A stretch of 64,000 nucleotides of DNA, taken from positions 57,023 through 121,022 of the IMG/VR virus record IMGVR_UViG_3300045988_166195; one strand, 5' to 3'. Positions within the stretch are counted from its first letter, which is position 1; every line of letters begins with the position of its first letter. A program made the translations under genes and the position numbers. The notes under the pieces were generated by a model, which saw nothing but the letters and a program-made list of their open reading frames with translations, had not been told where the DNA came from and did not search any database. The DNA comes from a virus. Below are positions 1-64,000 of the stretch, piece after piece.

Positions 1-2
1 GC

Positions 3-923
3 GTGACAGAGGTGGATTTCGATCAGATGGACGGCGGTGCGACAACCGTCGATGCATTCTACGAGTTCACCGACGAGCAGCTCGTGTCGCTGGTCGAAAA
101 GGGTTTCTTCAACGAGGGCTTTGAGCCACCCAGCGATCTGCTCAACCAGGTGTGGATGCTTCCGGCTCACTATGAAGGTGTTGTTATCGCACCTCGTAAC
201 GAGAACGAAGCACCCCTGGCATTCCTCGATGTCGTCGATCGGGATGGCCTGGTTGTCGACGCTGTGACATCGGGTCTGGATCTGTCCGACTACTTCCCGG
301 ATTACCTCGCTCAGATCCGTGCTCGTGATCATGAGAACGAGAAGTCTGTCGATCATGCGCTGGAGCGCACGGATCACGTGAATGACATCTTCGCTGGGAT
401 GGAGTCTCAGTTCGATGACGAGGGTACCGATGGTCGCACCAACGAGGCCGAGGGCGCATCGATCGCTCAGGCTCTCAGCGGTGAGTCGACCGTGCTACCC
501 GTCATGGACTCGCCTCTCTTCGATGCGCTCATGCGCAACGCTCAGGCCGCTCAGCAGGCGCAGGAGACTGAGCCGGAGATTGAGGCTGAATCCGAGATCC
601 AGTCCGCGCCTGATGTCGAGGCTCAGCCTGAGGTCGTTGACGACGTTGAGAGCCAGCGTGCAACCCTGACGACCGATGCTCTGGCGTCGACCTTCCGTGA
701 GGTCGTGGCCGATGTCATCAACACCTCTGTGGCTCAGAACGCGCCTGAGATTCTGGCTCAGCCCGAGGTTGATTCGATCGAGGATCTGCACGAGGCTGTC
801 GCTGATGCTGAACGAGACACGGAGCGCAAGCGTCTGTCGGCTCGTGAGGCTGTGGAGGCGGCGGCACCGGTCGCAACGGCGGACGAGATTGATGCTGCTG
901 ATCTCGATGATCCAGAATTCTGA
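3..923 (+). CDS. 5'-truncated highly acidic protein; C-terminus ...IDAADLDDPEF
   Basis: Open frame running in from the window edge. Strong acidic bias (D/E-rich) and a PEF C-terminal tail related to the DDGFEL/DEPEF tails of downstream genes. Stop at 921-923. Confidence 0.45.
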   Translation: MTEVDFDQMDGGATTVDAFYEFTDEQLVSLVEKGFFNEGFEPPSDLLNQVWMLPAHYEGVVIAPRNENEAPLAFLDVVDRDGLVVDAVTSGLDLSDYFPDYLAQIRARDHENEKSVDHALERTDHVNDIFAGMESQFDDEGTDGRTNEAEGASIAQALSGESTVLPVMDSPLFDALMRNAQAAQQAQETEPEIEAESEIQSAPDVEAQPEVVDDVESQRATLTTDALASTFREVVADVINTSVAQNAPEILAQPEVDSIEDLHEAVADAERDTERKRLSAREAVEAAAPVATADEIDAADLDDPEF

Positions 924-943
924 CATCATGAGCAGCAAGTAAT

Positions 944-978
944 GACAGGGGCGGTGGGGCATACCTGCCGCCCCTGTC
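944..978 (+). terminator. Stem-loop gacaggggcgg-N13-ccgcccctgtc after the acidic-protein gene
   Basis: Perfect 11-bp inverted repeat read in the sequence. A T-rich stretch (ctttatttaaaaaat) follows ~30 nt later, so intrinsic termination is only plausible. Confidence 0.35.
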
Positions 979-1052
979 GGCACTGCACTGTATGTATTCA
1001 ACGATCTTTATTTAAAAAATAGATGCGATTTGAAGTAACTTGAAAGAAAGGT

Positions 1053-3392
1053 GTGTCGATACCGATGAGCTTGAAGCAGAGCATTGTTGTTGTCAACGAG
1101 TTCAGTGTGCCAACCCCAGGCTCGGGCAAGCATGGTGGTTCTCGTGGTGGCACACCCGGTGCTTACGTGATGCGCTATATGGCTCGTAAAGGCGCAACTG
1201 AGCCTGTGACGCCTATTCGTCGACGCAACACCGAGGATTTCATCCTGCGTTACATGGCACGAGAGAGCGCCACAGAAAAAGCCGTGTCGAGGCATCAGCT
1301 CAAAGACAACGTGCTGCATGTGTCCGGTCAAGGCGGCGTTGCATTCGGTTATGGTCAGCCGTCGTTGTCTGATGAAGGCGTGCGCCGTGCCAGTGCTGAC
1401 ATTCAGCGTTTGTTCGACAAGGGGCACACGGTGATGAAAACCGTGCTGTCTTTCAGCCCTGAGTATCTTCAGGAGACGGGCGTCGTCCCCAAGGGCTTCG
1501 TCGCACAGAACAAGGGCGATTACCGAGGTCATATCGACCAGATGCGTCTGCGTATGGCAATCATGCATGGTTTGGAGCGTATGGGGCATCGTTTTGATGA
1601 CCTGCGCTACGTGGGCGTTATTCAGGTTGATACGTTGCATGTTCACTGCCACCTTGCCATGGTTGATGCTGGGCTCGGTCGACGTGTGCGTACAGAGAAG
1701 GGCATGCAACAGAAGGGTAAGCTCACCAGCACGGATATATCGCTCTTGCGACGCGGTGTTGACTCGTGGCTTGATGAGAACCAGCATGTGGCACACATGT
1801 CCAGTGCCGTGGGCTATGAGCGCATGAACGTTGCTGCGTTCGTGAAGCGTTGGGCTCATGAGAAGGTGCTCGATGAGTCACTACCCCAGTTGTTGTTGGC
1901 GTGTCTGCCTGCTGACAAGACGCTGTGGCGTTACGGGTCTCATCGACCGGAGATGCGACGTGCGAACAGTGTTGCGACAGAGCTCGTCACTGAGTTGCTC
2001 GATCGCCTTGGTTCCCCCATGGGATCAGCCATGATCGCTGTGGAGACATATGCGAACCGTCGTGCTCATCGCGAAGGTCTGAGCGATCAGGAGAAACGAG
2101 CGTTGATTCGTCGTGGCCATGAGACGATTATGGAGCGCAGCGTCAATGGTCTGTACCAAGTGTTGCAATCTCTTCCACCTGAGGCTCTTTCCGTGCGTAC
2201 GCCGATGCTCACTGTGATGAGCCAGGATGTGGAGACGCTCATGGCAACGCAATCTCAGCGCATGAAGACCCAGGCTCAGGGTATGAGCGTTGATGATGAT
2301 CTAGTGGGATTCTCACTGCGCCTTCGATCGTATGGAGCTCGTCTACGGGAACATGATACACAGCGTGAGTATTGGCGTATGCGTGCTGCTGACTGGGAAG
2401 CCGGTCTTCAGGCAGGCGCAGTGTCCCCACAGTCCGAGGTGATGCACAAGCTGTATCTGGAGGAAGAGGAATACCACGCTCGTTGCGTCAGTAAGTACCG
2501 ATCGTTGCTCGGGCCACTAGCGGTAGGTGTTGACGGGCAGCGTCAGGATGACGACTCGTGGAAAGACGTGTTGGAGTCGGTGGATAAGCGACGCGAAGCA
2601 GTCGTTGGTCTCGAAGCTCTGCTGGCAGATCGCTCGATTCCGAAGATGAAGGATGCTGATGAAGCTGAAAAGCTTGGTGTTGCTGCTCACGGCGTGAGCG
2701 GTGGACGCTTGCTGGTAGCTGGTGGGAAAGCTGGACGGACCACTTTGAAGCAACGCTTGGAGCGTGCTCGCGCATCGCTGGCTTCCCGAACAGCCGATCT
2801 TGTGTCGATGCTGTCCGGGAAAGGACTTGTATTGCAAGCGATACAAGACGATGCGCGCGAGGATGATCAAGGTAAGCAAAGCGATGCTGTCACCGTGGTT
2901 CCAGGGGAGCGATGGGCGTTGTCTCAGACGAAGGGTATGGATCTGCACGACGTGCGTTCCGATACTGTTGTCGACATGGCGCTTGGTCGCCATGTTGCCG
3001 ATCGGTTCGTTACCTGGGCGCGCAGAAGGCGACAGCTTGTTGATGACGCTCAGGCGTATCTGCATGAGTCTGGTCAGGAAGACATTGTCGAGATGGTTCT
3101 TCCCCTCGATGATGTACGGCGTATGAATCGTGTTGCTGATGATCTGGAACGCCAGATGTCAGCGAAGAAGACCGGGGATCTCATTCTCACGAGTGCTCTT
3201 AGTGATGTGGTGCCAGTAGCGAAACGTATTCGCCGTAGCGCAACAGTGACGTTTGATGAGGGTCTTGCCGGTATTGTTCGTGAGAACACATGGCGCGAGA
3301 CTGAGCGTTTGGTGCCTCAACTGGAACAGGTGTTGGAAGAGAGCGACACGCAGTCTTCTGATGCCTCGATGGATTCCATGGAATTGGGATGA
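1053..3392 (+). CDS. MOBP-family-like conjugative relaxase (HUH nuclease) with long C-terminal extension
   Basis: Duplicated N-terminal motif VMRYMARKGATEPV / ILRYMARESATEKA resembles relaxase motif I (catalytic Tyr, RP4 TraI 'YITDE'). IQVDTLHVHCHLAMVD matches the His-triad motif III (HxDTDxLHxHxxxN/V) of MOBP/MOBQ relaxases. Alternative GTG/ATG start at 1053/1065. Confidence 0.55.
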   Translation: MSIPMSLKQSIVVVNEFSVPTPGSGKHGGSRGGTPGAYVMRYMARKGATEPVTPIRRRNTEDFILRYMARESATEKAVSRHQLKDNVLHVSGQGGVAFGYGQPSLSDEGVRRASADIQRLFDKGHTVMKTVLSFSPEYLQETGVVPKGFVAQNKGDYRGHIDQMRLRMAIMHGLERMGHRFDDLRYVGVIQVDTLHVHCHLAMVDAGLGRRVRTEKGMQQKGKLTSTDISLLRRGVDSWLDENQHVAHMSSAVGYERMNVAAFVKRWAHEKVLDESLPQLLLACLPADKTLWRYGSHRPEMRRANSVATELVTELLDRLGSPMGSAMIAVETYANRRAHREGLSDQEKRALIRRGHETIMERSVNGLYQVLQSLPPEALSVRTPMLTVMSQDVETLMATQSQRMKTQAQGMSVDDDLVGFSLRLRSYGARLREHDTQREYWRMRAADWEAGLQAGAVSPQSEVMHKLYLEEEEYHARCVSKYRSLLGPLAVGVDGQRQDDDSWKDVLESVDKRREAVVGLEALLADRSIPKMKDADEAEKLGVAAHGVSGGRLLVAGGKAGRTTLKQRLERARASLASRTADLVSMLSGKGLVLQAIQDDAREDDQGKQSDAVTVVPGERWALSQTKGMDLHDVRSDTVVDMALGRHVADRFVTWARRRRQLVDDAQAYLHESGQEDIVEMVLPLDDVRRMNRVADDLERQMSAKKTGDLILTSALSDVVPVAKRIRRSATVTFDEGLAGIVRENTWRETERLVPQLEQVLEESDTQSSDASMDSMELG

Positions 3393-3402
3393 GATTCGCC
3401 TT

Positions 3403-3435
3403 GACATCCAGAGTTTCTCTCGTTTATGATGAGAG
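3403..3435 (+). promoter_or_regulatory. Sigma70-like promoter candidate TTGACA-N17-TTATGA upstream of 3529 gene
   Basis: ttgacatccagagtttctctcgtttatgatgag read directly. Followed by a small hairpin cacgggacaagcccgtg (3443-3459). Confidence 0.3.
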
Positions 3436-3528
3436 AGCGCTACACGGGACAAGCCCGTGTATGTGAGAGGGCTGATTAACCCTCGACCGACATCCTGCGG
3501 GATGAGATAAGAAAGGAGGGTGGTCATT

Positions 3529-4092
3529 ATGGCTACTCTACGTGGTAAGGGTTCGATGAAGTCGGTGGAACTGGTCGTTGTGGAGTATCCCAACGCTCAT
3601 TCCAAGGATGGCAAGCGTGCCTTCCTCGACGTGATGGTTCGACCTGTTGAGGGTGCTGCCCCTCAGCGAGTTCCTCACCTGGTTTCGACCAAGAAGGAAC
3701 TCGACGGTAAGACCGTCTACGATCATCAGGCTGGCTACAGCGCTTCTCAGCGCGATGCGTTCGTTGCAGCTGCGGGCGATAACATCGTCCAGATGCCGGA
3801 GCGCAACGGTCGACCTGGTCCGACTGTTTACGCCATTCAGGCGGATGTCATGTCCGCTTCTGGCAAGCAGACCGGCTTGGTCATCAACTCTAAGACGGTG
3901 AAGCCGTCCGAGTTGGAGCCGATCGACGAGAACATTCTCGATACGATCTACGCCGCTTCCAAGGCTGCTGCTGAGGCCGACAAGGCCCGCAAGGCTGCTG
4001 AGAAGGAGGCGCAGAACGAGGCTGCCGCCGAGGCCCAGGTTTCCGAGCCTGAGGTCGAAGAGGTTGCCGAGATCGACGAGCCTGAGTTCTGA
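3529..4092 (+). CDS. Hypothetical protein with Ala/Glu/Lys-rich C-terminal region ending ...EVAEIDEPEF (SSB / T7 gp2.5-like acidic tail)
   Basis: Strong RBS gaaaggagggtggtcattATG. The acidic tail ending in Phe is shared with neighbouring genes. No catalytic motif recognised. Confidence 0.55.
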   Translation: MATLRGKGSMKSVELVVVEYPNAHSKDGKRAFLDVMVRPVEGAAPQRVPHLVSTKKELDGKTVYDHQAGYSASQRDAFVAAAGDNIVQMPERNGRPGPTVYAIQADVMSASGKQTGLVINSKTVKPSELEPIDENILDTIYAASKAAAEADKARKAAEKEAQNEAAAEAQVSEPEVEEVAEIDEPEF

Positions 4093-4112
4093 TCGAACCT
4101 GATCTTTCACGG

Positions 4113-4160
4113 TGCCGCCCCTGCTGGTTTTTCCAGTGGGGGCGGTTTCCTGTTTCTGCT
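4113..4160 (+). terminator. Imperfect GC hairpin (gccgcccctgctgg...ccagtgggggcgg) followed by T-rich tract
   Basis: Read in sequence after stop at 4092. ttcctgtttctgctctgtttc follows. Confidence 0.35.
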
Positions 4161-4237
4161 CTGTTTCTATAGAAGTCACTAACTATGCTAGAATGACTGG
4201 TACACCAGCCTAATCGATTGAAAGATGGAGGAAAGAT

Positions 4238-7200
4238 TTGTTTGATGATGAGCGTTTGAACGATAAGTACCCGATGCTGCGAGACTTTGCGGCTAAGCTT
4301 GCGCCGCCTGCTCGTGACATTGTGGGGCGAGAGAGCGAGAAGATCTCGCTCATGAGCTCCCTGGCTCGTCCTGAGATGTGTAACGTGATCTTGCTGGCCC
4401 CGCCTGGCACCGGTAAAGCTCACCCGAATGATGAGTTGATCCCTGTTGCCGATGAGCGTGGATATGTCCGTGTTGGTTTGCTCAAGGTGGGCGATCGTGT
4501 CTTTGATGAGCACGGTGAGCCTGTGACCGTGACGGGTGTGTTTCCTCAGGGGATCAAGCGTGAGTACGTCGTGGTGACGAACCATGGCGACCGTGTGCGC
4601 TGCAACGATGAGCACCTGTGGACGGTGCGATCGGTTGGTGATGCAGAAGGTGTGCAGCAAACGATGTCACTGCGTGAGATCATGGACGCGGGACTTATTG
4701 GTTCCGATGGCGCACCCATCTGGCAGCTTCCTGCTTCTGGTGCGCTTGTGCGACAGAGCCGTCTTCTCCCGGTTGACCCTTATGTGTGTGGTGCGCTGCT
4801 GGGCTGGGGCGTTCGCATCGATGAGCGTGGGTACGTGACCATTCCTCATGAGATGCCCGATGAAGTTTTTGTTGCTATCGAGGACCACATGGGGTGGGAG
4901 CGTGTGTATGGCAGTGGTGACAGTGTTGAGCGTTCGACGTTTATCAACCGTGCGACAGGTAAGCGTCTGACACCTGATGAGGTGATGACTCATCCGGTGA
5001 TGACGAGTGTCATCGTTAAGCCGGAGGATCAGCGTCATATTCCGTACACGTACATCACCAGCTCGGTGAAGGATCGAGAGACTGTGCTACGAGCGCTGCG
5101 AGACAGTGAGTCGTACCGTTTGTCCCAAGGGACTGCATGGGTTGTTGATGCTGATATGCATGAGCTAGAGCGTTCTCTCGATGTGACTGGCGATATGATC
5201 GCTGAGGTGATCGACACCGATCGCGAGATTGAGATGACGTGCATCATGGTCGACTCTGAGACACACCTGTATCAGGTGGGTCGAGGCCATGTTGTCACGC
5301 ACAACACGGTGCTCGTGCAGTCCTGTATGCAAGATGATCCAGAGCGTATTTACCTGGAAGTCGACATGGCAAAGATGATCGCTGACTTGTCGAACCCTGA
5401 AGAGATGGCTGCGCGCTTGAAGGCTCTGTTTGATGAGGCTGAGAGTTTTTCTAGGTCCGAAGGTCGAGAGATCGTGCTGTTCATCGACGAGTTCCACCAG
5501 GTGGTGCAGCTGTCTGCTGCTGCCGTGGAAGCGTTGAAGCCGTTGCTTGCTGCTTCTGGATCTCGGGGTATTAAGGTTATCGCTGCGACCACGTATGACG
5601 AGTTCAACGCTCATATCGCATCGAATCTGCCGCTTGTTGAGCGTCTCGCGCGCATTAACATTCCTCAGACGAATCGTGAGGTGACGATCGCCATCCTGAA
5701 GGGTATGGCGAAGAAGTACGGTGTCGATGAGGGGATCTTTGATGATGCTCTGTATGAGCAGATCTTTGAGTACACGAACAGGTACGTTCCTGCCTCTGTG
5801 CAGCCTCGTAAGTCGATCCGTGTGCTCGATGCCATGGTTGGTCGTCATCGGTATCTGGGCGAGCGTATGGACAAGACGCTGTTGGCAACCGTGCTGAAGA
5901 TTGAGTTCGGTGTTGAAGTGGAGATCGATGTCAATGCTGCTGAGATCAAGGCTGAGCTGGATAAGCGAGTGTTTAGTCAGGACTTTGCCACCACGTCGAT
6001 TGCTCGTCGACTCCAGTTGTGCGTCGCTGGTCTGAATGACCAGAGCAAGCCTATGTCATCGCTGTTGTTCACCGGAGCGACAGGTGTGGGCAAAGCCACC
6101 ACAGATTCTACTCGTGTACCAGTCTTTTCTGAGGACGGTTCTGTGGCATGGAAACTTGCTGGTGACCTTGTTGCCGGTGACTACGTGTTTGCTCGCGATG
6201 GCTCTCCGACGAAGGTACTCGGGGTGTTCCCTCAGGGGGAACGCGACGTGTATCGAGTGACAATGGGGGATGGGCGCATTCTTGATGTGTCTGACAATCA
6301 TCTGTGGGCGGTTTACCCAAATCGGCAATCGCGTGAGCAAGGTCCAACAATCTATTCGACCGAAACTCTGATGAACAAGGGTATCGTGTCGAAGTTGAAC
6401 AATGGTCGTCAGGGGATGAAGTATGTTGTTCCAATGAATAAGCCAGTTCAGTGGCCTACGGTTGATCTCCCTGTGGATCCTTACGCACTTGGAGCTTTGA
6501 TTGCCAATGGTTCGCTCACTGAGAAGGCGCTTGCCATCTCTTCGGATGATGAGGAAACGGTTGCTCGCGTTGGTCAAGCTATTGGTGCTGCGTCATGGGA
6601 TCAGAATGGTAACAATTACTCTTGGTACTTCGGTACAGGAGAGGTATGGGGCGATGACATGAAGCGACGGATTCAGCTCGCGGATGTGTTTGTCGGTTCG
6701 CTTTCTGAACTGATTGGTGTGAAGTCGCCTCAGCGATTTATCCCTGAGCAGTATCTACATTCGTCAATCGAGCAGCGATGGGCGTTGGTTCAAGGGTTGT
6801 TCGATTGCGATGGCTCGATTGGTGCGCGTGATGGTGGTCGTTACAACGTTTCGTATGCTACGGCTTCGAAGCGTTTGGCCGAGGATGTTCGCATTCTTCT
6901 GTTCTCCCTTGGGGTGCCGTGTTCCGTTAACCAGCATGTGCGCGAAAGGAACGGTAATACCCAGGTTGAGTATGAGGTTCATGTGAAGGCTCATAACTCG
7001 GATAAGCATCTCTTTTTCCGTCTCGATCGAAAGAAGAGCCTTGCCATCAAGGCTCAATCTGTGGCAAAACAGCGAGAGAAAAAGTTCGATTATGTCGGCA
7101 TTCGTTCTATCGAAAAACTCGATACGAAAGAGAGCATGACGTGTATCTACGTCGACAATGACGAGCACCTGTATCAGGCTGGTGATTTCATCGTCACGCA

Positions 7201-8011
7201 CAACACTGAGATCACTAAGCAGCTCGCAAAGATTCTTTTCGGTGACGATCAGCGTCACCTCATCCGTTTCGACATGTCGGAATGGGGCCGTGACGACAGC
7301 GTGGATCTGTTCCGTGAAGAGCTCTCGCGTCAAGTGTGGGCAACCAGCCATTGCGTGTTGCTCTTTGATGAGATCGAGAAGGCGTCCCCGCTTGTTGTGC
7401 GTTTGCTGCTTCAGGTGCTCGATGACGGTCGACTCTCGGATAAGGACGGGCGACAGGTGTCGTTCCTAAACACCTATATCGTGTTGACGACAAACGCTGG
7501 TTCGGAGATCTACCGCACCATCGGTGAGTACAACGCTGATGATCACGGTAGTGAGGCCAGCATGCGTGAGTATGAGAAGGTCATCGAAGAGTCGATCAAG
7601 AGCACCGATGGTGGTAAGTTCCCACCTGAGCTCCTGGGACGTATTGATGCGATCGTGCCGTTCCAGCCGTTGTCGCGGCCTACGTTGCGCAAGATCATGA
7701 TGAAGAAGTTGAGTGCTCTCAAGGCTGATGTGAAGCGTAAGCACGGTATCGATCTGACGATCGATAAGCGTGTTGTCGACTTTCTGGTGGAAGACGAATC
7801 GCGTAGTGACTCTGATGCTGGTGGTGCACGTGACATGGTGCGTCGCATGCAGCGTTACCTTTCGACGGAAGTCGCAGCGTTCATCAATGAACATCCCGAG
7901 GAACGTGTGATCGCAGCCAAGATCGATGGCACGTTGCGTAGCGAAGATGTGACGATCTTGAAATCTGATGCTCGTGTGGTGGTCTTGCCATACGACAAGC
8001 CACGGGCTTAG
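4238..8011 (+). CDS. ClpA/ClpB/ClpC-family double AAA+ ATPase (unfoldase) interrupted by two inteins
   Basis: D1 motifs: GRESEKISLMSSLARPEMCNVILLAPPGTGK|T (Walker A), LFIDEFH (Walker B), IKVIAATTYDEF, LVERLARINIP. D2 motifs: LLFTGATGVGK|TEITKQLAKILFG, LLFDEIEKASPLVVRLLLQVLDDGRLSDKDGRQVSFLNTYIVLTTNAG. TTG start with GGAGG RBS. The mature extein is predicted at ~670 aa. Confidence 0.85.
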   Translation: MFDDERLNDKYPMLRDFAAKLAPPARDIVGRESEKISLMSSLARPEMCNVILLAPPGTGKAHPNDELIPVADERGYVRVGLLKVGDRVFDEHGEPVTVTGVFPQGIKREYVVVTNHGDRVRCNDEHLWTVRSVGDAEGVQQTMSLREIMDAGLIGSDGAPIWQLPASGALVRQSRLLPVDPYVCGALLGWGVRIDERGYVTIPHEMPDEVFVAIEDHMGWERVYGSGDSVERSTFINRATGKRLTPDEVMTHPVMTSVIVKPEDQRHIPYTYITSSVKDRETVLRALRDSESYRLSQGTAWVVDADMHELERSLDVTGDMIAEVIDTDREIEMTCIMVDSETHLYQVGRGHVVTHNTVLVQSCMQDDPERIYLEVDMAKMIADLSNPEEMAARLKALFDEAESFSRSEGREIVLFIDEFHQVVQLSAAAVEALKPLLAASGSRGIKVIAATTYDEFNAHIASNLPLVERLARINIPQTNREVTIAILKGMAKKYGVDEGIFDDALYEQIFEYTNRYVPASVQPRKSIRVLDAMVGRHRYLGERMDKTLLATVLKIEFGVEVEIDVNAAEIKAELDKRVFSQDFATTSIARRLQLCVAGLNDQSKPMSSLLFTGATGVGKATTDSTRVPVFSEDGSVAWKLAGDLVAGDYVFARDGSPTKVLGVFPQGERDVYRVTMGDGRILDVSDNHLWAVYPNRQSREQGPTIYSTETLMNKGIVSKLNNGRQGMKYVVPMNKPVQWPTVDLPVDPYALGALIANGSLTEKALAISSDDEETVARVGQAIGAASWDQNGNNYSWYFGTGEVWGDDMKRRIQLADVFVGSLSELIGVKSPQRFIPEQYLHSSIEQRWALVQGLFDCDGSIGARDGGRYNVSYATASKRLAEDVRILLFSLGVPCSVNQHVRERNGNTQVEYEVHVKAHNSDKHLFFRLDRKKSLAIKAQSVAKQREKKFDYVGIRSIEKLDTKESMTCIYVDNDEHLYQAGDFIVTHNTEITKQLAKILFGDDQRHLIRFDMSEWGRDDSVDLFREELSRQVWATSHCVLLFDEIEKASPLVVRLLLQVLDDGRLSDKDGRQVSFLNTYIVLTTNAGSEIYRTIGEYNADDHGSEASMREYEKVIEESIKSTDGGKFPPELLGRIDAIVPFQPLSRPTLRKIMMKKLSALKADVKRKHGIDLTIDKRVVDFLVEDESRSDSDAGGARDMVRRMQRYLSTEVAAFINEHPEERVIAAKIDGTLRSEDVTILKSDARVVVLPYDKPRA
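4418..5305 (+). mobile_element. Intein 1 (296 aa) inserted in D1 P-loop between GTGK and T. Ala1, block-B Trp, block-F Cys (MTCIMVD), ...VVTHN|T: class-3 'WCT'-like intein. Possible degenerate LAGLIDADG (VDPYVCGALLGWG)
   Basis: The extein junction restores the canonical Walker A GTGKT. The C-terminal HN is followed by Thr +1. Hint-like N-terminal region DELIPVADERGYVRVGLLKVGDRVFDEHG. Confidence 0.7.
6095..7204 (+). mobile_element. Intein 2 (370 aa) inserted in D2 P-loop between GVGK and TEITK. Ala1, MTCIYVD, ...FIVTHN|T. Contains LAGLIDADG homing-endonuclease motifs (DPYALGALIANGS ... GLFDCDGSIG)
   Basis: Junction restores GATGVGKTEITKQLA (ClpB D2 consensus GPTGVGKTELAKALA). Hint block A: TTDSTRVPVFSEDGSVAWKLAGDLVAGDYVFARDG. 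Confidence 0.7.
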
Positions 8012-8097
8012 TCATATCGAATCTGCTTGTATGCGAGCACATTTGGCACAAAGTGTGATACCCTCGTATACGAGTGCAAACACAGTGTGCTTGCCGG

Positions 8098-8137
8098 TAC
8101 CTGCAAACATTCCCAATGATGCAGGTACCGGCTCACA
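8098..8137 (+). promoter_or_regulatory. 13-bp perfect hairpin gccggtacctgca-N14-tgcaggtaccggc with CAATGATG in loop, just upstream of 8168 gene
   Basis: Seen directly. Preceded at 8063-8074 by the palindrome CTCGTATACGAG, related to the GGTATACGAG promoter motif of the paralog array. Confidence 0.35.
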
Positions 8138-8167
8138 TACAACCGAATCGATCGAAAGGATTTGTCT

Positions 8168-10444
8168 ATGCTGTTTGGTAAGAAGGACGACACCAAGGTC
8201 GTCGACGAGCAGGTTGCGGTGGCTCCTGCTCTTGACAAGAAGGCTCAGAAGGCTGAGGCTAAGAAGGCCAAGGACTCTCTCGCGCTTGTCATCGATGAGA
8301 CGGAGCCCGGTGCGGCTCTTGATTTGATCCGTAACAATGAGCAGTGGGCGCTCCCCAACGGTGCGAGCGTCATCCTGTCCCTCCCTGTTGATGCGCCCAT
8401 CGAAGAAGGTGGCATCGGGGGTCTGGGCAAGGTCTCGTCTAAGGGCAACGAGGATAAGGGTTCGATTCTTCAGCGCATTGCTGACGATAAGATTCAGGTA
8501 TTTATGACGGAGGATATGCTCCGTCATAACATCCTGGGTATCATTCCGACGGAGCAGTCCCTCAGTGCCGAAGGTATGGGTGAATACACCCTCTTCGACA
8601 AGGCGATCTTCATGCTCACGTCTGTGAGTGTCGGTGCAGATGGTTTTCCCGTTGTGAACCCGGTTCATTACGATGAACTGACGAAGACCATTGATGTTCC
8701 TGTTGGGGATGTCGATACGATCACTCTTGCTCAGGCGCAGGCTATCTCTTCTGGCGCTGTGTCTTTGACGACTCTGATTCCCTCGCTGTGGCGTCGTCTG
8801 GGTGGCGAGGTTGACGCTGATTCGGTCGAGTCTGAGTCTGAGGATCTCGTTGAGGATATTCCTGCGCCGCCGTCGACTTCTGTGAACAACGTGAACGAGA
8901 CTGATGAGTCTTTGGAGAATGTCGATAATCTGCCGGATTTCGACCCTGACGATATTCCAGATGAGCCTCTGGAAGACGATCTTCCGTTCGATGAGGGCTC
9001 GTATGACGACGATGATTCTGACATTGAAGATCCGTTTAAAGATCTCGATGTCGAGTCTGACGTTGAGGCTACGGTTGCGACTGAGACCGAAGATGCAGCG
9101 GGTTCCATCCCTGCACCTGTCGTCGACAACCGCGTCTTCGACCGGGAGGCGGTGCGCAACACGATTGCCCGACGTTTCCTCGATGAGGATCTGGGCTTTG
9201 GTGTCGACATGACCCCGTTTGAGACTCTGTTCGGTCACGAGGCGGACGAGGCCAGCCGTTTCTCGCTGGATCACCTTGACGGTGATAACTGGCTGGACAG
9301 CCAGATTAAGCTGCTGTCGCAGCAGGCCAACGATGCGTTGGCTGATCGTCGTCGTCGTGACATCAATGAGCTGCGTGATCTCTACTTCTCGCTTGTCTCG
9401 AATACCGGCGACGAGATCGCCGCGAAGATGAGCACCGGACCTGGTGCTGACAATGTGTGGGCTCAGACGCTGGCTGAAGCCGATGGCAACGCCGAGAAGT
9501 CTCGTGAGAGCCTCGTGGACATCGTGGGTGCACAGCGTGCTGCCATTATGGCTAAGTATGAGAAGGAACGAGAAGAGCATGCGCAGGCGCGCGCTATTGA
9601 GGCGAAGTCTCTCTACGACGTGCGGCACAAGCCCAGTCTCGATCGAGAACTGGCGGAGATTGAGCCAAATCTCCGGGCGACCATCGACGAGGATCACGCT
9701 CTTCGTCGTCGTCAGATTCTCGATGCGCGTAAGCAGTCTGCTCAGGCGTCGTTCGACGCAGCTCTTACTCGCGTGATGGATCACCTGATCCAGAAGCGCT
9801 CTGAGCAGGTCGCTCGTGAGGCAGAACTCATGGAGCAGTTCCGCGATGAGATGGGCGCGTTCCTTGACGAGAATCGCAAGGAAGACATCGCTCGCGCCGA
9901 AGCGCTGCAAGAGCAGCTGTCTCGACAGAATATTGTCGAGGAAAAGACGGCTGAGTTCGCCGCTCGTGAGAAGGAGCTGCGTGAGCAGATCGTGCGTGAG
10001 CGCGAGGAAGCTCAGAAGCGTTCTCTGGCTGCTCAGGAAGAGACGAACAAGCTCATTGAGCGTATGCGACTGGATCACGAGGCTGCTTTGGCTCAGGCCA
10101 AGGCTGAGATTGAGCGTGCGAATGAGCGCACGAAGGAAGAAGCGGCTCGCGTGAACGTTGTTCGCGACGAGATCTCGCGTCAGTTCGAGAGCCAGGTGTC
10201 CTCTCTCCAGCTCGATAAGCAGCTGCTGATCGATCAGATGGATCGAGAAAGCGTTGTCGCTAAGCGTGCCAACCGTCTGTACATCGCTTTGGCGGTTCTG
10301 GTGGCGCTGGCGTTCCTCGCGCTCGGTGTCATCGCGGGCATTCTGCTGCACAGCACGCTGGGTGATGCGAACGCCGCAGCAGCGGCGATCGCTGATGTTT
10401 CTGCACAGGTGGTGACTAACAGCGCAACGTCGATCGGTGTGTAG
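8168..10444 (+). CDS. Acidic coiled-coil protein with C-terminal transmembrane anchor (function unknown)
   Basis: Long Asp/Glu-rich N-terminal half. Extensive heptad-like R/E/A/L region (aa ~380-700). Single hydrophobic helix LYIALAVLVALAFLALGVIAGILL near C-terminus. ATG 8168 has better RBS spacing than TTG 8162. Confidence 0.55.
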   Translation: MLFGKKDDTKVVDEQVAVAPALDKKAQKAEAKKAKDSLALVIDETEPGAALDLIRNNEQWALPNGASVILSLPVDAPIEEGGIGGLGKVSSKGNEDKGSILQRIADDKIQVFMTEDMLRHNILGIIPTEQSLSAEGMGEYTLFDKAIFMLTSVSVGADGFPVVNPVHYDELTKTIDVPVGDVDTITLAQAQAISSGAVSLTTLIPSLWRRLGGEVDADSVESESEDLVEDIPAPPSTSVNNVNETDESLENVDNLPDFDPDDIPDEPLEDDLPFDEGSYDDDDSDIEDPFKDLDVESDVEATVATETEDAAGSIPAPVVDNRVFDREAVRNTIARRFLDEDLGFGVDMTPFETLFGHEADEASRFSLDHLDGDNWLDSQIKLLSQQANDALADRRRRDINELRDLYFSLVSNTGDEIAAKMSTGPGADNVWAQTLAEADGNAEKSRESLVDIVGAQRAAIMAKYEKEREEHAQARAIEAKSLYDVRHKPSLDRELAEIEPNLRATIDEDHALRRRQILDARKQSAQASFDAALTRVMDHLIQKRSEQVAREAELMEQFRDEMGAFLDENRKEDIARAEALQEQLSRQNIVEEKTAEFAAREKELREQIVREREEAQKRSLAAQEETNKLIERMRLDHEAALAQAKAEIERANERTKEEAARVNVVRDEISRQFESQVSSLQLDKQLLIDQMDRESVVAKRANRLYIALAVLVALAFLALGVIAGILLHSTLGDANAAAAAIADVSAQVVTNSATSIGV

Positions 10445-10618
10445 CATCGATTACGTGATCGCATAGAACAAGAGGTGCGGTGAGGGTTATCCTTGCCGCA
10501 CCTCTTTTCTGTGTCTCTGCGCTTCTGTTTCTGATATGATTAGGTTGGTGAATCAACCAAATCGAAAAGATGCAAGAAAGACGTAAGAGACAGAAGAGAA
10601 AGGTGAAAGGTGGTGCAT

Positions 10619-13600
10619 ATGGCTTTCGGACGAAAGAAATCCGGTGGAGCAGCGCCTCGTGAACACGGTAGCCAAGCGTGGAACCAGTTGGGTAAGCAAG
10701 ACGAGCTTGACTCGCTGGCCTATCAGGATGTGCACGGCGACCAGCAACTAGAACGTAGCGACATCGAGGCGAAGATCTCTCCGGTGTCGCGTGAGGTCGC
10801 ATCGGCTGTTGCCGGTGTGCTTATCTTTATCCTCGTGTGGATGCTGTTCTCGTTCGGCACGATGGGTGTGGCCATGGGCCGTGACGCTCTGTGGCGTTCG
10901 TCTGTTCCGAGCTACGCGGTGCAGAACAAGGCTCTGACGAAGGAGCTGGGCAAGCCTGTGTGGAGCGAAGGGTGTTTCTCTCCAGCTCTCGAAACAGGTG
11001 AGATCGATACGTCCGATGAGACGTGCTATGAAGCTGCTGAGGATGTTCCTGAGCCACAGTGGCACGTGGATGCCGTTGCAGCAGAACAGGCTGAGCGCGA
11101 TGTAGAACTAGCGGATCGCCCAAGCGGTGCGATGGGATGGATGCTGTCATTCGATTGGCTGAAGTTCATTGTGTCGTCGATCGCTGGTCTTGTCGTGTGG
11201 GGCTTGCTGCGTATGCGACTGATGCGCAACTTGAAGGCTCAGAACTTGATGCGGGATACGACCGACATCAACCAATACAAAAACGACCAGCACGTGGCAC
11301 TTCCTGAAGAAGTGCGTGAGCGTTTCGATGTGGTGCCTGACGTGGGCGCGCACACAGGTGTAAGTGCGACGACGCTCATTTCCCACTCGATGGTCTCGAA
11401 CAAGGGCATCAAGAAGGTGGCATTTGCGCAGCGAGCAACTGAGGACATTCTCGACGAGGATGGCGATGTGGCTCTGTTCGAGGGAGAAGCTCTCACGGAC
11501 GATAACGGCGACGTTGTGACCAAGATGGTGCCGATGTTTGACGAAGAGTTTGGTACAGCTCTGTGGAACGCATCGGGGCTACCAGATAACAAGCAACTGC
11601 GTCGTCGTTTGGATCCTCGAAACGTGCCGTACAACCCAGGGAATGCCAACCGAGACAAGCTCAAGGGTTTCAACACCCTGGCTGATCTGGTGAACGGTGA
11701 GTGGGAACTTCCGATGTATGAGCCGCAGCGTCCTGCTGGCGTCTACTACGTGGATACGGCTCCTGCGAACACCATGATCCTAGCTATGACTCGTGCTGGT
11801 AAGGGTCAGACGTACATTGAGCCGATGCTCGATATTTGGATGCGTCAGAAGCGCCCGGATAACATGGTGATCAACGACCCCAAGGGCGAGCTCTTGGTGA
11901 AGAACTATGTTCGTGCCACCATGCGTGGTTTCCAGGTTGTGCAGTTCAACCTCATCAACGCCATGAAGACTGATATTTACAACCCGCTTGGAATGGCTGC
12001 TGAGGCTGCACGCGAAGGTGATCAAACCAAGTGTGCTCTGTATGTCGAGAACATCGCAGATGTCTTCTTCCCTGTGGATGGCGCGGAAGACCCTGTGTGG
12101 CCGAACGCTGCGAACAACGCGTTCAAGCGTGCGGCATACGGCCTCATCGATTACTACCTCGAAGAAGAACATCAGCTGCGTCAGTACGCGATGCGTCACG
12201 GTATGGATCAGAAGGTTCTGGAACAGAAACTCGATGCCATGTGGGGTAAGGTGACGCTCTACAACTGCTACCAGTTGTTCGTGCAGCTCACGAGTAAGAA
12301 GCGTAAGTCTCCGATGACTCAGGTGAACGAGCGCATTAAGAGTGGCTACTACGATCAGCAGTCGTCCGATCCTGATGAAGTCGACGCTCTGATCGAGCAC
12401 GACAAGATGCAGGCTGAGCGTATTGAGTTCTTGTGGGAAGGTAAGCCGGAATCTGACTTGCTCACCTTGTTCTTCAACGCCACTGAGGCGTTGCCTCAGT
12501 CGACGATGCGTACGTTGATCGCTAATGCGAACAACGCACTGCGTGCAATGGCTGGAGCTGAGAAGATGCTCGCATCTGTGTACGGTATTGCTATCACGGC
12601 AATGTCGTTCTTCACGGATCCGACGATCTCGACGTTGACCTCTGGTACTCCGTCACAGAACACGGATCTTGGCGGTCTGTCGTTCCCTCGTCGCTTCGGT
12701 GTGCGTTTCGCTCAGAACTTCACCAAGCGAGACGGTCTCATCGGTGCTCAGGCGAAGTGGGATGCGTTCGATGATCCCGAGTTGAAGCACAACCTGGGTA
12801 AGGATTTCGAGCACGAAGACACAGTGGTGCGAGAAGGATGGGCTCGTTATTACTTCGACGGTAAGTTCCCACATGACGTTGCCTACTTGCGACTGCGTTT
12901 GTTCAACCCCCAGACGGGTGTGTTGCTCAAAACGTTCTACTTCCAGTTCACGAAGGGTTACCAGCTCTCGTTGAATGGTCGTAAGTTCGTCAAGGATCCG
13001 ATCACGGGTAACAAAATCATCCGTAATGGCGTTCTCGTGGAGATGGTGAAGGGTAAGAACGGGGTTCTTGTTTCTGGTCACCTGAGTTATCCGGCAACAC
13101 GTCTGTTGGATAAGGCGGGGAGCCTCAAGACTGTACGAGAGGATGTCCCTGCGATTATCCTGTCGTCGGTTCGTTATTCGGAGCAGCCGAAGGCTGTGTT
13201 CCTGGTGACGCCACCTCACTTGATGAAGTACGCGAAGCTCGTACTGATTCTTGTGAAGCAGTTGGTGGATCTGAACTTCGATAAGTCGTACATGACGAAG
13301 GCGAACCAGAAGCCGCTCTACAAGACGCGCTTCATGCTCGACGAGCTCGGCAACTTGCAGTCCGAGGGTCACGGTATCTCGGGATTTGAGACCATGCTCT
13401 CCATTGGTCTGGGTCAGGAGCAGCAATTCACGCTGATTCTTCAGACGTTGCAGCAGGCTCGTGACGTTTACGGGGACAGCGTAGACAAGATCATTCAGGG
13501 AAACGTTGCCAATATCGTCTTCTTGAAGTCGACGGATGACACGATGATTGAGACGTTGGCCAAGATGTCCGGTACTCGCCACCGTGCGGTGCGAGACTCT

Positions 13601-14665
13601 AAGACGGTGACTCAGGATACTGAGCGTCTCATCGAAGGTCTGAACGTTGAGGGCAAAGTGTCGTACACGATCAGCGCGAAGGAAGAAAGTGTCATTGGGT
13701 ACAACGATCTGGCATTCTTGCCGGAACGTAACTCGATCATCTTTTCGGCAGGCATCTCGCCTATCTGGAACCGCAATGCGGAGATTCTTCCTATGTCGTG
13801 GCGCTTGTTCAGCAACACGATCAAGCATCCGGGCCGCGAGTACTCACTTCAGACGATTCCGACTCTCTCGTCGGCGCTTGATTTCGATGTGCGTCTTAAC
13901 CAGCCGAACTTCATGAAGATGCTGGATAAGCGCATCGAGCAAGCCGCGAATGCGGCTGAGGCGATGGAGTTGTACCAGGAGGCATACGATCTGGATGATT
14001 ATGGCATCTCGATCCTGGATCCCGATGTGTACTCGGCTGAGGTCATGGATCTCATTGCCTCGATCGAGGAAGAGCGCAGGGGCCACGACATGGAGAACGA
14101 AGAGTACGACATGGACAGTGACGAGGCTCTACGTGCTCAGTTGGGATCTGGCTACGATATGTTCAACGAGGCTGACGAGATTAACGAAGATGTCCGCGAG
14201 GATCTTGCTGCTCGTCAGGAGATGTTGGCCGATCGAGCGAAGATGCGCTACGCGGAAGGTCAGATCAGCCGTGAGCATCTGATGAGTGAGAGTGGACAGG
14301 TGTTGCACCATCTCGATGGTGACATCGTTGCTGCGTATCGTGAAGCGAAGCACGCAATGGTGGATGACGTTCGGTTCTTCCGAACAGACGAGAACGGTTC
14401 GCTGTGCTCGCTGGATGGAAAGGTCTACATCAGCCAGGGTGTGTCGAGCGATGAGCTGCGTACTCTCCAAACCGCATCGTCCGATGAGACGAGCGGTGTG
14501 TATGCGGATGATGAGTCGATCTCTGAGATCGCGGACCTGGGTTCGTGGCGAGTCCATGATGCGTTCTATAGGTTCTTGCACGGCCTGGAGTCGTGGGAGG
14601 ATCTCGGCGGAGGCACTTTCGATCGCGCTATTGCACGAGTGTTCGAACGTCGAGAGAACGAGTGA
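10619..14665 (+). CDS. Type IV secretion coupling protein-like ATPase (VirD4/TraG/TraD family) with ~700-aa C-terminal extension
   Basis: Two N-terminal TM helices. Walker A MTRAGKGQT. DPKGEL motif (MVINDPKGELL). Walker B-like RFMLDELGNL. Q-rich stretch typical of T4CPs. Acidic/aromatic C-terminal 300 aa with no known motif. Confidence 0.65.
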   Translation: MAFGRKKSGGAAPREHGSQAWNQLGKQDELDSLAYQDVHGDQQLERSDIEAKISPVSREVASAVAGVLIFILVWMLFSFGTMGVAMGRDALWRSSVPSYAVQNKALTKELGKPVWSEGCFSPALETGEIDTSDETCYEAAEDVPEPQWHVDAVAAEQAERDVELADRPSGAMGWMLSFDWLKFIVSSIAGLVVWGLLRMRLMRNLKAQNLMRDTTDINQYKNDQHVALPEEVRERFDVVPDVGAHTGVSATTLISHSMVSNKGIKKVAFAQRATEDILDEDGDVALFEGEALTDDNGDVVTKMVPMFDEEFGTALWNASGLPDNKQLRRRLDPRNVPYNPGNANRDKLKGFNTLADLVNGEWELPMYEPQRPAGVYYVDTAPANTMILAMTRAGKGQTYIEPMLDIWMRQKRPDNMVINDPKGELLVKNYVRATMRGFQVVQFNLINAMKTDIYNPLGMAAEAAREGDQTKCALYVENIADVFFPVDGAEDPVWPNAANNAFKRAAYGLIDYYLEEEHQLRQYAMRHGMDQKVLEQKLDAMWGKVTLYNCYQLFVQLTSKKRKSPMTQVNERIKSGYYDQQSSDPDEVDALIEHDKMQAERIEFLWEGKPESDLLTLFFNATEALPQSTMRTLIANANNALRAMAGAEKMLASVYGIAITAMSFFTDPTISTLTSGTPSQNTDLGGLSFPRRFGVRFAQNFTKRDGLIGAQAKWDAFDDPELKHNLGKDFEHEDTVVREGWARYYFDGKFPHDVAYLRLRLFNPQTGVLLKTFYFQFTKGYQLSLNGRKFVKDPITGNKIIRNGVLVEMVKGKNGVLVSGHLSYPATRLLDKAGSLKTVREDVPAIILSSVRYSEQPKAVFLVTPPHLMKYAKLVLILVKQLVDLNFDKSYMTKANQKPLYKTRFMLDELGNLQSEGHGISGFETMLSIGLGQEQQFTLILQTLQQARDVYGDSVDKIIQGNVANIVFLKSTDDTMIETLAKMSGTRHRAVRDSKTVTQDTERLIEGLNVEGKVSYTISAKEESVIGYNDLAFLPERNSIIFSAGISPIWNRNAEILPMSWRLFSNTIKHPGREYSLQTIPTLSSALDFDVRLNQPNFMKMLDKRIEQAANAAEAMELYQEAYDLDDYGISILDPDVYSAEVMDLIASIEEERRGHDMENEEYDMDSDEALRAQLGSGYDMFNEADEINEDVREDLAARQEMLADRAKMRYAEGQISREHLMSESGQVLHHLDGDIVAAYREAKHAMVDDVRFFRTDENGSLCSLDGKVYISQGVSSDELRTLQTASSDETSGVYADDESISEIADLGSWRVHDAFYRFLHGLESWEDLGGGTFDRAIARVFERRENE

Positions 14666-14680
14666 TTGACGTATTACCAT

Positions 14681-14718
14681 ACACAGAGGGGGTAACTAAT
14701 TAGTTACCCCCTCTGTGT
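14681..14718. terminator. Bidirectional terminator: 17-bp perfect IR acacagagggggtaact|agttaccccctctgtgt between convergent genes
   Basis: Read in sequence between the T4CP stop (14665) and the end of the minus-strand gene (14737). Confidence 0.6.
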
Positions 14719-14736
14719 ATTCAGCAGTGTGCAACA

Positions 14737-15378
14737 CTATTGCTGAAGCTTGATTCTCCCGGAGCAGTACGGGCAACCAGTCTTTTTGGTGGTGCGGCTA
14801 TACGGTGTTGCCTTCCACGTATGAGAGGGGTTTATGGGGCACTGCCATAGCACGGACACGTCCGATCCTGGTTTAAGAGTGGTAGCGAGAGATTGATCGA
14901 TGAGTTGTTCGGCCAAGTCTGGATGTGTAGTTGCCAAGTCGCTTTGACCAGAGACGGCACGGCGACCTGAGCATTGAGGGCAGCGCGTTCCTTGGCGTGC
15001 GACGTTGCTGAGCGGAGCAGTCCAGTGATCGTGCATAGGGTTACCGCACCAGAACTCAACTTTCTTGTTGGAAGAGCCGGTGAGCTTTGTTTGTAGGCTC
15101 GTATCGACCATGAGAGCAGCAGCTTCGGGATGAGTGGTGGCAACGTCGTTGACACCGGGGATCACAGTCTTGCCATTACATACGCTGCATCCGGTGGGGT
15201 TTTTCGCGTTCGTACGGTTCATAGGGCTGGCCCACCACACGTGACGAGAGTCAACGGGGCAGCGCCATTGGACCTTCTTGTCTGAACCGCGAGCGATAGA
15301 TCTTAGGGATTGGTCCACAAGCTGGTCAGCAAGGGCGGGGTTGAACTGCTCAAGGGTCTGAGATGGTTTTCTTGGCAT
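14737..15378 (-). CDS. Triple-repeat treble-clef zinc-ribbon protein (DUF4379-like 'probable zinc-ribbon' repeats)
   Basis: Three repeats of W-x-C-x(5-6)-H-x-W ... R-x(3)-G-(T)-GCP-x-C-x-G-(R/K). Standalone. Confidence 0.6.
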   Translation of the reverse strand: MPRKPSQTLEQFNPALADQLVDQSLRSIARGSDKKVQWRCPVDSRHVWWASPMNRTNAKNPTGCSVCNGKTVIPGVNDVATTHPEAAALMVDTSLQTKLTGSSNKKVEFWCGNPMHDHWTAPLSNVARQGTRCPQCSGRRAVSGQSDLATTHPDLAEQLIDQSLATTLKPGSDVSVLWQCPINPSHTWKATPYSRTTKKTGCPYCSGRIKLQQ

Positions 15379-15558
15379 GGCGGTTCTCCTGATTCTATTA
15401 GGGGTTGTTTGTATTATTCAGTGTATCATAAATAGTCGGTTATATGTATGCGGGTTCCCTTGTGTTTCCAGTCGAAATGCGGGTTTTTGTCGGGTAGAAT
15501 GGAGGGCGTAATACCCGATCGATCCAGTGGATCGAAACTCCAGGAAGGAGAATGCGTT

Positions 15559-18500
15559 ATGCAAACGCGCAATGCCGGACTCCGGCGTTACATGTACGAG
15601 CATATGATCGCTCGCACAATCAATCGAACCTCGGAGATCACGAAGACTCCGATTCTTGTATCTCAGGGTCGACGCCTGAGGGATCTCATGGAAGAGCGTC
15701 TCAATGAACAGGGTCGTTCTTTCAACGATGGTGATCTACCTGTTACCGATGCGCTGGATGCTATCCAGAGCATCATGGAAGAGCATGTTCCCGGATACAA
15801 GCCTTTGTTCCAGCCTGCCGATACATCGAGTAAGGGCTACAAGGTTCTATATGAAGAGTTCAGGAACATGGTCGGTCTGAATGGCTCTGCTGGCGCGGCT
15901 GGTCCGCGTCTGCCGATTTCTCCGTATGATCCCCGGTGGGGGAGCCGTCGCACTGTGAAGCAGGCTGGGACCTCTATCCTGTACGTGCTCGATGGCGACA
16001 TCGCCGCATACGCAGACGGTAAGCCAAGCAACATCGAGAAAGCGACGACCTCAGAACTTACTCTGTACCGCTTGACTGATGAAGGGAAGGCCAAAGAGGC
16101 AGGCCGCGCTCTCAGCCTTGATGATGTCTCGGGTCTCACCGAGCTCATGGGTCGCATGTCGACGGCTGAGTACAACGAGGTTCGTCAGTGGGTGCTGGAC
16201 GGTGCTCGCAACCCTGAAACGGGGCGCTACAACGCCCGTCAGTTCATGAGCACTGATGCATTGGCTCGTTCCCGAGCTGTGCTGGACATGCTCGCAGAAG
16301 AGGGCATTCCGTACACGATCGAGAAGGATCTTCGCCCTGGTCAGATCCGTGCGCGTTTGACGGGTACGAATATGACGGTGCGCCTGACTGACACCCGAGA
16401 CAAAGAGCAGTGGGTGGGTCGTGTCTACGACAACGGTGCAACTCTGTACTTCTCCACGACGGCTCGTCGAGACAACAAGCAGGTGGCCTACACGCCAACT
16501 GTTGACGAGGTGTGCGACCTCGTGCGTGTTGCGCTGGGTCGACCAGTGGAGCGCAAGGATGGTAAGGGCCTCGTGGGCCGAGTGGGCGAGCGTCAGACCA
16601 GCAAGGGTAAGACGGTTCAAGAGTCGTATCTCTCCACTGGAACACTGACGAGTGCGTACAAGGACATGCCCGGTATGAACGGTGAGCAGATCGTGATTCG
16701 TCGTCAGATGAAGGAGCGTTCTGCGTCTTCGCGGTTCTTTGCCGATACGCCCGAAGGTCGTGAACAGGCATCCGGTTTCATTACCGGTGCTGTGCACAGC
16801 GCTCGTCACAATGTGATTGAGCAGCTCGATGTCGATGGTCTGATCCAGCAGTTCCGCGATCACGAGGATGCTGCCCGTGAGGGTACGTACATCCCTATGC
16901 TGTCTGGTGATCCTGATCTTGCGGCGGTTGGCCGCGCGTACTGGGATGTGCTTCGTGGCGCTGAGACAACTCTGCTGAAGCCTGAGGCTACGCGAGCTGA
17001 GTACGCTGAGGCGACGGGTCTGCTTGACGACATGGATCAAGAGAGCGATCTGTCGGGCGTTCACGACATGCTGGCCGGTTCCGTGGCGTACACGGGTACC
17101 CCGGAAGAACGTGTTCGTGCGCATCTTCGGGATCTTCTCGATACCCAGATCGGTATCGATGAGCCTATCGACTCTGATGACTTCGTGTTCGATCCAGTGC
17201 GCGTTGCTCGTTACATGACGAGTGAACACGGCCAGTGGCGTAACAACGATGATCTCGTGGCTGCTATGCGCAGCGTTGGTATGCCTCAGGAGAAGATCGT
17301 CGGGGAGTCGTTCTATTCCAACACGTTCCGCGATCGACTGATCACCTTCGATGAGTCCACGGCTTTGCCGATGGAGACGGTCGAAGATGAGTTCACTCAG
17401 TCGATGCTTCAGGTTGTGTCTGACACGCTGGAGTCCTGCGCTGTGACGCCTGGTTCTATCCGCGTCGACGCCAACGGCGTTGTGGAGTGGACGGGCTCCA
17501 TCATGCGCTCGCAGACAGGTAAGGAAGAGCCCGTGAGCGGTACGATCGGACAGATCTTTGCTCGCGGTGAGAACGGTGAGATCATCACACGGTTCAATTC
17601 CGGTAACGATCTGATGATCGTGCCTGGTTTTGACGCACGTGTGGTGGCACAGAAGCCTGGAGAGAACAAGTCCCTCGAAGAGCGCACCCGGCTGATCGGT
17701 TACGAGCAGCAGATGAGTGACGCGATTCGATACCGAGTTCAGGCTGATGTGCTCTCAGGTCGTTCTCGTGTGGGTGAACCCGCCTCGTTGAACAGTGTGT
17801 ACCGTCGTCTGTCGGATACGCGCCATCGCGCGGATCACTACGAGCGCGCTCTCGAAGAGGGTATGGATCGGAAGATCCTTGATGCCATTCTTGCTACCGA
17901 AGCGCGTCGTGTGCGTTACCCGAACGCTTTGCGTGATGGGTCGACGATCGACGCTGACTTCCGTGCATCTCGTGCTCGGGAACAGGGTATTGGTGGCGAT
18001 CCGGCCAACGACACGACCATGGATCCGTGGGTGTTGACCGGCGGTCGCAACATGTCGTTGCTCAGCGAAGAAGCCGATGGCTACTTCGATCCGATCATGA
18101 CATCGGGCGGTGTGAACCAGGGCGTGACTCGTTATCTGGTGTCCGGTGCGCAGGTGAATCCTGATGGATCGATCGTACGTTCTGATAAGAACGACCGTGC
18201 ACCGCTGATGTTGACTGAGCAGGCTCAGCTCATGAGCTACGATCCGTTCGATCGTCAGCAGATGACGACTTCTAATCTCATGAACGCATCGTCTGTGACG
18301 AAGCCTGTGGGCACGGCGTTCATGACTGCTGGTGGTTGGACGATGGAGGACTCCATCGTTGTCTCGGCTGACTTTGCCAAGCAGTACCGCGTTCGCGGCA
18401 CTGACGGTCAGATGCGCGATCTCATCGTTGGTGACAAGATCTCCGATATGCACGGCAACAAGGGTGTTATCTCGCTCATTGTTGATCGCAATGCCGATCT

Positions 18501-21009
18501 GTCTCCTGATGAGATTGAAGAGTTGCATGGATCGACTGACATGATGACGCTTTTCCGGGAGAATCCGGGTTTGGATGTCGTCATGGCACCGTTCAGCGCT
18601 GTGTCTCGTTTCAACGGCGGCTCGGCACGTGAGGCGATGCGGCAAACGTCTGCGCTTCATCTGCCAAACGGCACAACCGTTGAGGCAGGTATTGGTCAGG
18701 TGTCGTTTATCGGCACGCATATGACCGTGGATGCGAAGACGGCTGCATACGATGAAGCTGCGATCCGAGCTGGACAAGGTCGTAAGGCGTCGTCTCAGCT
18801 TGCATGGGCCTTGCAGTCCCAGGGCTGCGATAAGGTGTTGGGGCAGATGTATGGTGGCAACCTGCAAGCTCTTGCGCAGCTGCGTGAAATGGCTCTGGTG
18901 TGCGGTTTGGACATCGAGCCTGATGGCACCTTGCGCGATGGTCATGATGATCTTGCTGTTGGTGGGCAGCGCCGTCTCATCGAGATGGGCGATGTGCCGC
19001 TGACTGAACGTGGATCGTTCGACGTGCGTCGCGTTCGTAACGATTTCGCGTCGCTGATTGGTGACGCTGGTGGTGACATGGAGATTCCGTTCCCGCTGAC
19101 GATGCCAACGGGCGCTCGTACGCCTCATGCAACAGACACCACCTGGCGTGTGCCGGTGCTGAGTTCGCATCTGCGATCGGGCCAGGATCTGGATGACGGT
19201 ACGTCGACGGTCCATGATTACACGTATCGTTACCTTGCGATCCGTGAATGGTCGCTGCGCTACAAGCATGCGGCTGATCGCGCTGCGTCTGGTGAGCTGA
19301 CGGGTAAGGAGCTTTCCGATGCTCGTCGAACGATGGCTGAGGCTATGCACCGTGCGCAGACGGCTTACGATGGCATTGCGCAAGACATCATGCGTCGCCG
19401 GTTTACCGGCAAGCGCAATGTCTTCAAGGAAGGTCTCATGGCTTCGCGTCTGCCGCACTCGGCTACCGCTGTGTGGACGGGTGATCCTCGCTTGGACATC
19501 GACCAGGTTGGTGTTGGCCCGGAGCTGGCGAAGAAACTACACTTGCGCGATGGTGACTACGCGCTTGTGTGGCGTGATCCTGTTCTGCGTGATGCGGGTG
19601 TCCGTTACATGCGTGTTGCGATCGATGACCGTCTCACGGGTGTGAGTGTGAATCCAAACATGGTCAAGTGCTTCGACGGCGACTTCGACGGTGACTCTGT
19701 GGCTGTTGTGAAGCTGGGTGATGGTCCGGCACATGAGCAAGCGCTGGAGCGTCTGACTGTCGAGGCTAACCTCATCGATCTCGGTCAGAGCATGGACGAC
19801 GAGGGTCGTTACCCTCTTGCGATGCACAACGCGCTCGATGTGAAGGTGTCGCAGCACTACGACTCTCGTCATGCGGATGCGATGGATGAGGTTCATCAGC
19901 GCGCCAACGATGCGTACTACGATCTGACTGAAGGGGATGCTACTCGTGAGCAGTTCCTGGAGGCGGGTCGTGATGTCGTTGATGCAGCGTCGTATATGTA
20001 CCGTGATGCGCTTCAGCATCAGTACGGTGAGGCTGTGTTGTCGTTTGGTTCCGTTCAGGAGCACATGAAGTCTGTGGCGGCTGCGTGTATTGAGACGGGA
20101 GCTAAAGGCTCGCCTAAGAAGATGCTGGATTACGCTCGGTACATCGGCTATGACCCTGAGAACCAGGTGGATCTGGTGACCACGTGTGTGACTCGTGGGG
20201 AACAGCAGGGCACCATGTTTGCGACGGCTGTGAAGTCGTTTGGTACCGGTGTTGCCGGTACGTTCTCGCAGCGTGGTGTGCGAGCTCTTCGTAACGATGA
20301 GCTCAAGGCTGTGTTGGAGCTGACCTACCCGGTGACGCAGAGTATTTTGCAGGCTAAGCACGACCCTGTGGATGCTCGTCATCGCTATGAGTTGCTGATG
20401 GGTCCGGCGCGAAGCTTGTGGCGTGGTCAGATGATTGCACAGGATGCCAACGGTGTGTGGAACACTGTGACGGATGACGATCATAAGCCGGTTCAGGCTA
20501 CCAAGGATCAGTGGGTCGCTGTGTTCTCGCAGTTCTATGGCGATGATGGTCTGGGTGTGGCTGTGAACAGTGACAACATCACGAAGGTTGCAAATGCGCT
20601 CAGCGATAGCAACGGGGTGATGGTGAATCTGGAGGACGAGAAGGTCATTGAACAGCTCGCTTCTCCGATGGATCGTCTGGCTTACGGCGGTGACTTCACC
20701 ACGATGCAAGCTCTGGCTGAGACTCGGGCAAACTTGTTCGAGGGTCGGTGGAACGTTACGTTTGCACCAGCTCGTGTGCGTGAGGTGCTGGAGGCTGATG
20801 TGGAGACGCAAGCTGAGGCACCGGTGATCGCCATGGAAGACACTGTGGCTCGCGTGGACCGTGATGAGAAGATCGGTCGACGTAAGTCGACATCGTGGGC
20901 TGTCCCAGTTCGCTCGAACACGGGTGCCAGCGCAGCTGAGCGTTACGGTTTGACGACACAAGACAACAGTGAGACAGACAAGTCTGTCGATGATGGTTTC
21001 GAGCTGTAA
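15559..21009 (+). CDS. Giant single-chain multisubunit-type RNA polymerase (fused beta-like + beta-prime-like, two double-psi beta-barrels)
   Basis: Beta hallmark VGDKISDMHGNKGVISLIV followed by NPGLDVVMAPFSAVSRFNGG (cf. E. coli beta GDKMAGRHGNKGVIS ... NPLGVPSRMNIGQ). Beta-prime hallmarks ALVWRDPVLRDAGVRYMRVA (cf. NRAPTLHRLGIQAF) and VKCFDGDFDGDSVAVV (NADFDGD catalytic loop). ATG 15559 with GGAAGGAG RBS; the ORF track's upstream start 15448 is less likely. Ends ...KSVDDGFEL. Confidence 0.75.
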   Translation: MQTRNAGLRRYMYEHMIARTINRTSEITKTPILVSQGRRLRDLMEERLNEQGRSFNDGDLPVTDALDAIQSIMEEHVPGYKPLFQPADTSSKGYKVLYEEFRNMVGLNGSAGAAGPRLPISPYDPRWGSRRTVKQAGTSILYVLDGDIAAYADGKPSNIEKATTSELTLYRLTDEGKAKEAGRALSLDDVSGLTELMGRMSTAEYNEVRQWVLDGARNPETGRYNARQFMSTDALARSRAVLDMLAEEGIPYTIEKDLRPGQIRARLTGTNMTVRLTDTRDKEQWVGRVYDNGATLYFSTTARRDNKQVAYTPTVDEVCDLVRVALGRPVERKDGKGLVGRVGERQTSKGKTVQESYLSTGTLTSAYKDMPGMNGEQIVIRRQMKERSASSRFFADTPEGREQASGFITGAVHSARHNVIEQLDVDGLIQQFRDHEDAAREGTYIPMLSGDPDLAAVGRAYWDVLRGAETTLLKPEATRAEYAEATGLLDDMDQESDLSGVHDMLAGSVAYTGTPEERVRAHLRDLLDTQIGIDEPIDSDDFVFDPVRVARYMTSEHGQWRNNDDLVAAMRSVGMPQEKIVGESFYSNTFRDRLITFDESTALPMETVEDEFTQSMLQVVSDTLESCAVTPGSIRVDANGVVEWTGSIMRSQTGKEEPVSGTIGQIFARGENGEIITRFNSGNDLMIVPGFDARVVAQKPGENKSLEERTRLIGYEQQMSDAIRYRVQADVLSGRSRVGEPASLNSVYRRLSDTRHRADHYERALEEGMDRKILDAILATEARRVRYPNALRDGSTIDADFRASRAREQGIGGDPANDTTMDPWVLTGGRNMSLLSEEADGYFDPIMTSGGVNQGVTRYLVSGAQVNPDGSIVRSDKNDRAPLMLTEQAQLMSYDPFDRQQMTTSNLMNASSVTKPVGTAFMTAGGWTMEDSIVVSADFAKQYRVRGTDGQMRDLIVGDKISDMHGNKGVISLIVDRNADLSPDEIEELHGSTDMMTLFRENPGLDVVMAPFSAVSRFNGGSAREAMRQTSALHLPNGTTVEAGIGQVSFIGTHMTVDAKTAAYDEAAIRAGQGRKASSQLAWALQSQGCDKVLGQMYGGNLQALAQLREMALVCGLDIEPDGTLRDGHDDLAVGGQRRLIEMGDVPLTERGSFDVRRVRNDFASLIGDAGGDMEIPFPLTMPTGARTPHATDTTWRVPVLSSHLRSGQDLDDGTSTVHDYTYRYLAIREWSLRYKHAADRAASGELTGKELSDARRTMAEAMHRAQTAYDGIAQDIMRRRFTGKRNVFKEGLMASRLPHSATAVWTGDPRLDIDQVGVGPELAKKLHLRDGDYALVWRDPVLRDAGVRYMRVAIDDRLTGVSVNPNMVKCFDGDFDGDSVAVVKLGDGPAHEQALERLTVEANLIDLGQSMDDEGRYPLAMHNALDVKVSQHYDSRHADAMDEVHQRANDAYYDLTEGDATREQFLEAGRDVVDAASYMYRDALQHQYGEAVLSFGSVQEHMKSVAAACIETGAKGSPKKMLDYARYIGYDPENQVDLVTTCVTRGEQQGTMFATAVKSFGTGVAGTFSQRGVRALRNDELKAVLELTYPVTQSILQAKHDPVDARHRYELLMGPARSLWRGQMIAQDANGVWNTVTDDDHKPVQATKDQWVAVFSQFYGDDGLGVAVNSDNITKVANALSDSNGVMVNLEDEKVIEQLASPMDRLAYGGDFTTMQALAETRANLFEGRWNVTFAPARVREVLEADVETQAEAPVIAMEDTVARVDRDEKIGRRKSTSWAVPVRSNTGASAAERYGLTTQDNSETDKSVDDGFEL

Positions 21010-21022
21010 GACTCGGTGAGAG

Positions 21023-21063
21023 GGGCGGGTTGTTTCGCGTGGTTGAAGCAACCCGCTTCCTCT
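21023..21063 (+). terminator. Imperfect GC hairpin after RNAP gene (gaggggcgggttg...caacccgcttcctc)
   Basis: Read in sequence. The trailing T-run is weak. Confidence 0.3.
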
Positions 21064-21094
21064 TCATGAGCCGGTGTATCTTGATATGGCAGCG

Positions 21095-21125
21095 ATAGTA
21101 CAATATACTGATATATGAGTCGAAA
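21095..21125 (+). promoter_or_regulatory. Degenerate copy of conserved upstream motif (GTACAATATACTGATATATGAGTCGAA)
   Basis: Aligns with GTGCGATATACTGGTATACGAGTCGAA upstream of paralog 3. Confidence 0.3.
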
Positions 21126-21153
21126 ACCCGTTCCAAGAAAGGAAATATTTATC

Positions 21154-22365
21154 ATGTCTGTGTCAGCTATGTCAGAGTGGATGGCGAAGTTCCCCCAGGA
21201 TTGGGTCGAGATTCGTTATGGTCTTGAGGCTCATGAGTGGGCTGGTTCGCTTTCTGATCGAGTGATGGCGATTATCAATAAGAATGACCCCGCACGAGAA
21301 GATCGGGTTAATGCATTGCTGCGTGACAATGCTGTGCTTCTTGAAAGAAGGTTTCAGGGTCACAGGCGTCCAGGACCTGACGAGGACTTTATTGATTATG
21401 CCGAGTTCCGTGATGCCATTTCTCATGTTGTAGAAAATGGTATTTCTATTAACGATGAAACCTATTCGCAAATCCATTATGTGGATAGTACATGTGTGCG
21501 TTCTCCGACAAAGGCGCTGCTGCGTCCGCATCATGAGGTATATCCCAATGCCAACGTACAGGCTTTTTATCGTCGGTCTTTGCGCGAGGGGAAGCCTTCA
21601 AAACCTTCGGATGGATATATCAAAAATGTGTATGGTCTGAGAGGCGATGAATGGACGGGCACATCAGTCGATGTGGGGGCGATCATCAATGATCGCTCAT
21701 CGAGGATAGCATCGATAAGGGATCAGCGTGTCAATGATTTCTTGCGTGATCAGGTGGCTGTTTTCGAGATGGGCATGGAGAAGCTTGAGGCCAAGAACGC
21801 AACATATAACGATATGGGAGTAGGTGCTCGTGCTTATGGTTATGATCTGCGTGATGCGATTGAGGAAGCCGTAGAGAATGGTATTTTGATTAATGCTGAA
21901 ACGATGAACGCTATCAAGAGGGTAGAGCATGATTACGTGACTCCATATGTCGGGGAATCGTTGGCGAACCAATATGACAAGTTGTATGAGCTTAATGAAG
22001 CACGGAAACATCATCATGAGATTGCGCCATCGTTTGCATCATCACATGAAAAGAAGTCTGAGCCAGCGATTCATTCGGTCATTACCGGTGGAAGTGGTCA
22101 TGGTAAAGAACAGGTTCAGCTTGCTAACGTTTTGAGCGGACGGATGCCCTCGATGGGTCGCGATACAGACGGCCAGTCTTTGGCACCGTCTACCCCGTCT
22201 CAGGGTTCTCGTCAGGGGTCTATTGGGGCAGCGCTTCCCGGTAGTTCCATTACTGTTGGTCGTCGGACGCCTCGTGTGTCGCCCACTGCTGGTACGGCTC
22301 GTCGTATGGGTATTTCTGAGTCTCAGGTACAGACCCCAAGCGTCGATGACGGTTTCGAGCTGTGA
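21154..22365 (+). CDS. Tandem-repeat protein, paralog 1 of 3; C-terminus ...RRMGISESQVQTPSVDDGFEL
   Basis: Internal repeats RYGL(E/D)xHEWxG(S/T)LSDRVxAIINKxDPxxExRVNALLRD and a second helical repeat (GILINxE(A/T)MxAIKRVE). Pro/Ser-rich linker, conserved C-terminal 40 aa. RBS aaagga-N8-ATG at 21154. Confidence 0.65.
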   Translation: MSVSAMSEWMAKFPQDWVEIRYGLEAHEWAGSLSDRVMAIINKNDPAREDRVNALLRDNAVLLERRFQGHRRPGPDEDFIDYAEFRDAISHVVENGISINDETYSQIHYVDSTCVRSPTKALLRPHHEVYPNANVQAFYRRSLREGKPSKPSDGYIKNVYGLRGDEWTGTSVDVGAIINDRSSRIASIRDQRVNDFLRDQVAVFEMGMEKLEAKNATYNDMGVGARAYGYDLRDAIEEAVENGILINAETMNAIKRVEHDYVTPYVGESLANQYDKLYELNEARKHHHEIAPSFASSHEKKSEPAIHSVITGGSGHGKEQVQLANVLSGRMPSMGRDTDGQSLAPSTPSQGSRQGSIGAALPGSSITVGRRTPRVSPTAGTARRMGISESQVQTPSVDDGFEL

Positions 22366-22392
22366 TCGCCATGTGATCATGGGTTGACACCA

Positions 22393-22440
22393 TGAAGAAG
22401 CAGGTCTCGCCTTCGGGTGGGGCCTGCTTCTTTGTCTGTA
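22393..22440 (+). terminator. Rho-independent terminator (gaagcaggtctcgccttcgggtggggcctgcttc + tttgtctgtat)
   Basis: Hairpin plus T-run read directly between paralog 1 and paralog 2. Confidence 0.5.
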
Positions 22441-22476
22441 TACGTTGCAATGGTGCGATATACTGGTATACGAGCC
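22441..22476 (+). promoter_or_regulatory. Conserved upstream motif ACGTTGCAATGGTGCGATATACTGGTATACGAGCC (element-specific promoter candidate)
   Basis: Near-identical copy at 23391-23427 (ATCGTTGCAATAGTGCGATATACTGGTATACGAGTCG). Related pieces occur at 21095, 8063, 54980 and 63091. Confidence 0.5.
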
Positions 22477-22509
22477 AAACACGTGGCGATGATGGAAAGG
22501 AAGGGTGTT

Positions 22510-23322
22510 ATGACGCTTTATTACGATCAGGAAATCAAGGAGTATACCGATGCCGGGATCAGGCGATACAAAGGTCTTGATCCACATGAAGAGCTGGATG
22601 CACCAACCGAGCGGTATGGTCTTGATCCACATGAGTGGACAGGAACATTGGCCGATAAGGTGACAGCGATTATCGGTAAAAATACGCCCGAGAAGGAAAC
22701 GCATGTGAATGCGTTGTTGCGCGATGCGGCAAAATCATTTATGAAGAATGCCAAATATGCGGAAATGAATGCCCATAATGATGAAACTACCTTTAAGAAG
22801 GTAATGTCTGTCAACGGTGATGATTTGCGTGCTGCTATGTCCGAAGCGTCCTTGGGCGGCATTCTTATTAACGATGAAGCGATGGATGCTATCAAACGTG
22901 TGGAAAAGCGTTATCTTTCATATTGGAGTTTTGATTTCGGTTTTGATTCTCTGACGCATGCATACGATGAGCTGTATAAACTTAATGATGCGCGAGCTCA
23001 TTTCCGTGAGAGTGCGCAAGTGATGCGAGGTGCTGCGAATACCCCAGCGATTTCAAATCCAGAGTTTGATCGTTTCGCCCCGCCTCAGGGTTCACGTGTG
23101 ACGACGGTTCCGCCGCCTGTGCGGTCTGCGCCCTCTATCCCGTCTGCTCTTTCTATGTCCGCTGTGTCCACTCAGCGAACTGGTTCTATCCAGGCTGTGC
23201 TTCCAGGCAGTGGTATCAAGGTGAGTCGAGCGGCACCTCATGTTCCGCAGACTGCCCGTCGTATGGGTGTTGTTGAGTCACAGGTGCAGACTCCGAATGT
23301 TGATGACGGGTTCGAGTTGTGA
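22510..23322 (+). CDS. Tandem-repeat protein, paralog 2 of 3; C-terminus ...RRMGVVESQVQTPNVDDGFEL
   Basis: Same repeat units as paralog 1 (YGLDPHEWTGTLADKVTAIIGKNTPEKETHVNALLRDAAK; ILINDEAMDAIKRVEKRY; FDRFAPPQGSRVTTVPPPVR). Start ATG 22510 after ggaaaggaagggtgtt. Confidence 0.65.
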   Translation: MTLYYDQEIKEYTDAGIRRYKGLDPHEELDAPTERYGLDPHEWTGTLADKVTAIIGKNTPEKETHVNALLRDAAKSFMKNAKYAEMNAHNDETTFKKVMSVNGDDLRAAMSEASLGGILINDEAMDAIKRVEKRYLSYWSFDFGFDSLTHAYDELYKLNDARAHFRESAQVMRGAANTPAISNPEFDRFAPPQGSRVTTVPPPVRSAPSIPSALSMSAVSTQRTGSIQAVLPGSGIKVSRAAPHVPQTARRMGVVESQVQTPNVDDGFEL

Positions 23323-23349
23323 CGCTGACGTGATTATGTGATGGGGTAG

Positions 23350-23392
23350 GTCTTGCTTGAAAGCGGGGCCTACTTCATCGTTTTGCCATGTT
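23350..23392 (+). terminator. Weak hairpin + T-rich tract after paralog 2
   Basis: ggtaggtcttgcttgaaagcggggcctacttcatcgttttgcc read directly. Confidence 0.25.
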
Positions 23393-23427
23393 ATCGTTGC
23401 AATAGTGCGATATACTGGTATACGAGT
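23391..23427 (+). promoter_or_regulatory. Second copy of conserved upstream motif (TTGCAATAGTGCGATATACTGGTATACGAG)
   Basis: 31/33 identical to the copy at 22441-22476. Confidence 0.5.
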
Positions 23428-23457
23428 CGAATGCAACTAAATGAAAGGAAGATGGTC

Positions 23458-24786
23458 ATGTCGACGATATGGTATGAAGGCCCCACCGATGGCAACATCG
23501 AGGGGCGTTACGGTCTCGATTCGCACGAGTGGGTGGGGTCGCTGTCCGATAGGGTGGCGACGATCATTGACAAGGATGATCCTTGGAAGGAAACTCATGT
23601 GAATGCGCTCTTGCGTGATGGCGTGGAGTTCTATGCGCAGAAGTCGCAGGATCATCCAGAATTGAGTGATGATGATCAGATGCGCGATGCTATCTCTTAT
23701 GTGGCGCATAGCGGTGTTCTCATCGATGATGAGACTCTGTTGGCTCTTACGGATGCGGATGACAAGTACGTCATCCCGTTTGGTGCAGAGTCTTTGATGT
23801 ACGAATACAACAAGGTGCATCAGCCTGATTACGGACGGATTTATCAGCGTCAGCGTGATGCTGCGCAGTTGCCGTACGCGGAGGCAACAGACGAAGAGAT
23901 CAAGGAGCACTATGGCCTTGATCCACATGAGTGGAAAGGGAGTCTTGCCGATAAGGTGATGGCGATTGTTAACAAGAATACGCTTGACAAGGAAACGCAT
24001 GTGAATGCGCTTCTACGTGATGGTGCACGGCTGTTCGCTCAGAATATGGAAGCTCAACCGGTATCGGGTGTGAGTGAAGATGAGATGAGGTACGCGGTGG
24101 AGTCTGGTGGCGATGAACTACGCGCTGCCATCTCTGACGCATCGTGGGCTGGTGTTCTCATCAACGATGAAGCGATGGAAGCCATCAAGCATGTGGAGAA
24201 GGAGTACATCACTGAGTTCGGTGGAGACTCTCTGACGCATGCGTATGATCAGATGCGTAAGCTGAACGATGCACGCGCTCATTATCGTGAGTCTGCGAAG
24301 GAGATGCGTGGCTCTGCGCCTGCTGCGCCTGCTGCGCCTGTTACCCAGGCACCTTCGAGCTTTGATCGTTTCGCCCCGCCTCAGGGTGCTCGTGTGACGA
24401 CTGTTCCGTCGCCTGTGCGCACTGTTGGGTCTGCTCGGTCTACTCAGGCAGCTCAGTCTGCACTGTCTGTGCCTCCTATTCCGCAACCTCCGAAGACGCC
24501 GGGATCCCAGGTTCGCACAGGTGGTCCTGTGCGGGTGGGTAATGTCGCCAAGGACTGGCTGGCTGCGAATGGTCGTGACGAGAAGGGTCGGCCTCTTGCG
24601 TCTACATCTACGCCGTCTACGCCTCAGGTTCCGGCTCAGCGATCGGGTTCGATCCAGGCTTCGCTTCCTGGTAGCGGTGTCACCGTGGGTCGATCGACGC
24701 CGCGTGTGCCACCCACTGCCCATCGTATGGGTATCCCTGAGCCCCAGGCGCAAACCCCAAGCGTTGATGACGGCTTCGAGCTGTGA
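23458..24786 (+). CDS. Tandem-repeat protein, paralog 3 of 3 (two copies of each repeat unit); C-terminus ...HRMGIPEPQAQTPSVDDGFEL
   Basis: RYGLDSHEWVGSLSDRVATIIDKDDPWKETHVNALLRDG and HYGLDPHEWKGSLADKVMAIVNKNTLDKETHVNALLRDG. Pro/Ala/Ser-rich linker. ATG 23458 has the best RBS spacing. Confidence 0.65.
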   Translation: MSTIWYEGPTDGNIEGRYGLDSHEWVGSLSDRVATIIDKDDPWKETHVNALLRDGVEFYAQKSQDHPELSDDDQMRDAISYVAHSGVLIDDETLLALTDADDKYVIPFGAESLMYEYNKVHQPDYGRIYQRQRDAAQLPYAEATDEEIKEHYGLDPHEWKGSLADKVMAIVNKNTLDKETHVNALLRDGARLFAQNMEAQPVSGVSEDEMRYAVESGGDELRAAISDASWAGVLINDEAMEAIKHVEKEYITEFGGDSLTHAYDQMRKLNDARAHYRESAKEMRGSAPAAPAAPVTQAPSSFDRFAPPQGARVTTVPSPVRTVGSARSTQAAQSALSVPPIPQPPKTPGSQVRTGGPVRVGNVAKDWLAANGRDEKGRPLASTSTPSTPQVPAQRSGSIQASLPGSGVTVGRSTPRVPPTAHRMGIPEPQAQTPSVDDGFEL

Positions 24787-24828
24787 CGCGCTTGCGGGGA
24801 GATAGAAAGCAATAGAAAGGAGGACAAG

Positions 24829-26490
24829 ATGGCTCGTCCACCTCGTCAACTTCCAGCGCCTCGTTACGGGGGTGAAGTTGGTCCGCAGAAGGTTCAAGAC
24901 GAAACTGCGACAATGGCTGTGACCAAGGAGCAGATTTTCGACAAGAAGCCTGAACCTGTTCACGCGGTAGAGCCAAAGCCTGCGCTCGATTGGGCGCAGC
25001 AGCTGAGGCTCGATATGCGCTATCACGCTGATGGGTATCTTCACGCTCTCAGCCAGATAAATCTGAAGACCATGAAGCGAAAGGCTGACATCGCTTCTCG
25101 CATGAACGATCTTCAGGGTAAGCACAAGGCTTATGCGTCGATGATGGTGCTCAGCGCATTGGTACCGTTGAAAGACGGCGTATCGATGTCGGCTGTGGTT
25201 GAATCTGTTGGCATGGGTGTCACTATGTGGATGTTGTCGCCCAACTTCCGCCAACAGGTGAAGTCATTCGCTCGTGATGCGCGTATGGCTGTCGAAGACA
25301 TGGCTGAGGCGCGTCGACGCAGTCAGTCGAAACAGTTGCATGATAAGGCCGATCAACATCGAGAGAAGCATGGTGGTGAATTGCCGCCCTCTCTGAAGCG
25401 TCGTCTGGAGCGTATCGAAGCGAAGGAGCGCAATGGTCGCATCCCGTTCAATGAAGCGAGTGCGGCTTTGACGCATCTTGGTCTGAGCGAAGCGATGTTC
25501 AACCAGATGCGGCAACCGGGTGTGGATCCTGTTGAGGTTCAGGAAGGCTATGCGCACCTGATGGAGCGCTTCTGGGATGATGTCCACAAGGACGGCTTGG
25601 ATCCCGAAAAGGTGAACACCGTCAGTCGTATGCTCATGGGCCAACGGATGCGTTATGAGCCCCACTGGGCGAATGCGTTCGTTGAAACCGCTCATGGCGA
25701 GGTCGATATGGACATGGTGGAGACGGTGGACGCTCAGACGGGTGAACCCCATCGAACGTGGACGGGTATCTGGTCCACGCGCATGGGTGAGCCTATCGTG
25801 GGAGGTTCTTTCACTGTCCGTCCTCCGTACAACGAGATGCAGCATGAGTTGTCTCTGAGTACGTGCATGGCTCGTGAGATGGAGCGTGCAGCGCTGAATG
25901 GTAACATTGCGGATCTGAATGAGTCGCTGCTTGCCTACGGTTCTGCGTGGTCTGTTCGAGACAAGAACCTGGACGTGCACAGCGTTCCTGGTGCGATGGG
26001 TGAGAAGATTCGTCGAGCTCGTCGTGGTCTCGATGCCATGGAATTCGATGGTTTTGACCGCGATCAGCAGCGAGACATCTATGCGACATCGTTCGTTCAC
26101 GCCATGGACATGGTGGCGAAGGCTCACCCGGACATCGAGCGTCACTGGGCGCAGCAGTACGGTTCTCAATGGCGATCGGAGATGCGAGACTTCGCAGCGA
26201 CGCCAGAGGAAACATACAACCGGTGGCAACGGGGGGAGTTTTACTCTGATGCACGTGAATCTCCAGGGCATGACAATGCCCATGTGGATCCGCACACGGA
26301 ACGAATGAGGGAAGATTCCAAGCGTCGACGCAGCGCGTACAACCGTGCGCGTGACAACCAGGAGTACAACGCTCATGAGACATCGGCGTTCAAGGCTGAA
26401 GACTTTGAACTCAATGATGTCGACGACGAGTTTGACATGGGTGGGTACGATCGACCTAATGACAACGATGGTTTCGAACCATCTCTATGA
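24829..26490 (+). CDS. Hypothetical 553-aa protein; C-terminus ...DMGGYDRPNDNDGFEPSL (variant of shared tail)
   Basis: RBS gaaaggaggacaagATG. No recognised domain. Charged, helical composition. Confidence 0.6.
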   Translation: MARPPRQLPAPRYGGEVGPQKVQDETATMAVTKEQIFDKKPEPVHAVEPKPALDWAQQLRLDMRYHADGYLHALSQINLKTMKRKADIASRMNDLQGKHKAYASMMVLSALVPLKDGVSMSAVVESVGMGVTMWMLSPNFRQQVKSFARDARMAVEDMAEARRRSQSKQLHDKADQHREKHGGELPPSLKRRLERIEAKERNGRIPFNEASAALTHLGLSEAMFNQMRQPGVDPVEVQEGYAHLMERFWDDVHKDGLDPEKVNTVSRMLMGQRMRYEPHWANAFVETAHGEVDMDMVETVDAQTGEPHRTWTGIWSTRMGEPIVGGSFTVRPPYNEMQHELSLSTCMAREMERAALNGNIADLNESLLAYGSAWSVRDKNLDVHSVPGAMGEKIRRARRGLDAMEFDGFDRDQQRDIYATSFVHAMDMVAKAHPDIERHWAQQYGSQWRSEMRDFAATPEETYNRWQRGEFYSDARESPGHDNAHVDPHTERMREDSKRRRSAYNRARDNQEYNAHETSAFKAEDFELNDVDDEFDMGGYDRPNDNDGFEPSL

Positions 26491-26502
26491 AAGGAGTGAC
26501 CA

Positions 26503-26835
26503 ATGTTGGGTTTCCCAAAGGATGACGACACGATCGGCGGTCTGTTCGGTGTCAACGAAGAGGATCGTCACGCATGGGCCAAGGAGCGTCAGATGAGGCT
26601 GGAGCGTCAGCAGATGCAAAAGCCTGGTCTGGCGAAGAAGGCAACGATGGCTGCTTACGAAATCGCTGCTGCTGGCATCACTTCGCAGATGCGTGCGGCG
26701 TACATCGAAGAGGCCCGTGGCACGATGGCGAAAGAGACGACCACGACGACTCGTAGTCAGTCTCGAAATATTGATCCCGAACTCGAAGAGATTCGACGGG
26801 AAGCACCGTCTGGTGGCTACGAATTCGTTGGCTGA
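26503..26835 (+). CDS. Hypothetical 110-aa protein; C-terminus ...APSGGYEFVG
   Basis: RBS gaaaggagtgaccaATG, 12 nt after the previous stop. Last gene of the plus-strand block. Confidence 0.5.
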   Translation: MLGFPKDDDTIGGLFGVNEEDRHAWAKERQMRLERQQMQKPGLAKKATMAAYEIAAAGITSQMRAAYIEEARGTMAKETTTTTRSQSRNIDPELEEIRREAPSGGYEFVG

Positions 26836-26851
26836 TGTGTCGCTACGCTGA

Positions 26852-26890
26852 TATATCCCCAGGGGTTCATCCCCTGGGGATATATTTATG
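26852..26890 (+). terminator. Strong terminator: 15-bp IR gatatatccccagggg-ttcat-cccctggggatatat followed by ttatgtat
   Basis: Near-perfect palindrome read directly downstream of 26835. Confidence 0.6.
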
Positions 26891-26999
26891 TATCGGTCGG
26901 TTAAGCATCGGTGTGTTCCGATATGTTAGACTGATACACGAACATAATCAGAAAGCGGCTATGTGCCGTTACACGTGGGGAAAGGATGAGAGGTTGGAT

Positions 27000-27351
27000 C
27001 ATGGCGCTCAAGAAGGACGTACAGAAGAATGTGAGGGTGGATGATGACACCCGTATGACGAAGACGAAGTTGATACAGGCCGTATCGAAGCGTACGGGTA
27101 TCGATAGCGCTACAGTGCGAGCTGTGTATGCAGCTATCGTCGATGAAATCATCACGACGACCCGTTCTGGCCGATCAGTTATGCTGACGGGATTCGGTCG
27201 TTTCTACCGGCTACATAAGGCCGGTCACACCGTGCAGTTCACCAAGTCGGGTACAGGCGCGGTTCCTGGTTACGACGTGCTGAAGTTTTCGGCCTCGTCG
27301 ACGCTGAATCGATCATTGACAAGCGAGTCGAACGAGTCAGATGATCATTGA
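27000..27351 (+). CDS. HU/IHF-family nucleoid-associated DNA-binding protein with extended C-terminus
   Basis: MTKTKLIQAVSKRTGIDSATVRAVYAAIVDEI...SVMLTGFGRFYRLHKAGHTVQFTKSGTGAVPGYDVLKFSAS matches the HU fold signature (...GFGxF...R.ar.grnP.tg..i.ipa....F..g). Confidence 0.65.
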
Positions 27352-27377
27352 TCACTGGTCAGTTGTATGATCGTGAA

Positions 27378-27417
27378 AACAAAGCCCTGAGCACGCGATG
27401 TGCCCAGGGCTTTGTTC
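27378..27417. terminator. Bidirectional terminator aacaaagccctg-N14-cagggctttgtt between convergent genes
   Basis: 12-bp perfect IR read directly. Confidence 0.5.
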
Positions 27418-27426
27418 ATGTGGGGG

Positions 27427-28584
27427 TCATTGAGAGATGGATCCATTGATCTCGACATATGTCGTCTGCACACTTGTTTGATCAGGTTGCTTTTCCCACA
27501 TGATCCATCCATTCGTCAACAATTCTCGATTACTGTCGCGTTCTTTCCATCTAAACGATAGCCAGAACGATGGTCCGTTGAGAATGGATTCCCTCGTATC
27601 GGCGGGTAGTCGTGACAATCGGTGTGTCGCATATTTGACGACATCATCAATCGTATACCGGTAGCCATGCACTGCCGCCCCTTGGAACTTCACAGATGTG
27701 GTAAACATCTGAGGTTCTATTTCTCCAATGTGAATATCGTGGCGATCGAATTTCATTCGATAGCTATTGGTGCGAGATGTTGTATCGTCATCTGAAGTAG
27801 CGAAGATGGATACCAACGTGCGCACTTCCGATTCACTAGATGCAGTGATGTCGACTGCGCCTTCCACAATTGATGTTGTCGGATGCTCTCTCATTATATC
27901 GAGAAGCTTATCTCGAAATTCGATAGCATCTGCTTCATTGAAATTCTCTAGGTAATAGAGATAGCCACGCCCATGGGGTTTCGCGAAGTATACAAGATCG
28001 TCGATGTCGTATTGTGAAAGCTCACCGATGATTGCCTCGTTGTTCTTGAACCTTGTCATGAAATTGGTGATTCCGGTACGAGTGTAGTCGGCATACTTCC
28101 ATGACGAAAAGCCCCATTGATCCAGTAGGTCAACAGTGAGATCTCTGCGGTCGTAGTACATGGTGTCCAAAATCGCAGAGTATAGTGCTGTTCCCTTGCT
28201 TTTTTGGATGAGGGTTTGCCCACGTGCGATGAATGAGTCCTCTGTCGTGAATTCTTTCCACGTGACGACAACGGTCAACTCTTTGTCTGTGAGTTGTTGG
28301 ATTTTGGGGCCCATATCTTTTTGCTTGTGGCGTCGACCAATTACATCGAACATATCGATGAGGTTGTTGCGATAGTCGTTGCGACCTGTCGCCTCAAAGG
28401 GAATGCCGTAACACATTTTGTCGTCAGGCTGAGGACTCCATAGAGTAATTTTGGGACCAATCTTTGTTGACCACTCATACTGTTTGGGGTGCAGTTCATT
28501 AACGATGTTGATAAACGTTTGGGCTACGTCTAACGATTCAGCAGTGATGTGAAAGTATCCTTTCACTGTGGTTGAGACTACCAT
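27427..28584 (-). CDS. Hypothetical 385-aa protein, markedly lower GC than surroundings (probable recent acquisition)
   Basis: RBS gaaagaggtcaaccATG. AT-rich codon usage (aaa, att, gat, tat frequent), unlike flanking genes. No motif recognised. Confidence 0.55.
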   Translation of the reverse strand: MVVSTTVKGYFHITAESLDVAQTFINIVNELHPKQYEWSTKIGPKITLWSPQPDDKMCYGIPFEATGRNDYRNNLIDMFDVIGRRHKQKDMGPKIQQLTDKELTVVVTWKEFTTEDSFIARGQTLIQKSKGTALYSAILDTMYYDRRDLTVDLLDQWGFSSWKYADYTRTGITNFMTRFKNNEAIIGELSQYDIDDLVYFAKPHGRGYLYYLENFNEADAIEFRDKLLDIMREHPTTSIVEGAVDITASSESEVRTLVSIFATSDDDTTSRTNSYRMKFDRHDIHIGEIEPQMFTTSVKFQGAAVHGYRYTIDDVVKYATHRLSRLPADTRESILNGPSFWLSFRWKERDSNRELLTNGWIMWEKQPDQTSVQTTYVEINGSISQ

Positions 28585-28658
28585 GGTTGACCTCTTTCGT
28601 TATTGTGCGCTCACTACTGTGAGTCTGATGTGGGTGCGTTTATTTAGTGCACCACAAT

Positions 28659-29012
28659 TCAGTCAAGGCCGAGAGCGACAGCGATACCGTCCTGAATGGT
28701 CTCCAGCTCATGGTCTTCCACATGGCCGATGCGGCTCGTGAGTCGTGACTTATCGACGTTTGCCACCTGATTGCACACAGCAATTGATTCTCGGCTGTTG
28801 ACGTGAACCGTGGGGTTGGTGGTGTTGGTACGACGCTGCTTGTTCGGGGACGTGAGATAAACGACCTGGACGACACCAGATCGCTGGTTGATACCATCGT
28901 TGCTCACGATAACGGCAGGTCGTCCAGACCAGATTTCATTGCCAACAGTTCCGCCACCGGGGACGGGTGCGGCTTCGACGAACCAAATGTCGCCTTGGCG
29001 GATAGCACGCAT
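28659..29012 (-). CDS. MazF/PemK-family endoribonuclease toxin-like protein (solitary)
   Basis: MRAIRQGDIWFVEAAPVPGGGTVGNEIWSGRPAVIVSNDGINQRSGVVQVVYLTS matches the PemK/MazF N-terminal signature (GDIWwvdfdP..GsE..g.RPavVvS.d..N). RBS GAAAGGAG 5 nt upstream of ATG 29012. The longer ORF-track start at 29123 is unlikely. Confidence 0.6.
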   Translation of the reverse strand: MRAIRQGDIWFVEAAPVPGGGTVGNEIWSGRPAVIVSNDGINQRSGVVQVVYLTSPNKQRRTNTTNPTVHVNSRESIAVCNQVANVDKSRLTSRIGHVEDHELETIQDGIAVALGLD

Positions 29013-29030
29013 GTGCGCTCCTTTCGAGTA

Positions 29031-29049
29031 GGGGGGGGGTAGGGGGGGG
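29031..29049. repeat. Homopolymer tracts G9-TA-G8 (C8-TA-C9 on the coding strand of the mazF-like gene), in its 5' leader/promoter
   Basis: Counted directly: 29031-29039 = 9 G, 29042-29049 = 8 G. Confidence 0.85.
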
Positions 29050-29067
29050 TTGAGTAGATAGAGTGTG

Positions 29068-29105
29068 AGGGTGCCACATTGCCCCTGGGATTTCCCAGGG
29101 GCAAT
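29068..29105. terminator. Perfect 16-bp hairpin gccacattgcccctgg-gatttc-ccaggggcaatgtggc downstream of the UvrD-like gene
   Basis: Read directly. Lies between stop 29133 and the poly-G tracts. Confidence 0.6.
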
Positions 29106-29132
29106 GTGGCAGGAGGACGGCATAAGGGCTTG

Positions 29133-32100
29133 TCAGTCCTCGTCCGTCGTCGGATCACTTGGATCCGCAGTAAGACCAGCAACGATGTTTCGAATCTGAT
29201 CGAGATCGTTCTGTGCTGGTTGGGTGGTGCCCACCTGAGCAGCGTCTGTCTGATCAGACGGGATTGCATCCTCGATGGCATCAAGGACATCATCCTCGTC
29301 AACGACGATCGCGTCGACAGCATGGTTCTCACCATCGTCATCAACGTCGTTACCAGAGGTGGGGTTGGTCAGCGAATCAACGATGAGGTTGTAGTCGCTG
29401 ACGATGCGAGCCGACAGCGTGGTGCCGTGAGAAAGAACGAAGAGGCTGTTCTTGGCGCGCGTGAACGCGACGTAATACAGCCTCTTCTTCTCTTCGCTCA
29501 TGTCCGACTGGTCCTTGTAGATGACAACGACGTTGTCAAACTCAAGGCCCTTGACACCATGGACCGTCGACACGATCAGATCCGCCTTGGTTTCAAGGTT
29601 GCGAATCTTGCGTTCCTCGTTGTTGCGATGCATAAGAGCATCGCGAATCGAGTTGTGGCGAATCTCGTGGTCCAAGATGCACTTCTTCAAACGATCGAAG
29701 AAGACCTCCTTGGTGATGATGCCTGCCTGGTATTCGTACACCCAACCCTGGATAGTGAGGGCGGACGCAGTCCACCATTCACTAGCCATCTTGGCGAGTG
29801 CTGCCTGCGCGTTCGGGTTGGCACCCGGACCCCGGCTCACGAGTTCCTTGGTGAACACAAACGACGCATTCGCCGGATCGACTGCCTCGATGTCGCCCCA
29901 GTGGTGCTCGATGAACGACGAGAAGAACGTCGACGCACGACGACGATCGGAGATCATCGAAATGACCGAGCGACCGGGGAAGAGCTCTTCCAGGCGCTTC
30001 TGGATGGCGAAAGCCTCTCGGCGGGTGAATGCCAAGAAGGCGACCTGTTCTCCGCGATTCAGGCATTCCTGGATGTAGGAGTGCGTGTGCTTCGAGAGAA
30101 GCACAGGCAGGTCGCTGAGGAACTTCCTATCTGCCGTGTAGTGCTCATGCACAACACGCACCTTGTCCTGGAACGACTGTGCCGTCACAGGGGTCAGCGA
30201 ATTAGCTCGCAGACGGATCTGCGCAAACTGATTTGCCTCGATCTCAGACAAGAGGTGGATATTTGCCATGTCCAAGACTTCCTGGTTGGAGCGATAGTTC
30301 GTCTCCAGCTTGTACGGCGTGAAGACACCGGATGATTCGAGTGCATTCAGAGCCTTCGGGTTCGCTGAACGGAACTCATAGAGCGTCTGCGAACTGTCCC
30401 CCACGATAAAGAGCGAACAGCCCAGCTTGTTCACCAGACGAAGCAGGTAGATGAACTCGAAGACCGAGTTATCTTGAACTTCGTCAATGATGAGGTGACG
30501 GATGTTCAACCCAGCAGGCAGCGGCATCTTGTCGATCATCTGGTAAGCCAGGATGATCTCAAGCTCTAGCGATGTCTGCTTGATAAGGTTGAGCGCGTCA
30601 ACTGTCTGCTCCAGGTGTGACTCGATGAAGTTGTTCAGCGCGGTGTGTGCACCCTCAGAGTTACGACCCTCCAGCCTGCGGAGCTTCTCAGCAAACTGGA
30701 ACGCGAACGGATCCCCCGGCATGTAGATGCCCAAGGAGTTAGCGATCGTCTCCACAGAGCTCAGCTCGTGGGTGGGGAAGTAGCTCATATACAGATCGTG
30801 AATCATCCGCGCGATTGTCATGGAACGAACGTTGGGATTCTTCTTGATAATGTTGTCCGCCGCTGCGTTGGTGAACGACAAGACAGTGATGTCAGACGGA
30901 TTGACACCGCACAGACCAAGCTGTTGGATACGAGCCAGAATGACCGTGCTCTTACCAGCCCCTGCGCCTGCTTGAGTCAGGATGAGCGGCTCAGTCGATT
31001 GCACAGCAGCAAGCTGCTGAGGCGAGAGCTGTCGCTGTACAGGGATGGTCTTGATGGTCTCTGGTGCACGCTCCAGCTGATCGCGCTTGCTACCGAGGTC
31101 GCTGAGCGTGTCGTTCATGAGCAGGTTCATGTTCTGCTTGACCAGAAGCGAAGCGGTCTGGGGGTCACAGAGCATGTTGATGGACTCGTAGATCTTGCGA
31201 TACGCCGACAACGGAACGTTGTACTGCTCCATGTAGCGCAGTTCGTAGACCATCTGGGCCAACTGCTCATCGTCGTAGGAATGCTTCTTCGACACAAGAG
31301 CGTCAATGACATCGTGAATGTCATCAGCGATGTCATCGCTGCTCCAGCGCTGCGCACTGTCCGTGATGTTGTCGTAGACGCTGTACTCAGCGTAGAACGT
31401 CGCCAACGTGTCAAGGAAGTCGCGCTTACGCGAGTGACTGATACCCGTAGCACGGAAGATCTCATCCCACGGCAGATTCTCTGCGTCCTCAGCGGGAGCG
31501 TAGCTCCAGTCAGCGATGGCCCACGCCAGGTTGGCGTTGCTCATCTTGACGGCCTTGTTGGGGAAGGTGCTGATCGTCGTGCTGAGCAGAGTCGCACGCT
31601 CGCGGTAACTCTCATCCTCAGTGAGGATGAGTGTGTCGTCTGCCTCGTCGTCGAACAGAGCGATGTCATCATCGTCGACCTCGATGAAGTCGGGATCGTC
31701 AGGATTGATGGTGCCAAGGTCGTTGATGAGACGGGCAAGCATCTGATCATTCAGATCATCGATGTCTTCGTCCTGCTTGGGCGGGACAACGTAGATCATC
31801 GTGCGATACGAGATCTGAAGATCCTTCACCTTGGTCTTGCCGCTGTTGTCTTCGCGCATAGCAAGGCCCTGCACAGAGCACGATGCCCACACGTCAAACG
31901 TGTTGGTGTCATCGGTGAGACGCACGGCGAACTGGTCCATGTCATCGGGGACGGGTACAGTCATGCGACCGTAGCCCTGCTCGTAGGCACGCTTCACGAT
32001 GGTGCCAGTCGGGATGATACGGCTGGTGACTGCATTGGATGTCTGCGACATCTTGTAGCGAAGGTCTGTGGTTCCCATGCTGAGACGATCCAGTCCCATG

Positions 32101-32273
32101 GGATAGCGGCCTGGGATAACAGAGCTGTTGAGCAAGCCCTGCTTCTTACCACGGCCAGTAAGATGCGACGAGAAGTACTTGGGCGTCACCGCTTTAATGG
32201 TGCGGGCCTTGGTAGCTTCGACAGCAGTGCTGAACTTGGCTGCTTCGTCGATATTATCGAGGAGGATGGGCAT
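29133..32273 (-). CDS. UvrD/PcrA-like SF1 helicase with ~420-aa N-terminal domain of unknown function
   Basis: Motifs AGAGAGKST (I), LSFTNAAADNI (Ia), LIIDEVQDNSVFE (II), VGDSSQTLYEFRSANP (III), TNYRSNQEV (IV), VSTVHGVKGLEFDNVVVI (VI). Excellent RBS gaaaggagggctcATG. Confidence 0.8.
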   Translation of the reverse strand: MPILLDNIDEAAKFSTAVEATKARTIKAVTPKYFSSHLTGRGKKQGLLNSSVIPGRYPMGLDRLSMGTTDLRYKMSQTSNAVTSRIIPTGTIVKRAYEQGYGRMTVPVPDDMDQFAVRLTDDTNTFDVWASCSVQGLAMREDNSGKTKVKDLQISYRTMIYVVPPKQDEDIDDLNDQMLARLINDLGTINPDDPDFIEVDDDDIALFDDEADDTLILTEDESYRERATLLSTTISTFPNKAVKMSNANLAWAIADWSYAPAEDAENLPWDEIFRATGISHSRKRDFLDTLATFYAEYSVYDNITDSAQRWSSDDIADDIHDVIDALVSKKHSYDDEQLAQMVYELRYMEQYNVPLSAYRKIYESINMLCDPQTASLLVKQNMNLLMNDTLSDLGSKRDQLERAPETIKTIPVQRQLSPQQLAAVQSTEPLILTQAGAGAGKSTVILARIQQLGLCGVNPSDITVLSFTNAAADNIIKKNPNVRSMTIARMIHDLYMSYFPTHELSSVETIANSLGIYMPGDPFAFQFAEKLRRLEGRNSEGAHTALNNFIESHLEQTVDALNLIKQTSLELEIILAYQMIDKMPLPAGLNIRHLIIDEVQDNSVFEFIYLLRLVNKLGCSLFIVGDSSQTLYEFRSANPKALNALESSGVFTPYKLETNYRSNQEVLDMANIHLLSEIEANQFAQIRLRANSLTPVTAQSFQDKVRVVHEHYTADRKFLSDLPVLLSKHTHSYIQECLNRGEQVAFLAFTRREAFAIQKRLEELFPGRSVISMISDRRRASTFFSSFIEHHWGDIEAVDPANASFVFTKELVSRGPGANPNAQAALAKMASEWWTASALTIQGWVYEYQAGIITKEVFFDRLKKCILDHEIRHNSIRDALMHRNNEERKIRNLETKADLIVSTVHGVKGLEFDNVVVIYKDQSDMSEEKKRLYYVAFTRAKNSLFVLSHGTTLSARIVSDYNLIVDSLTNPTSGNDVDDDGENHAVDAIVVDEDDVLDAIEDAIPSDQTDAAQVGTTQPAQNDLDQIRNIVAGLTADPSDPTTDED

Positions 32274-32282
32274 ATGAGCCCT

Positions 32283-32308
32283 CCTTTCTATTTGAATAAA
32301 GAAGAATT
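32283..32308 (-). promoter_or_regulatory. Tandem TTTATTCAA direct repeats (mRNA sense: tttattcaattcttctttattcaaatag) immediately upstream of UvrD-like RBS
   Basis: The same tandem motif is seen upstream of the Clp2 gene (35280-35306) and the MoxR gene (38433-38457). A single copy lies upstream of the 52333 gene. Confidence 0.4.
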
Positions 32309-32393
32309 GAATAAATGTGTGTATTATCGATCGGCCCGTTAGCGTGTGTTGCCAATAGGCCGACCGATGAAAACAGTGTTGTGGGGATGGGGG

Positions 32394-33065
32394 TTATACG
32401 AGCTTGTAGCCGACGATTGCCATATCATCGCCACTGTCAGGATCGATGAGCGTTCCCACATCGGGCAGATCGCTCAGTGGCTGGTCGTAGAGACAGCCCT
32501 TTTCGTCCGTGTAGACGATATGCATCGAGTCAAGGTTCTTGTTGAGCTTGGGCGCATAGGGTGACAGCAGACCGTAGAGTGCGAGGGTGCTATCGACCTG
32601 CTTTTCCCATGCCGGGGCAAGGGTTGTCTCAATGAGACGCGCGAGGTCTTCCTTCGTCTCGATGTCTTTGAGCATGCAGGGTGTCGTGCGCAGATACTGC
32701 GCAGCACGGCGTCGACTGTCATCGCTGATGATGGCGTTGTAACGATCGTTGGGGTCGTCTTCTCGCAGCCAATACCAGCCATTGTCAAGTGCATACATGG
32801 GCGCACCGGTTCGGGCATCAGAAAGATGGAGATCGACGAGCTGGCGAAGCCACGGGAACGCTCGAAGGATGTGGTCATGGACCATGCCGCAATCGTCGGG
32901 CTCGTTGTCGAAAAAGAATCCATCGTTGTCCTGGCGTTCGTAGTACACTTCCCCAGTAACGCTGATGCGGTCATCGTTAATGCCGTATGTGGCGATGACC
33001 TTGATGCGGGTTCCGTTGGTCTCGGTGAGGATGTCTTCAACGGTATGCGTGCATGTGTAACGCAT
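32394..33065 (-). CDS. Hypothetical 223-aa acidic protein
   Basis: RBS aaggagccataccATG. No motif recognised. Confidence 0.5.
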   Translation of the reverse strand: MRYTCTHTVEDILTETNGTRIKVIATYGINDDRISVTGEVYYERQDNDGFFFDNEPDDCGMVHDHILRAFPWLRQLVDLHLSDARTGAPMYALDNGWYWLREDDPNDRYNAIISDDSRRRAAQYLRTTPCMLKDIETKEDLARLIETTLAPAWEKQVDSTLALYGLLSPYAPKLNKNLDSMHIVYTDEKGCLYDQPLSDLPDVGTLIDPDSGDDMAIVGYKLV

Positions 33066-33145
33066 GGGTATGGCTCCTTATGGGTAAGTGATGGGGTATG
33101 TGGACGTGGTTCGCCTACGCAACGTTTGTTACGTAGGCGAACCGG

Positions 33146-33373
33146 TTAGAAGCGGGTAAGAATCGGTGTCTTACTGTTATCTGAGATGAGATCTTCAAGA
33201 GACCCATCAGTGAGATACTCACCCTGTGCGGAGATCCATGCTGGAGTCATATCATCCCCACGGAGGTATCGGAAGAACACCATTCCATCGAAAGTGATGA
33301 CGGATCCACCAGGGAGCTGAGAAGTCTTCACCAGGAGGTTGTCCCCAGAGGGGTAGGTAACGATAGAGATCAT
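33146..33373 (-). CDS. Hypothetical 75-aa protein
   Basis: RBS gaaaggaccagcaATG. Tightly spaced ahead of the Clp2 gene. Confidence 0.45.
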   Translation of the reverse strand: MISIVTYPSGDNLLVKTSQLPGGSVITFDGMVFFRYLRGDDMTPAWISAQGEYLTDGSLEDLISDNSKTPILTRF

Positions 33374-33388
33374 TGCTGGTCCTTTCTA

Positions 33389-35263
33389 TTAGTTGTTCGC
33401 AGCAGAGAGTAGAGAGTCTTCGATGAAGCCTCGAATAGCTCGAACAGCGGGGCGCGCGCCTTGGTCTTTCAGGTATGTCTCTGCCACCAATCGATCGATG
33501 GTGTCATCGTCGATGGGATCGAAGCTCATACCTGGGTTCTCAGCGCAGATTCGTGCAACTTGGCGATCGTATTCATCACGCAGAATCTCTGCGTATTCGC
33601 TGGTCCCTAGCGGCATGAATGCGATGAGGTCATCAAACCGGCCAAGTAGTTCCGCATCAAAGCTATTCTGTAGCTCATTGGTGAGCGATTGCTTTGAAAT
33701 ACTCTGCGTATGGTTACCAAACCCCATCTGGGATCCAGAGAGCTTCTGCCTGCCAGCATTCGTTGTTGCGATGACAATGCAACGAGACATGTCGACGGCG
33801 GGGCCGTTGGCCATCTGGATTTCGCCAGTATCGAGTGCGGAGAGGAACAGTCGCTGTACCGACATGTGTGCCTTCTCGAACTCATCCAGAACGATGACTC
33901 GATAGGGGTTCGATACCAAGGTATCGAACGGGCGCTCTCGTGCACTCTCAGAGCCAACATAGCCAGAGGGGGAACCAATGATCCGGTTGATCGTGTGCGC
34001 ATCGTGGAACTCTGCCATGTTGAGCAGGATGGGTTCCTGTCCTGTGACCATCTGGGAGATGATCTTGGCAGTCTCGGACTTGCCCACGCCGGATGCCCCA
34101 GCGAAAAGCCACGACGTTGGTCGCGTTTGGGGGAAGATGTTCAGCTCGCGCCTGCGTAGTGCGTCAACGAGACGCGGAAGCACGTCCTCCTGGCCCTTCA
34201 ACCTGGAGAGTTCACTCTCCAGAGTCTCGACATCAAGCTGCGGCGGCTGTGACTGGCCGGTCACAAGCAGCATGGCGATCGTGTTGAGACGCTTGGAGGT
34301 CAGCGGGATCTGGGTGATCTGCTGAAGCATCTGCGCATACGAGGTGTTGCCAGAGGCGAGTGCTTCCTGGATCGCAGCGTGATGGCTGATCACGCTGTGG
34401 CTGAGAGCTCGATCGAGCAATGTGATGGCAGTATCGGGGCGATGCCCGGTACTCATGAGACGATCAGCGGTAGCAACGATGTCATCGAGGACATCAGATG
34501 CAACGCTGACCTTGTTCTGGTAGTGCGTGAGCATGTCGGGTAGAACGACATCGAGAATCGAGCGAGTCTGCTCTCGGTTAAGCTCATCGACGATGACAGA
34601 CGAGAAGCGACGCTTGAATGCCGGATCATCGTCAAGACGCTTTGCCTCACCCATCGTCGTTGCTGCGATGACACGTAGGTATCCTCGGGCCAACGCAGGC
34701 TTGAGGATTTGTGCAATCTTGCTGTAGGTGGGATTGCTGTCATCAGCAATGATGTGGATCTCATCAATGAAGAGCAGTGCGTCATTATCTGGATCCTGAG
34801 CGAACTTGATAATGTCGGTGATGCGGTTCTCTAGCTCACCGACGATGCCAGCGCCAGCGACAAGCGTGGCGATCGGCAGCTCATAGATGGTGGTGTTTTT
34901 GAGCTGCGGAGGCACGGATGCCTCCTGGTTGGCGATGCGCCTGGCAATCTCTTCGACGATGGCGGTTTTGCCAACACCTGCTGGACCAACAAGAAGCGCG
35001 TTCGGCTTACGCGACGACGAAATGATGCTCATCGTCTGAGTGACGATCTCGTCACGGAAGAGCGCCGGAGAGGACTTCTTGTGTTCTTCGTTGTAGTTGA
35101 TGAGCATGTCATCAATCTCGGAGCCACCGGTAATGGTGTGATTGTGCGATGGCGCAGACGGGCCAACGCTGACGATGTTGGGTGCACCAGAGCCAACGCC
35201 TGATCCGGTTGGGTTGTTGGTGCTGTCGTCATCGTTACCGGGCGTGAAGTTGGACAGGCCCAT
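33389..35263 (-). CDS. Second ClpA/ClpB/ClpC-family double AAA+ ATPase (no inteins)
   Basis: D1: NALLVGPAGVGKTAIVEEIARRIA, LFIDEIHII, LRVIAATT, FKRRF. D2: WLFAGASGVGKSETAKIIS, GSPSGYVGSESARERPFDTL, VIVLDEFEKAH, RLFLSALDTGEIQMANGPAVDMSRCIVIATTNAG. RBS aaggaggcacgcctATG. Confidence 0.8.
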   Translation of the reverse strand: MGLSNFTPGNDDDSTNNPTGSGVGSGAPNIVSVGPSAPSHNHTITGGSEIDDMLINYNEEHKKSSPALFRDEIVTQTMSIISSSRKPNALLVGPAGVGKTAIVEEIARRIANQEASVPPQLKNTTIYELPIATLVAGAGIVGELENRITDIIKFAQDPDNDALLFIDEIHIIADDSNPTYSKIAQILKPALARGYLRVIAATTMGEAKRLDDDPAFKRRFSSVIVDELNREQTRSILDVVLPDMLTHYQNKVSVASDVLDDIVATADRLMSTGHRPDTAITLLDRALSHSVISHHAAIQEALASGNTSYAQMLQQITQIPLTSKRLNTIAMLLVTGQSQPPQLDVETLESELSRLKGQEDVLPRLVDALRRRELNIFPQTRPTSWLFAGASGVGKSETAKIISQMVTGQEPILLNMAEFHDAHTINRIIGSPSGYVGSESARERPFDTLVSNPYRVIVLDEFEKAHMSVQRLFLSALDTGEIQMANGPAVDMSRCIVIATTNAGRQKLSGSQMGFGNHTQSISKQSLTNELQNSFDAELLGRFDDLIAFMPLGTSEYAEILRDEYDRQVARICAENPGMSFDPIDDDTIDRLVAETYLKDQGARPAVRAIRGFIEDSLLSAANN

Positions 35264-35307
35264 AGGCGTGCCTCCTTTTTTGAATAAATGGGAATTGAAT
35301 GAATAGT

Positions 35308-35372
35308 TTGTGGACCCTCCCTCCCTCTCTTTTTCACCAGTAGATGGCTAAAAGAGGGGAGAGAGGGCGCAG
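35308..35372 (-). terminator. CT-rich imperfect hairpin (ccctccctccctctcttttt ... aaaagaggggagagaggg) after the vWA gene
   Basis: Read directly between stop 35375 and the Clp2 upstream motif. Confidence 0.35.
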
Positions 35373-35374
35373 TG

Positions 35375-37075
35375 TCACTTGGTCATGCCGAGGATACGAG
35401 AGCCCGTGGTGGGATCGATCGTCTTCATGTGGTGAGTGAAATCTATAGCGCTTTGGCGCAAAAATTCGTACCAGTTATCCGGGACAGAGATCGGCACATA
35501 GTACAGATTCTCAGGCACGTCGATGTGGTACGAGCCAGGCCACCATTCGAAGTCGGTGATCACCAGGTTAAGTCGACGCTTGAACGGAGGATTCTCGTTA
35601 ATGAGCTTGTAGATCTGCTCATAGTCCGTACCACCGCTCACCTTAGGCACGGCAGCAAACTGCTTCCACACCTGGGTGATGGAACGGTCCTTGATACGAA
35701 GACGCACAGGCGTTGGCATGACGTGCGAGAAACTCGTGAAGTACAGATCCACGCCCATTCGCTTGGCAAACTGAATGAGCATCTTGATCGTATCCTCGTA
35801 GTTCTCGGTGGAGATAGACCCGGAGGTATCCAGGTAGATGTGGATGTCCGGCATATACTTGCGAGACACAATCTTGCCTGGCTTGTTCGGATCGTTAGGC
35901 TGACGCCTGTTCGCTCGAACAAAGCTCGTGCTGACATTCCTGATGGAATTGAGCGACTGGTTGACCTTAGACATGCGCGTGAGGACACGCATGACCGACT
36001 TGTAAATGTCAACCGGTCGTGTGGGTCGCTTGCGGAACACAACGCGACCGCTACGGCCCGCTTGGTGCTGTGCGTTGGACAAGCTGTTGGCAGCTTGCGC
36101 GGACGCCTTTTGCTGGGCGCGAGCGAGCGCAGTGAGCTTGCTGAGCTGACCGGGCGTGACAAGTTTGACCGGGTTGTGGAGGGACTTCATGATGAGATCC
36201 CACTCAGCGTTGATCTTGCGCATCGACGCCCTGGCATGAGCCTCGACATTGATGAGGACCAACGTACGAGGCAGTGCCAACTCAGCGATGCTGAAGGGCA
36301 GCATGCCGCACGTTTCAGGCGCACCAGGCTGGCTTGGCTGCTGCATGTGGGTCCACGTACTGAGAGCCCACATGAGGATACGTGCGAATGAGTACTCGTT
36401 GAGAGCCTGTGAATCATTTGCTCGCAGAATGAGAGACTCAGTGAGGCCGCTGAGGTCGATCTTGTCAAACTGCTGGAACATCCGGTTATCAGCCGGGGTG
36501 ATGTTCGATGAGATCTTGGCGAGTTCGCCGCGTAGCCACGTCTTGAAGCTGTCGAATTCTGCATCCGTACGGAACCAGAAGCCGACAGTGTGCGGGTGGA
36601 AAGTCCATCCCAAAGACACCAGCAGGAGATCCGTACCGGCATTGCCAGCAAGAACATCCTTGGCCGTAGGCATCACGTCGCTCTGCGTGGTGTACAGAGC
36701 CTTGCTGGGATCAGGCAGCTTACAACGCGCTGCTGCTTGGGTGATGAACACTTCGTCGACAGGCGATGATGCGGACGGAATCCATCGAACAAGGGACTGT
36801 TCGAAGATCACGCGCATGGTGGCCTGCGCGTCTGCGTCGAGAACCTCGCCAACGGCGCGAAGGAGCAGATCGTTGACTCCATCAGAGTCAACATCGCGTC
36901 CGTCGATCGTCAGATCGACATTACCGCCTGGGGTAAGCGGCTCGAAGACGGTCTGCGTGATCATCGTGTCGAGCGTGACGAGGGGTTCGCAATCACCCGT
37001 GAAAGGGGCGATAGGAACATACTGGTCGATATGATTGGGCTTTTGCCCGGTTAGGGTAATGGATGGAGAAGCCAT
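35375..37075 (-). CDS. von Willebrand factor A (vWA, MIDAS) domain protein with ~390-aa N-terminal region of unknown function
   Basis: C-terminal IHIYLDTSGSISTENYEDTIKMLIQFAKRMGVDLYFTSFSH (DxSxS MIDAS). RBS agaaaggggcaccgATG. Overlaps/abuts the MoxR gene upstream. Confidence 0.7.
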   Translation of the reverse strand: MASPSITLTGQKPNHIDQYVPIAPFTGDCEPLVTLDTMITQTVFEPLTPGGNVDLTIDGRDVDSDGVNDLLLRAVGEVLDADAQATMRVIFEQSLVRWIPSASSPVDEVFITQAAARCKLPDPSKALYTTQSDVMPTAKDVLAGNAGTDLLLVSLGWTFHPHTVGFWFRTDAEFDSFKTWLRGELAKISSNITPADNRMFQQFDKIDLSGLTESLILRANDSQALNEYSFARILMWALSTWTHMQQPSQPGAPETCGMLPFSIAELALPRTLVLINVEAHARASMRKINAEWDLIMKSLHNPVKLVTPGQLSKLTALARAQQKASAQAANSLSNAQHQAGRSGRVVFRKRPTRPVDIYKSVMRVLTRMSKVNQSLNSIRNVSTSFVRANRRQPNDPNKPGKIVSRKYMPDIHIYLDTSGSISTENYEDTIKMLIQFAKRMGVDLYFTSFSHVMPTPVRLRIKDRSITQVWKQFAAVPKVSGGTDYEQIYKLINENPPFKRRLNLVITDFEWWPGSYHIDVPENLYYVPISVPDNWYEFLRQSAIDFTHHMKTIDPTTGSRILGMTK

Positions 37076-37176
37076 CGGTGCCCCTTTCTTGAAAACGGGG
37101 GATAAAGCTATATGTGGTCGTGTCCGGCGTAGCCGAAGGAGAATGAAGCGCTACGCCGGACACGATGCTTGTGAAC

Positions 37177-38429
37177 TCAGTCGATGCCCATGGCTGCGAT
37201 GACCGTGTTGATCTTGAGCGCGACGCCATCGCTGAGATGCATGAGAGTTTCGCAGTTCTTCTTATAGAGTGCGCCACTCGACCACAAGACAATGAGATCG
37301 TTGATATGGCTCTGTTCGAGCTTGTCGAGTCGTGCATTCAACGCCTGGATGATCACATGGTTGTCTTCGCGCTCGTACATAGCGAACACGAGGCAACCGG
37401 ATGCGTCGTTGTCGGTCATGGTTGCAACAACCTGGTTGACGGCATCAATGCTGTTCGTCGCGGCCTTCTTGAGCTCGCTATAGATGCGAGGCTTGACAAC
37501 CCGTTGAGCGTTGTTGTTACCAGTACTGCCCTTGCTGAGCTCATCACTGATGACGCCCATCAGCAAGGTGGTGAACGAGGTGTTGCCGGTCATACCTTCG
37601 ATGACCTCCTGAAGATAGGAGACATGTCGACCGTCTCGGGTCGTCGACGGAGTAGCCATGAGACTGGCAACCTCTTCGAACGACAGGACGCCCAGGTACT
37701 GAGAGACGCCGTCGATCGTACGCGGGGTAGCGAACGGTCGGATCTCTTCGGTTCCGTCGAAAAGGTCGAAGACGGACACCGTGGCGTTGTCGTCATCATC
37801 GTCGTCTTGACCATCTGCGACAGCCTGCTCGTTGGTGTTCTTGACGAACACCGTCTCAGGGTGCTTTTCGAGCACAGTCTTCACCCACGGGTGGAGGTTC
37901 TGACCAAGAACCTCGATAAGCGTCGACGCATCAGGCGCGACATTGATGATGGTGAAACGCGAAACAGATGCATCATCCAGAGCAGTGACGTTACCCTTGT
38001 CGTTACCTGCGACAATGATGCGCAGGTTCTTGGGCAAGTCTTCGTCACCGATGCGACGCAGCGTGACAAGCGTGAGAGTACCCGAAGTCACGTCAGACGT
38101 GGTTCGGTTAATCTCATCGAGAAAGAGAATCGGCTGCTCATTCGGGTTCTCCTTGGCGTAATTGATCGCCTGGGAAATAACCGAATGCGGGAAGAACTTC
38201 TGAGACCACACTCCCGTCTTCTCGTCCAGAACAAGGCGTGCGCCCGTTAGGTCAGCTTTATCGGCCAACAGGTTGCAGGGCAAGGTAAAGCACCGGGTGT
38301 TGGTGCGTCGGGCCACGTCCTCGACGAACGAGGACTTGCCGATGCCCGGCTCGCCCATGAGGGCTGGGACGCGGTTGGCGTCCAGTAGCTTGACCGTGGT
38401 GGTGACAAGCAGTTCGTTGAAGAGCATAT
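37177..38429 (-). CDS. MoxR/CbbQ-like AAA+ ATPase (AAA_5)
   Basis: ALMGEPGIGKSSFVEDVAR (Walker A), ILFLDEINRTTSDV (Walker B with Asn), RIIVAGN. Start at ATG 38429 with AGGAGGA RBS; the ORF-track start 38631 is probably too long. Confidence 0.75.
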
Positions 38430-38613
38430 TTCCTCCTGAATAAAATTGGTTGAATAAAGTCATGGAGTCAGACCGCGCCGTGAGGCGGTCTGACTCTCTA
38501 TTTCTTGTCTCGGGTCGTACTTTGTACGACCGTCCATAACTCTCCCGAAAACCCTGGTGTTCCAGTAGAATGGATACATAGCACTGGACATACATAGGAG
38601 AGGTGAGAGAGTT

Positions 38614-39351
38614 ATGCGGGGTTCGCATCATATTGTTGCCGGGTTGGCGATGCTTGGTATCGGGCGTGCTGCCATCTTGATGGGCGAGAGTGCCGATCGT
38701 TCCCAGGTGATACCGTTGATGGATACAGAGTCGATAGAGGATAGCTACGGGGTTATCGGCTCTGTTCGCTCGTGGGTATCGGATGGTTTGGATGCACTAG
38801 GTGGATCCATCGCATCATGGAGTACGTGGATTCATCATCTGTTTGTGAGCGATGATGAGTACTGGTACATCAGCGTCGCAATTGGTATGCCGTTGTTTAT
38901 CATCGGCACTTTGCTGGCTGATGCTGATCTGCCGCACTCATTGATGGGGCGTTTCATGCCATGGGGGACAATATGGCGTCGTCAGAGTGCAAGTGAACCA
39001 GCTACATCACCTATTGCCCACAGAGGCTGGACACACACGCTATGGGTACTGCTCGGAGTGGGAGCTCTTGCCGCAACGGTGGCCCCTGTTCTTGTGTGGT
39101 TGCTTGCAGGTATGGTGACGCATGTTCTGCTCGATGCTATGAGCATGGCTGGCTGGGTGTGGTACTACCCGCTCATGCCGTCTACATGGGATGTCATTGA
39201 GAAGGGTGATACACGCATTGTTGTGTCGATTTGCCAGCGAAGCGTTGTTGGGGATCGTTTGAGGTACCATGCGGGCGTTCCGTGGTTGGAGCACGTGTAC
39301 GTTGCGCTCCTTGTTGCTGGTGGTGTTATCGCAACGTGGTACACGTGGTGA
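38614..39351 (+). CDS. YdjM-like membrane-bound metal-dependent hydrolase (DUF457 family)
   Basis: Multi-TM. MRGSHHIVAGLAMLGI ... THVLLDAMSMAGWVWYYP resembles the YdjM/LexA-regulated inner-membrane hydrolase family. Divergent from the MoxR gene. Confidence 0.55.
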   Translation: MRGSHHIVAGLAMLGIGRAAILMGESADRSQVIPLMDTESIEDSYGVIGSVRSWVSDGLDALGGSIASWSTWIHHLFVSDDEYWYISVAIGMPLFIIGTLLADADLPHSLMGRFMPWGTIWRRQSASEPATSPIAHRGWTHTLWVLLGVGALAATVAPVLVWLLAGMVTHVLLDAMSMAGWVWYYPLMPSTWDVIEKGDTRIVVSICQRSVVGDRLRYHAGVPWLEHVYVALLVAGGVIATWYTW

Positions 39352-39392
39352 TGCGCAGCAGGCTCTAGGTGTAGTCCCAGAGCCTGCTGTTT

Positions 39393-39836
39393 TCAGTCTG
39401 CGCTGTCTGCGTTATCTGTATTGGTGGCTGCTTCGATGACACAGTCGACAATCCTGTCGCACATTTCGTTGAAGAGCTCCCATACTCGTTTGCCATCAGT
39501 CGATGAGATGAGGGCATTGAGTTTACCGCTGTCGTTCACACCCTTGATGCGTTCATATGCATCGAAAATGCGATCGTTATCAGGATCGCTATCGCTGAGT
39601 GTATTGATGAGAGTCTTGAACTTTTCACGGATAACCGAGGCGTCAATGATGATGCCTCGGGTGTCTTCTTCAGGCTGAAGATCATACGCATCGTAATCGA
39701 TTTGGTACCAAAAACCGTAGTCTTCGTCATAACTGAGTCGTTCGCTCAAGACTTGTTCAGCATGATCAATGTCGTCAGTGATGACAGTGACAATGTTGTT
39801 GTAACGATGCATTTCTTTGTCGTTGGGCTCGGTCAT
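39393..39836 (-). CDS. Hypothetical acidic 147-aa protein
   Basis: ORF with plausible RBS. No motif. Confidence 0.45.
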   Translation of the reverse strand: MTEPNDKEMHRYNNIVTVITDDIDHAEQVLSERLSYDEDYGFWYQIDYDAYDLQPEEDTRGIIIDASVIREKFKTLINTLSDSDPDNDRIFDAYERIKGVNDSGKLNALISSTDGKRVWELFNEMCDRIVDCVIEAATNTDNADSAD

Positions 39837-39864
39837 TTATGGGGATCCTTTTCTTTGTGGAGAT

Positions 39865-40452
39865 TTAAGCGATTGGGCGCAACATGTCACGAATACCGCA
39901 GATGAGTGCAGCCAAGCCATCAATGTCGTCAGCGTCTCGGTTGTAGGTTAGATGTCGCGTGTCTGTTCCATGGGACAGGTAAAGATCACCGAGAGCGCGA
40001 GAGCAATGCTCGATCATCACGTAGTCGCAATCATCGGACAGTGAACAGTCGATGTCATCGATCCCAGGGATAGTGTTGAGAAGATTGATGGTATCTCGGA
40101 TGCAGTCCTTGAGATTGAGAGTGTCCATGTAAGATTGCAACTTTTCAGCGAATTCATCGATGCCGTTTACGAGGTCGGGATGATTGTGCGCAAGTTCCTT
40201 GAGCACGCTGATCATGTTGTGCTGATCGGCATCCATGAAGCTCTGGGGGTACACCTTGGCTTCGCGCACAGACAGCAGGTTTGATGGATGGGTCGCTGTG
40301 CTGGTGTGGCGGAAATGGTCACAGTTGATAAGAGCTTTGACCAATGTCGGAGCTTCAACAGTGTGACTCTTCGGGATGTATCTGCCAAGATTGTCATCGT
40401 ACTGATCAATGACAATGATGTACTGTTTGTTCTTTCGTTCGGAAAGCAACAT
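39865..40452 (-). CDS. Hypothetical 195-aa protein
   Basis: RBS aaagaggtacaacATG. No motif. Confidence 0.45.
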   Translation of the reverse strand: MLLSERKNKQYIIVIDQYDDNLGRYIPKSHTVEAPTLVKALINCDHFRHTSTATHPSNLLSVREAKVYPQSFMDADQHNMISVLKELAHNHPDLVNGIDEFAEKLQSYMDTLNLKDCIRDTINLLNTIPGIDDIDCSLSDDCDYVMIEHCSRALGDLYLSHGTDTRHLTYNRDADDIDGLAALICGIRDMLRPIA

Positions 40453-40483
40453 GTTGTACCTCTTTTCGGGGGTTTAGCTGGGA

Positions 40484-41503
40484 TTATTCAGTCGTTTCTC
40501 GTGTTGTCACAACACGGGTAGCGAGATTAAGCAACAACGGCATGTCACTGCGGGTCTCATCGTGTTTTGCACGATGCTCCAGATAATGATTAAGCGTCTC
40601 GTAGATCAGCCATGACGCGGCCTCGCTGTCGACAATGATGTTATTCATGGGGATGCTCTCTCCAGAAGACAGGCTGATGGTTTGGGGGCTGACTCGCAAC
40701 TGAAGCAAGTTGTTGTAAGCGTATTGGGCGTATGCCCATTCGTAACGAGAATGATCATGCTCGAAGTTGTCAAGTGTGCGACCAAAAAAGCGCGAACGAG
40801 CAATGAGAGTACGGAGAACCGGTTCATACCAATCGTGTTCTGGTCGCTTATCGGTGTTGATACTGTCGTATGTGACGACTGGTGCGTTGTTTGCATCTTC
40901 TGCGACGGATCGCCACACTTGGTCCCAGAGATCCTGATCGACAGTTGTTGAGACAGGCATCGGGGTGGGGTTGCGCGTGTATGTGACGAAGTGGTTAGAC
41001 TGCAAGATCTCCCACCACCCGTGCGGACCTTTGAGAACTGCCTTGCTCACTGCAACAGTCAGTTCATTGAACGATGGGGGCAAGGGGAGAAGCAAGTGAT
41101 AGCCCTTGCCGGACAAAGATGTTTCAGCGTACAGAGCGCCGATCGTAAGAAGGCTGTCTCGTACGTCGGCGGGGCATGTCTTCTCGATGTCGAGAACGAC
41201 GCAACCCTGGGAAGGTGCGTCGACGAACATGGCGCAGTTGGCGGCGGTGGGGAGCCCTGCGGTTAGCTCATCGAGAGTGACGAGCACGCGTTCATCGCGT
41301 GCCCATGCGCCGCGCACAGGGCCTGGATGTGTACATCCAGAGCAGCCGTTCAGCAAATGACGCATGTCGATCGGCATCTTGGAGGTTGGATCGGAAACGG
41401 TCCAGATGGCACGAGGGCCAAGAACGTGTTGGATGATCTCGTTGTTGTAGAAGTGGGGGAATGCGACCCGTGGGTCAAAGGTGTCAGTTGAAGACACGGT
41501 CAT
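40484..41503 (-). CDS. Primase-polymerase (PrimPol / archaeo-eukaryotic primase superfamily) domain protein
   Basis: CVVLDIEKT (DxD/DxE catalytic motif), SGKGYHLLLPL (the conserved sGxGyHhy motif of PrimPol). RBS gaaagggctcaccATG. Confidence 0.5.
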   Translation of the reverse strand: MTVSSTDTFDPRVAFPHFYNNEIIQHVLGPRAIWTVSDPTSKMPIDMRHLLNGCSGCTHPGPVRGAWARDERVLVTLDELTAGLPTAANCAMFVDAPSQGCVVLDIEKTCPADVRDSLLTIGALYAETSLSGKGYHLLLPLPPSFNELTVAVSKAVLKGPHGWWEILQSNHFVTYTRNPTPMPVSTTVDQDLWDQVWRSVAEDANNAPVVTYDSINTDKRPEHDWYEPVLRTLIARSRFFGRTLDNFEHDHSRYEWAYAQYAYNNLLQLRVSPQTISLSSGESIPMNNIIVDSEAASWLIYETLNHYLEHRAKHDETRSDMPLLLNLATRVVTTRETTE

Positions 41504-41634
41504 GGTGAGCCCTTTCGTGTCGACATGTGATGTGGGTGAAAGATGGGAAAGACGGGAGGAACGATGAGACGGATGCTGCTATTACTGCGTGGTGCAGTGT
41601 GGGAGCAGCATCCGTCTCAATCATGTGTCACTGG

Positions 41635-42675
41635 TCAGATAGCCCAGGGGCTATCGACAGATGCCTCAGGAGCAACCGGCTGAGGCTGGGCCTCAGGGGT
41701 CACGCCGAAGGCAGACGCGGGGTCGGCCTGAACGGGAGCCTGCTGCTGCGCGACAGCGTTGAGAAGCTGTGCGGCCTGCGGGTTAGGCGTAGCCGGAGCA
41801 ACAGCTGGAACCACAGGAACAGCGGGCGCAACGGGCGCGACAGCCTGGGTCACCGGGGCAGGCATTGCCAGCCCCGAAATTGCGTCGACCACCGTGTTCT
41901 GAGGCGCAGCCTGCTGAACGGCGGGAACAACCGGAACCGCAGGGGCGACAGGTGCCTGAACCGGTGCGACAGGCTGAGCAACAGCTGGAGCCACAGGAGC
42001 GGCGACGGGCGCGGCAACCTGCTGAGCAGGCTCGTTCATGACAACGCCTTCCTGAGCGACGATCGGGCCGCTCAGCGTGATGCCGAGAGCCGCGAGTGCG
42101 TTGTTGTTGACAGCAGAATTGCCACCGGAGAACCACTCGGGCTCGCCATCGAAGATGATGGTCTGAAGGCCGATGCCGTTGTTGGCGTTCATACCAGACG
42201 AGTAGACGTTGAGAACAACGGTGACGAGCTGATCTCGTGCTGGCTCCGTTGGCATCGACATGGTCGACGCAGGGATCTCATTGTCTGTAATCTGCACAGC
42301 CTTGCCGTTGACAACCTTGAGAAGAACCGGCAAGCGGTTCCCCTTGTTGTCAATGCTCCAACGATTGCCTAGTTCGGGCTTATCGGGAGTTTGGAACAAA
42401 CGCTCATAGACGTAGTACTCTTCCAGATCAGGCTTGCCATCGGGACTCTTGAAGACGACTTCAACGTTGGATAGCGAGAGTCGCGTGAGCGGCTTGTTGC
42501 GGTCCAGCGGGTAGAACGGTGCACCGGGCTTGCGATTAGCGCGACGGGTCTCGTTGAGCTTGTCGATGTCTTCAGGTCCCATGAGACTGCGCACACGGGC
42601 GTATTCGATCTTGCCTCGTAGGATGATCGTAGAACCAGGGCGGATCTGCGATGCGGTAATTTGGTGAGTAGCCAT
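41635..42675 (-). CDS. Hypothetical protein: N-terminal ~200-aa globular domain (possible OB-fold ssDNA-binding protein) + Pro/Ala/Val-rich low-complexity C-terminal half
   Basis: RBS gaaggagaccaaaacATG. PAV repeats (APVAAPVAPAVAQPVAPVQAPVAPAVPVVPAV). The function assignment is a guess. Confidence 0.5.
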   Translation of the reverse strand: MATHQITASQIRPGSTIILRGKIEYARVRSLMGPEDIDKLNETRRANRKPGAPFYPLDRNKPLTRLSLSNVEVVFKSPDGKPDLEEYYVYERLFQTPDKPELGNRWSIDNKGNRLPVLLKVVNGKAVQITDNEIPASTMSMPTEPARDQLVTVVLNVYSSGMNANNGIGLQTIIFDGEPEWFSGGNSAVNNNALAALGITLSGPIVAQEGVVMNEPAQQVAAPVAAPVAPAVAQPVAPVQAPVAPAVPVVPAVQQAAPQNTVVDAISGLAMPAPVTQAVAPVAPAVPVVPAVAPATPNPQAAQLLNAVAQQQAPVQADPASAFGVTPEAQPQPVAPEASVDSPWAI

Positions 42676-42813
42676 GTTTTGGTCTCCTTCGTGTTATGTA
42701 TGCGGATTGGATTATCCTGCTACACCAGTATAATCCATCCTTTCCTGGCGTATGCGTGTATGATTGTTTGTGAGAGAATCTCACGTACACGTAACATCAG
42801 AAAGGAGGGTGTC

Positions 42814-43299
42814 ATGGGAGAGGATAAGAAGAGTGTTTCTTCAGTGAAGAACCCCAATGCGGTATTCGTCGCATTGGGCGTTGTCGCCATGGTGATCTTG
42901 GCTGCTTTGCTGGCTGCGTGGTCCCACATTGGGTACAACCGACCAGCAACACTTGCTCAATCTGACCATCAAGTTTCTTCTCAATCGCCCTCGGGACGCG
43001 GTAGCGTCTCCGAGAATCAACAATCGGGTGTACCACCGGTGAAACCGGTGGACACTCAGAATCCGTCTGAAACGCCAGGGGATGAGAAAGATCCGGTTCC
43101 CCCGGCGGTTCAGCCTGTCGATGGTAGCAATGTCAACGATGGCAGGGATGCCAGCGTTTACATTGTGCAGCCGGGAGATACGTTGTCGAGCATCTCGGCG
43201 GCGACAGGCGTGAGTGTCGACAAGATCGCCCAGGCTAATAGCCTCATCGATGTCAATTGCATCTACAAGGATTCGGCCCTGGTGATCCCATCGTCTTGA
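42814..43299 (+). CDS. Membrane-anchored LysM-domain protein
   Basis: N-terminal TM (AVFVALGVVAMVILAALLAAW). C-terminal LysM (YIVQPGDTLSSISAATGVSVDKIAQANSL). RBS gaaaggagggtgtcATG. Confidence 0.7.
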   Translation: MGEDKKSVSSVKNPNAVFVALGVVAMVILAALLAAWSHIGYNRPATLAQSDHQVSSQSPSGRGSVSENQQSGVPPVKPVDTQNPSETPGDEKDPVPPAVQPVDGSNVNDGRDASVYIVQPGDTLSSISAATGVSVDKIAQANSLIDVNCIYKDSALVIPSS

Positions 43300-43353
43300 T
43301 GAGATTGTCACTGCCCACTTACTAACACCCAGCCATACGGCTGGGTGTTAGTT

Positions 43354-44685
43354 TTATGCACCCTCATGAGTATCAATCTGGGTGAGACTGTCGATTGCTT
43401 GCAGTCGACGAGCGATGACTGTTTCATGGCCGATACCATCACCGTCGAGACGAAAGACTTTTGCATCTGGTTGACCAATGAGATCATCAGGCAGATACGT
43501 CTGCGCCACGACATGATGGGGGTAATCATGGGGATACTTGTATCCCACACCGTTGCCGTATAGCTTCTTCGCGTCTTGGTAGTGAGCGTCGGCCAGATGC
43601 TTAGGCACAGGCAATGAGCCTGTGGTTCGCACCAGCTTGATTGCTCGATCGATCGCCTGGTAGGTAGCGTTCGACTTAGGTGCAGTGGCGATTGCAAGTG
43701 CTGCCTCAGCCAGCGGGATGCGAGCTTCTGGTAGTCCGATGAGTGCGACGCATTGCTGTGCAGCGACGGCCAAGGGTAGTACAGATGGGTCTGCAAGGCC
43801 CACGTCCTCGGCTGCGTGAATGACGATTCGTCTCGCGATGAATCTGGGGTCTTCGCCTCCTTCGATGAGTCTGGCCAACCAGTACAACGTTGCGTCGGGA
43901 TCGGAGCCCCTCATGGACTTGATGAAAGCAGACACGATGTTGTAGTGCTGGTCCCCATCGCGGTCGTAACGTTGGATAGCGTGTGGCGCAAGAGATGTCA
44001 GCATGTCGATCGTGGCTGGTTGATCGCCACGCACGGCATCGAGAGTTTCCAAGAGCGTGAGCGCTTGCCGGGCATCGCCCGATGCATTCATCGCGATGGT
44101 GCGACAAACGTCATCGGGGATGTGTACGTCTTGTGGATCGTGGCCTAGTCCATCTGGATGATGAATGGCCCGCTGGAGGATCTTGTAGATGTCGTCATCG
44201 GTGAGCGTCGACAGGGTAACGACAACGCACCGGGACAAGAGTGCGCTGTTGACAGAGAAGCTAGGATTCTCTGTCGTCGCACCAACGAGACGGATCACGC
44301 CGTGTTCGACACCAGGGAGCAGCACATCTTGCTGCGACTTGGAGAACCGATGGATCTCGTCGATGAAGACGATCGTTGGTGTACCGTCTGCGTCCAGATG
44401 ATGCTGCGCGTCGGTGAGAACCTTGCGAACATCGGACACCTTGGCTGATGTTGCTGATAATTCAACAAAGTGAATTCCGGCTGTTTCAGCCATGATGCGA
44501 GCGATCGTTGTCTTTCCACTCGCTGGAGGGGCGTACATGATGACGCTGACAGGCGGTGCGGATGCATCGAGCATGTGGCGAATGATGGATCCTTCGCCTA
44601 ATGCAGCGTCCTGGCCAATAACGTCATCGATCGATGTTGGTCGAACTCTGACAGCTAGGGGCTGTCTGGTTTGAGGTTGGCTCAT
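43354..44685 (-). CDS. rarA: RarA/MgsA (WRNIP1-like) replication-associated recombination AAA+ ATPase
   Basis: LAVRVRPTSIDDVIGQDAAL ... MYAPPASGKTTIARIMA ... IVFIDEIHRFSKSQQDVLLP ... LVGATTENPSF. ~440 aa, typical of RarA. Start ATG 44685 with GAAAGAGGTG RBS. Confidence 0.75.
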   Translation of the reverse strand: MSQPQTRQPLAVRVRPTSIDDVIGQDAALGEGSIIRHMLDASAPPVSVIMYAPPASGKTTIARIMAETAGIHFVELSATSAKVSDVRKVLTDAQHHLDADGTPTIVFIDEIHRFSKSQQDVLLPGVEHGVIRLVGATTENPSFSVNSALLSRCVVVTLSTLTDDDIYKILQRAIHHPDGLGHDPQDVHIPDDVCRTIAMNASGDARQALTLLETLDAVRGDQPATIDMLTSLAPHAIQRYDRDGDQHYNIVSAFIKSMRGSDPDATLYWLARLIEGGEDPRFIARRIVIHAAEDVGLADPSVLPLAVAAQQCVALIGLPEARIPLAEAALAIATAPKSNATYQAIDRAIKLVRTTGSLPVPKHLADAHYQDAKKLYGNGVGYKYPHDYPHHVVAQTYLPDDLIGQPDAKVFRLDGDGIGHETVIARRLQAIDSLTQIDTHEGA

Positions 44686-44782
44686 GGTGATCACCTCTTT
44701 CTCGTTGATATGGGGACGCAACGGCCCAGATTTGCTTGAGTGGTTATCCAGGCCGTTGCGTGAATGCGATGGGGCTATGTCA

Positions 44783-46354
44783 TCACGTTATGATGTCTTC
44801 GACGGTCTTCTCGACAGCATCGATGAGAGATTGCTGCAAGTGCTCTTTCTTCTCTAGGGCACCTGGGAGTTTCTCATCGATCGTTCCTCGCGTGAGGATC
44901 TGATAGACGTTCACGGGGTGTTGCTGACCCACGCGGTGCAGGCGTTTGTTCGTCTGCATGTAGTGCTCCAGCGATGCCGGAAGCGTGTACCACACGAGGG
45001 TGTGTCCACCGTCTTGCAGGTTGAGCCCGTGTCCGGCTGATGCCGGGTGGATGAGCATGACCTGAATCTCGCCGCGATTCCATGCCTCATACATGTCACG
45101 GGTGCCGTCAAAGACACGCACGTCATAGCCGTGGAACATGAGGTAGTTCGTGATGATGTCACGATCGCACGTGAAGTAATACGCGATGAGGACAGGACTA
45201 TCTTGCTGCCGAAGAAGATGCAACAGAGCTGTCACCTTGGCGTTGTGCACGATCGCGTACTGTCTCCCGTTGGGCGCAGTCAGAGACTGCGACGCGGTAG
45301 GGAGCATCGAGACATCGATGCGTACGCCGAACTGTTGGAGCTCTTCCTCTGTCTCTACATCCTCGGTGTCATCGAGGTAGATGGTGCCCGAAGCGAGCTG
45401 CACAAGCTTGGTGCGTAGCACAGCCTTGTTGGTTGCTGAGACAGAGCTCAGTGTCTTGTCAGCCTGCGGATCGATACCTGCTGATTGGGCGATGTCGAGG
45501 ACCAAGGTGTTGGCCAAGGTTCGATACGCCTGACGCGAGTTGTTGCTCATGTCGACCATGATGTTGTGGAACGTCATGGGTGGGATTGGCTTGCGAGCAA
45601 CCGTTGGAGCGCTCATCACCAGATGGTCGATACGCTGGTAAATCGCCTCTTTCGCACCGGGTCGAGGTTGCCAATTGACCTGGGTACCATTGGCGAGACG
45701 GACTTTCGATTCGAAGTACGTCATACGGTACTGGGTCATGGTTGGTCCGAGAGCCTGACCCATGTCGAGTAGATAGACCTGTGACCACAGGTCTTCCAAG
45801 CTGTTGGGCGCTGGTGTACCTGACAGAAGGATCATGCGGGAGATCTGACCACGGGCAGCACGTACAGCCTTGAATCGCTGAGAGGATGCGGATTTGAATC
45901 CCTGAGACTCGTCAATGATAACGGTTGGGAAGGGCCACCTGGGTGTCGGCAACTTCTTACGATCGCGTGGATCAAGGGGTGGAAGCCACGTGACGAGATC
46001 ATAGATGAGCTCCTGGTTGATAAACCAGAGAGTCGGAGGTGTCGCTGGGTCGAGAAGCTCGGCGTAACGACTGAGTCGTTGTTCACGAGAGAGCTTGCGA
46101 TCGTTGTCGTCGACGATCAGTGATCGTGTGCGGACGTTGACACCCCACTTCTGAATCTCAGAGATCCATGAGAGTCGGGCAATCTTGATGGGTGCAATGA
46201 TCAAGACATGCCCTACGGGCTGGATCTTGGAGAGCGCATGGAGCGTTGCCAGTGACTTGCCACCCGACATATCCAAGAAAACTCCTGCGTAGGGTCTCGT
46301 CTGGATGAACTGCGAAGCAGCGGCTTGCTGGTCCATCAGGACCGGGAATCCCAT
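44783..46354 (-). CDS. SNF2-family (SWI2/SNF2) helicase-like ATPase
   Basis: GVFLDMSGGKSL (I), VIIDESQGFKS (DExx), LLSGTPAPNSLEDLW (III), C-terminal HPASAGHGLNLQ / RLHRVGQ motifs (V/VI). Confidence 0.7.
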   Translation of the reverse strand: MGFPVLMDQQAAASQFIQTRPYAGVFLDMSGGKSLATLHALSKIQPVGHVLIIAPIKIARLSWISEIQKWGVNVRTRSLIVDDNDRKLSREQRLSRYAELLDPATPPTLWFINQELIYDLVTWLPPLDPRDRKKLPTPRWPFPTVIIDESQGFKSASSQRFKAVRAARGQISRMILLSGTPAPNSLEDLWSQVYLLDMGQALGPTMTQYRMTYFESKVRLANGTQVNWQPRPGAKEAIYQRIDHLVMSAPTVARKPIPPMTFHNIMVDMSNNSRQAYRTLANTLVLDIAQSAGIDPQADKTLSSVSATNKAVLRTKLVQLASGTIYLDDTEDVETEEELQQFGVRIDVSMLPTASQSLTAPNGRQYAIVHNAKVTALLHLLRQQDSPVLIAYYFTCDRDIITNYLMFHGYDVRVFDGTRDMYEAWNRGEIQVMLIHPASAGHGLNLQDGGHTLVWYTLPASLEHYMQTNKRLHRVGQQHPVNVYQILTRGTIDEKLPGALEKKEHLQQSLIDAVEKTVEDIIT

Positions 46355-46465
46355 ACGGTTGCTCCTTTCGTATATGGTTGACGATTGTTTGATGGGTTTA
46401 TTGATGTCTTCATTTAACTAGACTTTGTTAAGGGATGGTTTTCGTCATCAAACGAAATATCGTTA

Positions 46466-46903
46466 TCAATACGCCCCAGGATTAGATCTACGAGCAACCT
46501 CGATGAGTTTCTTGAAGTCTCCACCTAGATGCTCAAAGACAGTTAGTGCAGCGTAAGTGTCAGCACAGTCTGCTATGAGGCCCCATAGGTCGCCTGTATC
46601 AAAGAGTGCGCAGTAGAGTGTAAGGCTGTCATAATTGTCATAAGAAGCTACGGGGATTGTTGTGATAATGAAACCATTGTCGGTAAGTAGTTCGCGATCT
46701 TTGTCGTTCATGCGCATAGCTGCTTTGATCAATGCTGTGCGCAAATCGATAAATTTTTCACCAGGACGGACTGAAGCGAACCATTCACTTAGTGTGAAGG
46801 CTGGGAATAGATTGTTATTACCAAGAATGATATGGCGTTTTCCAATAATCGTATGATGTTTTGAATCACTGTTGGTGTCGGTGAGGTATGTTACATTAGG
46901 CAT
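46466..46903 (-). CDS. Hypothetical 145-aa protein (low-GC)
   Basis: ORF in an AT-richer segment. No motif. Confidence 0.4.
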   Translation of the reverse strand: MPNVTYLTDTNSDSKHHTIIGKRHIILGNNNLFPAFTLSEWFASVRPGEKFIDLRTALIKAAMRMNDKDRELLTDNGFIITTIPVASYDNYDSLTLYCALFDTGDLWGLIADCADTYAALTVFEHLGGDFKKLIEVARRSNPGAY

Positions 46904-46908
46904 TGTTT

Positions 46909-47586
46909 CTATTTTCCCTTAGTTAATTCTTTGTATGTACGAGCTGCCCATTGAAGTGCCATGCACGTTCTGACCCATTCGAGGGTGTAGTGCTCACCTG
47001 GGGTATTTTCAGGATCGATGATGTCACACATGTCTTCTGGGTAGCTATAAGGATCGGGGTAGAAGGGGATGTCGAGCAATTGTTCAAAAGGATGGCGAGA
47101 GTCTTCAAATGAAACATCTTCACGAATGGTGTTCATTATGCGATTGATATGCTCATTGTTGTATAGATATTTATTGTCGATGTGCCATCCTTTGATGAGA
47201 TTTTCAACGTCCTTGAAGAAAGCATCGGTGTCGATAGCCGTAATGGCTGCGTCTTTTGCTTGCTTTTTCATATCGAGTTTTTCAGCCCAATAATCAATGT
47301 TGAGTTCTTTAGTGTTACAGAACCCAGGTAGCATATCCTCGTCGCCATAGCGACGAAGTGTGAAAGTACGCATCCAATTACCGTAGATGGTGACGGCCCC
47401 TAGACCAGTAATGATGTCAAAGTGACAATAGGGGGACCCAATAGGATCATTGGGCCAATAGCAACGCAGATGGCGATATGGCCCGTGATCATGGCGGATT
47501 TTCATGATGCATTGGGATAGTCTGAGCGTTATATAGTCTTTGTCGGCTTGCGTGACGCGTGGTTCGTAGTAGACCATGGCATCCAC
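46909..47586 (-). CDS. Hypothetical 225-aa protein (low-GC)
   Basis: ORF. The second ATG at 47577 has better RBS spacing. No motif. Confidence 0.45.
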   Translation of the reverse strand: MDAMVYYEPRVTQADKDYITLRLSQCIMKIRHDHGPYRHLRCYWPNDPIGSPYCHFDIITGLGAVTIYGNWMRTFTLRRYGDEDMLPGFCNTKELNIDYWAEKLDMKKQAKDAAITAIDTDAFFKDVENLIKGWHIDNKYLYNNEHINRIMNTIREDVSFEDSRHPFEQLLDIPFYPDPYSYPEDMCDIIDPENTPGEHYTLEWVRTCMALQWAARTYKELTKGK

Positions 47587-47614
47587 CTTCTCTCTGTGTT
47601 CTCTTTGTTGCTTG

Positions 47615-47977
47615 TCAGTCCTGGTTATCGGGAGCGATCGCCTTGATGAAGTCTGGTCGGAATCCAGTCCAGAATGATGCGTCCATGTAGATGGACGTGT
47701 TAATCTCGCTCGTCAGTCGATGGTTCTTGACGAGAACGATAGGTGCAGCCTGCGCTCCAAGCGTCTGAGTAACGAACTCATACGCAGTCTTGTAGCGTTG
47801 ATCAGTGAGGCGGATCTCTTCGTTTTCAAGATTCATCTCATGGAACGCGATGCCGTTCTTACGCAGCAGTCGCTTGGTCTGATCGCATTGGACGCACCTG
47901 GACTTGGTAAACACGATGACATCGTGGTCCATCGTCGCATCAAGCAACTCTCGATCGATAGTAATGTTGTCGGTCAT
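47615..47977 (-). CDS. NrdH/glutaredoxin-like redoxin (CxxC)
   Basis: VIVFTKSRCVQCDQTKRLLRKNGIAFHEMNL - thioredoxin-fold CxxC motif. Start ATG 47977 with GGAGA RBS; the ORF-track start 48271 is too long. Confidence 0.6.
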   Translation of the reverse strand: MTDNITIDRELLDATMDHDVIVFTKSRCVQCDQTKRLLRKNGIAFHEMNLENEEIRLTDQRYKTAYEFVTQTLGAQAAPIVLVKNHRLTSEINTSIYMDASFWTGFRPDFIKAIAPDNQD

Positions 47978-47990
47978 AGGTTGTATCTCC

Positions 47991-48290
47991 TTACGTTGTT
48001 TGGTCATTGAGCAGCTGTAGTTCGTGGATAATGTTGTCGACTTCTTGTCGCGTATGAGCTGTATATACACGTGCGCCACTACGGCGCATATGTGTGATGA
48101 CTCGGATCTGTTGGCGTCTGAGAGAGCCGTTGCCACTCTTTGTTTCGACGAAACAGGTGGTAGCTGGAGTGACAATGATCTGGTCAGGAACGCCCCGCAT
48201 ACCGGGGGAGGTGAACTTCGCAGTCCACCACCCCCGGCGTCGACACTCGTCGACAAGGTAGCCTTCAACATAGTGTTCAGGGCGACCCAT
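47991..48290 (-). CDS. VRR-NUC domain (PD-(D/E)xK) nuclease
   Basis: MGRPEHYVEGYLVDECRRRGWWTAKFTSPGMRGVPDQIIV...FVETKSGNGSLRRQQ - GxPD ... ExK catalytic arrangement typical of VRR-NUC. RBS AGGAGG. Confidence 0.55.
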   Translation of the reverse strand: MGRPEHYVEGYLVDECRRRGWWTAKFTSPGMRGVPDQIIVTPATTCFVETKSGNGSLRRQQIRVITHMRRSGARVYTAHTRQEVDNIIHELQLLNDQTT

Positions 48291-48507
48291 TAGCGATGAC
48301 CTCCTGCTTATGGGCAGTGTGCCAACGGATACGGGCTCTGTCTGACGTGAGGGGGTTGGACATGATCCCGCATGAACACTTGGCACGACCCTTGACGTTG
48401 GTCTGGTCATCCGGTCCCACTTCGGGGAAGATTCGATCACCCCACTTGGTGAACGGCTTCCCCTCAGCGATGAGGGTATGGCCTCGGACACGTACCTGCT
48501 TGGGCAT
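48277..48507 (-). CDS. Hypothetical 76-aa protein (possible Zn-binding, CSCG)
   Basis: RBS ggaaggagtacacATG. Overlaps the start of the VRR-NUC gene by 14 nt. Confidence 0.4.
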   Translation of the reverse strand: MPKQVRVRGHTLIAEGKPFTKWGDRIFPEVGPDDQTNVKGRAKCSCGIMSNPLTSDRARIRWHTAHKQEVIANGSP

Positions 48508-48527
48508 GTGTACTCCTTCCTGTTGTT

Positions 48528-51500
48528 TTATTCTTGTTCCGGCTCTTGCTCTGGGATCGTATTCATCCAGTTCGACTCGTACGAATCACAGAACATCTGG
48601 GCATAGGTATCCAGATCCAGTTGTTCGATGAGAGCGCGGCGCTGATCCTCGCTCAGACACATGAGATCCTCGTTGAGAACCATCATGTGCCAGGTAGGCT
48701 CGATACCGGTGATCTTGCGGATAGAAATATCCTGATCAACCGGAGCCTGCTGGATGCTGTACTGATGCGCAGTCATTGCATCTGGCGCATAGCCGTTAGC
48801 GATCATGATTGCATTGGCGGTTGCGTCAGTGCGCACCACGGGAGCGTCGCCGCGCTTCTTGCGTGACTGGGCCACTGTGGCGTTGACTTTCCATGCACCG
48901 GCTGCACGCAAAGAGACTGCGCCCTCGGTGCCCGGCTTGACGACGAACACCCGGTTGTAGTGCTGGAGCGCTCGCGGGTTGCGAGCTGCCAGCTCAGGAG
49001 AATCCTCCTGATCCACAGGGATGGGATCTGCCGCGTAGTGGAACGTGAGCATACCAGGAGAGGCTGCGATGACGTTCTGGAAGAGTAGCAACGCTTCCAC
49101 GCTGTCTTCCTGATGCGCGATCGCCGTCATGATGTCTCGCGCAGTATCTGGGTCAACTGGCTTGTTGATGAGCTCAGGGTTCGTCACCGCGATTGCTCGT
49201 AGGTACACAGCCATTGCTCGATCGAGCGCGGCTGGGTGAGCCAACGAGTTCGTGGGCGATGGCTTGCGCCAACATGCCAGAGACGAGCCTGATGCGCTGA
49301 GAATCTTTGCATCCTGGGGCTTAGCAGTACCGTCTGCATACGCAGGTGGTACAGCCAACTCGATACGGTTGTTCGAGTCCTTGGACACAAGGAGCAGCTC
49401 TTCAGGCTCGATCAAGACATGGATACGCTCAGACTGCTCATCGAGCACCCTGTTGTTTGTCTCCAGGTCGATGTCTGCCGAGTACAGACCATCGGTGTTT
49501 GTCGAGATGATGCGAGCGCCCTCAAGAGTCTGAGCTTGCCCGATCATCCAGGAGAACAACTGGCCGATCAGTCTCATGGAGATGATCATGTTGTTCATGC
49601 GGATGGGGGAGCCTTCGAACTCAGTGTCTCCTGCGCCGGAAGCGCTGTTGAGCAGCAGCTTGACACCGCTTCGCTTGGAGACGAACATATCGCGCTCTTC
49701 AGTAGTGATGGAGGGATCCTTCATCAGCTGACCGAACCGCTCCTTGTCCAGGTAGAGCTTGCCGTAGCGGTCCTCGCCCAATGCCTCGTTGTAGAACGCG
49801 GAGAGGTTGGTGAGCAGCAAAGGGTAGTACGACGAGAAGTCCTCGTGGACGGCCTTAGCTACCGATGTCATCGCATACTTAGGATCAAGCTTGGTTGACC
49901 CATCGCTGCGCTTGAGGAATAGCTCTTTGTTACGCACAGGCTTGAAGAATGCGCCTCGCTCTGGCTTGGGCGACGACTTACTCATCAAGACCTGCTGCCA
50001 CGGGATGACCCGTTCATCGGGCAGGGTGACGCGGATGCTCTTGCGGATGGCCATGGCTTGCTCTGGTTCAGGCAGATTGCGAACATGGAGAGTCTCAATG
50101 ACCGCGTCAATGAGATCTCGTAGAGCATTCGCCTCAGCGTTGTGATCCTTGAAGAGGACCATGTTTGCTTCAGCGCCGTGGATGCCACCGGTTGAGAACG
50201 TCGCGAAGCACGACGTTGGTGTCCCGTCTGTTCGGAAGTAGGGAACGTTGGTGGCCCGCTTGGGGATCTCATTGAGCCGGTAAGCGCTGATCACGCCGTC
50301 GTTATCGACGTTGTTGCAGTCTGGATCAAGACTGTGGTCCTCGGTGTATGCCTTAGACCCGTTGAAGTTCTTGCCACGAATACTTGCGTAGTACTCGTAG
50401 ACCTCATCGAAAGCAGCGTGAGCGTGAGCATCTTCGATGTTCTCGTAGAAGAAGCTCTTGGCGAGTTCGAGAACGTCGAATTGCTCGATGCCCAGTTCCT
50501 GCGCACGTTGCTTGGACGGATACATGAACGACACCGTCTTGATGTCCTTCAGCCGTTCGTAGGGAGCGAGGACGCGTGCAACGAACTTCGCTGACGTTGA
50601 GTCAGGAGTTAGTCGATCACGACGAACACGATCGGGCCTGCAATCCGGCTTTGACTTGGAACCGTTCACAGCCTGGTAGACGGTCTCAGGATAGTCAACC
50701 ATCAAGGCGTGCTTGAGGTCGAACCCGCCTGAGTATGTCGGGTGATCTGCTAGGTACGCCAGATTGACAACGTCGCTGACGTTGTAGGCGATCAGTTCGA
50801 TGAGATCATCGATTGTTTCGATGATCGAGTCATGCTTCAACCGATCGGATTCGAGGATCTGGTAACCCAGCATGCCAAGCAGGCGCTTGAGGCCCACACG
50901 TTGCTGCTTCTCATTGAAGCGTGCGATGTCCAGGTGCCTACCGGAATGAAGCATAGATCGCCTGACCTTGTTCGCCGTCCCGTCCCAGCCCTTACCGTTA
51001 GCAACAGCAGAAGAGGTGAGGTACAACGGCATCTGACGGATGTACTCATCCGTGAAGAGCACATCATTATGCTTGCGGATCGTCTTTGCAGTCACAGGGG
51101 TGGTGCGCCTGAATGCAAGCTTGCATGTTTCCATCATCTCTTCATAGATACGACGTTTCTCATTGTCTGTCGTGGCGAGCATGGCACGTTCACGAGCCTG
51201 ACGGACAGGCTCCTGCGTTCTTTCCATGACGCTTGCGAGGTAAATACTCATGAGGGTCGTGTCATAGTTGGCGGAGTTATAGCCGCATACGAACGGATGA
51301 ACCTCAGGATCGTAGTTCGGATCCGTGTCGCATACAGGGCGGTACTCTCGCAAGTACGTACTCTGGGAATGTGGGTCGTTCACTGAGGCTGCATCGCTGA
51401 GACCAATCATGCGGGCGAGCAGATGATTAGCTTCCCACTTCGCTAGGTTGTGCAAGCGTAGGATGGGTGTTTCACTGTGTTTCCAGAGGCGCGCCCAGGC

Positions 51501-51720
51501 TGGATTGCGCTTCAGAATGGCCGCGAGCACTGTGTCGTGGTCCAAGTCGCGGCGACGCAGCGCATCACCGACGGGGGTGCCCACGTCGACGAGATAGAAC
51601 ACATTGAGAGCACGGGTTTCACGGTCGAAGAAAGCAACGGTGAACACGTTGGTGAGTGACTCGATGTCCCAGAAGACGAATCGAGCTTTCTTGTAGGTGG
51701 TTCGCTTCATATGAGCTACC
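48528..51720 (-). CDS. Family-B DNA polymerase with N-terminal 3'-5' exonuclease domain
   Basis: FVFWDIESLTNVF (Exo I DxE), KLLLNSASGAG (motif B KxxxNSxYG), ISTNTDGLYS (motif C-like). Start ATG 51720 (MKRTTYKK) has a G8 run as SD. The alternative upstream ATG 51746 lacks an RBS. Confidence 0.6.
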
Positions 51721-51728
51721 CCCCCCTT

Positions 51729-51736
51729 CGTTGATA
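51729..51736. repeat. C8 (G8 on the coding strand) homopolymer at the SD / 5' end of the polymerase gene
   Basis: Counted directly. Confidence 0.8.
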
Positions 51737-51742
51737 TATCGT

Positions 51743-52333
51743 TCAAAAGAGCGTCTCTAGCTGAGGTAGCTCATGCGGAATGTAGTTCTCGATGTAGTGC
51801 TTGACTGCACTTTCGGGATTATCGGCGTAGATGTTGCACAGTGTGTCGTAATCGGGGTGATCGGGCGACACTGTCCACACGTCACCACGAGCCCACGCGA
51901 CAAAGGTGTCAACGTTGTCACGAGCGGAACCATAACCCTCCTTGACGGCTGCAATGACAGTGAACCAGGTGGACTGGTCGTAGCCATGACAGGCGATCAT
52001 GTCAACGTCGTATGGGATATTGCGCTCGGCAAGACTCTTCTTCCAGTTATTCCACCACTGGGTGGTGATGTCGCTTGGATCATCGATGTCGTCTCGCTCC
52101 ATGGCTTGAAGAAGATCGTCGATGGCCGGGTTGTCATCGTAGTCATCGATGTTGTCGGTTCGCGTGTTGCGATCGGCGTTGATGACAACGATAGCCGCCT
52201 CTTCGTGGGAGAGCCACGACCTGGGATCTTCGGCATCGGTATCCTGACAAACGGTGTAATTGACACCGTTTTCATCGGTGTATACGTCGTCTTGGCGGAT
52301 GTAACCGGCGTGTGTCGTGTGGGTGAGATTCAT
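51743..52333 (-). CDS. Hypothetical acidic protein
   Basis: Start ATG 52333 (MNLTHTTH) with gaaagggctttactcATG. A single TTTATTCAA motif lies upstream. Confidence 0.45.
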   Translation of the reverse strand: MNLTHTTHAGYIRQDDVYTDENGVNYTVCQDTDAEDPRSWLSHEEAAIVVINADRNTRTDNIDDYDDNPAIDDLLQAMERDDIDDPSDITTQWWNNWKKSLAERNIPYDVDMIACHGYDQSTWFTVIAAVKEGYGSARDNVDTFVAWARGDVWTVSPDHPDYDTLCNIYADNPESAVKHYIENYIPHELPQLETLF

Positions 52334-52428
52334 GAGTAAAGCCCTTTCTGGGTGATTGAATAAATGCCACACAACCCCTGCTCAGCGATTGTGAGACAGG
52401 GGTTGTGCAGGGTTGGTTATTGGCTGTT

Positions 52429-54162
52429 TTAGCTGTCCTGATCGTCATCGTCTGATGCAGATCCAGGTGAAGCCGTAGCGGTGGCTCGTAGGAGCCCTCG
52501 CGTAGAGATTGGTATGTTGTGAGGAATACCAATCTTGCACATAGAGCCTCCCGCTGGCTGAATATCCATCCACTCGTGGAGGTCATATTCAATAATCAGT
52601 GGCTCATTACCAACAATACGGTTTTGGGTACGCACAGCTGTCGACGTGACGATCCAATTGCTGCCGCCATCTGGGGTATCTTGAAGCACAAGCGTCAAAT
52701 GCTTGACGAACTTGTTGTATCCCAGAGGTGGATTCGATGGCTGGTCTTTGACCAACCACGCGCGATAGAGCGCGTAGAGGAATCGCCACGGAAGTAGATC
52801 CCAGACCATGCGATCAAGGAACTCTTCGACGAACGCACGGACGGGATCGTTCTCGATCTTGTACTGATGGAGTGCGTTTTTGACTGCGGCTGGCTCAGAC
52901 AGCTCGTAGAAGTTACTGCTGAGTACACGGTGAAGGACATATTCGAGCACCTCAGTGCGATGCATGTAGTCCTGCTTAATGTACTTGCGCTCAGCACCCG
53001 TGAAACTCTTGTTGAACGGGATGATGAGTTGCCTACGGTAAAGCGAGCCCGACTTGTCTCGAAACCTGGGTGTGTCGTTCACACATTGGACCATGAAACC
53101 CCTGAATTGGTATGCGATAGGGGTCTTGTTCTTGCGGTTGATCAAGATGACATCATTGGTGATGACAGCCTTGAGATTTGCCGCCTTATCGACGTATTCA
53201 CCGACATCGTTCTCATCGACAAGGACCGCGTTGGTCCTGATGAGAGGTTCCAGATGGAAGTCTTTACCGAAATCGGCAACGGAAATAGAAGTCCACGCAC
53301 GCTCACCGCATAGGTTACGCATGAGTGTGAGAAGCGTTCCCTTACCGTTGTTACCGACTTCGGAGAGAAGCCATGCAGTCTTGTCCCATGCAACGTTGGG
53401 TCGAATTATGGCTGACATGATTTCCCATAGGAGGTTGACGATCTCGGGATCGTCGTTGAGATCATCCATCCACGATTCGATGTCCCAGTCAGTACCGTCC
53501 GCATCGTTATGGATGACCGGGTTGACTGGGTTGTCCTTGTAGTCGATCGCAGATTTCGCGGTAAAGACGATCTCAGGGGTGAATGGCAACAGTTTCTTCG
53601 ACTTGTAATCGAAAATGCCGTTGTTGACGGCCACGAGATCGCGGTTGGTGTTGACCATGACGCGAGGGGCGTTATCTTTCAGCATATCGATAACATGGTC
53701 AAGCTCTGTAGGCGGAATTGAGTAGTTGTACGCACGGGCGAGCACTCGGATCGAGACCTCATCGGTGACGTAGATGCCTGTATCTGGACCGTGGTCCATG
53801 TACACGGCTAGTACATCATAATTGGGATCTGTGTTCTTATCTGACAGCATGATACTGACGACCCGGTTGCGATGGAGCATGCAATCGGCGATCACTGCCG
53901 GTGAGAGTGTGCTCAGTGTCTGAAAGGCTCGTTTGCCCTTGAGTTCATAGTTCGCGTTTTCTGCGATCAACCGGTTGTTGATGCGGTTGAGTAGCTGGAA
54001 CTCAACGCCTTTCGCATCAAGGACTTCTTGGTTCTGTGTAGCAAAAAACAGCTCGACCTCATCGGAGATCAGCTGGTTACGCGGTGGCAGCATAGCCTGG
54101 CGAGGCTTCGCCTGCTTCTGAGCAGGTGCGGTAGAGGTGGCATTTGTTGTCATTGAAGCCAC
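52429..54162 (-). CDS. Phage/plasmid primase-helicase C-terminal domain protein (D5 / P4-alpha-like SF3 NTPase)
   Basis: Walker A LLSEVGNNGKGTLL and Walker B VLVDENDVGE in the arrangement typical of D5_N / Primase_C-terminal (P4-type) proteins. GTG start at 54162 or ATG at 54153. Confidence 0.65.
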   Translation of the reverse strand: MASMTTNATSTAPAQKQAKPRQAMLPPRNQLISDEVELFFATQNQEVLDAKGVEFQLLNRINNRLIAENANYELKGKRAFQTLSTLSPAVIADCMLHRNRVVSIMLSDKNTDPNYDVLAVYMDHGPDTGIYVTDEVSIRVLARAYNYSIPPTELDHVIDMLKDNAPRVMVNTNRDLVAVNNGIFDYKSKKLLPFTPEIVFTAKSAIDYKDNPVNPVIHNDADGTDWDIESWMDDLNDDPEIVNLLWEIMSAIIRPNVAWDKTAWLLSEVGNNGKGTLLTLMRNLCGERAWTSISVADFGKDFHLEPLIRTNAVLVDENDVGEYVDKAANLKAVITNDVILINRKNKTPIAYQFRGFMVQCVNDTPRFRDKSGSLYRRQLIIPFNKSFTGAERKYIKQDYMHRTEVLEYVLHRVLSSNFYELSEPAAVKNALHQYKIENDPVRAFVEEFLDRMVWDLLPWRFLYALYRAWLVKDQPSNPPLGYNKFVKHLTLVLQDTPDGGSNWIVTSTAVRTQNRIVGNEPLIIEYDLHEWMDIQPAGGSMCKIGIPHNIPISTRGLLRATATASPGSASDDDDQDS

Positions 54163-54589
54163 ATCCTCGTCATGTTGGATGCGGCGTCAGTGGGGTGCAG
54201 CATGTGGGACCTTCTTTCAATTCTAAGGTGCACGAGCGGTAGGGTTCCGCGCATGTGGGATACAGGGAAGTACTCGTACGCCAGAGGAATCGTACATTAC
54301 ATTGGGTTACCGCGCAAGCTGCGCATGGCGGTCAACGACCATGTTACCGGTCGTCATCTTCTGTTGTCTCTCGACGCGCGACAGCGCGTTACCCAGAGAG
54401 ACGACAAGGGTACGGGGGTCTCTCGTGCTCCAAACGCGTCTGTGAGGCTCTGAAATGACCTCAATGCATCTGAGTGCCGGTTTTTGTCTCCCAGGGCCGT
54501 AGAGACGCGCCTGGGGGCCTTCTCGGGGATGTGGAGCCTCTTCAGCGGAGCGCATTGCTCATGAAGGGGAGTCGATGGGTGCTGTGAGA

Positions 54590-55125
54590 GGGGCCTGTAG
54601 CAGTTTTTCTTCTCGATGTAGCAGATTTCGAAAAATATCTGCTACAGGGTTTTTTGGCGGGATTTCAAGGAAAAGCTCTTATTGATAATTATTTCTAATA
54701 AATATCTGCTACATATATAATCGTTGGTATTTCAACGTAAAACCTGGTTTGTAGCAGATGTAGCAGATATTTTCCTCGCTATGCACGCATGCGCGCACAC
54801 GCACGTGTGATACCCGAAGAAGTTGTTTCTGTCAATCCTGAGAATGTATGCATTTCATATGCCGAGATGATCGCTTGACTGTGTGTTTGGATGCGTGTAT
54901 CACGCGCACATACGCGCATGCGCACCTGAAGACTTGGTGTCAAAAAGCTGCTACATCTGCTACAAGTGGCACTTTTCGTTGCAATGATGCGCGAAAGTGC
55001 CGTAGCAGCGATTTTTGGCCCTGTAGCAGTTTTTGCTACACGTGTTGTTTGCCTTGGTATTTCAAGGGAAACAGGGTCGTAGCGTGTAGCAGTTTTTGGT
55101 CCAACATCTGCTACAAGCCTTGTTT
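54590..55125. repeat. Iteron-rich origin-like region: >12 copies of (G)TAGCAG(A/T/C) / CTGCTAC(A) in both orientations, AT-rich spacer, GC-rich alternating pur/pyr palindromes
   Basis: Copies read at 54596, 54620, 54649, 54707, 54750, 54759, 54946, 54955, 55003, 55023, 55035, 55086, 55107. AT-rich 54680-54740. gcgcacatacgcgcatgcgcac at 54900-54925. Hairpin ggcacttttcg-TTGCAATGATGCGCG-cgaaagtgcc at 54967-54998. Confidence 0.6.
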
Positions 55126-55404
55126 TGTCGTGCTTGTAGTGATCGCGGCCACAGTGCTGTTTCGGTGTTGCGCGCGATGATTTACCAATATATGTTGGAG
55201 ATCACAATCGGCCTAGTTGTCTGTATACGCATTGGTGTTGCATGTGTGTTCTTGTTCGTGTATCCTGTCGTTGACAGGTTGATTCGGGTTCGTGGAAGTG
55301 AACCGAGATCTGGGACGATGTGGGACCGCACAACGTAAAACGGACGGGAGCTGGTGGGACGGCTCCCGTTCGTGTTTCTGGGGAGAGAAGTCGCATCACA
55401 ATAA

Positions 55405-55435
55405 AACAGGGGCCATCCGGTGAGGATGGCCCCTG
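55405..55435 (-). terminator. Perfect 13-bp hairpin acaggggccatcc-ggtga-ggatggcccctgt, followed on the minus strand by ttttattgt
   Basis: Rho-independent terminator geometry for the minus-strand gene ending at 55513. Confidence 0.55.
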
Positions 55436-55512
55436 TTGCTTTCATGAAAAGATCCGCTGGTAGCCGTTGCTGTCGGCTTGGGATCCGGGTCTGTGTTTAC
55501 GGTGTGACGCGA

Positions 55513-56025
55513 TCACGCTGCTGCGTGTGCGCGTGCCCACTTCGCCTGCTTCTTGGCGCGGTGCTTCGCAGGATTCCACCGTAGGGAGTGCCTGTCAGCG
55601 AGCTGCTCACGTTGAGCCTTCTGCTCCGCGAGGAACTCAGTTCGGGTGAGGCCATCGTGGTTCTGACGCTCTACCCAGAGCTTGAACTCCATAGAGTTCG
55701 TGTCCGGTAGCGCATAAACGAACTCGGCAGCGTACACGCGAGCCCTCTTCAGGAAGACGATGCGCTCGCGGATGAGCACACCGCGTCGATCGCGGATGCG
55801 GCGCTTTGTTTCGCGGTACTGCCAGTTGTCCAGCAGATCCTGCTTCGTCTCGCTGGGGAGACGGTTGTACACTACGTGACGCAGGATTGCACCAGGCGTG
55901 CCGTCGAAACCCTCGATACCTTCTCCAGGCTTCGGGGGATTCCATGACATACCAAGATCCTTGGGCAGATTCGGGATGACGATGTTCTGCTTGTTGTCGT
56001 AGATGAGTCCACGCTGAATGATCAT
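55513..56025 (-). CDS. Hypothetical 170-aa protein with basic C-terminus, adjacent to iteron region
   Basis: RBS gaaaggaggattgtcATG. Lys/Arg-rich tail (HRAKKQAKWARAHAAA). Function unknown (possible DNA-binding). Confidence 0.5.
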   Translation of the reverse strand: MIIQRGLIYDNKQNIVIPNLPKDLGMSWNPPKPGEGIEGFDGTPGAILRHVVYNRLPSETKQDLLDNWQYRETKRRIRDRRGVLIRERIVFLKRARVYAAEFVYALPDTNSMEFKLWVERQNHDGLTRTEFLAEQKAQREQLADRHSLRWNPAKHRAKKQAKWARAHAAA

Positions 56026-56177
56026 GACAATCCTCCTTTCTGTTTGAAGATATATTAAAAGATTGAAATGAATGATGAAACTTGTTTCTTCATTCCAATC
56101 CCCGGTTCGTACCGTGTACGAACCGGGAGGTGTGACGGGGGTACTCCACCCACCGTCACACCTCCCATGTGTCTACA

Positions 56178-56966
56178 TCACAGCTCACTCACTGAGGTAT
56201 CCGTTTTGCGTTTTGCTTGGATGCGCGGGATGTACATCCATAGACCCAGTGTGATGACAACGAGCAATGCAGCGGCTACAGCATCCAAGTTTCCGACGTG
56301 GACGCTTGGTAGCAACAATGCTGTTGTGTTGAACAGCATGTGCATGCTGATGCACGCAAGGAGATTGTGCGTTCTCTCGTACAGATACCCGAGGGCAATA
56401 CCCAGTGGGATTGTGAGGATGATCTGTACGATATTGCCGTGCAGCATGGCGAAGAGTAGTGCCGTGACCACGATCGTTGATGTCACCGATAGCTTTCGCC
56501 TGAGGATCGGGTAGATGAATCCTCGCATGAGGGCTTCTTCACCGATCGGTGCGATGATGAGACTCATGATGACAATGGCGATAGCCGGTGTCGTTTCACT
56601 GAGTTTCTGCATGGGTGATGGTTGATCCAACGATTGCTTGACCCACAGGGCGAGAACTGTTGAACCGAGAGTCATCACGATGGTGATAACGGGCACCATC
56701 ACGCATTCCACGGTCGGAATGTGCCGCTTCTTGATCGTTGGAGCTGCGCTGTTACGTCGTCTCCAGAAGATGACGCAGGTTGCTGCGAATGCGTTGGTGT
56801 AAGCGACGGTGAATACCGGTTTTCCAACGATCGTGTGGACGAGTGCCATGACTCCCGCGTATGCGAAGATGGACATAAAAGCCATGACCACGAGACCTGT
56901 TCGGCTCTCTCGGCTTTCTCGTGTACTATCCCACATCTCGTAGATGGCCTTCTTTAGTGTGATCAT
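56178..56966 (-). CDS. CPBP-family (CAAX/Abi) intramembrane glutamic endopeptidase
   Basis: Multi-TM. APIGEEALMRGFIYPIL (EExxxR) and LLFAMLHGN (FxxxH) motifs. RBS gaaagggtgtaATG. Confidence 0.65.
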   Translation of the reverse strand: MITLKKAIYEMWDSTRESRESRTGLVVMAFMSIFAYAGVMALVHTIVGKPVFTVAYTNAFAATCVIFWRRRNSAAPTIKKRHIPTVECVMVPVITIVMTLGSTVLALWVKQSLDQPSPMQKLSETTPAIAIVIMSLIIAPIGEEALMRGFIYPILRRKLSVTSTIVVTALLFAMLHGNIVQIILTIPLGIALGYLYERTHNLLACISMHMLFNTTALLLPSVHVGNLDAVAAALLVVITLGLWMYIPRIQAKRKTDTSVSEL

Positions 56967-58864
56967 TACACCCTTTCTTGTTCGTCTTGATGTTCTGGTT
57001 GCTCTACCTCATGGTCGACGATTCCTTGCAGGGTGGTACGGCCTGCGAAGGTGTTGAGTCCCAACGCCACTCTGAGACGGCATATCATGTCTGCCCCGTC
57101 GACGCTGTTTTTCCGTTCAGTGAGATGGGGTGCGAGATCCGATCGGTTCCACCACAGCAGCGCAACACCTTCAGGCGTGATGAGCTTGAGGTGCTGCTTG
57201 TGGTCACCCATCGTGTGGATCGAGCACACGGACAGGTTGATGACCACATCAACAGGTGGGGCTGGGAACCCGTGCCCGAAGGGAGCGAGTTCCTTTACCT
57301 TGTCCATGTATTGCGTGATCGCACGAATCTCGTCAAGCGGCGCATCTGCATCAGGGGCTGTTCCCAGCACGAGAGCTGCTGGATCGGAATGGGTGAGGAC
57401 ACCTGTCTGTGCGATGACAGCATCACGCCGTTGTGGCACAAGGGTGGCCAGTGCGTCATAGAGTTGCTGGGGTGAGCGTGCGCGTACACCACAGGCGAAC
57501 TCGTGACCCTGCGCACCGATGGTCGGATCTTGCAACGATGTGAGCTGTTCGATGACAGGGAACCATGTGGGGGACCGCATGGAACCTGAGCACGATCCGT
57601 CCGGGTGGATGCGAACGACTGCAACGGGGTGTTCGTGCATGAGCATGAGGTTCTGAGCAATGAGGCCCAGCATGCCTGGTAGCGCATCTGTGGGGAATAC
57701 GTATGGTGCCCATGGCTGATCCGTATCCATGATGGAATCGAGGATTTCACGGACCTGGTTCTTTCTCTGTACGTTGTACTCAACGAGACGTTGCGCTGCC
57801 TCTTGTTGCTCATCAAGGGTGTCTGCCGTGAAGACTGCGAAGCCGGTCCTGTAGTCTCCGTCAACACGCCTTGTGGCGTTGAATGCCGGAGCGATCGAGA
57901 ATCCGTAGAGCTGCTCGTCGACGCGTTCATGGGTTGTGCCTAGCTCCTGTAGGAGCAGGTTCATGCCTTCGAATGCGCGCATGTACACCGGGTGGTGGTT
58001 CTGCGCGCGTAGCATGGCCAACAACGTGGGGGTCCGGTCGATGTCGATCTCAATGTCATCGAGTTCGTCAGGCTCTTCGTACTTAGACTTCACCTTCTTG
58101 TACGTGGGTCCAGGCTCGGGTGTGGCAATGAGCAGCCTGGTGAACATGAGCGCCTCGCGCACGAGGTCTCGGTTTTCGTACACAAGACTCATCACGTCAG
58201 CTACTGTTCCGATGCCTGCAAAGACTTTGAGCCACGTGATGGCAGAGAGCTTGTCGGGGTGGTAGAGCGATGCATATCGTTCCACCACTTGGTATGCCAC
58301 GTGCGCCCCACAGATTTCTCGGTTGGGGTATGCCTCGTCGATCCTGTTCGGGTTGACGAGGATATGCGCGAGAGACTTGCTCTCTTCCACGTGGTGATCG
58401 GTCACAAGGGTGATGAGACCGATGTTGTCTGCGTAGGCGAGAGCATCCCGGCTGTTGGTTCCAGCATCACAGGTGATGACAGCCTCCGTGTTGGGGAACT
58501 GCTGCTTGACTGTGTGGATGACCGATGGCTGGATCTCGTGTCCGAGGTGGTAGTCGGGGACATGAAGATTGGTGGTGAGGCCAATCTCGTTGAGTCCCGC
58601 GTAGAGAATCATGCCCGCGCAGATACCGTCTGTATCGAAGTCTGGTACGACGGTGATCTCTTTATCGGTCGATCGCATGATTTCCAGCGCCATCACCATC
58701 TGATCGATGTCCTTGAGCAAGGGATGCTGGGCATCGTTGATCTTCTTCAGGTACTGATCGGTCCACCCCATCCGTTCCCGGACACGGTTGAACAGTTCTA
58801 GGCCACTGACCTCGAACATGGATTCATCGATGTCGAGCGGGGGTGAAGTTGGTTGTGAAGCCAT
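56966..58864 (-). CDS. RecJ-like DHH/DHHA1-family phosphoesterase (ssDNA exonuclease-like)
   Basis: VVPDFDTDGICAGMIL (motif I DxD), CDAGT, LVTDHHVEE (DHH). 632 aa. RBS gaaaggagttactaccacATG. Confidence 0.65.
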   Translation of the reverse strand: MASQPTSPPLDIDESMFEVSGLELFNRVRERMGWTDQYLKKINDAQHPLLKDIDQMVMALEIMRSTDKEITVVPDFDTDGICAGMILYAGLNEIGLTTNLHVPDYHLGHEIQPSVIHTVKQQFPNTEAVITCDAGTNSRDALAYADNIGLITLVTDHHVEESKSLAHILVNPNRIDEAYPNREICGAHVAYQVVERYASLYHPDKLSAITWLKVFAGIGTVADVMSLVYENRDLVREALMFTRLLIATPEPGPTYKKVKSKYEEPDELDDIEIDIDRTPTLLAMLRAQNHHPVYMRAFEGMNLLLQELGTTHERVDEQLYGFSIAPAFNATRRVDGDYRTGFAVFTADTLDEQQEAAQRLVEYNVQRKNQVREILDSIMDTDQPWAPYVFPTDALPGMLGLIAQNLMLMHEHPVAVVRIHPDGSCSGSMRSPTWFPVIEQLTSLQDPTIGAQGHEFACGVRARSPQQLYDALATLVPQRRDAVIAQTGVLTHSDPAALVLGTAPDADAPLDEIRAITQYMDKVKELAPFGHGFPAPPVDVVINLSVCSIHTMGDHKQHLKLITPEGVALLWWNRSDLAPHLTERKNSVDGADMICRLRVALGLNTFAGRTTLQGIVDHEVEQPEHQDEQERV

Positions 58865-58903
58865 GTGGTAGTAACTCCTTTCATCGGGTTTATTACCGCG
58901 TTT

Positions 58904-59404
58904 TTAATAATGGGTAGTCCACGGGTGGCTCATTACCAGCCACATGAAGGCATCAAGGGCAACGTTGACTAATATCCATCCGATTGCGTAGTTGATAGCA
59001 GCTCGGTCGTTTGGATCAATGAGTGCGTTACTTCCTTGTACATCGGTGTCGTGTGACTTGTTCCTTACTTGGAAAAATGACCATGTGAGGTATAGCGATA
59101 GGATCCCCATTAGTGCGCACATCGTAATGAAGAAGACATGTGGGAAATTGATACCTATCCAGGTCGTGCCAATGAGTAGAAGTGGGATGGCTATCGCTGT
59201 TGCAACAACGTTTACTACGATTGCGATTCTTGAGGCGATGGCGTGAGTCCAATATGCAACATCTTTGGAGTGTGGCTCATTTTCTTGTTCTCCATTTAGG
59301 CGCTCGGTGACGATCTTTTTGGAAATGATTGCGATGAGATTTATGGCTATTGGTATAGCAACGACTGTTACTGTTAGCCATAGCGGTGGGTTCCATGGGA
59401 GCAT
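58904..59404 (-). CDS. Hypothetical polytopic membrane protein
   Basis: 4-5 hydrophobic helices. Confidence 0.45.
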   Translation of the reverse strand: MLPWNPPLWLTVTVVAIPIAINLIAIISKKIVTERLNGEQENEPHSKDVAYWTHAIASRIAIVVNVVATAIAIPLLLIGTTWIGINFPHVFFITMCALMGILSLYLTWSFFQVRNKSHDTDVQGSNALIDPNDRAAINYAIGWILVNVALDAFMWLVMSHPWTTHY

Positions 59405-59504
59405 GGGTTGATCTCTTTTCTATGCTTTTGTGTTGGGGTGTTGAGATGATGAAGCCCCGTAGCGGGTTAAGAACCACGCTACGGGGCTTTTTGCGATCGT
59501 CAGA

Positions 59505-60638
59505 TCAGCAGACGGTGCGTCCTTCGATGATGACGCAGCCGGGACGATCTGCCTGTCCGGGACCGAAGTCAATGCGACCGTCACCCGAGCCAGAGTTGTT
59601 GGCCGGGGGTGCCGGTGCAGGGGCAGGAGCCGGAGGCGTGTAGGAGGATCCACCGGAGTAGCTCGGGCTGTTCGAGCCGCTGTTGCTGCTGCCTCCATTG
59701 CCGTTGTAACCGTACGAGGGGGCGGGGGCGTTGCTGTTGTTGCTGCCCTGTTCAGGTGCGCTGGTTTCCGGCGTGGTGGAAGCGGGGGCATTGCCAGCCT
59801 TCGCTGCCTGGTAGGTGGTGATAGCCTTCTGGAGCGGTGCCACGGAAGCCGTCACCTCAGAAGCCTTCTGCTCAATGGTCTTCGCCTTCTCGATGGAGGC
59901 CACAGCCTCATCGTAGGTGGTGACCGTGATCGTGGTGGATAGGGTGTGAGACTCGGTCTCCACGGCCTTGAGAGCATCGTATGCAGCCTTCACGGACGCG
60001 TCAGACTCCATGTTGGGGTCGGCCTCAACAGCAGCAATTTGCTCCGCCGCGCTCTGCTGAGCGCTTGCGAGGTTGGACTTTGCAGTGTCCATCAGCTCGT
60101 TGGCCTCATCGGTGGCCTTGGTCAGACGGTACGCATCGCGCACGCTGACGAACGACTGGGTCTGATCCTTGATGGCCTTGATGGCAGCATCAACAGAGGT
60201 GGTGTCGGGTTCGCCCGAGCACTTGCTCTTCTTGCTGTCGGTAGCATCAGCATTCACCTTGGCGTCCTCAGCCTCCTTGGCGCTCTTGGCAGCGCTGATG
60301 GCCTTGCTCAGGTCGTTGATGGCGCTCTGCCCCTCAGAGGACAACGGGAAGCCGTCCGTGTGTGCGAGGCGAGTACCCTCGCCGGGCTTCAGGGACGCGT
60401 CGACAGTCTTCAGTGCGTCCTTAGCGTCCTGGATCGCCTGATCCAGCTCAGCGGTCTTGTCGGTGAGGATCTGTTGGTAGGACGTGCAGTCCTTCGCGTT
60501 GTGGGACTGCGAGCCGAAGACTGCGATACCGATGCCTGCGATAGCGAGGATCACGGCAACAGACGCAGCGATCGCGGCGATGATCTTGTTGCGCTTCGAC
60601 CACGTGCGCGGGTCGAGGTTGTTCTTGGCGGTAGACAT
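59505..60638 (-). CDS. Membrane-anchored coiled-coil protein with Gly/Ser/Pro/Asn-rich C-terminal tail
   Basis: Start ATG 60638 (MSTAKNN) with aggagaaatcaaacATG. TM IIAAIAASVAVILAIAGIGIAVF. Ala/Lys/Asp-rich helical middle. Low-complexity C-terminus (PAPAPAPPANNSGSG). Confidence 0.5.
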   Translation of the reverse strand: MSTAKNNLDPRTWSKRNKIIAAIAASVAVILAIAGIGIAVFGSQSHNAKDCTSYQQILTDKTAELDQAIQDAKDALKTVDASLKPGEGTRLAHTDGFPLSSEGQSAINDLSKAISAAKSAKEAEDAKVNADATDSKKSKCSGEPDTTSVDAAIKAIKDQTQSFVSVRDAYRLTKATDEANELMDTAKSNLASAQQSAAEQIAAVEADPNMESDASVKAAYDALKAVETESHTLSTTITVTTYDEAVASIEKAKTIEQKASEVTASVAPLQKAITTYQAAKAGNAPASTTPETSAPEQGSNNSNAPAPSYGYNGNGGSSNSGSNSPSYSGGSSYTPPAPAPAPAPPANNSGSGDGRIDFGPGQADRPGCVIIEGRTVC

Positions 60639-60731
60639 GTTTGATTTCTCCTTGATGGTGGTGATTGATATGTGGTTCGGGTGTGGGGCGATTACCTTGG
60701 CCACATGGTCACCATCATCAAGGGATTTTGA

Positions 60732-61343
60732 TTAGGCGTCCGTGTTGGCCTCGGGATCTTGGTCTGCGAGGTGGACGTAGGTGGGCATCGCCACGACACG
60801 GATGTATGTGTCGGGGTCGATGTTGGATGGGGTCATTCGATACTCCGGTGGGAGCATCAGTGTGATGAACGTGTCGTGAACACGCTGACCATTATCGTCG
60901 GAGCGCAGAATCTCGTCTTGCACGCGAACGAGGATGTTGTTCTCGTCGGGCGGTAGGGAGATTTCGCCGTTTTCTGGGTTCATTGCCAGGTTCTCGGCAG
61001 CTGGGACGACGATCGTTGTCATGATGTCCTCGTTTTTAAGGACGCCCAGAATGCCTTCATCGTCAACGAGGCGGGCGTTATGCCCGTTCTTCTTGAGCCA
61101 ACCATTGAGGTAGGCATTGTTCGTGACGACATTGACCTCGACATGGGGGATGTCGATGAGGGTACTGATGTCGTCATCATTGTTGATCGACTGCGGGGTG
61201 TCGTTGGCGACGTGTGGGAGAAGCGCAAGATTCATTCGCGCGATGGTTTCTGCCACAGTCTCGCCAATCTGGAACACCTTCGTGGTGGGCTCGGTCGCAA
61301 CAGTGATAGTAATCGTGTTGCTTGGGTTGTCCGTGTTGCTCAT
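60732..61343 (-). CDS. Hypothetical 203-aa acidic protein
   Basis: RBS aggagccatctatatATG. Confidence 0.45.
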   Translation of the reverse strand: MSNTDNPSNTITITVATEPTTKVFQIGETVAETIARMNLALLPHVANDTPQSINNDDDISTLIDIPHVEVNVVTNNAYLNGWLKKNGHNARLVDDEGILGVLKNEDIMTTIVVPAAENLAMNPENGEISLPPDENNILVRVQDEILRSDDNGQRVHDTFITLMLPPEYRMTPSNIDPDTYIRVVAMPTYVHLADQDPEANTDA

Positions 61344-64000
61344 ATATAGATGGCTCCTGTCTGTCGTTTTTCATGGTTCTTATCTGGCCATGTATTGGCC
61401 ACGATAAGACTCTTCTCAACTGCTCGGCTCGCCAGCGGCGAGCTGATCTGTTGGAACGAAATGATTGCAGGAATCATTTTTGAAATGATTTCCATCTTTC
61501 GATGAAAAGCCCGGTGCCACCTGTGGTGGCACTCGATGTATCGGAGCATGTGGAACAGACAGCCCGAGGCAGGGGTGGGTTGTTCCACATGCAATTCAGT
61601 GATCTTTCATGATCCGAATGGTTATGCGTTTCGTGCTGAGACTTGTGAGAGTCTCAGTGGAGCGTGTTCGCGTCATGTCGGATGGGAGCCTTGTTGATTA
61701 CTGCATATCATTGTTTGTATGGGGTTGTTGTCACCCACTGTGCACTTCGTATTAGTTGCTCAGTGAGTGTGCATATCTGTTTATGGAACAGATGTTAATA
61801 ACCCCATGAATAGCGTTGATATGCGGGGTGTATCCACCCCTGTATCACCAGTCACTGTATTTCCTGTGATGGAACCTGTGGTGACTGTAGTGGCACTCGG
61901 TACAGCCTGTGGATGTGCCGTTACCGAATCCTGTTGCTTTCCATTATGTACAACTCTTACGTTTTTGGAGGTTTTGCGCGAAGCATCAAAAACGTAAGAG
62001 TTGATTGACGAGCAACAGGTGTTTCTCAGGGTCTGAGTGATGAGACCGTGAATCGTATATGTTGATGAGGCAGGTGTGATTTTATTTTGTGTCTCCCTCA
62101 GCGACATATACGACCAAGGTGGTTTACAGTCATCGACTTGTGAATTGTAGATCAGGGTCGATGATTTGTTTCCCATCGCCTTGGGACACGGGACTCATCG
62201 CGAAGACCCGATGGCACAGATGCATGAATAATGCGTCTGTGCCGTGTTTCAAGCGTCTGGAACAGACGCGCAGAGGGCACCCGAGACAGCCCCAGTGGGG
62301 CTGTGGAGGGCAAGCCTGTGAAGCGACAGCGTAACAGGCGCAGTAAGAGCCCCAAGGAGCAACGCGACGCAGGGGTGAGGTGACACCCGCAGCGTAGCGA
62401 GGACGGTCACCGAAGGGCTGTCGGCTATGCCGACCGAAGGAGTACGCGTAGCGTACGACTGAGCCAGCCCCTCTTATGCCCTTTTTTACCTGATCCACCG
62501 CCAGCGACCATTAGGGAGCGTAAGGTGGGCAAAGTGGCGCAACGAAGGGGAAAACAGGCGATACCACCCCCGGTGGGACCACGGGTCGTTGAGGCGGTAC
62601 CGCCTCCGAGACGTGGTACCACGTGTGCCTGTTTTCCCTGTTAAGACGGGGTTTAGGTGAGACCATGGTCCGAGCTTGCTTGGCACCGTGGTCTCACCAT
62701 GCGGCACAGCCGCTGTAACAGAGTGACGAACCGAGCGAGCGCAGGTTTGGCACACTGTTGTGACCCCCGCCTTGCCGGGTCGTGAAACGGCCCGTCAGCG
62801 CCGTTAAGGAGCACAGTGTAGCTGGGCTCCGTTGACACTCTGTAAGGCCCTGAGACAGGCTGTTCTGGCCCGTTATCGGGACAAGACAGACTGGTTCAGG
62901 GCCGTTTGTTTCTGTGCTCTTCAGACATTGAGACAGCAGCTGTTGCAGCAGCTGCTGGGGAGTACACCAGATGGCGTGGCATCTGGTGTCTGAGAACGCT
63001 GTTTCAATACCTGTTGGAAGAGCGCAGAAACATGTTGGCGAAGCCCCCATTAACAGTCCACCGGATAACGCGCAGCATCCTGCCTCACGTGCAATGAAGC
63101 ATGTGAGGCAGGATGTTTTAGAGCGCTTATATTGAGTTATCCGGTGGCATATTCTAGCCACATGCAACAGGGCTATAACAGCCTTTTTATAGAGCCCTGT
63201 TACATGTGTGAATACCATGTTGTTACGCAGTTGTTGTATGGCTGTTTATTCCCCATCTGAGACTATCTCTTTTTTGAGTGTGTCTCAGATGGGGGTACAA
63301 CAGATAAAACAGAACGTGAATCACCACATGTGACAGCCTGTTTATAAACAGCTGCGTAGCAGCGTTGTAGATGTGGTGTGCGGCAGCGTTGTATCTGCTG
63401 TTTCGCCTAGAGGCTGAGAACCCATTTATCTGTGCCTCGTATCAATGCCCTGAGACAGCCTAGTAACAGCCTAGTGACATGCGTCCGTATCACGGTTGTT
63501 GCCATCGATCGATACAGCCTAAATAAACGTCGTGATGCATGGTTATGAGGCCCTTGCTGTTCCTTTAGACCCGGTTGATGACTGCGTGAATGCAGAGCTG
63601 CAACCGGGGCTGTGGTGCAGCATGGCTGCGTATCTGGTTGCGTCGATGCGTCTGTAGCAGGCGCAATGGTGACCGGATAATGGCCAATGAAAGACCAATA
63701 AGTGGTCAATGGTGACCAGTTTGGAGCCAGTTAAGCACCAGAGACAGTAGCAGGTCTTTATCTGGTCCAATGATGGCCATATAAAGGCGCTTTGTTGGCC
63801 GTACTATGGCCAGTGGTACCCCATGGTCGTTATCGGGTTCTTTGTTGGCCTTATAACGGTCCATTATTAGACCATGTAAGAGCCAGGTGACAGCCTGGAT
63901 CAATGATGGGCCAATAATGGCGCTTTGTTGGGCTTATGTATGGCGCAATGGTGGCCACAGTATGGCGTTTTCCGGGTCAGGAAAAGCCTGGTAGATGATG
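61344..64000. repeat. 2.6-kb non-coding, repeat- and palindrome-dense region (candidate oriT / partition site / structured RNA locus)
   Basis: See findings. ACAGCCT(A/G) x7. CAATG(G/A)TG(G/A)CC x5 in 63660-63960. TTTGTTGGCC x3. Nested hairpin 63061-63146. 15-bp IR actcttacgtttttg/caaaaacgtaagagt at 61955-62003. 14-bp palindrome ctgtttataaacag at 63349-63362. No convincing ORF. Confidence 0.6.

Follow-up and report, generated by a model that had tools for sequence, protein, structure and literature searches.

What is the stretch of about 33 nucleotides that stands, nearly unchanged, directly upstream of neighboring paralogous genes at positions 22,441 to 22,476 of this DNA, and what does it do? 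The original prediction described it as a promoter whose parts recur in hairpin loops across the window (by which we mean the whole 64,000-nucleotide stretch that was analyzed), and proposed that such promoters are displayed on single-stranded DNA. We consider a different answer probable, though not certain: the motif marks a set of host-type promoters that are under a common element-encoded repressor and share an inverted-repeat operator, which together make up a regulon of the element's backbone. The positions of the features discussed below are collected in Table 1.

The motif is carried by a conjugative plasmid of oral Actinomyces of approximately 121 kb. This is the size of the metagenome contigs, from the human mouth and gut, that bear proteins identical to those of the window. 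Since one of these contigs wraps around the window, the element probably has the form of a circle of this size, and the genome record closest to it is an uncultured Actinomyces metagenome-assembled genome. On the plus strand, downstream of the gene for the RNA polymerase (RNAP), lie the genes for the three paralogs, for two more unassigned proteins, and for the HU-like protein. In the remaining half of the window, the genes are mostly on the minus strand; there, next to a region of iterons, UvrD-, MgsA-, SNF2-, RecJ-, and D5-primase-helicase-like proteins are encoded. Pfam searches returned no domain for the paralogs, the product of the 8168 gene, W12, W13, or W25, the Rfam and tRNA scans across the window were empty, and a megablast (near-identity) search with positions 20000-26000 against plasmid and phage collections gave no match.

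More distant relatives, in which the RNAP is approximately 45% identical and the gene order is kept, occur in Streptomyces, Arthrobacter, Kribbella, and others. The conserved order is relaxase, W3, Clp, 8168-like, type IV coupling protein (T4CP), RNAP, W12, and HU, and the 8168 gene of the window is the ortholog of the gene that follows Clp in these distant loci. Streptomyces, Rhodococcus, and Gordonia plasmids carry further relatives, all annotated as hypothetical proteins. In the literature that we searched, we found no paper on this family of actinobacterial conjugative elements with a giant single-chain RNAP.

Table 1. Positions in the window of the genes, promoter copies, dyad sites, hairpins, and box array (the two halves of a dyad are separated by a slash).
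Feature	Position	Strand	Remarks
MobL-type relaxase	1065-3392	+	
ClpB-like ATPase with LAGLIDADG intein	4238-8011	+	
8168 gene	8168-10444	+	758-aa protein of no assigned kind
T4CP	10610-14665	+	
RNAP	15448-21009	+	1853 aa; Rpb2-domain-6 and Rpb1-domain-2 signatures; DFDGD motif intact
Clp-like gene promoter	4186-4212	+	extended -10 TGc-TAGAAT at 4186-4194
Clp dyad	4193-4212	+	ATGACTGGTA/CACCAGCCTA; score 13.4
Dyad-like site inside Clp coding sequence	6107-6126		TCTACTCGTG/TACCAGTCTT; no -10; score 14.7, within null range
8168 promoter	8056-8078	+	TGa-TACCCT, then dyad
8168 dyad	8059-8078		TACCCTCGTA/TACGAGTGCA; score 15.9; includes perfect palindrome CTCGTATACGAG at 8063-8074
Perfect 13-bp hairpin, 5' leader of 8168 gene	arms 8093-8105, 8120-8132	+	z = -6.65
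Terminator-like hairpin, similar to that at 22396-22436	about 21020-21066		
Paralog 1 copy	21081-21123	+	matrix score 21.3; 10/12 matches in promoter scan
Paralog 1 -35 and -10	21081-21086, 21104-21109	+	TTGATA, 17-nt spacer, TATACT
Paralog 1 dyad	21104-21123	+	TATACTGATA/TATGAGTCGA
Terminator-like hairpin, end of paralog 1 unit	22396-22436	+	just 5' of motif
Paralog 2 spacer half	22445-22458	+	TTGCAATGGTGCGA; about -13 to -26 from predicted start
Paralog 2 dyad (20 bp) with promoter core	22459-22478	+	TATACTGGTA/TACGAGCCAA; score 18.3
Paralog 2 -10	22459-22464	+	TATACT, within GATATACTGG
Terminator-like hairpin, similar to that at 22396-22436	about 23345-23385		
Paralog 3 copy	23397-23430	+	spacer box TTGCAATAGTGCGA, -10, dyad; score 21.8, top match of the window
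Paralog 3 -10	23411-23416	+	TATACT
Paralog 3 dyad	23411-23430	+	TATACTGGTA/TACGAGTCGA
HU-like gene promoter	26924-26946	+	TGt-TAGACT, then dyad
HU dyad	26927-26946		TAGACTGATA/CACGAACATA; score 12.5; right half weak, 96.6th percentile
Dyad inside 28-bp palindrome	42713-42732		palindrome GGATTATCCTGCTACACCAGTATAATCC; score 12.8
Iteron-region hairpin	54968-55001	+	z = -3.97; TTGCAATGATGCG at 54979-54991
Nested hairpin	63058-63147		contains GTGCAATGAAGCAT; z = -10.8
Box array	63664 to about 64075, past window end	+	YCAATRRTGRCC; includes 62-bp tandem unit

The copies before the paralogs are as originally described. Those of paralogs 2 and 3 are nearly identical, with the 30-nt sequence TTGCAATRGTGCGATATACTGGTATACGAG occurring exactly at both 22445-22474 and 23397-23426 (expected matches, 0), and the degenerate copy ahead of paralog 1 reads TTGATA-N17-TATACTGATATATGAGTCGA. 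The three units are built alike, each with a terminator-like hairpin, the motif, a leader of 34 to 45 nt with a ribosome-binding site, and an ATG; judged by this layout, each paralog is a separate transcription unit. The true start of paralog 1 is likely the ATG at 21154, which follows AAAGGAA. An alignment of the paralog 1 copy to those of paralogs 2 and 3 with a 9-nt deletion was dropped, as a paralog-1-type promoter reads GCAATAGTACGATATACT.

In our reading, the 3' two-thirds of the motif would be a sigma-A promoter core, G-A-TATACT-G-G, with a weak -35 element 17 nt upstream and a dyad fused onto it, and the RNAP of the host would use TATACT as the -10 element. A sigma-A -10 (TAnnnT, often in the form GnTAnAnTnG or extended by TGn) lies in or abuts every copy, and its distance to the ribosome-binding site and start codon is normal in every case; the hexamers are those of Table 1, together with TATACT/TATAAT at 42713. 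In Corynebacterium glutamicum, the sigma-A consensus is TTGNCA for the -35 and GNTANANTNG for the extended -10, and the -35 is poorly conserved in the group (PMC3917453). Both GATATACTGG, from paralogs 2 and 3, and GATAGACTGG, which is found across the family, fit GNTANANTNG at all specified positions, the consensus being that of Corynebacterium and not of Actinomyces. The features that the motif shares with actinobacterial sigma-A promoters are the extended -10 match and a -35 that is weak or unrecognizable: a good one is present at paralog 1 only (TTGATA-N17), and those of paralogs 2 and 3 and of related promoters are weak (TCGTAA, TCGTCA, CTGTCA, and ATGTTA). A metagenome scan with GATATACTGRTATAYGAG returned 115 stretches, about half of which are unrelated chance matches, as the size of the database predicts. 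Across dozens of related paralog promoters from metagenomes, 17 nt separate a -35-like TCGTAA, TCGTCA, CTGTCA, TTGATA, or TCGATA from TATACT.

This anatomy leaves a different role for the 5' part of the motif. The spacer half differs among related elements (GCAATAGTGC, GCAATAATGC, GTGATAGTGC, and GTAATAGTGC, with GCGATAGTAC in the paralog-1 type). We rejected TTGCAAT as a -35, the position being variable in related promoters (TTGTAAT, TCGCAAT, TTGTGAT, TAGCAAT, and CAGCGAT), as well as the pairing of TTGCAA with a TATACG 16 nt further on, which lacks the T at -7. Because TTGCAAT falls in the variable spacer and a -35-like hexamer lies 17 nt from TATACT, the -35 is not to be sought in TTGCAAT, nor the -10 in TATACG. 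To judge from the sequence, the 5' third of the motif, TTGCAATRGTGCGA, is promoter spacer, and it may also hold another protein box, a weaker one, that is akin to those of the CAATGRTG array described below.

The dyad consists of a 10-nt half-site, approximately T-N-K-A-C-T-S-R-T-A, and its inverted copy, and the left half doubles as the -10. It is situated at about -12 to +20 of the Clp, 8168, paralog, HU, and 42.7-kb promoters, and the motif stands before about nine genes of the plasmid; in distant relatives, three of these genes are preceded by it as well. This placement and recurrence support the view of the original prediction that the motif is a transcription signal directly 5' of genes, and its occurrence is not confined to the paralog array, since the dyad is also found at four nonparalog promoters. 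Before the Clp gene, the predicted motif piece, ACTGGTACACCAG, is indeed present, at 4196-4208, slightly off the 4185-4200 first given; before the 8168 gene, the predicted palindrome, CTCGTATACGAG, is followed by the perfect hairpin as expected. At 42713, the dyad is flanked by divergent genes, and a minus-strand TATACT faces the gene at 41635-42675 (minus strand), while a plus-strand TATAAT faces that at 42814-43299 (plus strand), a newly recognized gene whose product has a LysM-like C terminus.

Matches to the 3' half of the motif are in clear excess: CTSGTATACSAG with two or fewer mismatches is found 21 times in the window versus 4.9 expected, and TATACGAG is found 5 times versus 0.8 expected, so this half is clearly nonrandom. 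The 13-mer of the 5' half, with two or fewer mismatches, shows no enrichment (5 versus 4.8 expected). A symmetrized matrix trained on the distant loci only, for which the 95th percentile of the null maximum is 15.6, ranks the same eight sites of the window first. Seven of the eight are intergenic, for which the binomial estimate is ~1e-6, given that 10.2% of the window is intergenic; four of the eight (the three paralogs and 8168) lie above the null-maximum 95th percentile. The seven intergenic sites score at least 12.5, and all other intergenic gaps score 10.9 or less. The dyad-like site at 6107 has no counterpart at that position in distant loci, and we regard its membership as uncertain.

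The symmetry of the dyad was evaluated with a matrix built from only the left halves of the distant-locus sites and applied to reverse-complemented right halves. The right halves in the window fall at the 96.6th to 100th percentile of this left-half matrix (99.9th for paralog 2), and for paralog 3 both half-sites are at the 100th percentile. Among the distant loci, more than 90% of the sites of the Clp and 8168-like classes have right halves above the 99th percentile, with the HU and D classes weaker.

The same sites recur in the same places in distant relatives. A 16-mer pattern derived from the window sites alone, run with three or fewer mismatches on 64 distant loci, gave 102 matches, 73 of which fall in three orthologous slots, before the Clp, 8168-like, and HU genes; these slots represent 3% of the distant sequence, and Markov shuffles gave 30 to 41 matches in total. 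The consensus of the Clp slot in the distant loci is caTGATAGACTttCGACTGATcTatCAG, with TGaTAGACT followed by TCGACTGATCTATCAGATGA; that of the 8168-like slot is TTGCC-N18-TAGGATaCTCATAAACCAGGCGA, and in the HU slot cgaTAGACTGGTTTCTAAG is found in 33 distant loci. These AT-rich sites are kept in genomes of 66% GC, in a family whose flanking proteins have diverged to 27-60% identity. In the more distantly related Gordonia pGKT2, neither the dyad nor an annotated regulator was found.

The slots also differ in how the dyad is placed. In the Clp slot, the dyad is preceded, at a distance of 2 to 5 nt, by a distinct extended -10, which is TGcTAGAAT in the window and TGaTAGnnT in relatives, and the left half of the dyad itself (ATGACT or TCGACT) is unable to act as a -10. 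As the Clp dyad is thus 3' of a separate -10, the offset from dyad to start varies by 7 to 11 nt between slots. In the 8168 slot, it is the half-site pointing away from the gene that is the better one, with 19 minus-strand versus 9 plus-strand matches, and the half-site scores agree. A dyad that is free of orientation and overlaps the -10 or the start looks like the operator of a dimeric repressor.

We envisage that a dimeric DNA-binding protein encoded by the element would occupy the dyad and block RNA polymerase. Whenever this repressor is missing or has been titrated, as might be the case directly after entry into a new cell, the strong promoters would all be active at once, and they would subsequently be shut off, in a regulon of the plasmid backbone type represented by KorA/KorB or kil-kor. 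We infer the repressor step, as the regulator itself was not found: Pfam detected no HTH, RHH, or GntR domain in the scanned open reading frames (ORFs) of the window or in the 10 kb upstream of it, and the HU-like protein is the sole DNA binder recognized among the scanned ORFs. A Phd/YefM-like small gene noticed by eye beside a Streptomyces dyad was set aside, having neither Pfam support nor a homolog in the window.

Two known systems offer parallels. In RK2/RP4, genes for transfer, maintenance, and establishment are repressed in concert through the KorA and KorB operators. The likeness to this IncP-1 system is in the repeated palindromic operators at backbone promoters, often over the -10, and CAATGRTG, a possible second box with an array elsewhere and single copies near promoters, recalls KorB/ParB sites. 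However, the operator sequence and host phylum differ, and no KorA/KorB homolog was found. In Streptomyces pIJ101, pSN22, and pSAM2, kil-kor repression is exerted by GntR-family Kor/TraR proteins. These, too, are actinobacterial conjugative elements in which strong promoters are held off by a repressor on an inverted repeat, although the repressor is putative in our case. The core of the dyad, ACTGGT-N2-ACCAGT, resembles GntR-type operators, such as that of FadR (CTGGT...ACCAG) and the DasR dre site ACTGGTCTAGACCAGT. In contrast to these systems, the spacing here is shorter by 2 nt than in dre, and no GntR gene was found in the examined parts; furthermore, the element transfers by a relaxase and T4CP, whereas the Streptomyces plasmids use the TraB system.

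The set predicted to be coordinately controlled comprises the genes for the Clp-like ATPase, the 8168 protein, the expandable paralog array, the HU-like protein, and a pair of which one member is LysM-like, and the elements that carry it, conjugative, actinobacterial, and with a giant single-chain RNAP, form a widespread family. As a sequence feature the motif is ordinary; what is unusual is the biology of the element and not of the motif.

Against a shared operator, it could be argued that the motif is simply a strong core promoter, consisting of an extended -10, a discriminator, and an initial transcribed sequence and maintained by selection for high expression, in which the dyad is incidental and no dedicated repressor is involved. 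We think this unlikely. Three findings would be in keeping with such a promoter: conservation is highest in the left half, TAKACTGRTA; strong conservation is found in only two symmetric pairs; and right halves are poor in the HU class and missing from a fourth type of paralog, which retains TATACTGATA alone. Yet the right halves at Clp, 8168-like, and paralogs 1 to 3 match the reverse-complemented left half far above chance, the Clp-slot motif is 3' of a separate -10 and differs in its offset to the start, and the better half in the 8168 slot is antisense to the gene. It is distinctly unlikely, in our estimation, that the 16- to 20-nt motif is instead the double-stranded promoter of the element's own fused beta/beta'-like RNAP, in a cascade reminiscent of phage early and late genes, with the host RNAP transcribing the T4CP-RNAP operon and the element RNAP transcribing Clp, 8168, the paralogs, and HU. 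Sigma-independent phage RNAPs use short AT-rich promoters, and the element encodes an 1853-aa RNAP with DFDGD; the motif is AT-rich and highly conserved family-wide, even in hosts of 66% GC, and is missing from the T4CP-RNAP promoter. It is also conserved in the Clp slot despite containing no sigma-A -10, where host and element promoters could be in tandem. However, dyad symmetry and independence of orientation are unexpected of a directional promoter, a canonical sigma-A -10 is also present at every site, and the offset of the motif to the -10 or start codon is variable. A literature search for a promoter of this enzyme family found none, and the homologs are annotated only as hypothetical proteins. 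About as doubtful is an extension of this idea, in which TAKACTGRTA...AG is the promoter of an element RNAP that accompanies the DNA into the recipient and activates the motif genes independently of the host; if true, this would be the conjugative-plasmid counterpart of the N4 virion RNAP. The C-terminal tail ...VDDGFEL, which is common to the RNAP and the three paralogs, could mark these proteins for transfer by the coupling protein or the Clp-like ATPase.

We find it highly improbable that, as in the original prediction, the motif acts as a promoter on single-stranded DNA in the manner of Frpo, ssi, or N4, active during transfer with its elements shown on a hairpin. Frpo of the F plasmid and ssi sites are stable, extended, imperfect hairpins on the transferred strand, in which the -35 and -10 are rebuilt as a duplex, and the N4 virion-RNAP promoter is a short hairpin with a 5- to 7-bp stem and a 3-nt loop. 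The likeness is that the element is conjugative, with a MobL relaxase and T4CP, and has its own RNAP; the central 12 nt of the motif are palindromic, real plus-strand hairpins elsewhere carry CAATGR in or near the loop, and the GC skew is positive over the entire window. However, when the five copies at paralogs 1 to 3, Clp, and HU are folded as single-stranded DNA, their stability does not exceed that of shuffled sequences (z between -0.6 and +0.7), so none has a stable extended hairpin of the Frpo/ssi type, nor is there a maintained N4-type hairpin, as the arms carry uncompensated mismatches, such as G/G at the central dyad in paralogs 1 to 3, and show no signal of stability. Among 89 distinct dyad sites, symmetric positions have 390 complementary cells versus 436 expected from independent columns, and C5-G16 and T6-A15 are the only strong symmetric pairs; this lack of compensatory covariation, with two pairs only, indicates two half-sites that each fit the consensus and not a maintained stem. 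With canonical sigma-A -10s, as in double-stranded promoters, and a site that is free of orientation, we find no support for the idea of a promoter displayed on hairpins. That the motif is a functionless remnant of the tandem duplication behind the paralog array is scarcely credible, although the copies of paralogs 2 and 3 are identical across 30 nt. The dyad sites at the four nonparalog promoters of the window, the ranking by the distant-trained matrix, and the conservation in orthologous slots of relatives with ~45%-identical RNAPs refute it; moreover, related paralog promoters keep the core while their flanks diverge, albeit with the ascertainment bias that the exact-match search brings.

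Returning to the preferred reading of host-type promoters with a shared operator, the hairpins themselves can be considered separately from the motif. The claim that pieces of the motif recur in hairpin loops holds insofar as the hairpins are real and the pieces are present, but in one case the loop is unconserved and the resemblance is partly due to chance. The hairpin at 8093-8132 has the loop aacattcccaatga, which includes CAATGA, with TG being part of the stem. This hairpin has no obvious counterpart in the short leaders of distant relatives, as inspected in sequence, and it is not part of the promoter or operator. The iteron-region hairpin does include the predicted motif piece, TTGCAATGATGCG, and its loop carries CGTTGCAATGATGCG, which agrees at 15 of 15 positions with the box in the spacers of paralogs 2 and 3. 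The 15-nt sequence CGTTGCAATGRTGCG is common to the paralog 2 and 3 copies and position 54977, with an estimated probability by chance of 2e-4 to 5e-3. This loop is possibly a separate protein-binding box; because the iteron region is 99-100% identical in close relatives, conservation there is uninformative. In relatives at 80-87% identity, the inner stem of the nested hairpin is kept by compensatory changes and the loops read GTCTGA or TTTATT instead of AATGAA. As this loop is unconserved though the stem is kept, its GTGCAATGAAGCAT is a chance resemblance; in the energy model, the loop at 63091 closes down to 6 nt.

A loop motif, CAATGRWG, was also considered for these hairpins. Nine of its 24 occurrences are in loops of stems with at least 6 pairs, versus 8.6% for the null, in a pattern that was defined from the same cases. 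We rejected it, as many plus-strand matches are Ile-Ile codons of minus-strand genes and one of the cited loops is unconserved, and the loop motif is not enriched in the distant loci. CAATGRTG occurs 18 times in the window versus 7 expected, with 16 of the 18 on the plus strand. From its sequence, the CAATGRTG array is predicted to be a separate family of binding sites, and a box of this type may also be present in the spacers of paralogs 2 and 3 and in the hairpin of the iteron region. The array includes approximately seven copies of CAATGRTG along with the variants CAATAATG and CAATGAAA, and its boxes are kept in relatives that are 80-87% identical.

Plasmid homologs of the fused beta/beta'-like RNA polymerase (RNAP; 15448-21009) were found in Streptomyces, Rhodococcus fascians and Gordonia at 39-44% identity, including the Gordonia plasmid pGKT2 (L197), and remoter ones, at 23-29% identity, occur on plasmids from Staphylococcus and Lactococcus. 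Every one of these homologs carries the annotation hypothetical protein. Among solved structures, the chain that best matches the RNAP in sequence bears the name "tape tail measure protein" (8h2n/8h2m, E = 4e-7); Rpb1 chains rank below it. On two metagenome contigs the polymerase gene is called as two ORFs (438 plus 1370 amino acids in L004, 747 plus 1086 in L006), which could reflect frameshifts or assembly errors; the promoters downstream of these split ORFs are unchanged.

The RNAP and the three paralogs encoded after it have in common the C-terminus VDDGFEL. Acidic-aromatic tails also end three other proteins of the window, W12 (NDGFEPSL), W13 (GGYEFVG) and W3 (IDEPEF). At one Streptomyces locus (L013), EPDLEL forms the C-terminus of the W13-slot protein; at other distant loci the product of the gene upstream of that for the HU-like protein ends in DFEL or GFEF. 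Such a common tag, found beside a type IV coupling protein (T4CP) and a Clp-like unfoldase, suggests a shared docking or secretion signal.

Features of the window and their coordinates
Feature	Coordinates	Strand	Details
Dyad-like site	6107-6126		TCTACTCGTG/TACCAGTCTT; within Clp coding sequence, no -10
T4CP-RNAP operon promoter	10527-10556		own extended -10 (TGATATGAT)
VDDGFEL tail codons, RNAP	20986-21009
VDDGFEL tail codons, paralog 1	22342-22365
VDDGFEL tail codons, paralog 2	23299-23322
VDDGFEL tail codons, paralog 3	24763-24786
Likely real gene, membrane-anchored protein with LysM-like C-terminus	42814-43299	+	ribosome-binding site GAAAGGAGG, then ATG
Iteron region	54560-55150		many TGTAGCAG repeats, both orientations
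Nested hairpin	63058-63147		z = -10.8
CAATGRTG array	63664-64000, on to about 64075 in locus L074		about 7 boxes (YCAATRRTGRCC) plus CAATAATG/CAATGAAA variants

Three regions toward the end of the window may bear on replication and transfer. The iteron region, which also contains an inverted repeat pair of the GCGCATGCGCGCACA type and two GGTATTTCAA repeats, is probably the replication origin, since it adjoins a gene for a D5-like primase-helicase (52429-54162). The CAATGRTG array, in which GCGCTTTGTTGGCC repeats are interspersed among the boxes and a 62-bp tandem unit occurs, could be a centromere-like site, an origin or a transfer origin; its boxes are kept in relatives of 80-87% identity. 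The outer stem of the nested hairpin (CCACCGGATAAC/GTTATCCGGTGG) does not vary, compensatory changes preserve the inner stem in two related loci (L075 and L073), and the loop varies; this conserved structure may serve as a terminator or belong to oriT. Across positions 1-64000, GC skew is positive in all 2-kb windows and AT skew is mostly negative, in both cases regardless of gene direction, a pattern that suggests strand asymmetry due to unidirectional replication or transfer.

Dyads and palindromes also lie outside the promoters that carry the shared dyad, the 20-bp inverted repeat regarded as a putative operator. The site within the Clp gene could be a chance occurrence or an internal roadblock. 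After the -10 of the T4CP-RNAP operon promoter lies the palindrome TTGGTGAATCAACCAA, which is distinct from the shared dyad. A dyad with an identical core (CTCGTATACGAG) occurs in the related locus L022 (at about 19380-19440) and in the same slot of about 40 Streptomyces-type loci, in a divergent region beside a small gene. This gene appears leaderless, with TATACT 6 nt ahead of the ATG, and encodes a conserved protein of 130-135 amino acids that has neither a Pfam match nor a homolog within the window and that could be an autoregulated regulator in Streptomyces-type elements.

Two gene calls look doubtful. The minus-strand ORF at 42841-43311, which overlaps the likely real gene for the LysM-like protein, looks spurious. 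The longest ORF of paralog 1 begins at 21115, within the putative operator; translation more likely starts at the ATG at 21154, after AAAGGAA, for a product of 403 amino acids.

Follow-up and report, generated by a model that had tools for sequence, protein, structure and literature searches.

Four genes for a MoxR ATPase, a vWA protein, a Clp unfoldase and a UvrD-like helicase form a backbone block in large conjugative elements with a predicted role in DNA processing

Introduction

Seven minus-strand genes in the stretch of DNA analysed here (64 kb, hereafter the window) bring together a MoxR-class ATPase, a vWA protein, a Clp-type unfoldase, a UvrD-like helicase and a MazF-like RNase. MoxR–vWA pairs form the core of ternary conflict systems (PMC7159879), and the preliminary description of the locus proposed that the whole cluster is a conflict or defence system. 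Do these genes defend their carrier, or do they serve the element on which they lie?

The window comes from an element of ~121 kb that is probably circular and belongs to oral or gut Actinomyces. Besides a MobL relaxase without a helicase domain and a type IV coupling protein, the element encodes MgsA and a fused beta::beta′ RNA polymerase, and a D5 primase-helicase, RecJ, SNF2 and a DNA polymerase are also among its genes. A second Clp paralogue is encoded between the relaxase and coupling protein genes. Relatives of the element are classed as viral in IMG/VR.

Results

All seven genes were found to be real, and the only correction was to the start of the MazF gene, which moved from 29123 to 29012. 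The genes, and two features that lie between the last two of them, are as follows.

37177–38427, minus strand: MoxR-class (AAA_5) ATPase, 416 aa (Pfam AAA_5, 7e-12)
35375–37075, minus strand: vWA partner protein, 566 aa, with a C-terminal vWA domain
33389–35263, minus strand: Clp/Hsp100 class-I unfoldase, 624 aa (Pfam AAA, AAA_2 and ClpB_D2-small)
33146–33373, minus strand: 75-aa ORF, a lineage-specific accessory gene
32394–33065, minus strand: 223-aa ORF, accessory (phrog_17696, function not annotated, 4e-15)
29133–32273, minus strand: SF1 UvrD-like helicase, 1046 aa (Pfam UvrD-helicase, AAA_19 and UvrD_C)
29073–29110, minus strand: perfect 18-bp hairpin, terminator-like but with no T run, directly 3′ of the helicase stop codon and kept in relatives
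29031–29049, minus strand: C8-TA-C9 tracts in the MazF 5′ region (C8 at 29042–29049, C9 at 29031–29039)
28659–29012, minus strand: MazF/PemK-fold endoribonuclease, 117 aa (Pfam PemK, 1e-19)

The MoxR protein, which starts at 38427, carries a Walker A motif (GEPGIGKS) and a Walker B motif (LFLDEINR) that are both conserved in the orthologue alignment, and a profile built from the orthologues matched Midasin, CbbQ and NorQ. Its gene lies immediately upstream of the vWA gene in related loci. In the vWA protein, residues 416–420 form a MIDAS motif (DTSGS) and the vWA fold matches NorD, and the N-terminal ~330 residues are conserved and without a known fold. An AAA_5-class ATPase adjoining a MIDAS-bearing vWA protein is also seen in the chaperone/co-chaperone pairs NorQ–NorD, CbbQ–CbbO, RavA–ViaA and BchI–BchD and in the ATV and jumbo-phage pairs. 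In contrast to those pairs, the vWA domain in the cluster is C-terminal to the conserved 330-aa domain and comes without a metallopeptidase motif, and the pair is encoded within the replication block of a conjugative element.

The Clp protein has two Walker-intact AAA+ modules, and its closest solved structures in the PDB were ClpC and ClpE. It shares with ClpC, ClpE and ClpA the two modules, the GYVG pore loop, the D2-small domain and a Gly-Phe loop, but it is without their adaptor-binding N- and M-domains, and the aromatic residue of the D1 pore loop is replaced. The hydrophobic-Gly-Phe loop (MGF, VGF or IGF) was kept in 19 orthologues, with IGI in one, and it aligned with the ClpP-docking loops of ClpC and ClpE. 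Judging from this three-residue motif in the alignment, the protein probably docks on host ClpP. Unlike in the ClpC/ClpE/ClpA–ClpP machines, the unfoldase is encoded by the element itself and the partnership with ClpP is putative.

The Pfam helicase core begins at about residue 415 of the UvrD-like protein and is intact (GAGAGKST, DEVQD and GDSSQTLYEFRSA), and the C-terminal tail is acidic. Residues 1–414 matched no recognised Pfam family, which agrees with the first account of this region. The N-region was found in 162 cluster representatives, only in the helicase family concerned and, where matched, at the protein N-terminus; among the 150 carriers listed, most are ~860–1460 aa long and the others are ~500–720-aa products and short fragments. 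The SF1A core with all motifs intact is common to this helicase, PcrA, UvrD, Rep and GajB. The family-only 414-aa N-terminal region sets it apart from PcrA, UvrD and Rep, and the absence of a GajA partner sets it apart from Gabija GajB.

To follow the genes in relatives, 75 genomic loci from Actinobacteria and Firmicutes were compared, with counts limited to loci with enough flank. The hosts were Streptomyces, Arthrobacter, Kribbella, Nocardiopsis and Microbacterium, together with Lachnospiraceae, Eubacteriales and Bacilli genomes and metagenome-assembled genomes. Wherever the flank allowed it to be read, the gene order was invariant: MoxR, vWA, Clp and UvrD-like helicase, with the helicase present in 68 of 68 loci and Clp in 70 of 72. 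The block is single-copy in the element family across the two phyla, at 35–50% identity. It lies inside the replication gene block of the element, directly after two conserved genes outside the studied cluster.

41635–42675, minus strand: conserved 346-aa protein with an SSB-like layout
40484–41503, minus strand: conserved 339-aa protein with primase-polymerase-like motifs (LDIE and SGxGYH)

The 346-aa protein has a conserved N-terminal domain, a Pro/Ala-rich tail and a conserved C-terminal tip, a layout that suggests an SSB-like protein. The 339-aa protein is putatively primase-polymerase-like by its motifs, and sequence searches of Pfam and the PDB gave no match. In 68 of 73 loci its gene lies upstream of vWA, between the SSB-like gene and MoxR. 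Three accessory genes intervene between it and MoxR in the window and the relatives nearest to it. In Lachnospiraceae A4 the primase-like gene is relocated downstream, yet the four-gene block is intact. The slots between backbone genes vary and hold IS transposases, TetR regulators and a methyltransferase, with no defence genes among them. One helicase orthologue has a group I intron within motif III, and an Arthrobacter orthologue has an intein-like insert. Group I introns and inteins usually target essential information-processing genes, and such inserts count against the defence reading.

The same backbone was found in the Gordonia sp. KTR9 plasmid pGKT2 (NC_018580) and in a 639 kb Streptomyces plasmid (NZ_CP109461). 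The collinear part runs from a RecJ-type DHH protein, a P4/D5 primase, a very large protein, a glutaredoxin and an SNF2-type helicase, through a small gene on the opposite strand, two conserved hypotheticals, MoxR, vWA and the Clp-type ATPase, to small ORFs and then a ~1000-aa helicase. In the Corynebacterium glutamicum CGP3 element, cg1980 (a 'MoxR-like ATPase') and the beta::beta′ polymerase NCgl1702 are presumably the backbone counterparts. CGP3 probably carries the same backbone, as judged from a name in a database and from two papers (PMC5055667, PMC2919709). Protein identity to the window is only 28–45% in these relatives, and the accessory genes differ. Invariant and single-copy across a conjugative element family in two phyla, the block is backbone and not variable cargo.

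The synteny expected by the preliminary description was thus found for the four large genes, in conserved order, but not for the 75-aa ORF, the 223-aa ORF and MazF, which are accessory and not parts of the conserved block. The 75-aa ORF gave no match in family searches and was detected only in L002, the closest relative. The 223-aa ORF was found in an equivalent position only in L002 and L070, with a short partial match elsewhere in L041, and it is dissimilar to its positional counterpart in the Streptomyces plasmid. The MazF gene starts at an ATG at 29012 with AAAGGAG in front, not as the 154-aa ORF from 29123, and followed the helicase gene in 10 of 68 loci from several distant lineages. With MazEF type II toxin–antitoxin systems the protein shares the PemK/MazF fold and the catalytic Arg and Thr, which align with those of B. 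subtilis EndoA; unlike MazEF, it has no adjacent MazE or other antitoxin-like ORF in the window, so its description as solitary holds, and it may be an optional addiction or stress module. Distant MazF relatives are longer by ~100 aa at the C-terminus, and in one relative a Panacea-domain fragment lies downstream. The poly-C tracts reported next to MazF are present as C8 and C9; relatives have only C3–C6 at the same place, and the tracts are an expanded form, specific to this lineage, of a TCCCCTA/CTCCCCTA repeat. Rather than one operon-like system, the cluster is a set of four backbone genes interspersed with, and followed by, lineage-specific accessory genes.

A short upstream element connects the large genes. 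TTTATTCAA has five exact copies, all on the minus strand, where 0.14 were expected, and none of 100 shuffles reached five. A tandem box stands immediately 5′ of the Shine–Dalgarno sequences of MoxR, Clp and the helicase, and further boxes lie outside the studied cluster.

38436–38458, minus strand: tandem TTTATTCAA / TTTATTCAG box abutting the MoxR Shine–Dalgarno sequence, kept in L002 and partly in L070
35280–35303, minus strand: tandem TTCATTCAA / TTTATTCAA box upstream of the Clp gene
32292–32315, minus strand: tandem box of two TTTATTCAA copies upstream of the helicase gene
48528–52364, minus strand, outside the cluster: TTTATTCAA box (52356–52364), 196-aa ORF (51743–52333) and DNA polymerase-like protein
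993–3392, plus strand, outside the cluster: degenerate tandem box (TGTATTCAA and TTTATTTAA, 993–1015), then the MobL relaxase gene

The tandem box described before the three genes is real but not exclusive to the cluster, since a copy precedes the operon of the 196-aa ORF and the DNA polymerase-like protein (~1060 aa, 1072-aa ORF; phrog_1252 DNA polymerase match, 5e-18) and a degenerate tandem precedes MobL. The box is kept in relatives with variable spacing. Since it abuts the Shine–Dalgarno sequence, it may act as an operator or at the RNA level rather than as a promoter.

Discussion

Because the four large genes are fixed backbone genes and share their box with MobL and the DNA polymerase operon, they look like replication and transfer machinery of the element itself. 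On balance, we favour the prediction that the block serves the element as a co-regulated module for DNA processing and protein remodelling, and the intact active sites of MoxR, Clp and the helicase speak for it. A role of the helicase in the DNA metabolism of the element itself, first raised as the alternative to defence, is now the better supported of the two, short of proof. Against a role in DNA processing, a D5-type helicase is already present, so that the element does not need the UvrD-like enzyme for replicative unwinding. MoxR–vWA pairs and UvrD-like helicases do occur also in conflict systems, and conserved gene order in a mobile element is not in itself proof that the products cooperate.

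A role in host takeover or counter-defence appears rather unlikely. Here Clp would feed host proteins, such as Lsr2/CgpS-type xenogeneic silencers and restriction or other defence proteins, to host ClpP, MoxR–vWA would select or extract the targets, and the helicase would strip proteins from the incoming element DNA or protect it. The conserved loop of the ClpP-docking type, an Lsr2 silencer gene at the same backbone position in pGKT2, SNF2 and other nearby genes of the kind expected in anti-restriction contexts, and a backbone conservation that suits a function required at every establishment are consistent with this. However, the proposal is entirely inferential, domain, PADLOC and PHROG searches recognised no anti-defence domain, and the box that the block has in common with the DNA polymerase and relaxase genes speaks for DNA processing.

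It is unlikely that MoxR–vWA and Clp are chaperones that assemble the transfer apparatus or feed unfolded substrates to it, or that, should the element be a phage-plasmid, they act on a virion. ClpV and EccA are precedents from secretion systems. MoxR–vWA pairs are also known from ATV tail assembly and jumbo phages (PMC7824862). In the same direction point the matches of MoxR to phrog_1297 (2.5e-31) and of the vWA protein to phrog_1314, a weak structural likeness of the latter to phage vWA and metallopeptidase-vWA proteins, one of them from phage PBS1, the viral listing of the relatives, and the Clp paralogue beside the coupling protein gene. On the other hand, there was no virion gene in the 64 kb window or the 10 kb beyond, tblastn of the block against 50,697 phage genomes gave no match, the phage-type HExxH peptidase motif is absent from the vWA protein, and the block lies among replication genes, not transfer genes.

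Anti-phage or anti-plasmid defence, in which MoxR–vWA would be the sensor or regulator and Clp, the helicase and MazF the effectors, is quite improbable. The MoxR and vWA core is shared with the ternary systems, which are common in Actinobacteria and whose FtsH subtype superficially resembles the nearby double-AAA+ protein (PMC7159879); a solitary MazF with intact catalytic residues also follows the helicase in distant lineages. In PADLOC the helicase core matched GajB models, and PDC-M37B and DolB models matched the Clp D2 module, but these matches reflect generic SF1 and AAA+ cores only, and no named defence system was matched, as had been stated at the outset. In contrast to ternary systems (PMC7159879), the cluster has no VMAP, iSTAND, FtsH-type (N-terminal module inactive) or beta-propeller component, its vWA architecture is fixed and without variable C-terminal effector domains, and its orthologues are one-to-one, without diversification, on a mobile-element backbone. 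With GajA also missing, MazF in so few loci, and an invariant block that sits in the replication region of every family member instead of being patchy cargo and shares its box with relaxase and polymerase genes, the proposed conflict system is not upheld.

It is very improbable that the helicase recycles RNA polymerase like HelD or HelR, perhaps the element's own fused enzyme, by inserting its N-region into the polymerase: the extreme N-terminus (MP..FFSSxLTGxGK) is invariant in the N-region alignment and NCBIfam gave weak matches to HelD (3e-14) and HelR (2e-10), but the Rep, PcrA and UvrD models outscored HelD, all far below their equivalog cut-offs, profile comparison with solved HelD structures gave no match, and a low-confidence AF2 model has a beta-rich segment instead of a Gre-like coiled coil at the start of the N-region.

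For the DNA-processing module, there are precedents. In ICEBs1 and rolling-circle plasmids, unwinding from the nick is done by host PcrA; the NicK–PcrA–HelP set of ICEBs1 and these plasmids resemble the present element, where a helicase is encoded together with a relaxase that lacks a helicase domain. Replication complexes are activated by Clp proteins in P1 (RepA by ClpA), RK2 (TrfA by ClpX) and Mu (the transpososome by ClpX). Upon activation of the element, the box-marked genes would be expressed together, MobL would nick the element DNA, and the UvrD-type helicase, probably recruited via its N-terminal region, would unwind from the nick for rolling-circle replication and transfer. The Clp unfoldase, probably on host ClpP, would remodel or degrade a protein that limits the replication or transfer phase, with a repressor or silencer, the initiator and the relaxase as candidate targets, and the MoxR–vWA pair would be a chaperone and co-chaperone that restructure one of these nucleoprotein complexes. 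The four large genes belong to the fixed backbone of a widespread family of large conjugative elements.

Conservation of the MoxR, vWA, Clp and helicase genes

The preliminary description had proposed a run of seven minus-strand genes as an uncharacterised conflict or defence system, and all seven are present in the window. The MoxR, vWA, Clp and helicase genes are referred to here as the block, and the block together with the 75-aa ORF, the 223-aa ORF and MazF as the cluster.

37177-38427 (-): AAA_5-class ATPase, 416 aa, assigned to the MoxR class because its orthologue profile matches Midasin, CbbQ and NorQ
35375-37075 (-): vWA protein, 566 aa, no Pfam match, invariant D416-x-S418-G-S420 motif
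33389-35263 (-): Clp/Hsp100 protein, 624 aa, two intact AAA+ modules
33146-33373 (-): 75-aa ORF, no informative match
32394-33065 (-): 223-aa ORF, matching only phrog_17696, function unknown
29133-32273 (-): SF1 helicase, 1046 aa, UvrD-type core from near aa 415, motifs all intact
28659-29012 (-): MazF/PemK (Pfam PemK, 1.3e-19)

A pattern scan with the vWA protein gave 75 loci, which were compared by tblastn with 27 window proteins; the denominators below count loci with enough flanking sequence. The MoxR gene was directly upstream of the vWA gene in all loci listed, the Clp gene was downstream of vWA in 70 of 72, and the helicase gene followed Clp in 68 of 68. Two further genes were conserved upstream of the block, encoding a 339-aa protein (40484-41503, minus strand; 68 of 73 loci) and a 346-aa protein (41635-42675, minus strand; 61 of 73). 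Thus, the synteny of the proposed cluster stood for the order MoxR, vWA, Clp, helicase but not for the remaining genes: the 75-aa and 223-aa ORFs were confined to the closest relatives, as were YdjM, a 147-aa ORF and a 195-aa ORF, and MazF followed the helicase at 10 of 68 loci. A Streptomyces ORF in the position of the 223-aa ORF was rejected as a homologue since there was no similarity.

The relatives, whose proteins are 35-50% identical to those of the window, came from Streptomyces, Promicromonospora, Arthrobacter, Kribbella, Nocardiopsis, Microbacteriaceae, Brevibacterium, Saccharopolyspora and Actinomadura, and also from Lachnospiraceae, Eubacteriales and Bacilli genomes. The 339-aa gene of Lachnospiraceae A4 now lies downstream, on the far side, and MoxR, vWA, Clp, helicase and MazF are still together there. 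The gap between vWA and Clp reached 4 kb and that between Clp and helicase 3 kb. Defence cargo was considered for these variable slots and rejected, as they held IS transposases, TetR regulators and a methyltransferase.

The element carrying the window

Because no database match confirmed either assignment, we infer from motifs (LDIE and SGxGYH) that the 339-aa family may be primase-polymerase-like, and from its layout that the 346-aa family may be SSB-like. The Gordonia sp. KTR9 plasmid pGKT2 and a Streptomyces plasmid have a backbone collinear with the window, from a RecJ-type gene to the helicase. The block of the window lies next to the primase-like and SSB-like genes, SNF2, D5 primase and RecJ, the gene set that marks what we call here, for convenience, the pGKT2-like family of large conjugative elements. 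Other genes of the window are as follows:

window: MobL relaxase and 1351-aa coupling protein
window: MgsA, SNF2, D5-type primase-helicase and RecJ
4238-8011 (+): second Clp/Hsp100-like gene, 1257 aa, between the relaxase and coupling protein genes
14737-15378 (-): 213-aa protein with three DUF4379 treble-clef zinc-finger repeats (2e-30), between the coupling protein and RNA polymerase genes
15448-21009 (+): fused beta::beta' (Rpb2-Rpb1-type) RNA polymerase, single chain, 1853 aa
48528-51746 (-): DNA polymerase-like ORF, 1072 aa (phrog_1252, 5e-18; no Pfam match)

The RNA polymerase resembles in kind the one described for C. glutamicum NCgl1702, and its gene keeps its place beside the 553-aa gene in distant relatives (locus L062). 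The DNA polymerase-like ORF has a likely start at 51710, giving ~1060 aa, and the element seems from this match to encode its own DNA polymerase. The Clp paralogue at 4238-8011 lacks a Gly-Phe loop of the ClpP type and appears to hold two inteins, each within a Walker-A P-loop between GK and T and each with Ala as first residue; their junctions read '...GTGK|AHPND...VVTHN|TVLV' and '...GVGK|ATTDS...IVTHN|TEIT', and the second contains a LAGLIDADG endonuclease. A small opposite-strand gene occupies one backbone position in different members (42814-43299, plus strand, in the window; 15258-15641 in locus L078), encoding a LysM protein in the window and in a Streptomyces plasmid, and an Lsr2 nucleoid silencer in pGKT2.

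An identical helicase protein was found on a 121,126-bp human-metagenome scaffold, and a second assembly of 120,982 bp had a different break point, which suggests a circular element of ~121 kb. The nearest genome matches were contigs of an uncultured Actinomyces metagenome-assembled genome. Relatives of 118 kb are listed as viral in IMG/VR (contigs L080-L085), and one protein (P0009) bears the name 'integrin [Herelleviridae sp.]'. No virion gene was found in the window or 10 kb beyond, and tblastn against 50,697 phage genomes found no relative of the vWA protein; among plasmids it matched three only. The viral classification of these relatives is therefore doubtful, given a relaxase, a coupling protein and no virion genes in the parts examined. 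Nucleotide searches (megablast) with 28.0-39.5 kb returned nothing from plasmid or phage sequences.

The fusion polymerase gene NCgl1702 of Corynebacterium glutamicum presumably lies inside CGP3, an element of that species. The polymerase encoded by NCgl1702 has been described as a beta::beta' fusion (PMC2919709). Within the CGP3 region, cg1980 is annotated as 'MoxR-like ATPase' (PMC5055667), and one homologue of the vWA protein has the source name 'cgl1759'. From these names and annotations, CGP3 is probably a member of the same element family.

The MoxR-vWA pair and comparison with defence systems

The vWA domain is C-terminal: in an AF2 model (pLDDT 78) the last ~160 aa match vWA domains, and the first ~330 aa gave a confident model for which no solved fold was matched. 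The 36 aligned homologues were all 556-580 aa long, with one architecture and a mean column identity of 64%. A MoxR AAA+ gene adjoining a vWA gene is one mark of MoxR-vWA ternary conflict systems (PMC7159879), and the block has it. What defines these systems is a third component, which is VMAP, an inactive STAND protein, an FtsH-type double AAA+ protein whose N-terminal module is inactive, or a beta-propeller fused to the vWA protein; past their vWA domain they also carry C-terminal effector domains that vary and diversify between systems (PMC7159879). No FtsH or propeller match was obtained for any cluster gene in the Pfam and PADLOC searches, run without a VMAP model, and the Clp protein gave only sub-threshold P-loop matches to the Pfam NACHT and STAND models. 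The third ATPase of the block belongs to the Clp/Hsp100 type, and its Walker A and Walker B motifs are intact in both modules. None of the 36 aligned vWA proteins had a variable C-terminal effector domain.

PADLOC gave generic matches only: parts of the helicase core matched models of the GajB type, and Clp matched AAA+ models. The GajB models covered three stretches of the core (best 5e-38), and models of Rep, PcrA and UvrD matched the same regions. The Gabija partner GajA was absent, with no GajA, OLD or TOPRIM match by PADLOC or Pfam in the nine cluster and flanking ORFs of 27.4-39.4 kb. The earlier defence-system reading is thus not borne out, and a defence role of the block is unlikely.

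The Clp unfoldase and the helicase

The Clp protein of the block is closer to ClpC and ClpE than to ClpB, and the motifs of both modules are present (GPAGVGKT and FIDEIH; GASGVGKS and VLDEFEKA; pore loop GYVG). A hydrophobic-Gly-Phe/Leu loop in D2 docks Clp unfoldases on ClpP, and ClpB, Hsp104 and ClpV lack it. At this position the MGF of the block protein aligned with AGF of S. aureus ClpC and VGF of ClpE, and [MVIT]-G-F was kept in 19 of 20 aligned sequences, the exception being Lachnospiraceae A4 with IGI. A loop of the ClpP-docking type is therefore present, and docking is predicted from it. Unlike ClpA/ClpC/ClpE-type unfoldases, the protein has no N-terminal adaptor-binding domain; homology begins at aa ~27-60, the start of D1, and the first ~60 aa are of low complexity. 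The M-domain insert, a feature of ClpC, is also missing, so that D1 joins D2 directly.

The helicase has motifs I, II and III and the C-terminal 2A domain (Pfam UvrD-helicase, AAA_19 and UvrD_C; motifs read directly). Its scores fell far under the NCBIfam equivalog cut-offs for Rep (85.8 bits against 951, the best), PcrA (79 against 911), UvrD (67 against 1144) and HelD (52 against 419), and by these models it is not orthologous to a named cellular enzyme. The N-region (aa 1-414) was kept in every orthologue. It opens with an invariant MP..FFSSxLTGxGK..GLLN, followed by a segment modelled as beta-rich and a helical segment with QLRYLENYNVPLEAYR; an acidic insert in the window copy is lineage-specific. 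With the N-region as query, both by itself and as a profile, a word-indexed homologue search found 22 close relatives only, and the wider family became visible only by an exhaustive representative search. There, the N-region was found in 162 cluster representatives, at the N-terminus wherever it matched. Among the 150 representatives listed most were ~860-1460 aa, and the remainder were products of ~500-720 aa, including exon-1 and split genes, and short fragments. The N-region is by these matches family-specific, though not rare. Its AF2 model, from a shallow alignment, had a pLDDT of 34, and PDB profile searches gave noise only, both for the N-region and for the 339-aa and 346-aa proteins.

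In many close relatives a group I intron splits the helicase gene inside motif III (16664-17052 in the closest relative, L002, equivalent to ~30400 in the window; Rfam RF00028, 46.5 bits against a curated threshold of 50, E 2e-10), so that automatic gene calls give an 'exon 1' protein of 630 aa. The window copy has no intron. An Arthrobacter orthologue (L063, ~15136-16197) is an ORF of 1381 aa with an intein-like insert past the P-loop region, and this insert is similar to the intein portion of the Clp paralogue in the window. Introns and inteins typically colonise essential information-processing genes.

Upstream boxes

The upstream tandem element TTTATTCAA occurs in five exact copies, all on the minus strand, against 0.14 expected, and in tandem it abuts the Shine-Dalgarno sequences of the MoxR, Clp and helicase genes. 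A 92%-identical relative retained the boxes at altered spacing, and a 79% relative had a looser YTATTCA version before MoxR, vWA, Clp, the 223-aa ORF and the helicase. The box is not exclusive to the cluster: one copy precedes a 196-aa ORF followed by the ~1060-aa polymerase-like protein (1072-aa ORF), and a degenerate tandem box precedes the MobL relaxase gene. The idea that the sub-operons are co-regulated therefore holds, for a set that comprises the relaxase, polymerase, MoxR, Clp and helicase genes. A second, unrelated box with a TATACTGGTATA core lies before three plus-strand genes and the 346-aa gene:

21090-21150, 22440-22505 and 23385-23450 (+): GCGATATACTGGTATACGAG, conserved upstream
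~42700 (-): GGATTATACTGGTG, before the 346-aa gene

The second box marks a gene set distinct from the TTTATTCAA set, which suggests at least two transcription classes. A sigma-70 promoter scan showed no enrichment (11 found, 9.9 expected), and Rfam had no match in the window.

The MazF gene

MazF is an optional module. Its catalytic Arg and Thr align with those of B. subtilis EndoA, which we take to be R25 and T48. The start at 29123 that had been assigned to it was replaced, as that ORF crosses a perfect 18-bp hairpin and two poly-C tracts; an ATG at 29012 lies behind AAAGGAG instead. It had been described as a solitary toxin, and indeed no adjacent cognate antitoxin was found in the 120-nt upstream gap, which holds the hairpin and poly-C tracts, or downstream, where a 385-aa ORF with no family match begins 75 nt on. 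MazF-like proteins of distant relatives (17677-18648 in L070; also L027, L044, L065 and L073) have a conserved C-terminal extension of ~100 aa, and in L070 a 96-aa ORF follows with a match to the Panacea (SocA) antitoxin domain (5e-11). The window MazF has neither. A Panacea antitoxin elsewhere in the window was rejected since no homologue of the L070 ORF was found. The C8-TA-C9 tracts before MazF (29031-29049) represent a TCCCCTA/CTCCCCTA repeat that has expanded in a lineage-specific manner and has C3-C6 in relatives L080-L085. Slippage at these tracts is plausible, and the differences in length among relatives reflect lineage divergence. Look-ups with MazF, from either start codon, and MobL found no exact-protein record.

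Discussion

The reading with most support makes the four large genes part of the element's backbone, expressed with the relaxase and DNA polymerase and acting in DNA processing and the protein remodelling that goes with it. By analogy, the helicase would unwind element DNA from the relaxase nick, as PcrA works with ICEBs1 and rolling-circle plasmids. The block Clp with host ClpP may remove or activate a regulator or initiator, for which ClpA or ClpX acting on P1 RepA, RK2 TrfA and Mu are precedents, and MoxR-vWA may restructure a complex.

A counter-defence or counter-silencing role of the block is a serious rival. In its boldest form, to which we give little credence, the four proteins would be one undescribed ATP-driven machine, with MoxR-vWA as selector, a ClpP-docking unfoldase and a helicase with an N-terminal adaptor, which strips and destroys host silencers or defence nucleases on element DNA at establishment or induction. 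If true, such a dedicated machine would establish a new class of apparatus for counter-silencing or counter-defence, common to hundreds of actinobacterial and firmicute elements and probably including CGP3.

On the backbone reading, the block is no new defence system but a module that, though widespread and strongly conserved, is wholly uncharacterised. Recognising it as backbone avoids a wrong classification as defence. The mobile elements of this large family are ~100-200 kb in size, and the block ranks with their best-conserved parts. Members are found in Streptomyces, Arthrobacter, Gordonia, human-associated Actinomyces, some Firmicutes and probably Corynebacterium. They bring an RNA polymerase, a DNA polymerase and transfer genes of their own, and nearly all of their genes are annotated as hypothetical. 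Tractable models are pGKT2 and, if the link holds, CGP3, in which one can ask what role an element-encoded ClpC-like unfoldase plays, what MoxR-vWA does in replication or transfer, and what the ~400-aa helicase domain, which has no relatives, binds to. The TTTATTCAA box and the second box class offer a handle on how these elements schedule transcription, perhaps through their own polymerase.

Follow-up and report, generated by a model that had tools for sequence, protein, structure and literature searches.

An array of short repeats in the gap beside a D5-like helicase gene is probably the replication origin of the phage studied here, and the adjacent SF3 initiator-helicase would be the protein that reads it. 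The array is conserved among close relatives, helicases of other lineages have repeat words of their own, and the word of the window recurs after the helicase genes of unrelated elements; these comparisons support the original prediction of an origin beside this D5-like helicase gene. As judged from sequence comparison, the region is most likely a SaPI/P4-type SF3 initiator-helicase origin with an unusual central part: the dyad centre is 188 bp long and contains back-to-back promoter-like units together with Z-DNA-prone tracts.

A dyad-symmetric array in a 1.35-kb gap

In the window, that is, the whole 64-kb stretch of phage DNA that was analysed, the heptamer GTAGCAG or its complement occurs 17 times, against an expectation of about 4.6, and this total was reached in none of 100 dinucleotide-preserving shuffles. 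Twelve of the copies lie within 54597-55114 and only five in the other 63.5 kb, and the array thus stands out from its surroundings as the original prediction had supposed. Clustering this strong is uncommon for a 7-mer, as just one other reaches 7 copies per 600 bp in the window. The strict 8-mer GTAGCAG(A/T) is matched by ten of the twelve exact array sites, the remaining two reading GTAGCAGC, and with the degenerate copies TTGCTACA (55033-55040) and CGTAGCGT (55078-55085) the array comes to about 14 sites (with two to three degenerate ones overall). The predicted count of at least 13 copies of the 8-mer therefore holds if degenerate copies are included and fails on an exact count (12, or 10 when taken strictly). 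From the aligned copies, an extended site T-GTAGCAG-W-T-n-T-T (W = A/T) can be read.

The sites occupy both strands over about 520 bp, within a gap devoid of credible genes (54163-55512; 1.35 kb). Their centre-to-centre spacings are 21, 21, 67, 45, 9, 188, 9, 45, 21, 63 and 22 bp, which amounts to inverted pairs two helical turns apart, tandem pairs with a 9-bp period, and an overall dyad (45-9-188-9-45) centred near 54857. The helicase gene, the array and the further elements of the gap are listed below by window coordinates.

52429-54162, minus strand: D5-like SF3 helicase gene, 577 aa, with a predicted C-terminal winged-helix region; proposed initiator
54596-55115, no strand: whole array, 12 exact and 2 degenerate TGTAGCAG sites, dyad about ~54857; kept in 21 related contigs
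54596-54603, plus strand: forward site TGTAGCAG; 99% column identity in 12 relatives
54617-54624, plus strand: forward site TGTAGCAG; 30-bp inverted pair with 54639-54646, centres 21 bp apart
54639-54646, minus strand: site, CTGCTACA as read on the plus strand; 100% conserved
54657-54674, plus strand: GGCGGGATTTCAAGGAAAA, box B copy 1; box B is another repeated motif besides the sites
54675-54745, no strand: AT-rich patch (73-83% AT), candidate DNA-unwinding element
54706-54713, minus strand: site CTGCTACA within the AT-rich patch; 100% conserved
54724-54741, plus strand: box B copy 2, TTGGTATTTCAACGTAAA, a near-palindrome
54750-54766, plus strand: left arm of the dyad core, formed by the tandem pair TGTAGCAGATGTAGCAG with a 9-bp period
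54780-54809, no strand: left alternating purine/pyrimidine tract, 30 nt, perfect, Z-DNA-prone
54807-54835, minus strand: promoter-like unit TTGACA-N16-GTATCAC, leftward, toward the helicase gene; hexamers 100% conserved
54875-54903, plus strand: promoter-like unit TTGACT-N16-GTATCAC, rightward
54901-54925, no strand: right alternating purine/pyrimidine tract, 25 nt, perfect; inverted partner of the left tract
54948-54964, minus strand: right arm of the dyad core, formed by the tandem pair CTGCTACATCTGCTACA; 188 bp separate it from the left pair
54966-55000, no strand: conserved hairpin/palindrome, flanked by the right tandem pair and the site that follows
55001-55008, plus strand: site CGTAGCAG
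55022-55040, no strand: site TGTAGCAG with inverted half-site TTGCTACA, a 19-bp palindrome
55054-55071, plus strand: box B copy 3, TTGGTATTTCAAGGGAAA
55078-55092, plus strand: degenerate CGTAGCGT, followed by site TGTAGCAG
55108-55115, minus strand: site CTGCTACA, inverted partner of 55085-55092, centres 22 bp apart

All of the 21 IMG/VR contigs (67-126 kb) whose helicases are 81-100% identical to that of the window keep the site cluster, and in the same place. When the arrays of 12 of these contigs were aligned, column identity was 91% at the sites versus 78% at non-site positions, and the cores of the left-arm sites were 95-100% conserved; within the right tandem pair (54948-54964), GCTACA is the only part that is invariant in relatives. 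The region is non-coding, because indels of 10 nt and of 7-9 nt fall in the only overlapping ORFs of the relatives.

Several elements of the original prediction were found in the gap, namely the two adjacent tandem pairs (54750-54766 and 54948-54964), the AT-rich spacer, the Z-DNA-like alternating stretches and the hairpin. The AT-rich patch has sites on both sides and one inside, and its AT content at 54680-54739 is 73-83%, compared with a genome of 54% GC. The 188-bp spacer between the two convergent tandem pairs has about 50% AT. At 30 and 25 nt, the alternating tracts surpass all others in the window (the third has 17 nt, the shuffle maximum is 19), and their sequence differs between two subgroups of relatives with the alternation being kept. 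Box B (TTGGTATTTCAA) is present in two to three copies. The conserved hairpin showed no clean compensatory changes among the aligned relatives, and its loop motif TTGCAATGATGCGCG, predicted to be promoter-like, was discarded as a recurring promoter motif, given that it occurs once and its near-matches are at chance level. The same loop was also rejected as a sigma-54 site (TGGCAC-N6-TTGCA), as its spacing is wrong and the GG is gone in the more divergent relatives. Scans of the array region found no DnaA box at up to one mismatch, and nothing relevant with Rfam (E<=1) or in a tRNA search.

The two promoter-like units at the centre stand back to back, are invariant or nearly so, and form a combination that is unique in the window. 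Their -35 elements (TTGACA and TTGACT) and 17-bp spacing fit sigma-70, whereas the -10 element is TATCAC rather than TATAAT; it is this absence of the final T that made a consensus promoter scan reject them. Besides, the promoter of an adjacent conserved small-RNA candidate, which lies at about 55273-55380, shares 74% identity with the plus-strand unit, and a promoter scan upstream of the helicase gene returned no sigma-70-like candidate other than the leftward unit. Both units are probably real promoters.

The GC-skew analysis proposed along with the original prediction gave no sign switch at the array: skew is +0.107 at 54-55 kb and +0.110 at 55-56 kb, and it is positive in all 64 of the 1-kb bins. 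Since every bin is positive despite a flip in gene orientation near 27 kb, the asymmetry is independent of transcription. These values lend no support to a dominant bidirectional origin at 54.8 kb, and in view of the missing switch any replication from the array would be unidirectional. One-way replication toward higher coordinates, with no switch anywhere, is compatible with an origin at the array.

The adjacent helicase and its lineage-specific word

The helicase carries the Pfam domains D5_N, DUF5906 and Pox_D5 and matches one solved structure, PriRep5 of SaPI5 (PDB 7OLA, E=1.4e-56), in an alignment that covers the N-terminal tier and the ATPase and enters the C-terminal domain, as far as residue 491. 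The predicted winged-helix region of the window protein has a helix pattern in common with other D5-like helicases. The gene starts about 430 bp from the array, which is thereby located upstream of it, and is followed on the minus strand by a 209-aa ORF and a 1072-aa protein with a DNA polymerase PHROG match. A CAAX-type protease and RecJ are encoded across the gap, along with a 170-aa ORF. The neighbours of the array showed no Rep-family domain.

Phages of this family measure about 105-126 kb and have no cultured relative in the phage collection searched. The best relatives of the helicase among cultured-phage proteins have 30-37% identity. Most of its cultured-phage relatives (371 of 614) are primase/helicase proteins of Streptococcus phages, those of S. 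thermophilus included, in this same identity range; Sfi21 itself was absent among the cultured-phage matches listed. A homologue search with the helicase recovered relatives of 81-95% identity only, and a distant-mode DNA search with 54300-55500 against cultured phages gave no match. The helicase gene is present on well over a hundred public metagenome contigs.

In more distant helicase relatives, TGTAGCAG is absent and each has a clustered 7-mer of its own just upstream of the helicase gene: TGTGGCA in 11 copies where the helicase is 53% identical (L022), TGTACCA in 7 copies at 46% identity (L023) and GTATTCC in 7 copies at 39% identity (L026). In one further relative (L025), the cluster is found just downstream of the helicase gene instead. 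Every copy in L022 and L023 has changed in concert to the other word, and L022 retains the inverted-pair geometry, with TGTGGCA-tttttaattttgaaaa-TGCCACA corresponding to TGTAGCAG-atttcgaaaaatat-CTGCTACA in the window. Within the helicases, the ATPase core is conserved, and residues 1-160 and 481-577 diverge the most. Where the proteins align with the winged-helix helices of PriRep5, six helicases of the TGTAGCAG group were compared; five of them (those of the window, L003, L006, L012 and L015) have the sequence GYNKF(V/I)KHLTL and the sixth (L018) has SNKFIKHFTL, while this putative recognition helix is different in L022, L023 and L026.

As both the 170-aa and the 209-aa neighbours are confined to the close family, the helicase is left as the one neighbour that accompanies these arrays in all lineages. 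The original prediction had suggested that the 170-aa gene reads into the array and that its product might be the iteron-binding initiator; neither suggestion was supported. The gene ends in a strong intrinsic terminator (55437-55405), which lies about 290 bp before the nearest site and separates the gene from the array, and it is missing from distant relatives that have the same architecture. The protein has 15 homologues, all from the same phage family, and showed no sequence match in Pfam, PHROG or PDB. Its AlphaFold model is fairly confident (pLDDT 80.8), and Foldseek returned no PDB match better than E=0.1 for it, terminase subunits included. We thus dismissed this family-restricted protein of no recognisable fold as the initiator, a role which likely falls to the helicase.

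The same word in unrelated elements

Public collections were scanned for the tandem pair and for the dyad GTAGCAG-NN-GTAGCAG-N35-65-CTGCTAC-NN-CTGCTAC, and helicase genes near the word were located with a profile of D5-like helicases. A 17-mer scan of viral contigs yielded at least 119 loci, of which many were set aside as coding repeats, recognised by having their copies on a single strand, spaced by multiples of 3. At six genome or viral loci (L039, L047, L056, L072, L109 and L133), a TGTAGCAG tandem pair or dyad is positioned 0-110 bp past the stop codon of the helicase gene, and in about 10 of 12 metagenome loci with a visible helicase ORF the word lies no more than 60 bp past the stop codon. 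Together, about 16 unrelated elements bear a minimal TGTAGCAG dyad after a D5-like helicase gene, most within 60 bp, which is exactly the SaPI layout. In one element (L197), the dyad is located 440 bp upstream of the helicase gene, as in the window phage. On some phage contigs (L078/L089 and L066/L115), arrays of this type are larger and have an AT-rich centre between several sites in forward and several in reverse orientation.

The contigs of the minimal elements range from 40% to 69% GC, and their dyad spacers (40-65 bp) are commonly AT-rich, up to 83%. The helicases encoded there are only about 20-25% identical to the window protein, and at the sequence level their C-terminal domains are not recognisably closer to it. 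The common word nevertheless suggests that the helicases of the window phage and of the minimal elements may share their site specificity.

The word is not exclusively linked to helicases, since about 10 minimal dyads of 85 bp reside in chromosomal contigs of Clostridiales/Ruminococcus, beside housekeeping genes and with no helicase in reach. One could conceive of the TGTAGCAG dyad as a portable origin cassette that SF3 initiator-helicases from two or more deeply divergent lineages use across bacterial phyla, although we consider this rather improbable. If it were true, the helicase-less 85-bp copies of Clostridiales would be functional 'origin-only' elements, and the helicases of incoming phages or satellites might fire these orphan dyads and thereby amplify host DNA. 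Alternatively, orphan dyads might titrate the helicase, as a chromosomal analogue of PER-type phage resistance. Under the same assumption, the enlarged dyad centre of the window, with its divergent promoters pointing into Z-DNA-prone tracts, would make firing dependent on transcription-driven supercoiling.

A probable origin read by its helicase, and the alternatives

Homology and the comparative data suggest how an origin of this kind could work. The helicase (52429-54162, minus strand) would use the winged helix in its C-terminal domain, at residues ~430-577, to bind the TGTAGCAG sites, and the arrangement of inverted pairs two turns apart and 9-bp tandem pairs, symmetric about ~54857, would allow oligomers to assemble on both arms. 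Melting would most likely begin in the 70-bp AT-rich patch of the left arm, helicase rings could then be loaded on the single strands, and the phage's primase and family-B polymerase would take over. On either side of the centre, the promoter-like unit is followed by a Z-DNA-prone tract and then by a tandem pair, an order that hints at a coupling between transcription and origin firing. The leftward unit would drive the helicase operon, and an initiator sitting at the tandem pair just downstream may repress its own gene. If replication starts at the array, net fork movement would be one-way, toward higher coordinates.

A close counterpart is offered by the SaPIs, whose Reps are both replicative helicases and initiators and recognise iterons of 5-6 nt by a winged helix in the C-terminal domain; PriRep5 bound its own origin in gel shifts (PMC9371898). 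SaPI origins consist of 6-12 iterons right after rep, placed around an AT-rich centre with at least two per side in opposite orientation (PMC9371898). The window resembles them in its homologous SF3 helicase with a predicted C-terminal winged-helix region (E=1.4e-56), in the lineage-specific sequence of the sites (PMC9371898), in having short sites in both orientations (12-14, compared with 6-12) and, only in part, in the AT-rich patch, which has sites on both sides but also one inside. It differs in that the sites have 8 bp instead of 5-6 bp, the array is about 520 bp long, and the host element is a phage of ~105-126 kb rather than a 15-kb satellite. The array is also found about 430 bp upstream of the helicase gene, unlike in SaPIs and the minimal elements, which have theirs directly downstream, and the 188-bp main spacer is not AT-rich and holds promoter-like units and alternating tracts instead; position and spacer composition both count against an origin.

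P4 alpha binds octamer 'type I' repeats (TGTTCACC) of either orientation, which are located in ori and again in crr, another cis site. In contrast to P4, the primase of the window phage is not fused to the helicase, and a crr-like second cis site is not established: the candidates would be three GTAGCAG copies at 63.36-63.75 kb, which are only partly conserved in four relatives. The organisation of helicase plus winged helix is the same in P4 alpha (PMC2777425). Another non-coding origin element within a phage replication module is the Sfi21-type ori of Streptococcus thermophilus phages, a 302-bp sequence known as a 'PER' resistance element (PMC6356513), which is unrelated in sequence to the array. 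Iteron plasmids (Rep_3/RepA: pPS10, RK2, F, P1 oriR) likewise have repeated initiator sites beside an AT-rich region and an initiator that probably regulates its own gene. However, they use tandem direct repeats of 17-22 bp, a dedicated Rep, DnaA boxes and the host helicase, whereas the window has sites in both orientations that measure 8 bp, or about 13 bp including flanks, no DnaA box, and a proposed initiator that is the helicase itself. The predicted label 'iteron-type' is hence apt in the SaPI/P4 sense of short sites in both orientations, yet not in the plasmid Rep sense. The core origins of SV40 and papillomaviruses, which are served by SF3 helicases acting as their own initiators (large T antigen, E1), are dyad-symmetric arrays of short sites as well, with an AT tract and promoters flanking the sites. 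Their origin-binding domain is different and the cores, of about 64 bp, are far more compact; the likeness is one of analogy only.

Part of these observations would also fit a purely transcriptional control region, in which the TGTAGCAG sites were operators for a phage regulator acting on the promoters and on the helicase/polymerase operon. The two invariant TTGAC(A/T)-N16-GTATCAC units at the dyad centre, their resemblance to the small-RNA promoter, the tandem pairs ~35-50 bp downstream of each presumed start (near 54801 on the minus strand and near 54911 on the plus strand), and the lack of any other sigma-70-like promoter found upstream of the helicase gene all speak for such control. Still, we regard it as an unlikely account of the array, as the sites extend over 520 bp and thus far past the promoters, the word follows helicase 3' ends in about 16 unrelated elements with no promoter there that would need control, most minimal dyads have AT-rich spacers like those of origins, and the word changes with the helicase lineage. 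Besides, this possibility overlaps with that of an origin, because autoregulation and origin function usually coexist in iteron systems. Three other loci that carry the word bring to mind a packaging site of the pac or cos type, to which the small terminase subunit would bind: the GTAGCAG cluster of one ends 24 bp before an Sf6-type small terminase gene (L113), a six-site cluster in another precedes HTH, DUF1441 and TerL genes (L035), and a third lies between the helicase and terminase genes, where it overlaps the helicase stop codon at a distance of 520 bp from terS (L109). Moreover, several of the related contigs stop ~8-12 kb beyond the array on its right side, an approximate distance taken from coordinates. 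In the window phage, by contrast, the array is flanked by the helicase and an ORFan that matches no solved structure, with no terminase-like gene next to it, and a boundary between replication and packaging modules accounts equally well for the layouts of L109 and L113. Given that the word co-varies with the helicase lineage, too, we deem a packaging site very unlikely.

Type II and type III centromeres typically have short repeats of both orientations clustered around a promoter, and the array shares this appearance. A partition centromere (parS/parC-like) or another nucleoprotein scaffold for the maintenance of a plasmid-prophage would nonetheless leave the link to the helicase across lineages unaccounted for, and a scan of the neighbours showed no gene of the ParA, ParB, ParM, ParR or TubZ type; the odds of this being the function of the array appear slight indeed. 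Hardly any credence can be given to a structured non-coding RNA with the inverted words as its stems, either. Folding z-scores of -4.8 (DNA, 54740-54975) and -5.6 (RNA, 54905-55385) might point in that direction, but low folding energies arise automatically from inverted copies of one word. Furthermore, tandem copies in the same orientation cannot pair with one another, the cores of the words are invariant rather than co-varying, all copies have changed in concert in L022 and L023, and there is no match in Rfam.

An origin next to a helicase of this type is what a specialist would expect. With the replication origin proposed here, an uncultivated phage family would gain a concrete, testable origin together with its initiator. 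More generally, a lineage-specific repeat word beside a D5-like helicase gene may serve as a cheap computational marker for SF3-helicase origins in metagenomic phages and satellites, and a word that changes along with the putative recognition helix provides material on how self-loading helicases read DNA. Worth following up are above all the reuse of an 8-bp word across phyla, the dyad centre with its promoters and Z-tracts, and the helicase-less chromosomal copies, which, if functional, would be the more interesting finding.

Sequences flanking the array

The GTAGCAG array, the proposed phage replication origin, is bordered on the side of the D5-like SF3 helicase gene by a 430-nt leader, and a candidate small RNA gene lies on its other side, as follows (window positions):

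54150-54203, minus strand: upstream ORF of 17 codons with a good ribosome-binding site (GAAAGAAGG)
54430-54562: strongly conserved, GC-rich segment of the leader (89% column identity)
55238-55380, plus strand: candidate small RNA gene (~105 nt) with promoter, conserved body and intrinsic terminator
55343-55376: intrinsic terminator of this candidate

The stop codon of the 17-codon ORF overlaps an ATG of the helicase gene at 54153 (ATGA), which suggests that the two are translationally coupled and that the helicase starts at this ATG rather than at GTG 54162. Further upstream, the conserved leader segment contains an imperfect inverted repeat of 23 nt (54430-54452 / 54492-54514), and no family match was found for an 82-aa ORF overlapping the segment. 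As to the small RNA candidate, its promoter in the window reads TTGCAT-N17-TATCCT, with TATGAT, TATACT or TATGCT as the -10 element in relatives; the body (CAGGTTGATTCGGGTTCGTGG ... GGGACGATGTGGGACCGCACA) is strongly conserved and one pair of the terminator stem varies between G-U, G-C and A-U among these relatives. The candidate has no match in Rfam.

GTAGCAG sites in other contigs

Among viral contigs, many of the perfect hits to TGTAGCAGATGTAGCAG are copies on a single strand, set apart by distances divisible by 3 (e.g. L064, L065, L084, L102, L121, L123). We rejected these as binding sites, as they represent coding low-complexity repeats, a pitfall of searching by motif alone. Two unrelated contigs that resemble prophages each carry a GTAGCAG cluster immediately upstream of the terminase genes, the tandem pairs of the L113 cluster being oriented away from one another:

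L113, 7066-7345: cluster upstream of an Sf6-type terS gene
L035, 1151-1511: cluster upstream of HTH, DUF1441 and TerL gpA genes

Palindromic 85-bp elements without a helicase (tGTAGCAGatGTAGCAG-N45-55-CTGCTACatCTGCTACa) occurred in intergenic chromosomal DNA of bacterial MAG and metagenome contigs (L040, L041/L042/L203, L044, L045/L037, L048, L175, L190), where the adjoining genes include LicD, SpoIIE, EF-G, UPF0029 and an ABC permease. The elements of L044 and L045 have the same spacer sequence although the loci differ, and this shared sequence suggests that such elements are mobile.

Window end and strand asymmetry

A second non-coding, repeat-rich stretch is found at the window's end:

62700-64000: CAATGGTGACC / ATGGCCA units (63664-63981), ACAGCCT units and three plus-strand GTAGCAG copies (63356, 63654, 63747), the latter only partially conserved in relatives

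Since several related contigs end at about the equivalent of 62.4-66.9 kb, this stretch possibly represents one end of the genome or a region for packaging. GC skew was above zero in 64/64 one-kb bins of the window (range 0.05-0.22), despite the switch of gene strand from plus (up to ~26.5 kb) to minus (from ~27 kb). The strand asymmetry therefore does not track the direction of transcription, which suggests that replication proceeds one way.

Follow-up and report, generated by a model that had tools for sequence, protein, structure and literature searches.

To our knowledge, very few bacterial RNAs combine a length above 500 nt with a complex, conserved fold, and those that do (RNase P, group II introns, OLE, GOLLD and ROOL) have each revealed unusual biochemistry or architecture. 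Within this group, GOLLD, ROOL and OLE form RNA-only oligomers (PMC12286853). The locus analysed here resembles GOLLD (RF01998), ROOL (RF03087) and OLE (RF01071) in its length of 0.6–1 kb or more, its many helices and multibranch junctions, its conserved unpaired nucleotides and its position in an ORF-free gap of a mobile element without an obvious cis-regulatory target, but unlike them it is carried by a conjugative-plasmid-like element, probably of Actinomyces, with no tRNA genes nearby (ARAGORN detected neither tRNA nor tmRNA genes). Next to it lies a repeat array that recalls the parC/ParR/ParM systems of R1 and pSK41: it consists of many short direct repeats with a phasing of about 11 bp, or one helical turn, relatives of the element encode an actin-like ATPase beside a small acidic-tailed protein whose N-terminus is putatively RHH-like, and the array motif also occurs in promoter regions, as for an autoregulating adaptor. 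Compared with the parC of R1 and pSK41, the repeats are degenerate and number at least 15, and the gene order is adaptor then ATPase; unlike in classical parMRC, the large array lies ~18 kb from the operon, with only a smaller array directly upstream of it. On balance, we favour a joint reading in which the gap would be a large divergent non-coding control region holding two separate functional units, a ~1.1–1.2 kb non-coding RNA (ncRNA) and a TGGYC-core protein-binding array that is likely a partition centromere (Table 1).

Table 1. Features of the non-coding region, in coordinates of the window.
Feature	Position	Strand	Evidence
Conserved, structured leader of the leftward operon, with promoter-operator region	61344–61740	−	Identity, fold, motif
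Structured element overall	~61950–63150	+	Conservation, covariation, strand asymmetry
Hairpin just 5' of the core	61951–62003	+	17-bp perfect stem
Core of the structured element, candidate ncRNA	62027–63059	+	~30 helices, multibranch junctions, long invariant unpaired stretches
Nested hairpin, 3' domain of the structured element	63058–63147	+	12-bp outer stem, 13–17-bp inner stem-loop, then TTTT
Two stem-loops in a more variable stretch	63159–63208 and 63242–63303	+	Inverted repeats, fold score
Perfect 14-bp palindrome CTGTTTATAAACAG	63335–63348	.	Sequence
Phased short direct-repeat array, TGGYC core	63660–64000, on to ~64080	+	Spacing, motif sharing

The window, that is, the whole 64,000-nt stretch of IMG/VR record IMGVR_UViG_3300045988_166195 that was analysed, ends inside the non-coding region, and an earlier note made from the same sequence had described the region as terminal and possibly telomere-proximal. 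The terminal position is an artefact: the gap runs from 61344 to 64337, bordered on the left by the start of a gene for a 203-aa protein (61343) and on the right by a GH16 gene, and several contigs of 105–126 kb contain the region in their interior. The telomere reading is unsupported because the ~121-kb element assembles as a circle, with independent assemblies of nearly equal length (121,126 and 120,982 bp) broken at other points. Contig or locus ends that fall within the region were likewise rejected as physical termini (the stored loci are chunks, and break points differ among assemblies).

The element is circular and conjugative-plasmid-like, of ~105–126 kb, and its host is probably an oral Actinomyces. 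Its plasmid-type genes include a MobL relaxase, a T4CP-like protein, a sortase and LPXTG / AgI-II adhesins, and no phage hallmark genes were found among the proteins scanned, which were a subset of the ORFs from part of the element. It also encodes a D5-type primase-helicase and an 1853-aa two-barrel RNAP-like protein (fused beta/beta'), the latter without a tblastn match in the phage collection, and a replication gene block (RecJ-like, primase, DNA polymerase, SNF2) lies near the region. Carriers of the structured locus, all of the same element family, comprised 18 contigs of the viral collection, 32 metagenome contigs and one Actinomyces metagenome-assembled genome; DNA-level searches with the region, for near as well as distant matches, gave nothing among annotated phages and plasmids. 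The picture of the host element is thereby corrected: a relaxase, a coupling protein, adhesins anchored by sortase and a putative actin-type partition system are encoded by sequences that IMG/VR lists as viral. The element is abundant in the human oral microbiome.

The region had been called ORF-free, which does not hold literally: ORFs of 174, 131 and 122 aa are mechanically present, and a gene caller accepted the 174-aa one. All three are disrupted by stops or frameshifts in nine relatives and no stop-codon reassignment or alternative genetic code opens the region, so the region is non-coding, and the search for a conserved protein within it, proposed in the earlier note as a refuting check, found none. 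A 219-aa ORF predicted by the gene caller in clade B was rejected on its odd composition and its frameshift in locus L020, and a template of a diversity-generating retroelement (DGR) or retron-like kind was also rejected, as nothing elsewhere in the window resembles the region.

The main feature, missed in the earlier note, is an ultra-conserved structured element with covariation support that takes up about 40% of the region. Identity among close relatives is 94–100% over 62032–62781, compared with 83–97% in the coding flanks; between the window and clade B the core retains 82% nucleotide identity against 62–74% for flanking genes (one flanking protein is only 47% identical), and relative to locus L014 it retains 89.5%, in both comparisons exceeding all six flanking genes tested. 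The part of the core common to all lineages comprises about 62205–62860 plus 63020–63061. The predicted RNA fold of 62020–62910 reaches −450.7 kcal/mol (z = −14.8 for the + strand; −13.3 for the − strand), and every 300-nt segment across 61300–63399 gave z-scores of −5.9 to −9.4, compared with about 0 to −4 for genes. RNAalifold placed 249 pairs in 31 helices, with compensatory changes in 40 pairs versus 2–9 in slid controls; 98.5% of cells in the consensus fold are paired (37–46% when slid), and the covariation score of 0.159 (0.02–0.045 when slid) was reached by none of 500 shuffles. An alignment of 31 sequences yielded 297 pairs, 74 of them compensatory versus 21–29 when slid, and because the sequences fall into few clades, many compensatory cells trace to few events. 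Covariation also backs the helices that close junctions (62114–62184, 62644–62772 and 62909–63030). The central stretch 62412–62530 and the predicted long-range helices 62415–62434 / 63034–63059 are invariant, and the two alignments pair them differently.

Assignment of the folded strand to + comes solely from G.U asymmetry and fold z-scores. G.U cells number 480 against 23 A.C cells, and over 62500–63099 the z-scores are −7.2 and −8.8 on the + strand versus −2.9 and −4.6 on the − strand. From the conservation, the covariation and the strand asymmetry we infer a transcript with approximate ends and a biochemical role: a ~1.1–1.2 kb ncRNA would be read on the + strand from ~61950 to ~63150 and would form about 30 helices with several multibranch junctions. 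Selection would act on both pairing and unpaired sequence, as in GOLLD, ROOL and OLE, and the molecule would act as a folded structural RNA or RNP scaffold rather than as a cis DNA site. A search upstream of 61950 found no sigma-70-like + strand promoter, and clade B does not retain the TTTT that follows the inner hairpin, so the ends given here are approximate.

Known families do not account for the element. The Rfam 15 models, which include GOLLD, ROOL, OLE, raiA, HEARO, group I/II introns, RNase P, tmRNA and 6S, gave no match at gathering score in the 64-kb window, and only chance-level miRNA-type matches (E 0.5–5) in the 3.2-kb region, while four diverged homologous loci gave nothing at E ≤ 1; the element is not a GOLLD, ROOL or OLE member, because no such Rfam model scores, even at E ≤ 5. 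Judged from comparative sequence data, the fold is best read as a candidate new large structured ncRNA, and we lean towards the interpretation that Actinomyces elements carry here a class of ornate RNA, large at over 1 kb, that has not been described before. By analogy, such an RNA might turn out to be an RNA-only assembly of a new kind, a ribozyme or an RNP core. With good covariation support, dozens of natural variants and a defined genetic context, the candidate RNA is ready for transcript mapping, probing and cryo-EM. Variants number in the hundreds, the neighbouring gene having 735 homologues.

Repeats and hairpins listed in the earlier note are real and non-random, with small miscounts. 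The inverted repeat just 5' of the core, given there as 15 bp at 61955–62003, exists but starts at 61951, and its perfect arms are 17 nt long. In clade B both arms have changed and the stem persists, G.T wobbles on the + strand included, and seven of its pairs show compensatory change among the 31 sequences. The nested hairpin was confirmed, with perfect 12-nt outer arms (63058–63069 / 63136–63147) and 17-nt inner arms that are 94% complementary (63076–63092 / 63099–63115). Its stems are retained with different sequences in relatives, including clade B (CCACCAGATGAG / CTCATCTGGTGG), and compensatory pairs number seven in the outer and nine in the inner stem (31 sequences). We caution that the outer arms (GTTATCCGGTGG) resemble the TTATCTGGTC motif of the array, and that covariation in this outer stem could be mimicked by inverted protein-binding half-sites. 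The nested hairpin is possibly the terminator of the structured element. Its loop had been thought related to a promoter motif, but the loop sequence occurs once and its near-matches are at chance level.

The repeat array contains the words CAATGGTGGCC, TTTGTTGGCC, TTATCTGGTC and TATGGCC, with at least 15 TGGYC-core sites over 63670–64068 at spacings of 11, 22, 10, 50, 11, 22, 11, 17, 22, 61, 22, 23, 58 and 58 bp and autocorrelation peaks at 11 and 22 bp. Five copies of CAATGRTGRCC had been counted; four are exact (63664, 63707, 63768 and 63946), and the fifth, CAATGATGGGCC at 63901, has a 1-nt insertion. The four exact copies compare with 0.17 expected in the window, a number reached in none of 100 shuffles, and two further exact copies lie beyond the window end at 64004 and 64062. 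Similarly, two of three reported TTTGTTGGCC copies are exact (63791 and 63841) and the third is only the variant TTTGTTGGGC, and the motif ACAGCCTR is enriched (11 in the window versus 3.0 expected, 0/100 shuffles; six are + strand copies in the region), with five rather than seven exact copies in 63170–63895. Copy number in the array varies, the window having an extra 58-bp unit and relatives carrying other insertions or deletions; clade B has the same kind of array in the same place.

The parS-like or centromere interpretation offered in the earlier note is the best reading of this array, given its phasing, its copy-number variation and the motifs it has in common with a partition operon. 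Since a position weight matrix of the array sites was too unspecific at a permissive threshold, exact 10-mer and shared k-mer tests were used instead. In nearly all of the 79 loci carrying it, TTATCTGGTC is limited to three places, namely the array, the sequence upstream of the adjacent 203-aa gene and the sequence upstream of an operon encoding an RHH-like and an actin-like (ParM-type) protein, ~18 kb from the array (contigs L005 and L080). This operon was seen in relatives (L080 and others) and not in the window's own record. The array and the region upstream of the operon have 30 8-mers in common, against a mean of 5.7 for other segments, 1 of 803 of which reaches this number. Directly upstream of the operon is a smaller array of related motifs (TTGTTGGC, AGTTGGCC, ATCTGGTC and GACCAGATAAG), to which the dominant array word CAATGGTGGCC is similar and not identical. 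For the actin-like protein, Pfam ALP_N scored 35.7 bits (cut-off 26.3) and phrog_691, 'partition protein', gave 4e-20. The gene before it encodes a 157-aa protein that has an acidic tail and, at the N-terminus, a beta-alpha-alpha pattern; its tentative RHH assignment comes from this sequence pattern, searches of Pfam and the PDB having given no sequence support.

Phasing, copy-number variation and motif sharing favour a ParR-type centromere or operator array, and from them we infer protein binding and partition activity. The array would be bound by an element-encoded DNA-binding protein, the likeliest candidate being the RHH-like protein beside the ParM/Alp-type ATPase, covering it much as ParR covers parC; the array would then serve as a type II partition centromere and/or a regulatory sink. 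It is a testable candidate centromere for the putative actin-type partition system.

An alternative interpretation, to which we give appreciably less credence, is that the array consists of iterons of a vegetative replication origin, served by an initiator such as the D5-type primase-helicase (as in phage P4 and SaPI pri-rep), with the upstream transcript aiding origin activation or priming as ColE1 RNA II does. Direct repeats with 22-bp phasing and variable copy number at a single locus are typical of iteron origins such as R6K, P1 oriR and P4 ori/crr, and the array was found once in 71 kb, near the block of RecJ-like, primase, DNA polymerase and SNF2 genes; as with ColE1 RNA II, the long structured transcript would run towards the cis-acting repeats, although the candidate RNA is twice as long as RNA II and far more complex. 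However, unlike the R6K, P1 and P4 origins, the array has no adjacent rep or initiator gene (its neighbours encode the GH16 glycosidase, the 203-aa protein and a membrane coiled-coil protein), and the primase gene is 9.5 kb away. No TTRTCCACA DnaA box was found in 61344–64000, even with one mismatch, and there is no AT-rich unwinding element, GC content around the array being 47–57% with the lowest 40-bp values elsewhere. GC skew shows no switch at the region in the 71 kb analysed, and the promoter region of the partition operon has the array motif as well.

For the structured element, the main competitor of an RNA is single-stranded DNA, that is, a + strand exposed in conjugative transfer or rolling-circle-type replication and folding into an initiation site, a primosome/primase loading site or a hairpin promoter (Frpo/ssi, N4 type). 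The fused beta/beta' RNA polymerase that the element encodes might read such a fold. We regard this single-stranded DNA reading as improbable. The element has the machinery that such a role would call on (MobL relaxase, T4CP-like protein, D5-type primase-helicase and 1853-aa RNAP-like protein), the + strand is equally exceptional when folded with DNA energy parameters (z = −17.2), and many core stems are of 6–7 bp with 3-nt loops. GC skew is positive over 71 kb regardless of gene orientation, which suggests asymmetric treatment of one strand, and in a variant lineage ArdA, a typical leading-region gene, lies ~2.4 kb from the core. However, frequent wobble pairs are normal in RNA and costly in DNA, and here about 10% of paired cells are G.T-type wobbles, which form the majority in 26 pair columns. 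In its size of more than 1 kb, its nested multibranch layout and its long unpaired stretches without variation, the fold also far exceeds any ssi or Frpo element that we know of. Moreover, the region is not at the expected leading-region place, because it lies 58–61 kb from the relaxase gene in either direction.

Less probable still is the reading put forward in the earlier note, that 62.9–64.0 kb is an oriT in which the nested hairpin serves as relaxase repeat beside nic. Like oriT and Frpo-type ssi sites, the region has strong conserved inverted repeats and strand-specific folding on an element that encodes a MobL relaxase and a coupling protein, but it is about ten times larger than such sites, far more conserved and rich in conserved G.U-type pairs. 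An oriT is unlikely here: the MobL relaxase gene (1053–3392) is 58 kb distant, with an 11-bp perfect inverted repeat of its own (944–978) in the 130-bp gap just upstream, which is the usual oriT position, and no relaxase or accessory gene adjoins the region. The nested hairpin is instead the 3' part of the ~1.2 kb fold, contiguous and co-conserved with the rest of it, and its stem sequences vary between clades while pairing is kept, which fits a structural helix better than a relaxase site. Equally doubtful is a patchwork of duplex operators, palindromic protein sites, terminators, recombination sites and co-evolving arms without a dedicated RNA or single-stranded DNA function: operator-like motifs do occur in some arms (61378–61407 and the outer stem of the nested hairpin) and a serine recombinase gene abuts the core at ~62208 in one lineage, beside the palindromic 62211–62245, but ~30 helices, some closing 70–130-nt junctions, keep pairing with unrelated sequences, one-strand wobble asymmetry is meaningless for duplex DNA sites, and the invariant unpaired stretches of 30–40 nt would be left unexplained.

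A second conserved structured stretch is the leader of the leftward operon, where 61382–61581 is 99% identical in nine relatives, above the coding flanks, and the fold z-score is −8.4 on both strands. The leader carries the inverted repeat CTTATCTGGCCATGTATTGGCCACGATAAG (61378–61407) with the shared operator-like motif, and a sigma-70-like site lies on the minus strand of the window at ~61707–61734 (L001 9610–9637, +). In all clades TTATCTGG(C/T)C is found ~40 nt upstream of the start codon of the 203-aa gene; this TTATCTGGTC-type motif would place the leftward operon under the same RHH-like protein as the array. The 203-aa protein had no sequence match in Pfam, PHROG, NCBIfam or the PDB, and a Foldseek search of its AlphaFold model (pLDDT 70.7) against the PDB returned nothing significant. 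A 399-aa neighbour was considered as an initiator or ParM and rejected, being a membrane-anchored, coiled-coil, low-complexity protein.

Between the nested hairpin and the array, conservation is lower. The two stem-loops there lie in a stretch that is 83–87% identical in close relatives, and 63100–63399 folds with z = −6.7; clade B has an analogous CAGGGC...GCCCTG hairpin, and the stem-loops may belong to the same transcript as peripheral hairpins or else be elements in their own right. The 14-bp palindrome is present as the earlier note had it, but it is not conserved in relatives (63332–63381 has only 67% identity, with indels, in close ones) and is probably incidental. On the far side of the array, a hairpin terminator (64128–64163) precedes the GH16 gene.

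Extension past the window end, as an earlier note had advised, showed that the ORF-poor gap runs from 61344, next to a 203-aa gene of a leftward operon, to 64337, where a GH16 glycosidase gene begins on the + strand behind a hairpin terminator and a promoter-like site. Two assemblies from human-associated metagenomes carry the gene for the 203-aa protein, an ENA scaffold of 121,126 bp and a JGI contig of 120,982 bp; the ENA-scaffold locus, L001, is identical to the window across 3,269 compared bases and extends it. Since the two assemblies break at different points (window equivalents 28985 and 62018), both inside the window, the element is a circle or circularly permuted, with the window ending at an arbitrary point, which removes the grounds for calling the region terminal or telomere-proximal. 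The description of the gap as ORF-free holds in that it is genuinely non-coding, but not literally: a mechanical scan finds ORFs, the longest of 174 aa, one of them was also predicted by a gene-calling pipeline, and all are interrupted by stops and frameshifts across nine relatives, so no conserved protein is encoded there in an extended frame. An ORF predicted in a distant clade (219 aa) was likewise not upheld as coding, and stop-codon reassignment rescued no frame in the region. The observation in the earlier note was largely right, its motifs and repeats being real and non-random although the counts were slightly off and the 14-bp palindrome is not conserved; what it missed is a candidate large structured RNA.

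Segments 61382–61581 and 62032–62781 are 94–100% identical in nine IMG/VR relatives, compared with 83–97% in the coding flanks. In a second, more distant clade (~111 kb elements), in which the flanking protein is 47% identical, the DNA of 62173–62872 is still 81–82% identical, exceeding all six neighbouring genes tested (no alignable match up to 74%). In a divergent lineage, represented by loci L055 (1233–4745) and L042 (3117–3866), another 5′ module, of 165 nt, adjoins the core at ~62208, so the part common to all lineages is ~62205–62860 plus 63020–63061. In L055 the conserved part is preceded, at a distance of 67 nt, by the end of a large serine recombinase (553 aa), and an antirestriction gene, ArdA, lies farther out; the arrangement suggests integration of a mobile element at, or into, the structured element.

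The conserved core folds exceptionally well (62020–62910: z = −14.8 for the + and −13.3 for the − strand), and all 300-nt windows across 61300–63399 have + strand z-scores of −5.9 to −9.4, compared with mostly 0 to −4 in genes. RNAalifold applied to a 20-sequence alignment gave 249 pairs in 31 helices, with standard pairs in 98.5% of cells (37–46% when helix partners were slid), changes on both sides in 40 pairs (2–9 slid) and a covariation score of 0.159 (0.02–0.045), reached by none of 500 shuffles. Widening the set to 31 non-redundant sequences that took in metagenome lineages gave 74 compensatory pairs out of 297 (21–29 slid); the sequences represent a few clades. Covariation backs local hairpins and the helices closing multibranch junctions, whereas the central part, 62412–62530, and the long-range helices are invariant and covariation says nothing on their pairing. 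Because both of its stems covary, the nested hairpin that the earlier note linked to a relaxase nic site is the 3′ part of this fold and not an isolated relaxase site; an oriT in this region is not supported. Wobbles are strongly asymmetric (480 G·U-type cells against 23 A·C-type; the majority state in 26 pair columns) and z-scores across 62500–63099 are far stronger on the + than on the − strand; on these sequence patterns the fold appears to belong to the + strand.

We consider the fold a candidate new large structured RNA and the most interesting content of the region. Rfam 15 gave no match at gathering score, and none either for the region at E ≤ 5 or for four diverged homologues at E ≤ 1; tRNA and tmRNA genes were not found, and no + strand promoter for the fold was recognisable. 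IMG/VR has already been surveyed at large scale for candidate structured RNAs (PMC10690425). The same fold could be formed by single-stranded DNA, as DNA energy parameters give an equally exceptional strand (z = −17.2), but we rank this below RNA on account of the fold's size and architecture, its many conserved wobbles and the 58 kb that separate it from the relaxase gene.

Features of the window and its extension (window coordinates)
Feature	Coordinates	Remarks
Inverted repeat	944–978	11 bp, perfect; GACAGGGGCGG / CCGCCCCTGTC; in 130-bp gap directly upstream of MobL gene
MobL relaxase	1053–3392	E = 1e-62
ClpB-like double AAA+ protein	4238–8011	1257 aa; LAGLIDADG / homing-endonuclease (intein-like) insert, residues ~835–920
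T4SS coupling-protein-like ATPase	10610–14665	
Fused beta/beta′ RNA-polymerase-like protein	15448–21009	1853 aa
UvrD, SNF2, MgsA, DNA polymerase, D5-type primase-helicase, RecJ-like nuclease		further genes of the element
ORF-poor gap	54163–55512	1.35 kb; between primase gene and 170-aa gene
Structured stretch	55300–56200	300-nt fold z = −6.6 and −9.5, minus strand; adjoins preceding gap
399-aa neighbour	59505–60704	
Leader/operator of leftward operon	61344 to ~61740	conserved, structured; promoter-like site on minus strand; includes TTATCTGGCC inverted repeat
Hairpin	61951–62003	covariation-supported
Junction-closing helices	62114–62184, 62644–62772, 62909–63030	covariation-supported
Nested hairpin	63058–63147	7 and 9 compensatory pairs in its two stems
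Variable hairpins	63150–63650	less conserved than core
Hairpin terminator	64128–64163	5′ of GH16 gene

The structured stretch and adjoining gap near 55 kb may be another non-coding element.

Downstream of the fold, 15 TGGYC-core sites (for example CAATGGTGGCC, TTTGTTGGCC, TTATCTGGTC and TATGGCC) lie in 63670–64068, mostly spaced by 11 or 22 bp, at which autocorrelation also peaks. A tandem duplication of the 58-bp unit CAATGGTGGCCACAGTATGGCGTTTTCCGGGTCAGGAAAAGCCTGGTAGATGATGGCA spans the window end precisely (63946–64000, on into L001 7400–7270); the unit is single-copy in nine relatives, which carry other insertions, and the second clade has an array of the same kind in the same position. Relatives encode an actin-like protein of 445 aa (Pfam ALP_N at 35.7 bits against a cut-off of 26.3; phrog_691 ‘partition protein’, 4e-20), preceded by a 157-aa protein with an acidic tail and an N-terminus that, by our own inference, looks like a ribbon-helix-helix (RHH). 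In the 180 bp upstream of this pair the array's words recur in a small array of their own, among them the inverted pair CTTATCTGGTC / GACCAGATAAG. The 10-mer TTATCTGGTC is present in 79 of 90 loci (expected ~0.03 per locus), its mapped copies falling in three settings only: within the array, ~40 nt 5′ of the 203/172-aa gene, and ahead of the RHH-like/actin-like operon. In one contig, array and operon upstream region have 30 8-mers in common (mean for other windows 5.7, s.d. 4.9), equalled by 1 of 803 windows. The phasing and the common motif make a centromere, as the earlier note had suggested, the best reading of the array. ParR-type centromeres and operators have the same architecture, although here the large array lies ~18 kb from the predicted operon, unlike the classical arrangement. 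A replication origin is possible, but an initiator gene adjoining the array is absent, neither DnaA boxes nor an AT-rich element were found, and GC skew does not switch at the array: it is positive on the + strand in nearly all windows over 71 kb (1–64000 plus L001, to equivalent 71343), independently of gene orientation, pointing to replication in one direction or to some other process specific to one strand. At 16595–16709 of the related locus L080 the array PWM also scored a small group of words resembling those of the array (CAATGCTGGCC, CATTGTTGCCC), which could reflect one more binding site or chance.

The inverted repeat upstream of the MobL gene lies where an oriT, or else a terminator of the preceding gene, would classically be expected. 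Further along the element, relatives encode a dNMP kinase, the actin-like ALP_N protein, a sortase and LPXTG / AgI-II-type surface proteins; L080 7124–20318 (contig IMGVR_UViG_3300006748_000137) carries sortase-domain, LPXTG-anchored and AgI/II-C2-domain surface proteins with the actin-like partition gene. Together with the relaxase and coupling protein, this content points to a conjugative plasmid; the element carries genes typical of one and also its own replication genes. The 1853-aa protein has short matches to the double-psi-barrel catalytic regions of both beta (Rpb2_6) and beta′ (Rpb1_2), and would thus be a fused single-chain two-barrel RNA polymerase; tblastn against 50,697 phage records gave no match. 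Contigs of the element are classed as viral in IMG/VR; phage structural genes were absent from the subset of its proteins scanned. The nearest MobL proteins in PLSDB are on megaplasmids of Streptomyces, Gordonia and Rhodococcus, and only one of 185,579 species-representative genomes carries the region, an ‘uncultured Actinomyces sp.’ MAG. We read the element as conjugative-plasmid-like, from oral Actinomyces. Some neighbour-gene homologues (P0019, P0035, P0081, P0155) are on contigs of 233–252 kb, roughly double the 105–126 kb unit; these contigs may be dimers, concatemers from assembly or a larger relative. The 399-aa neighbour combines an N-terminal TM helix with a long coiled-coil and a low-complexity stretch rich in Pro, Ala, Ser and Gly, and its C-terminal CVIIEGRSVC is conserved; the best 120 of its 735 homologues are all at least 86% identical.
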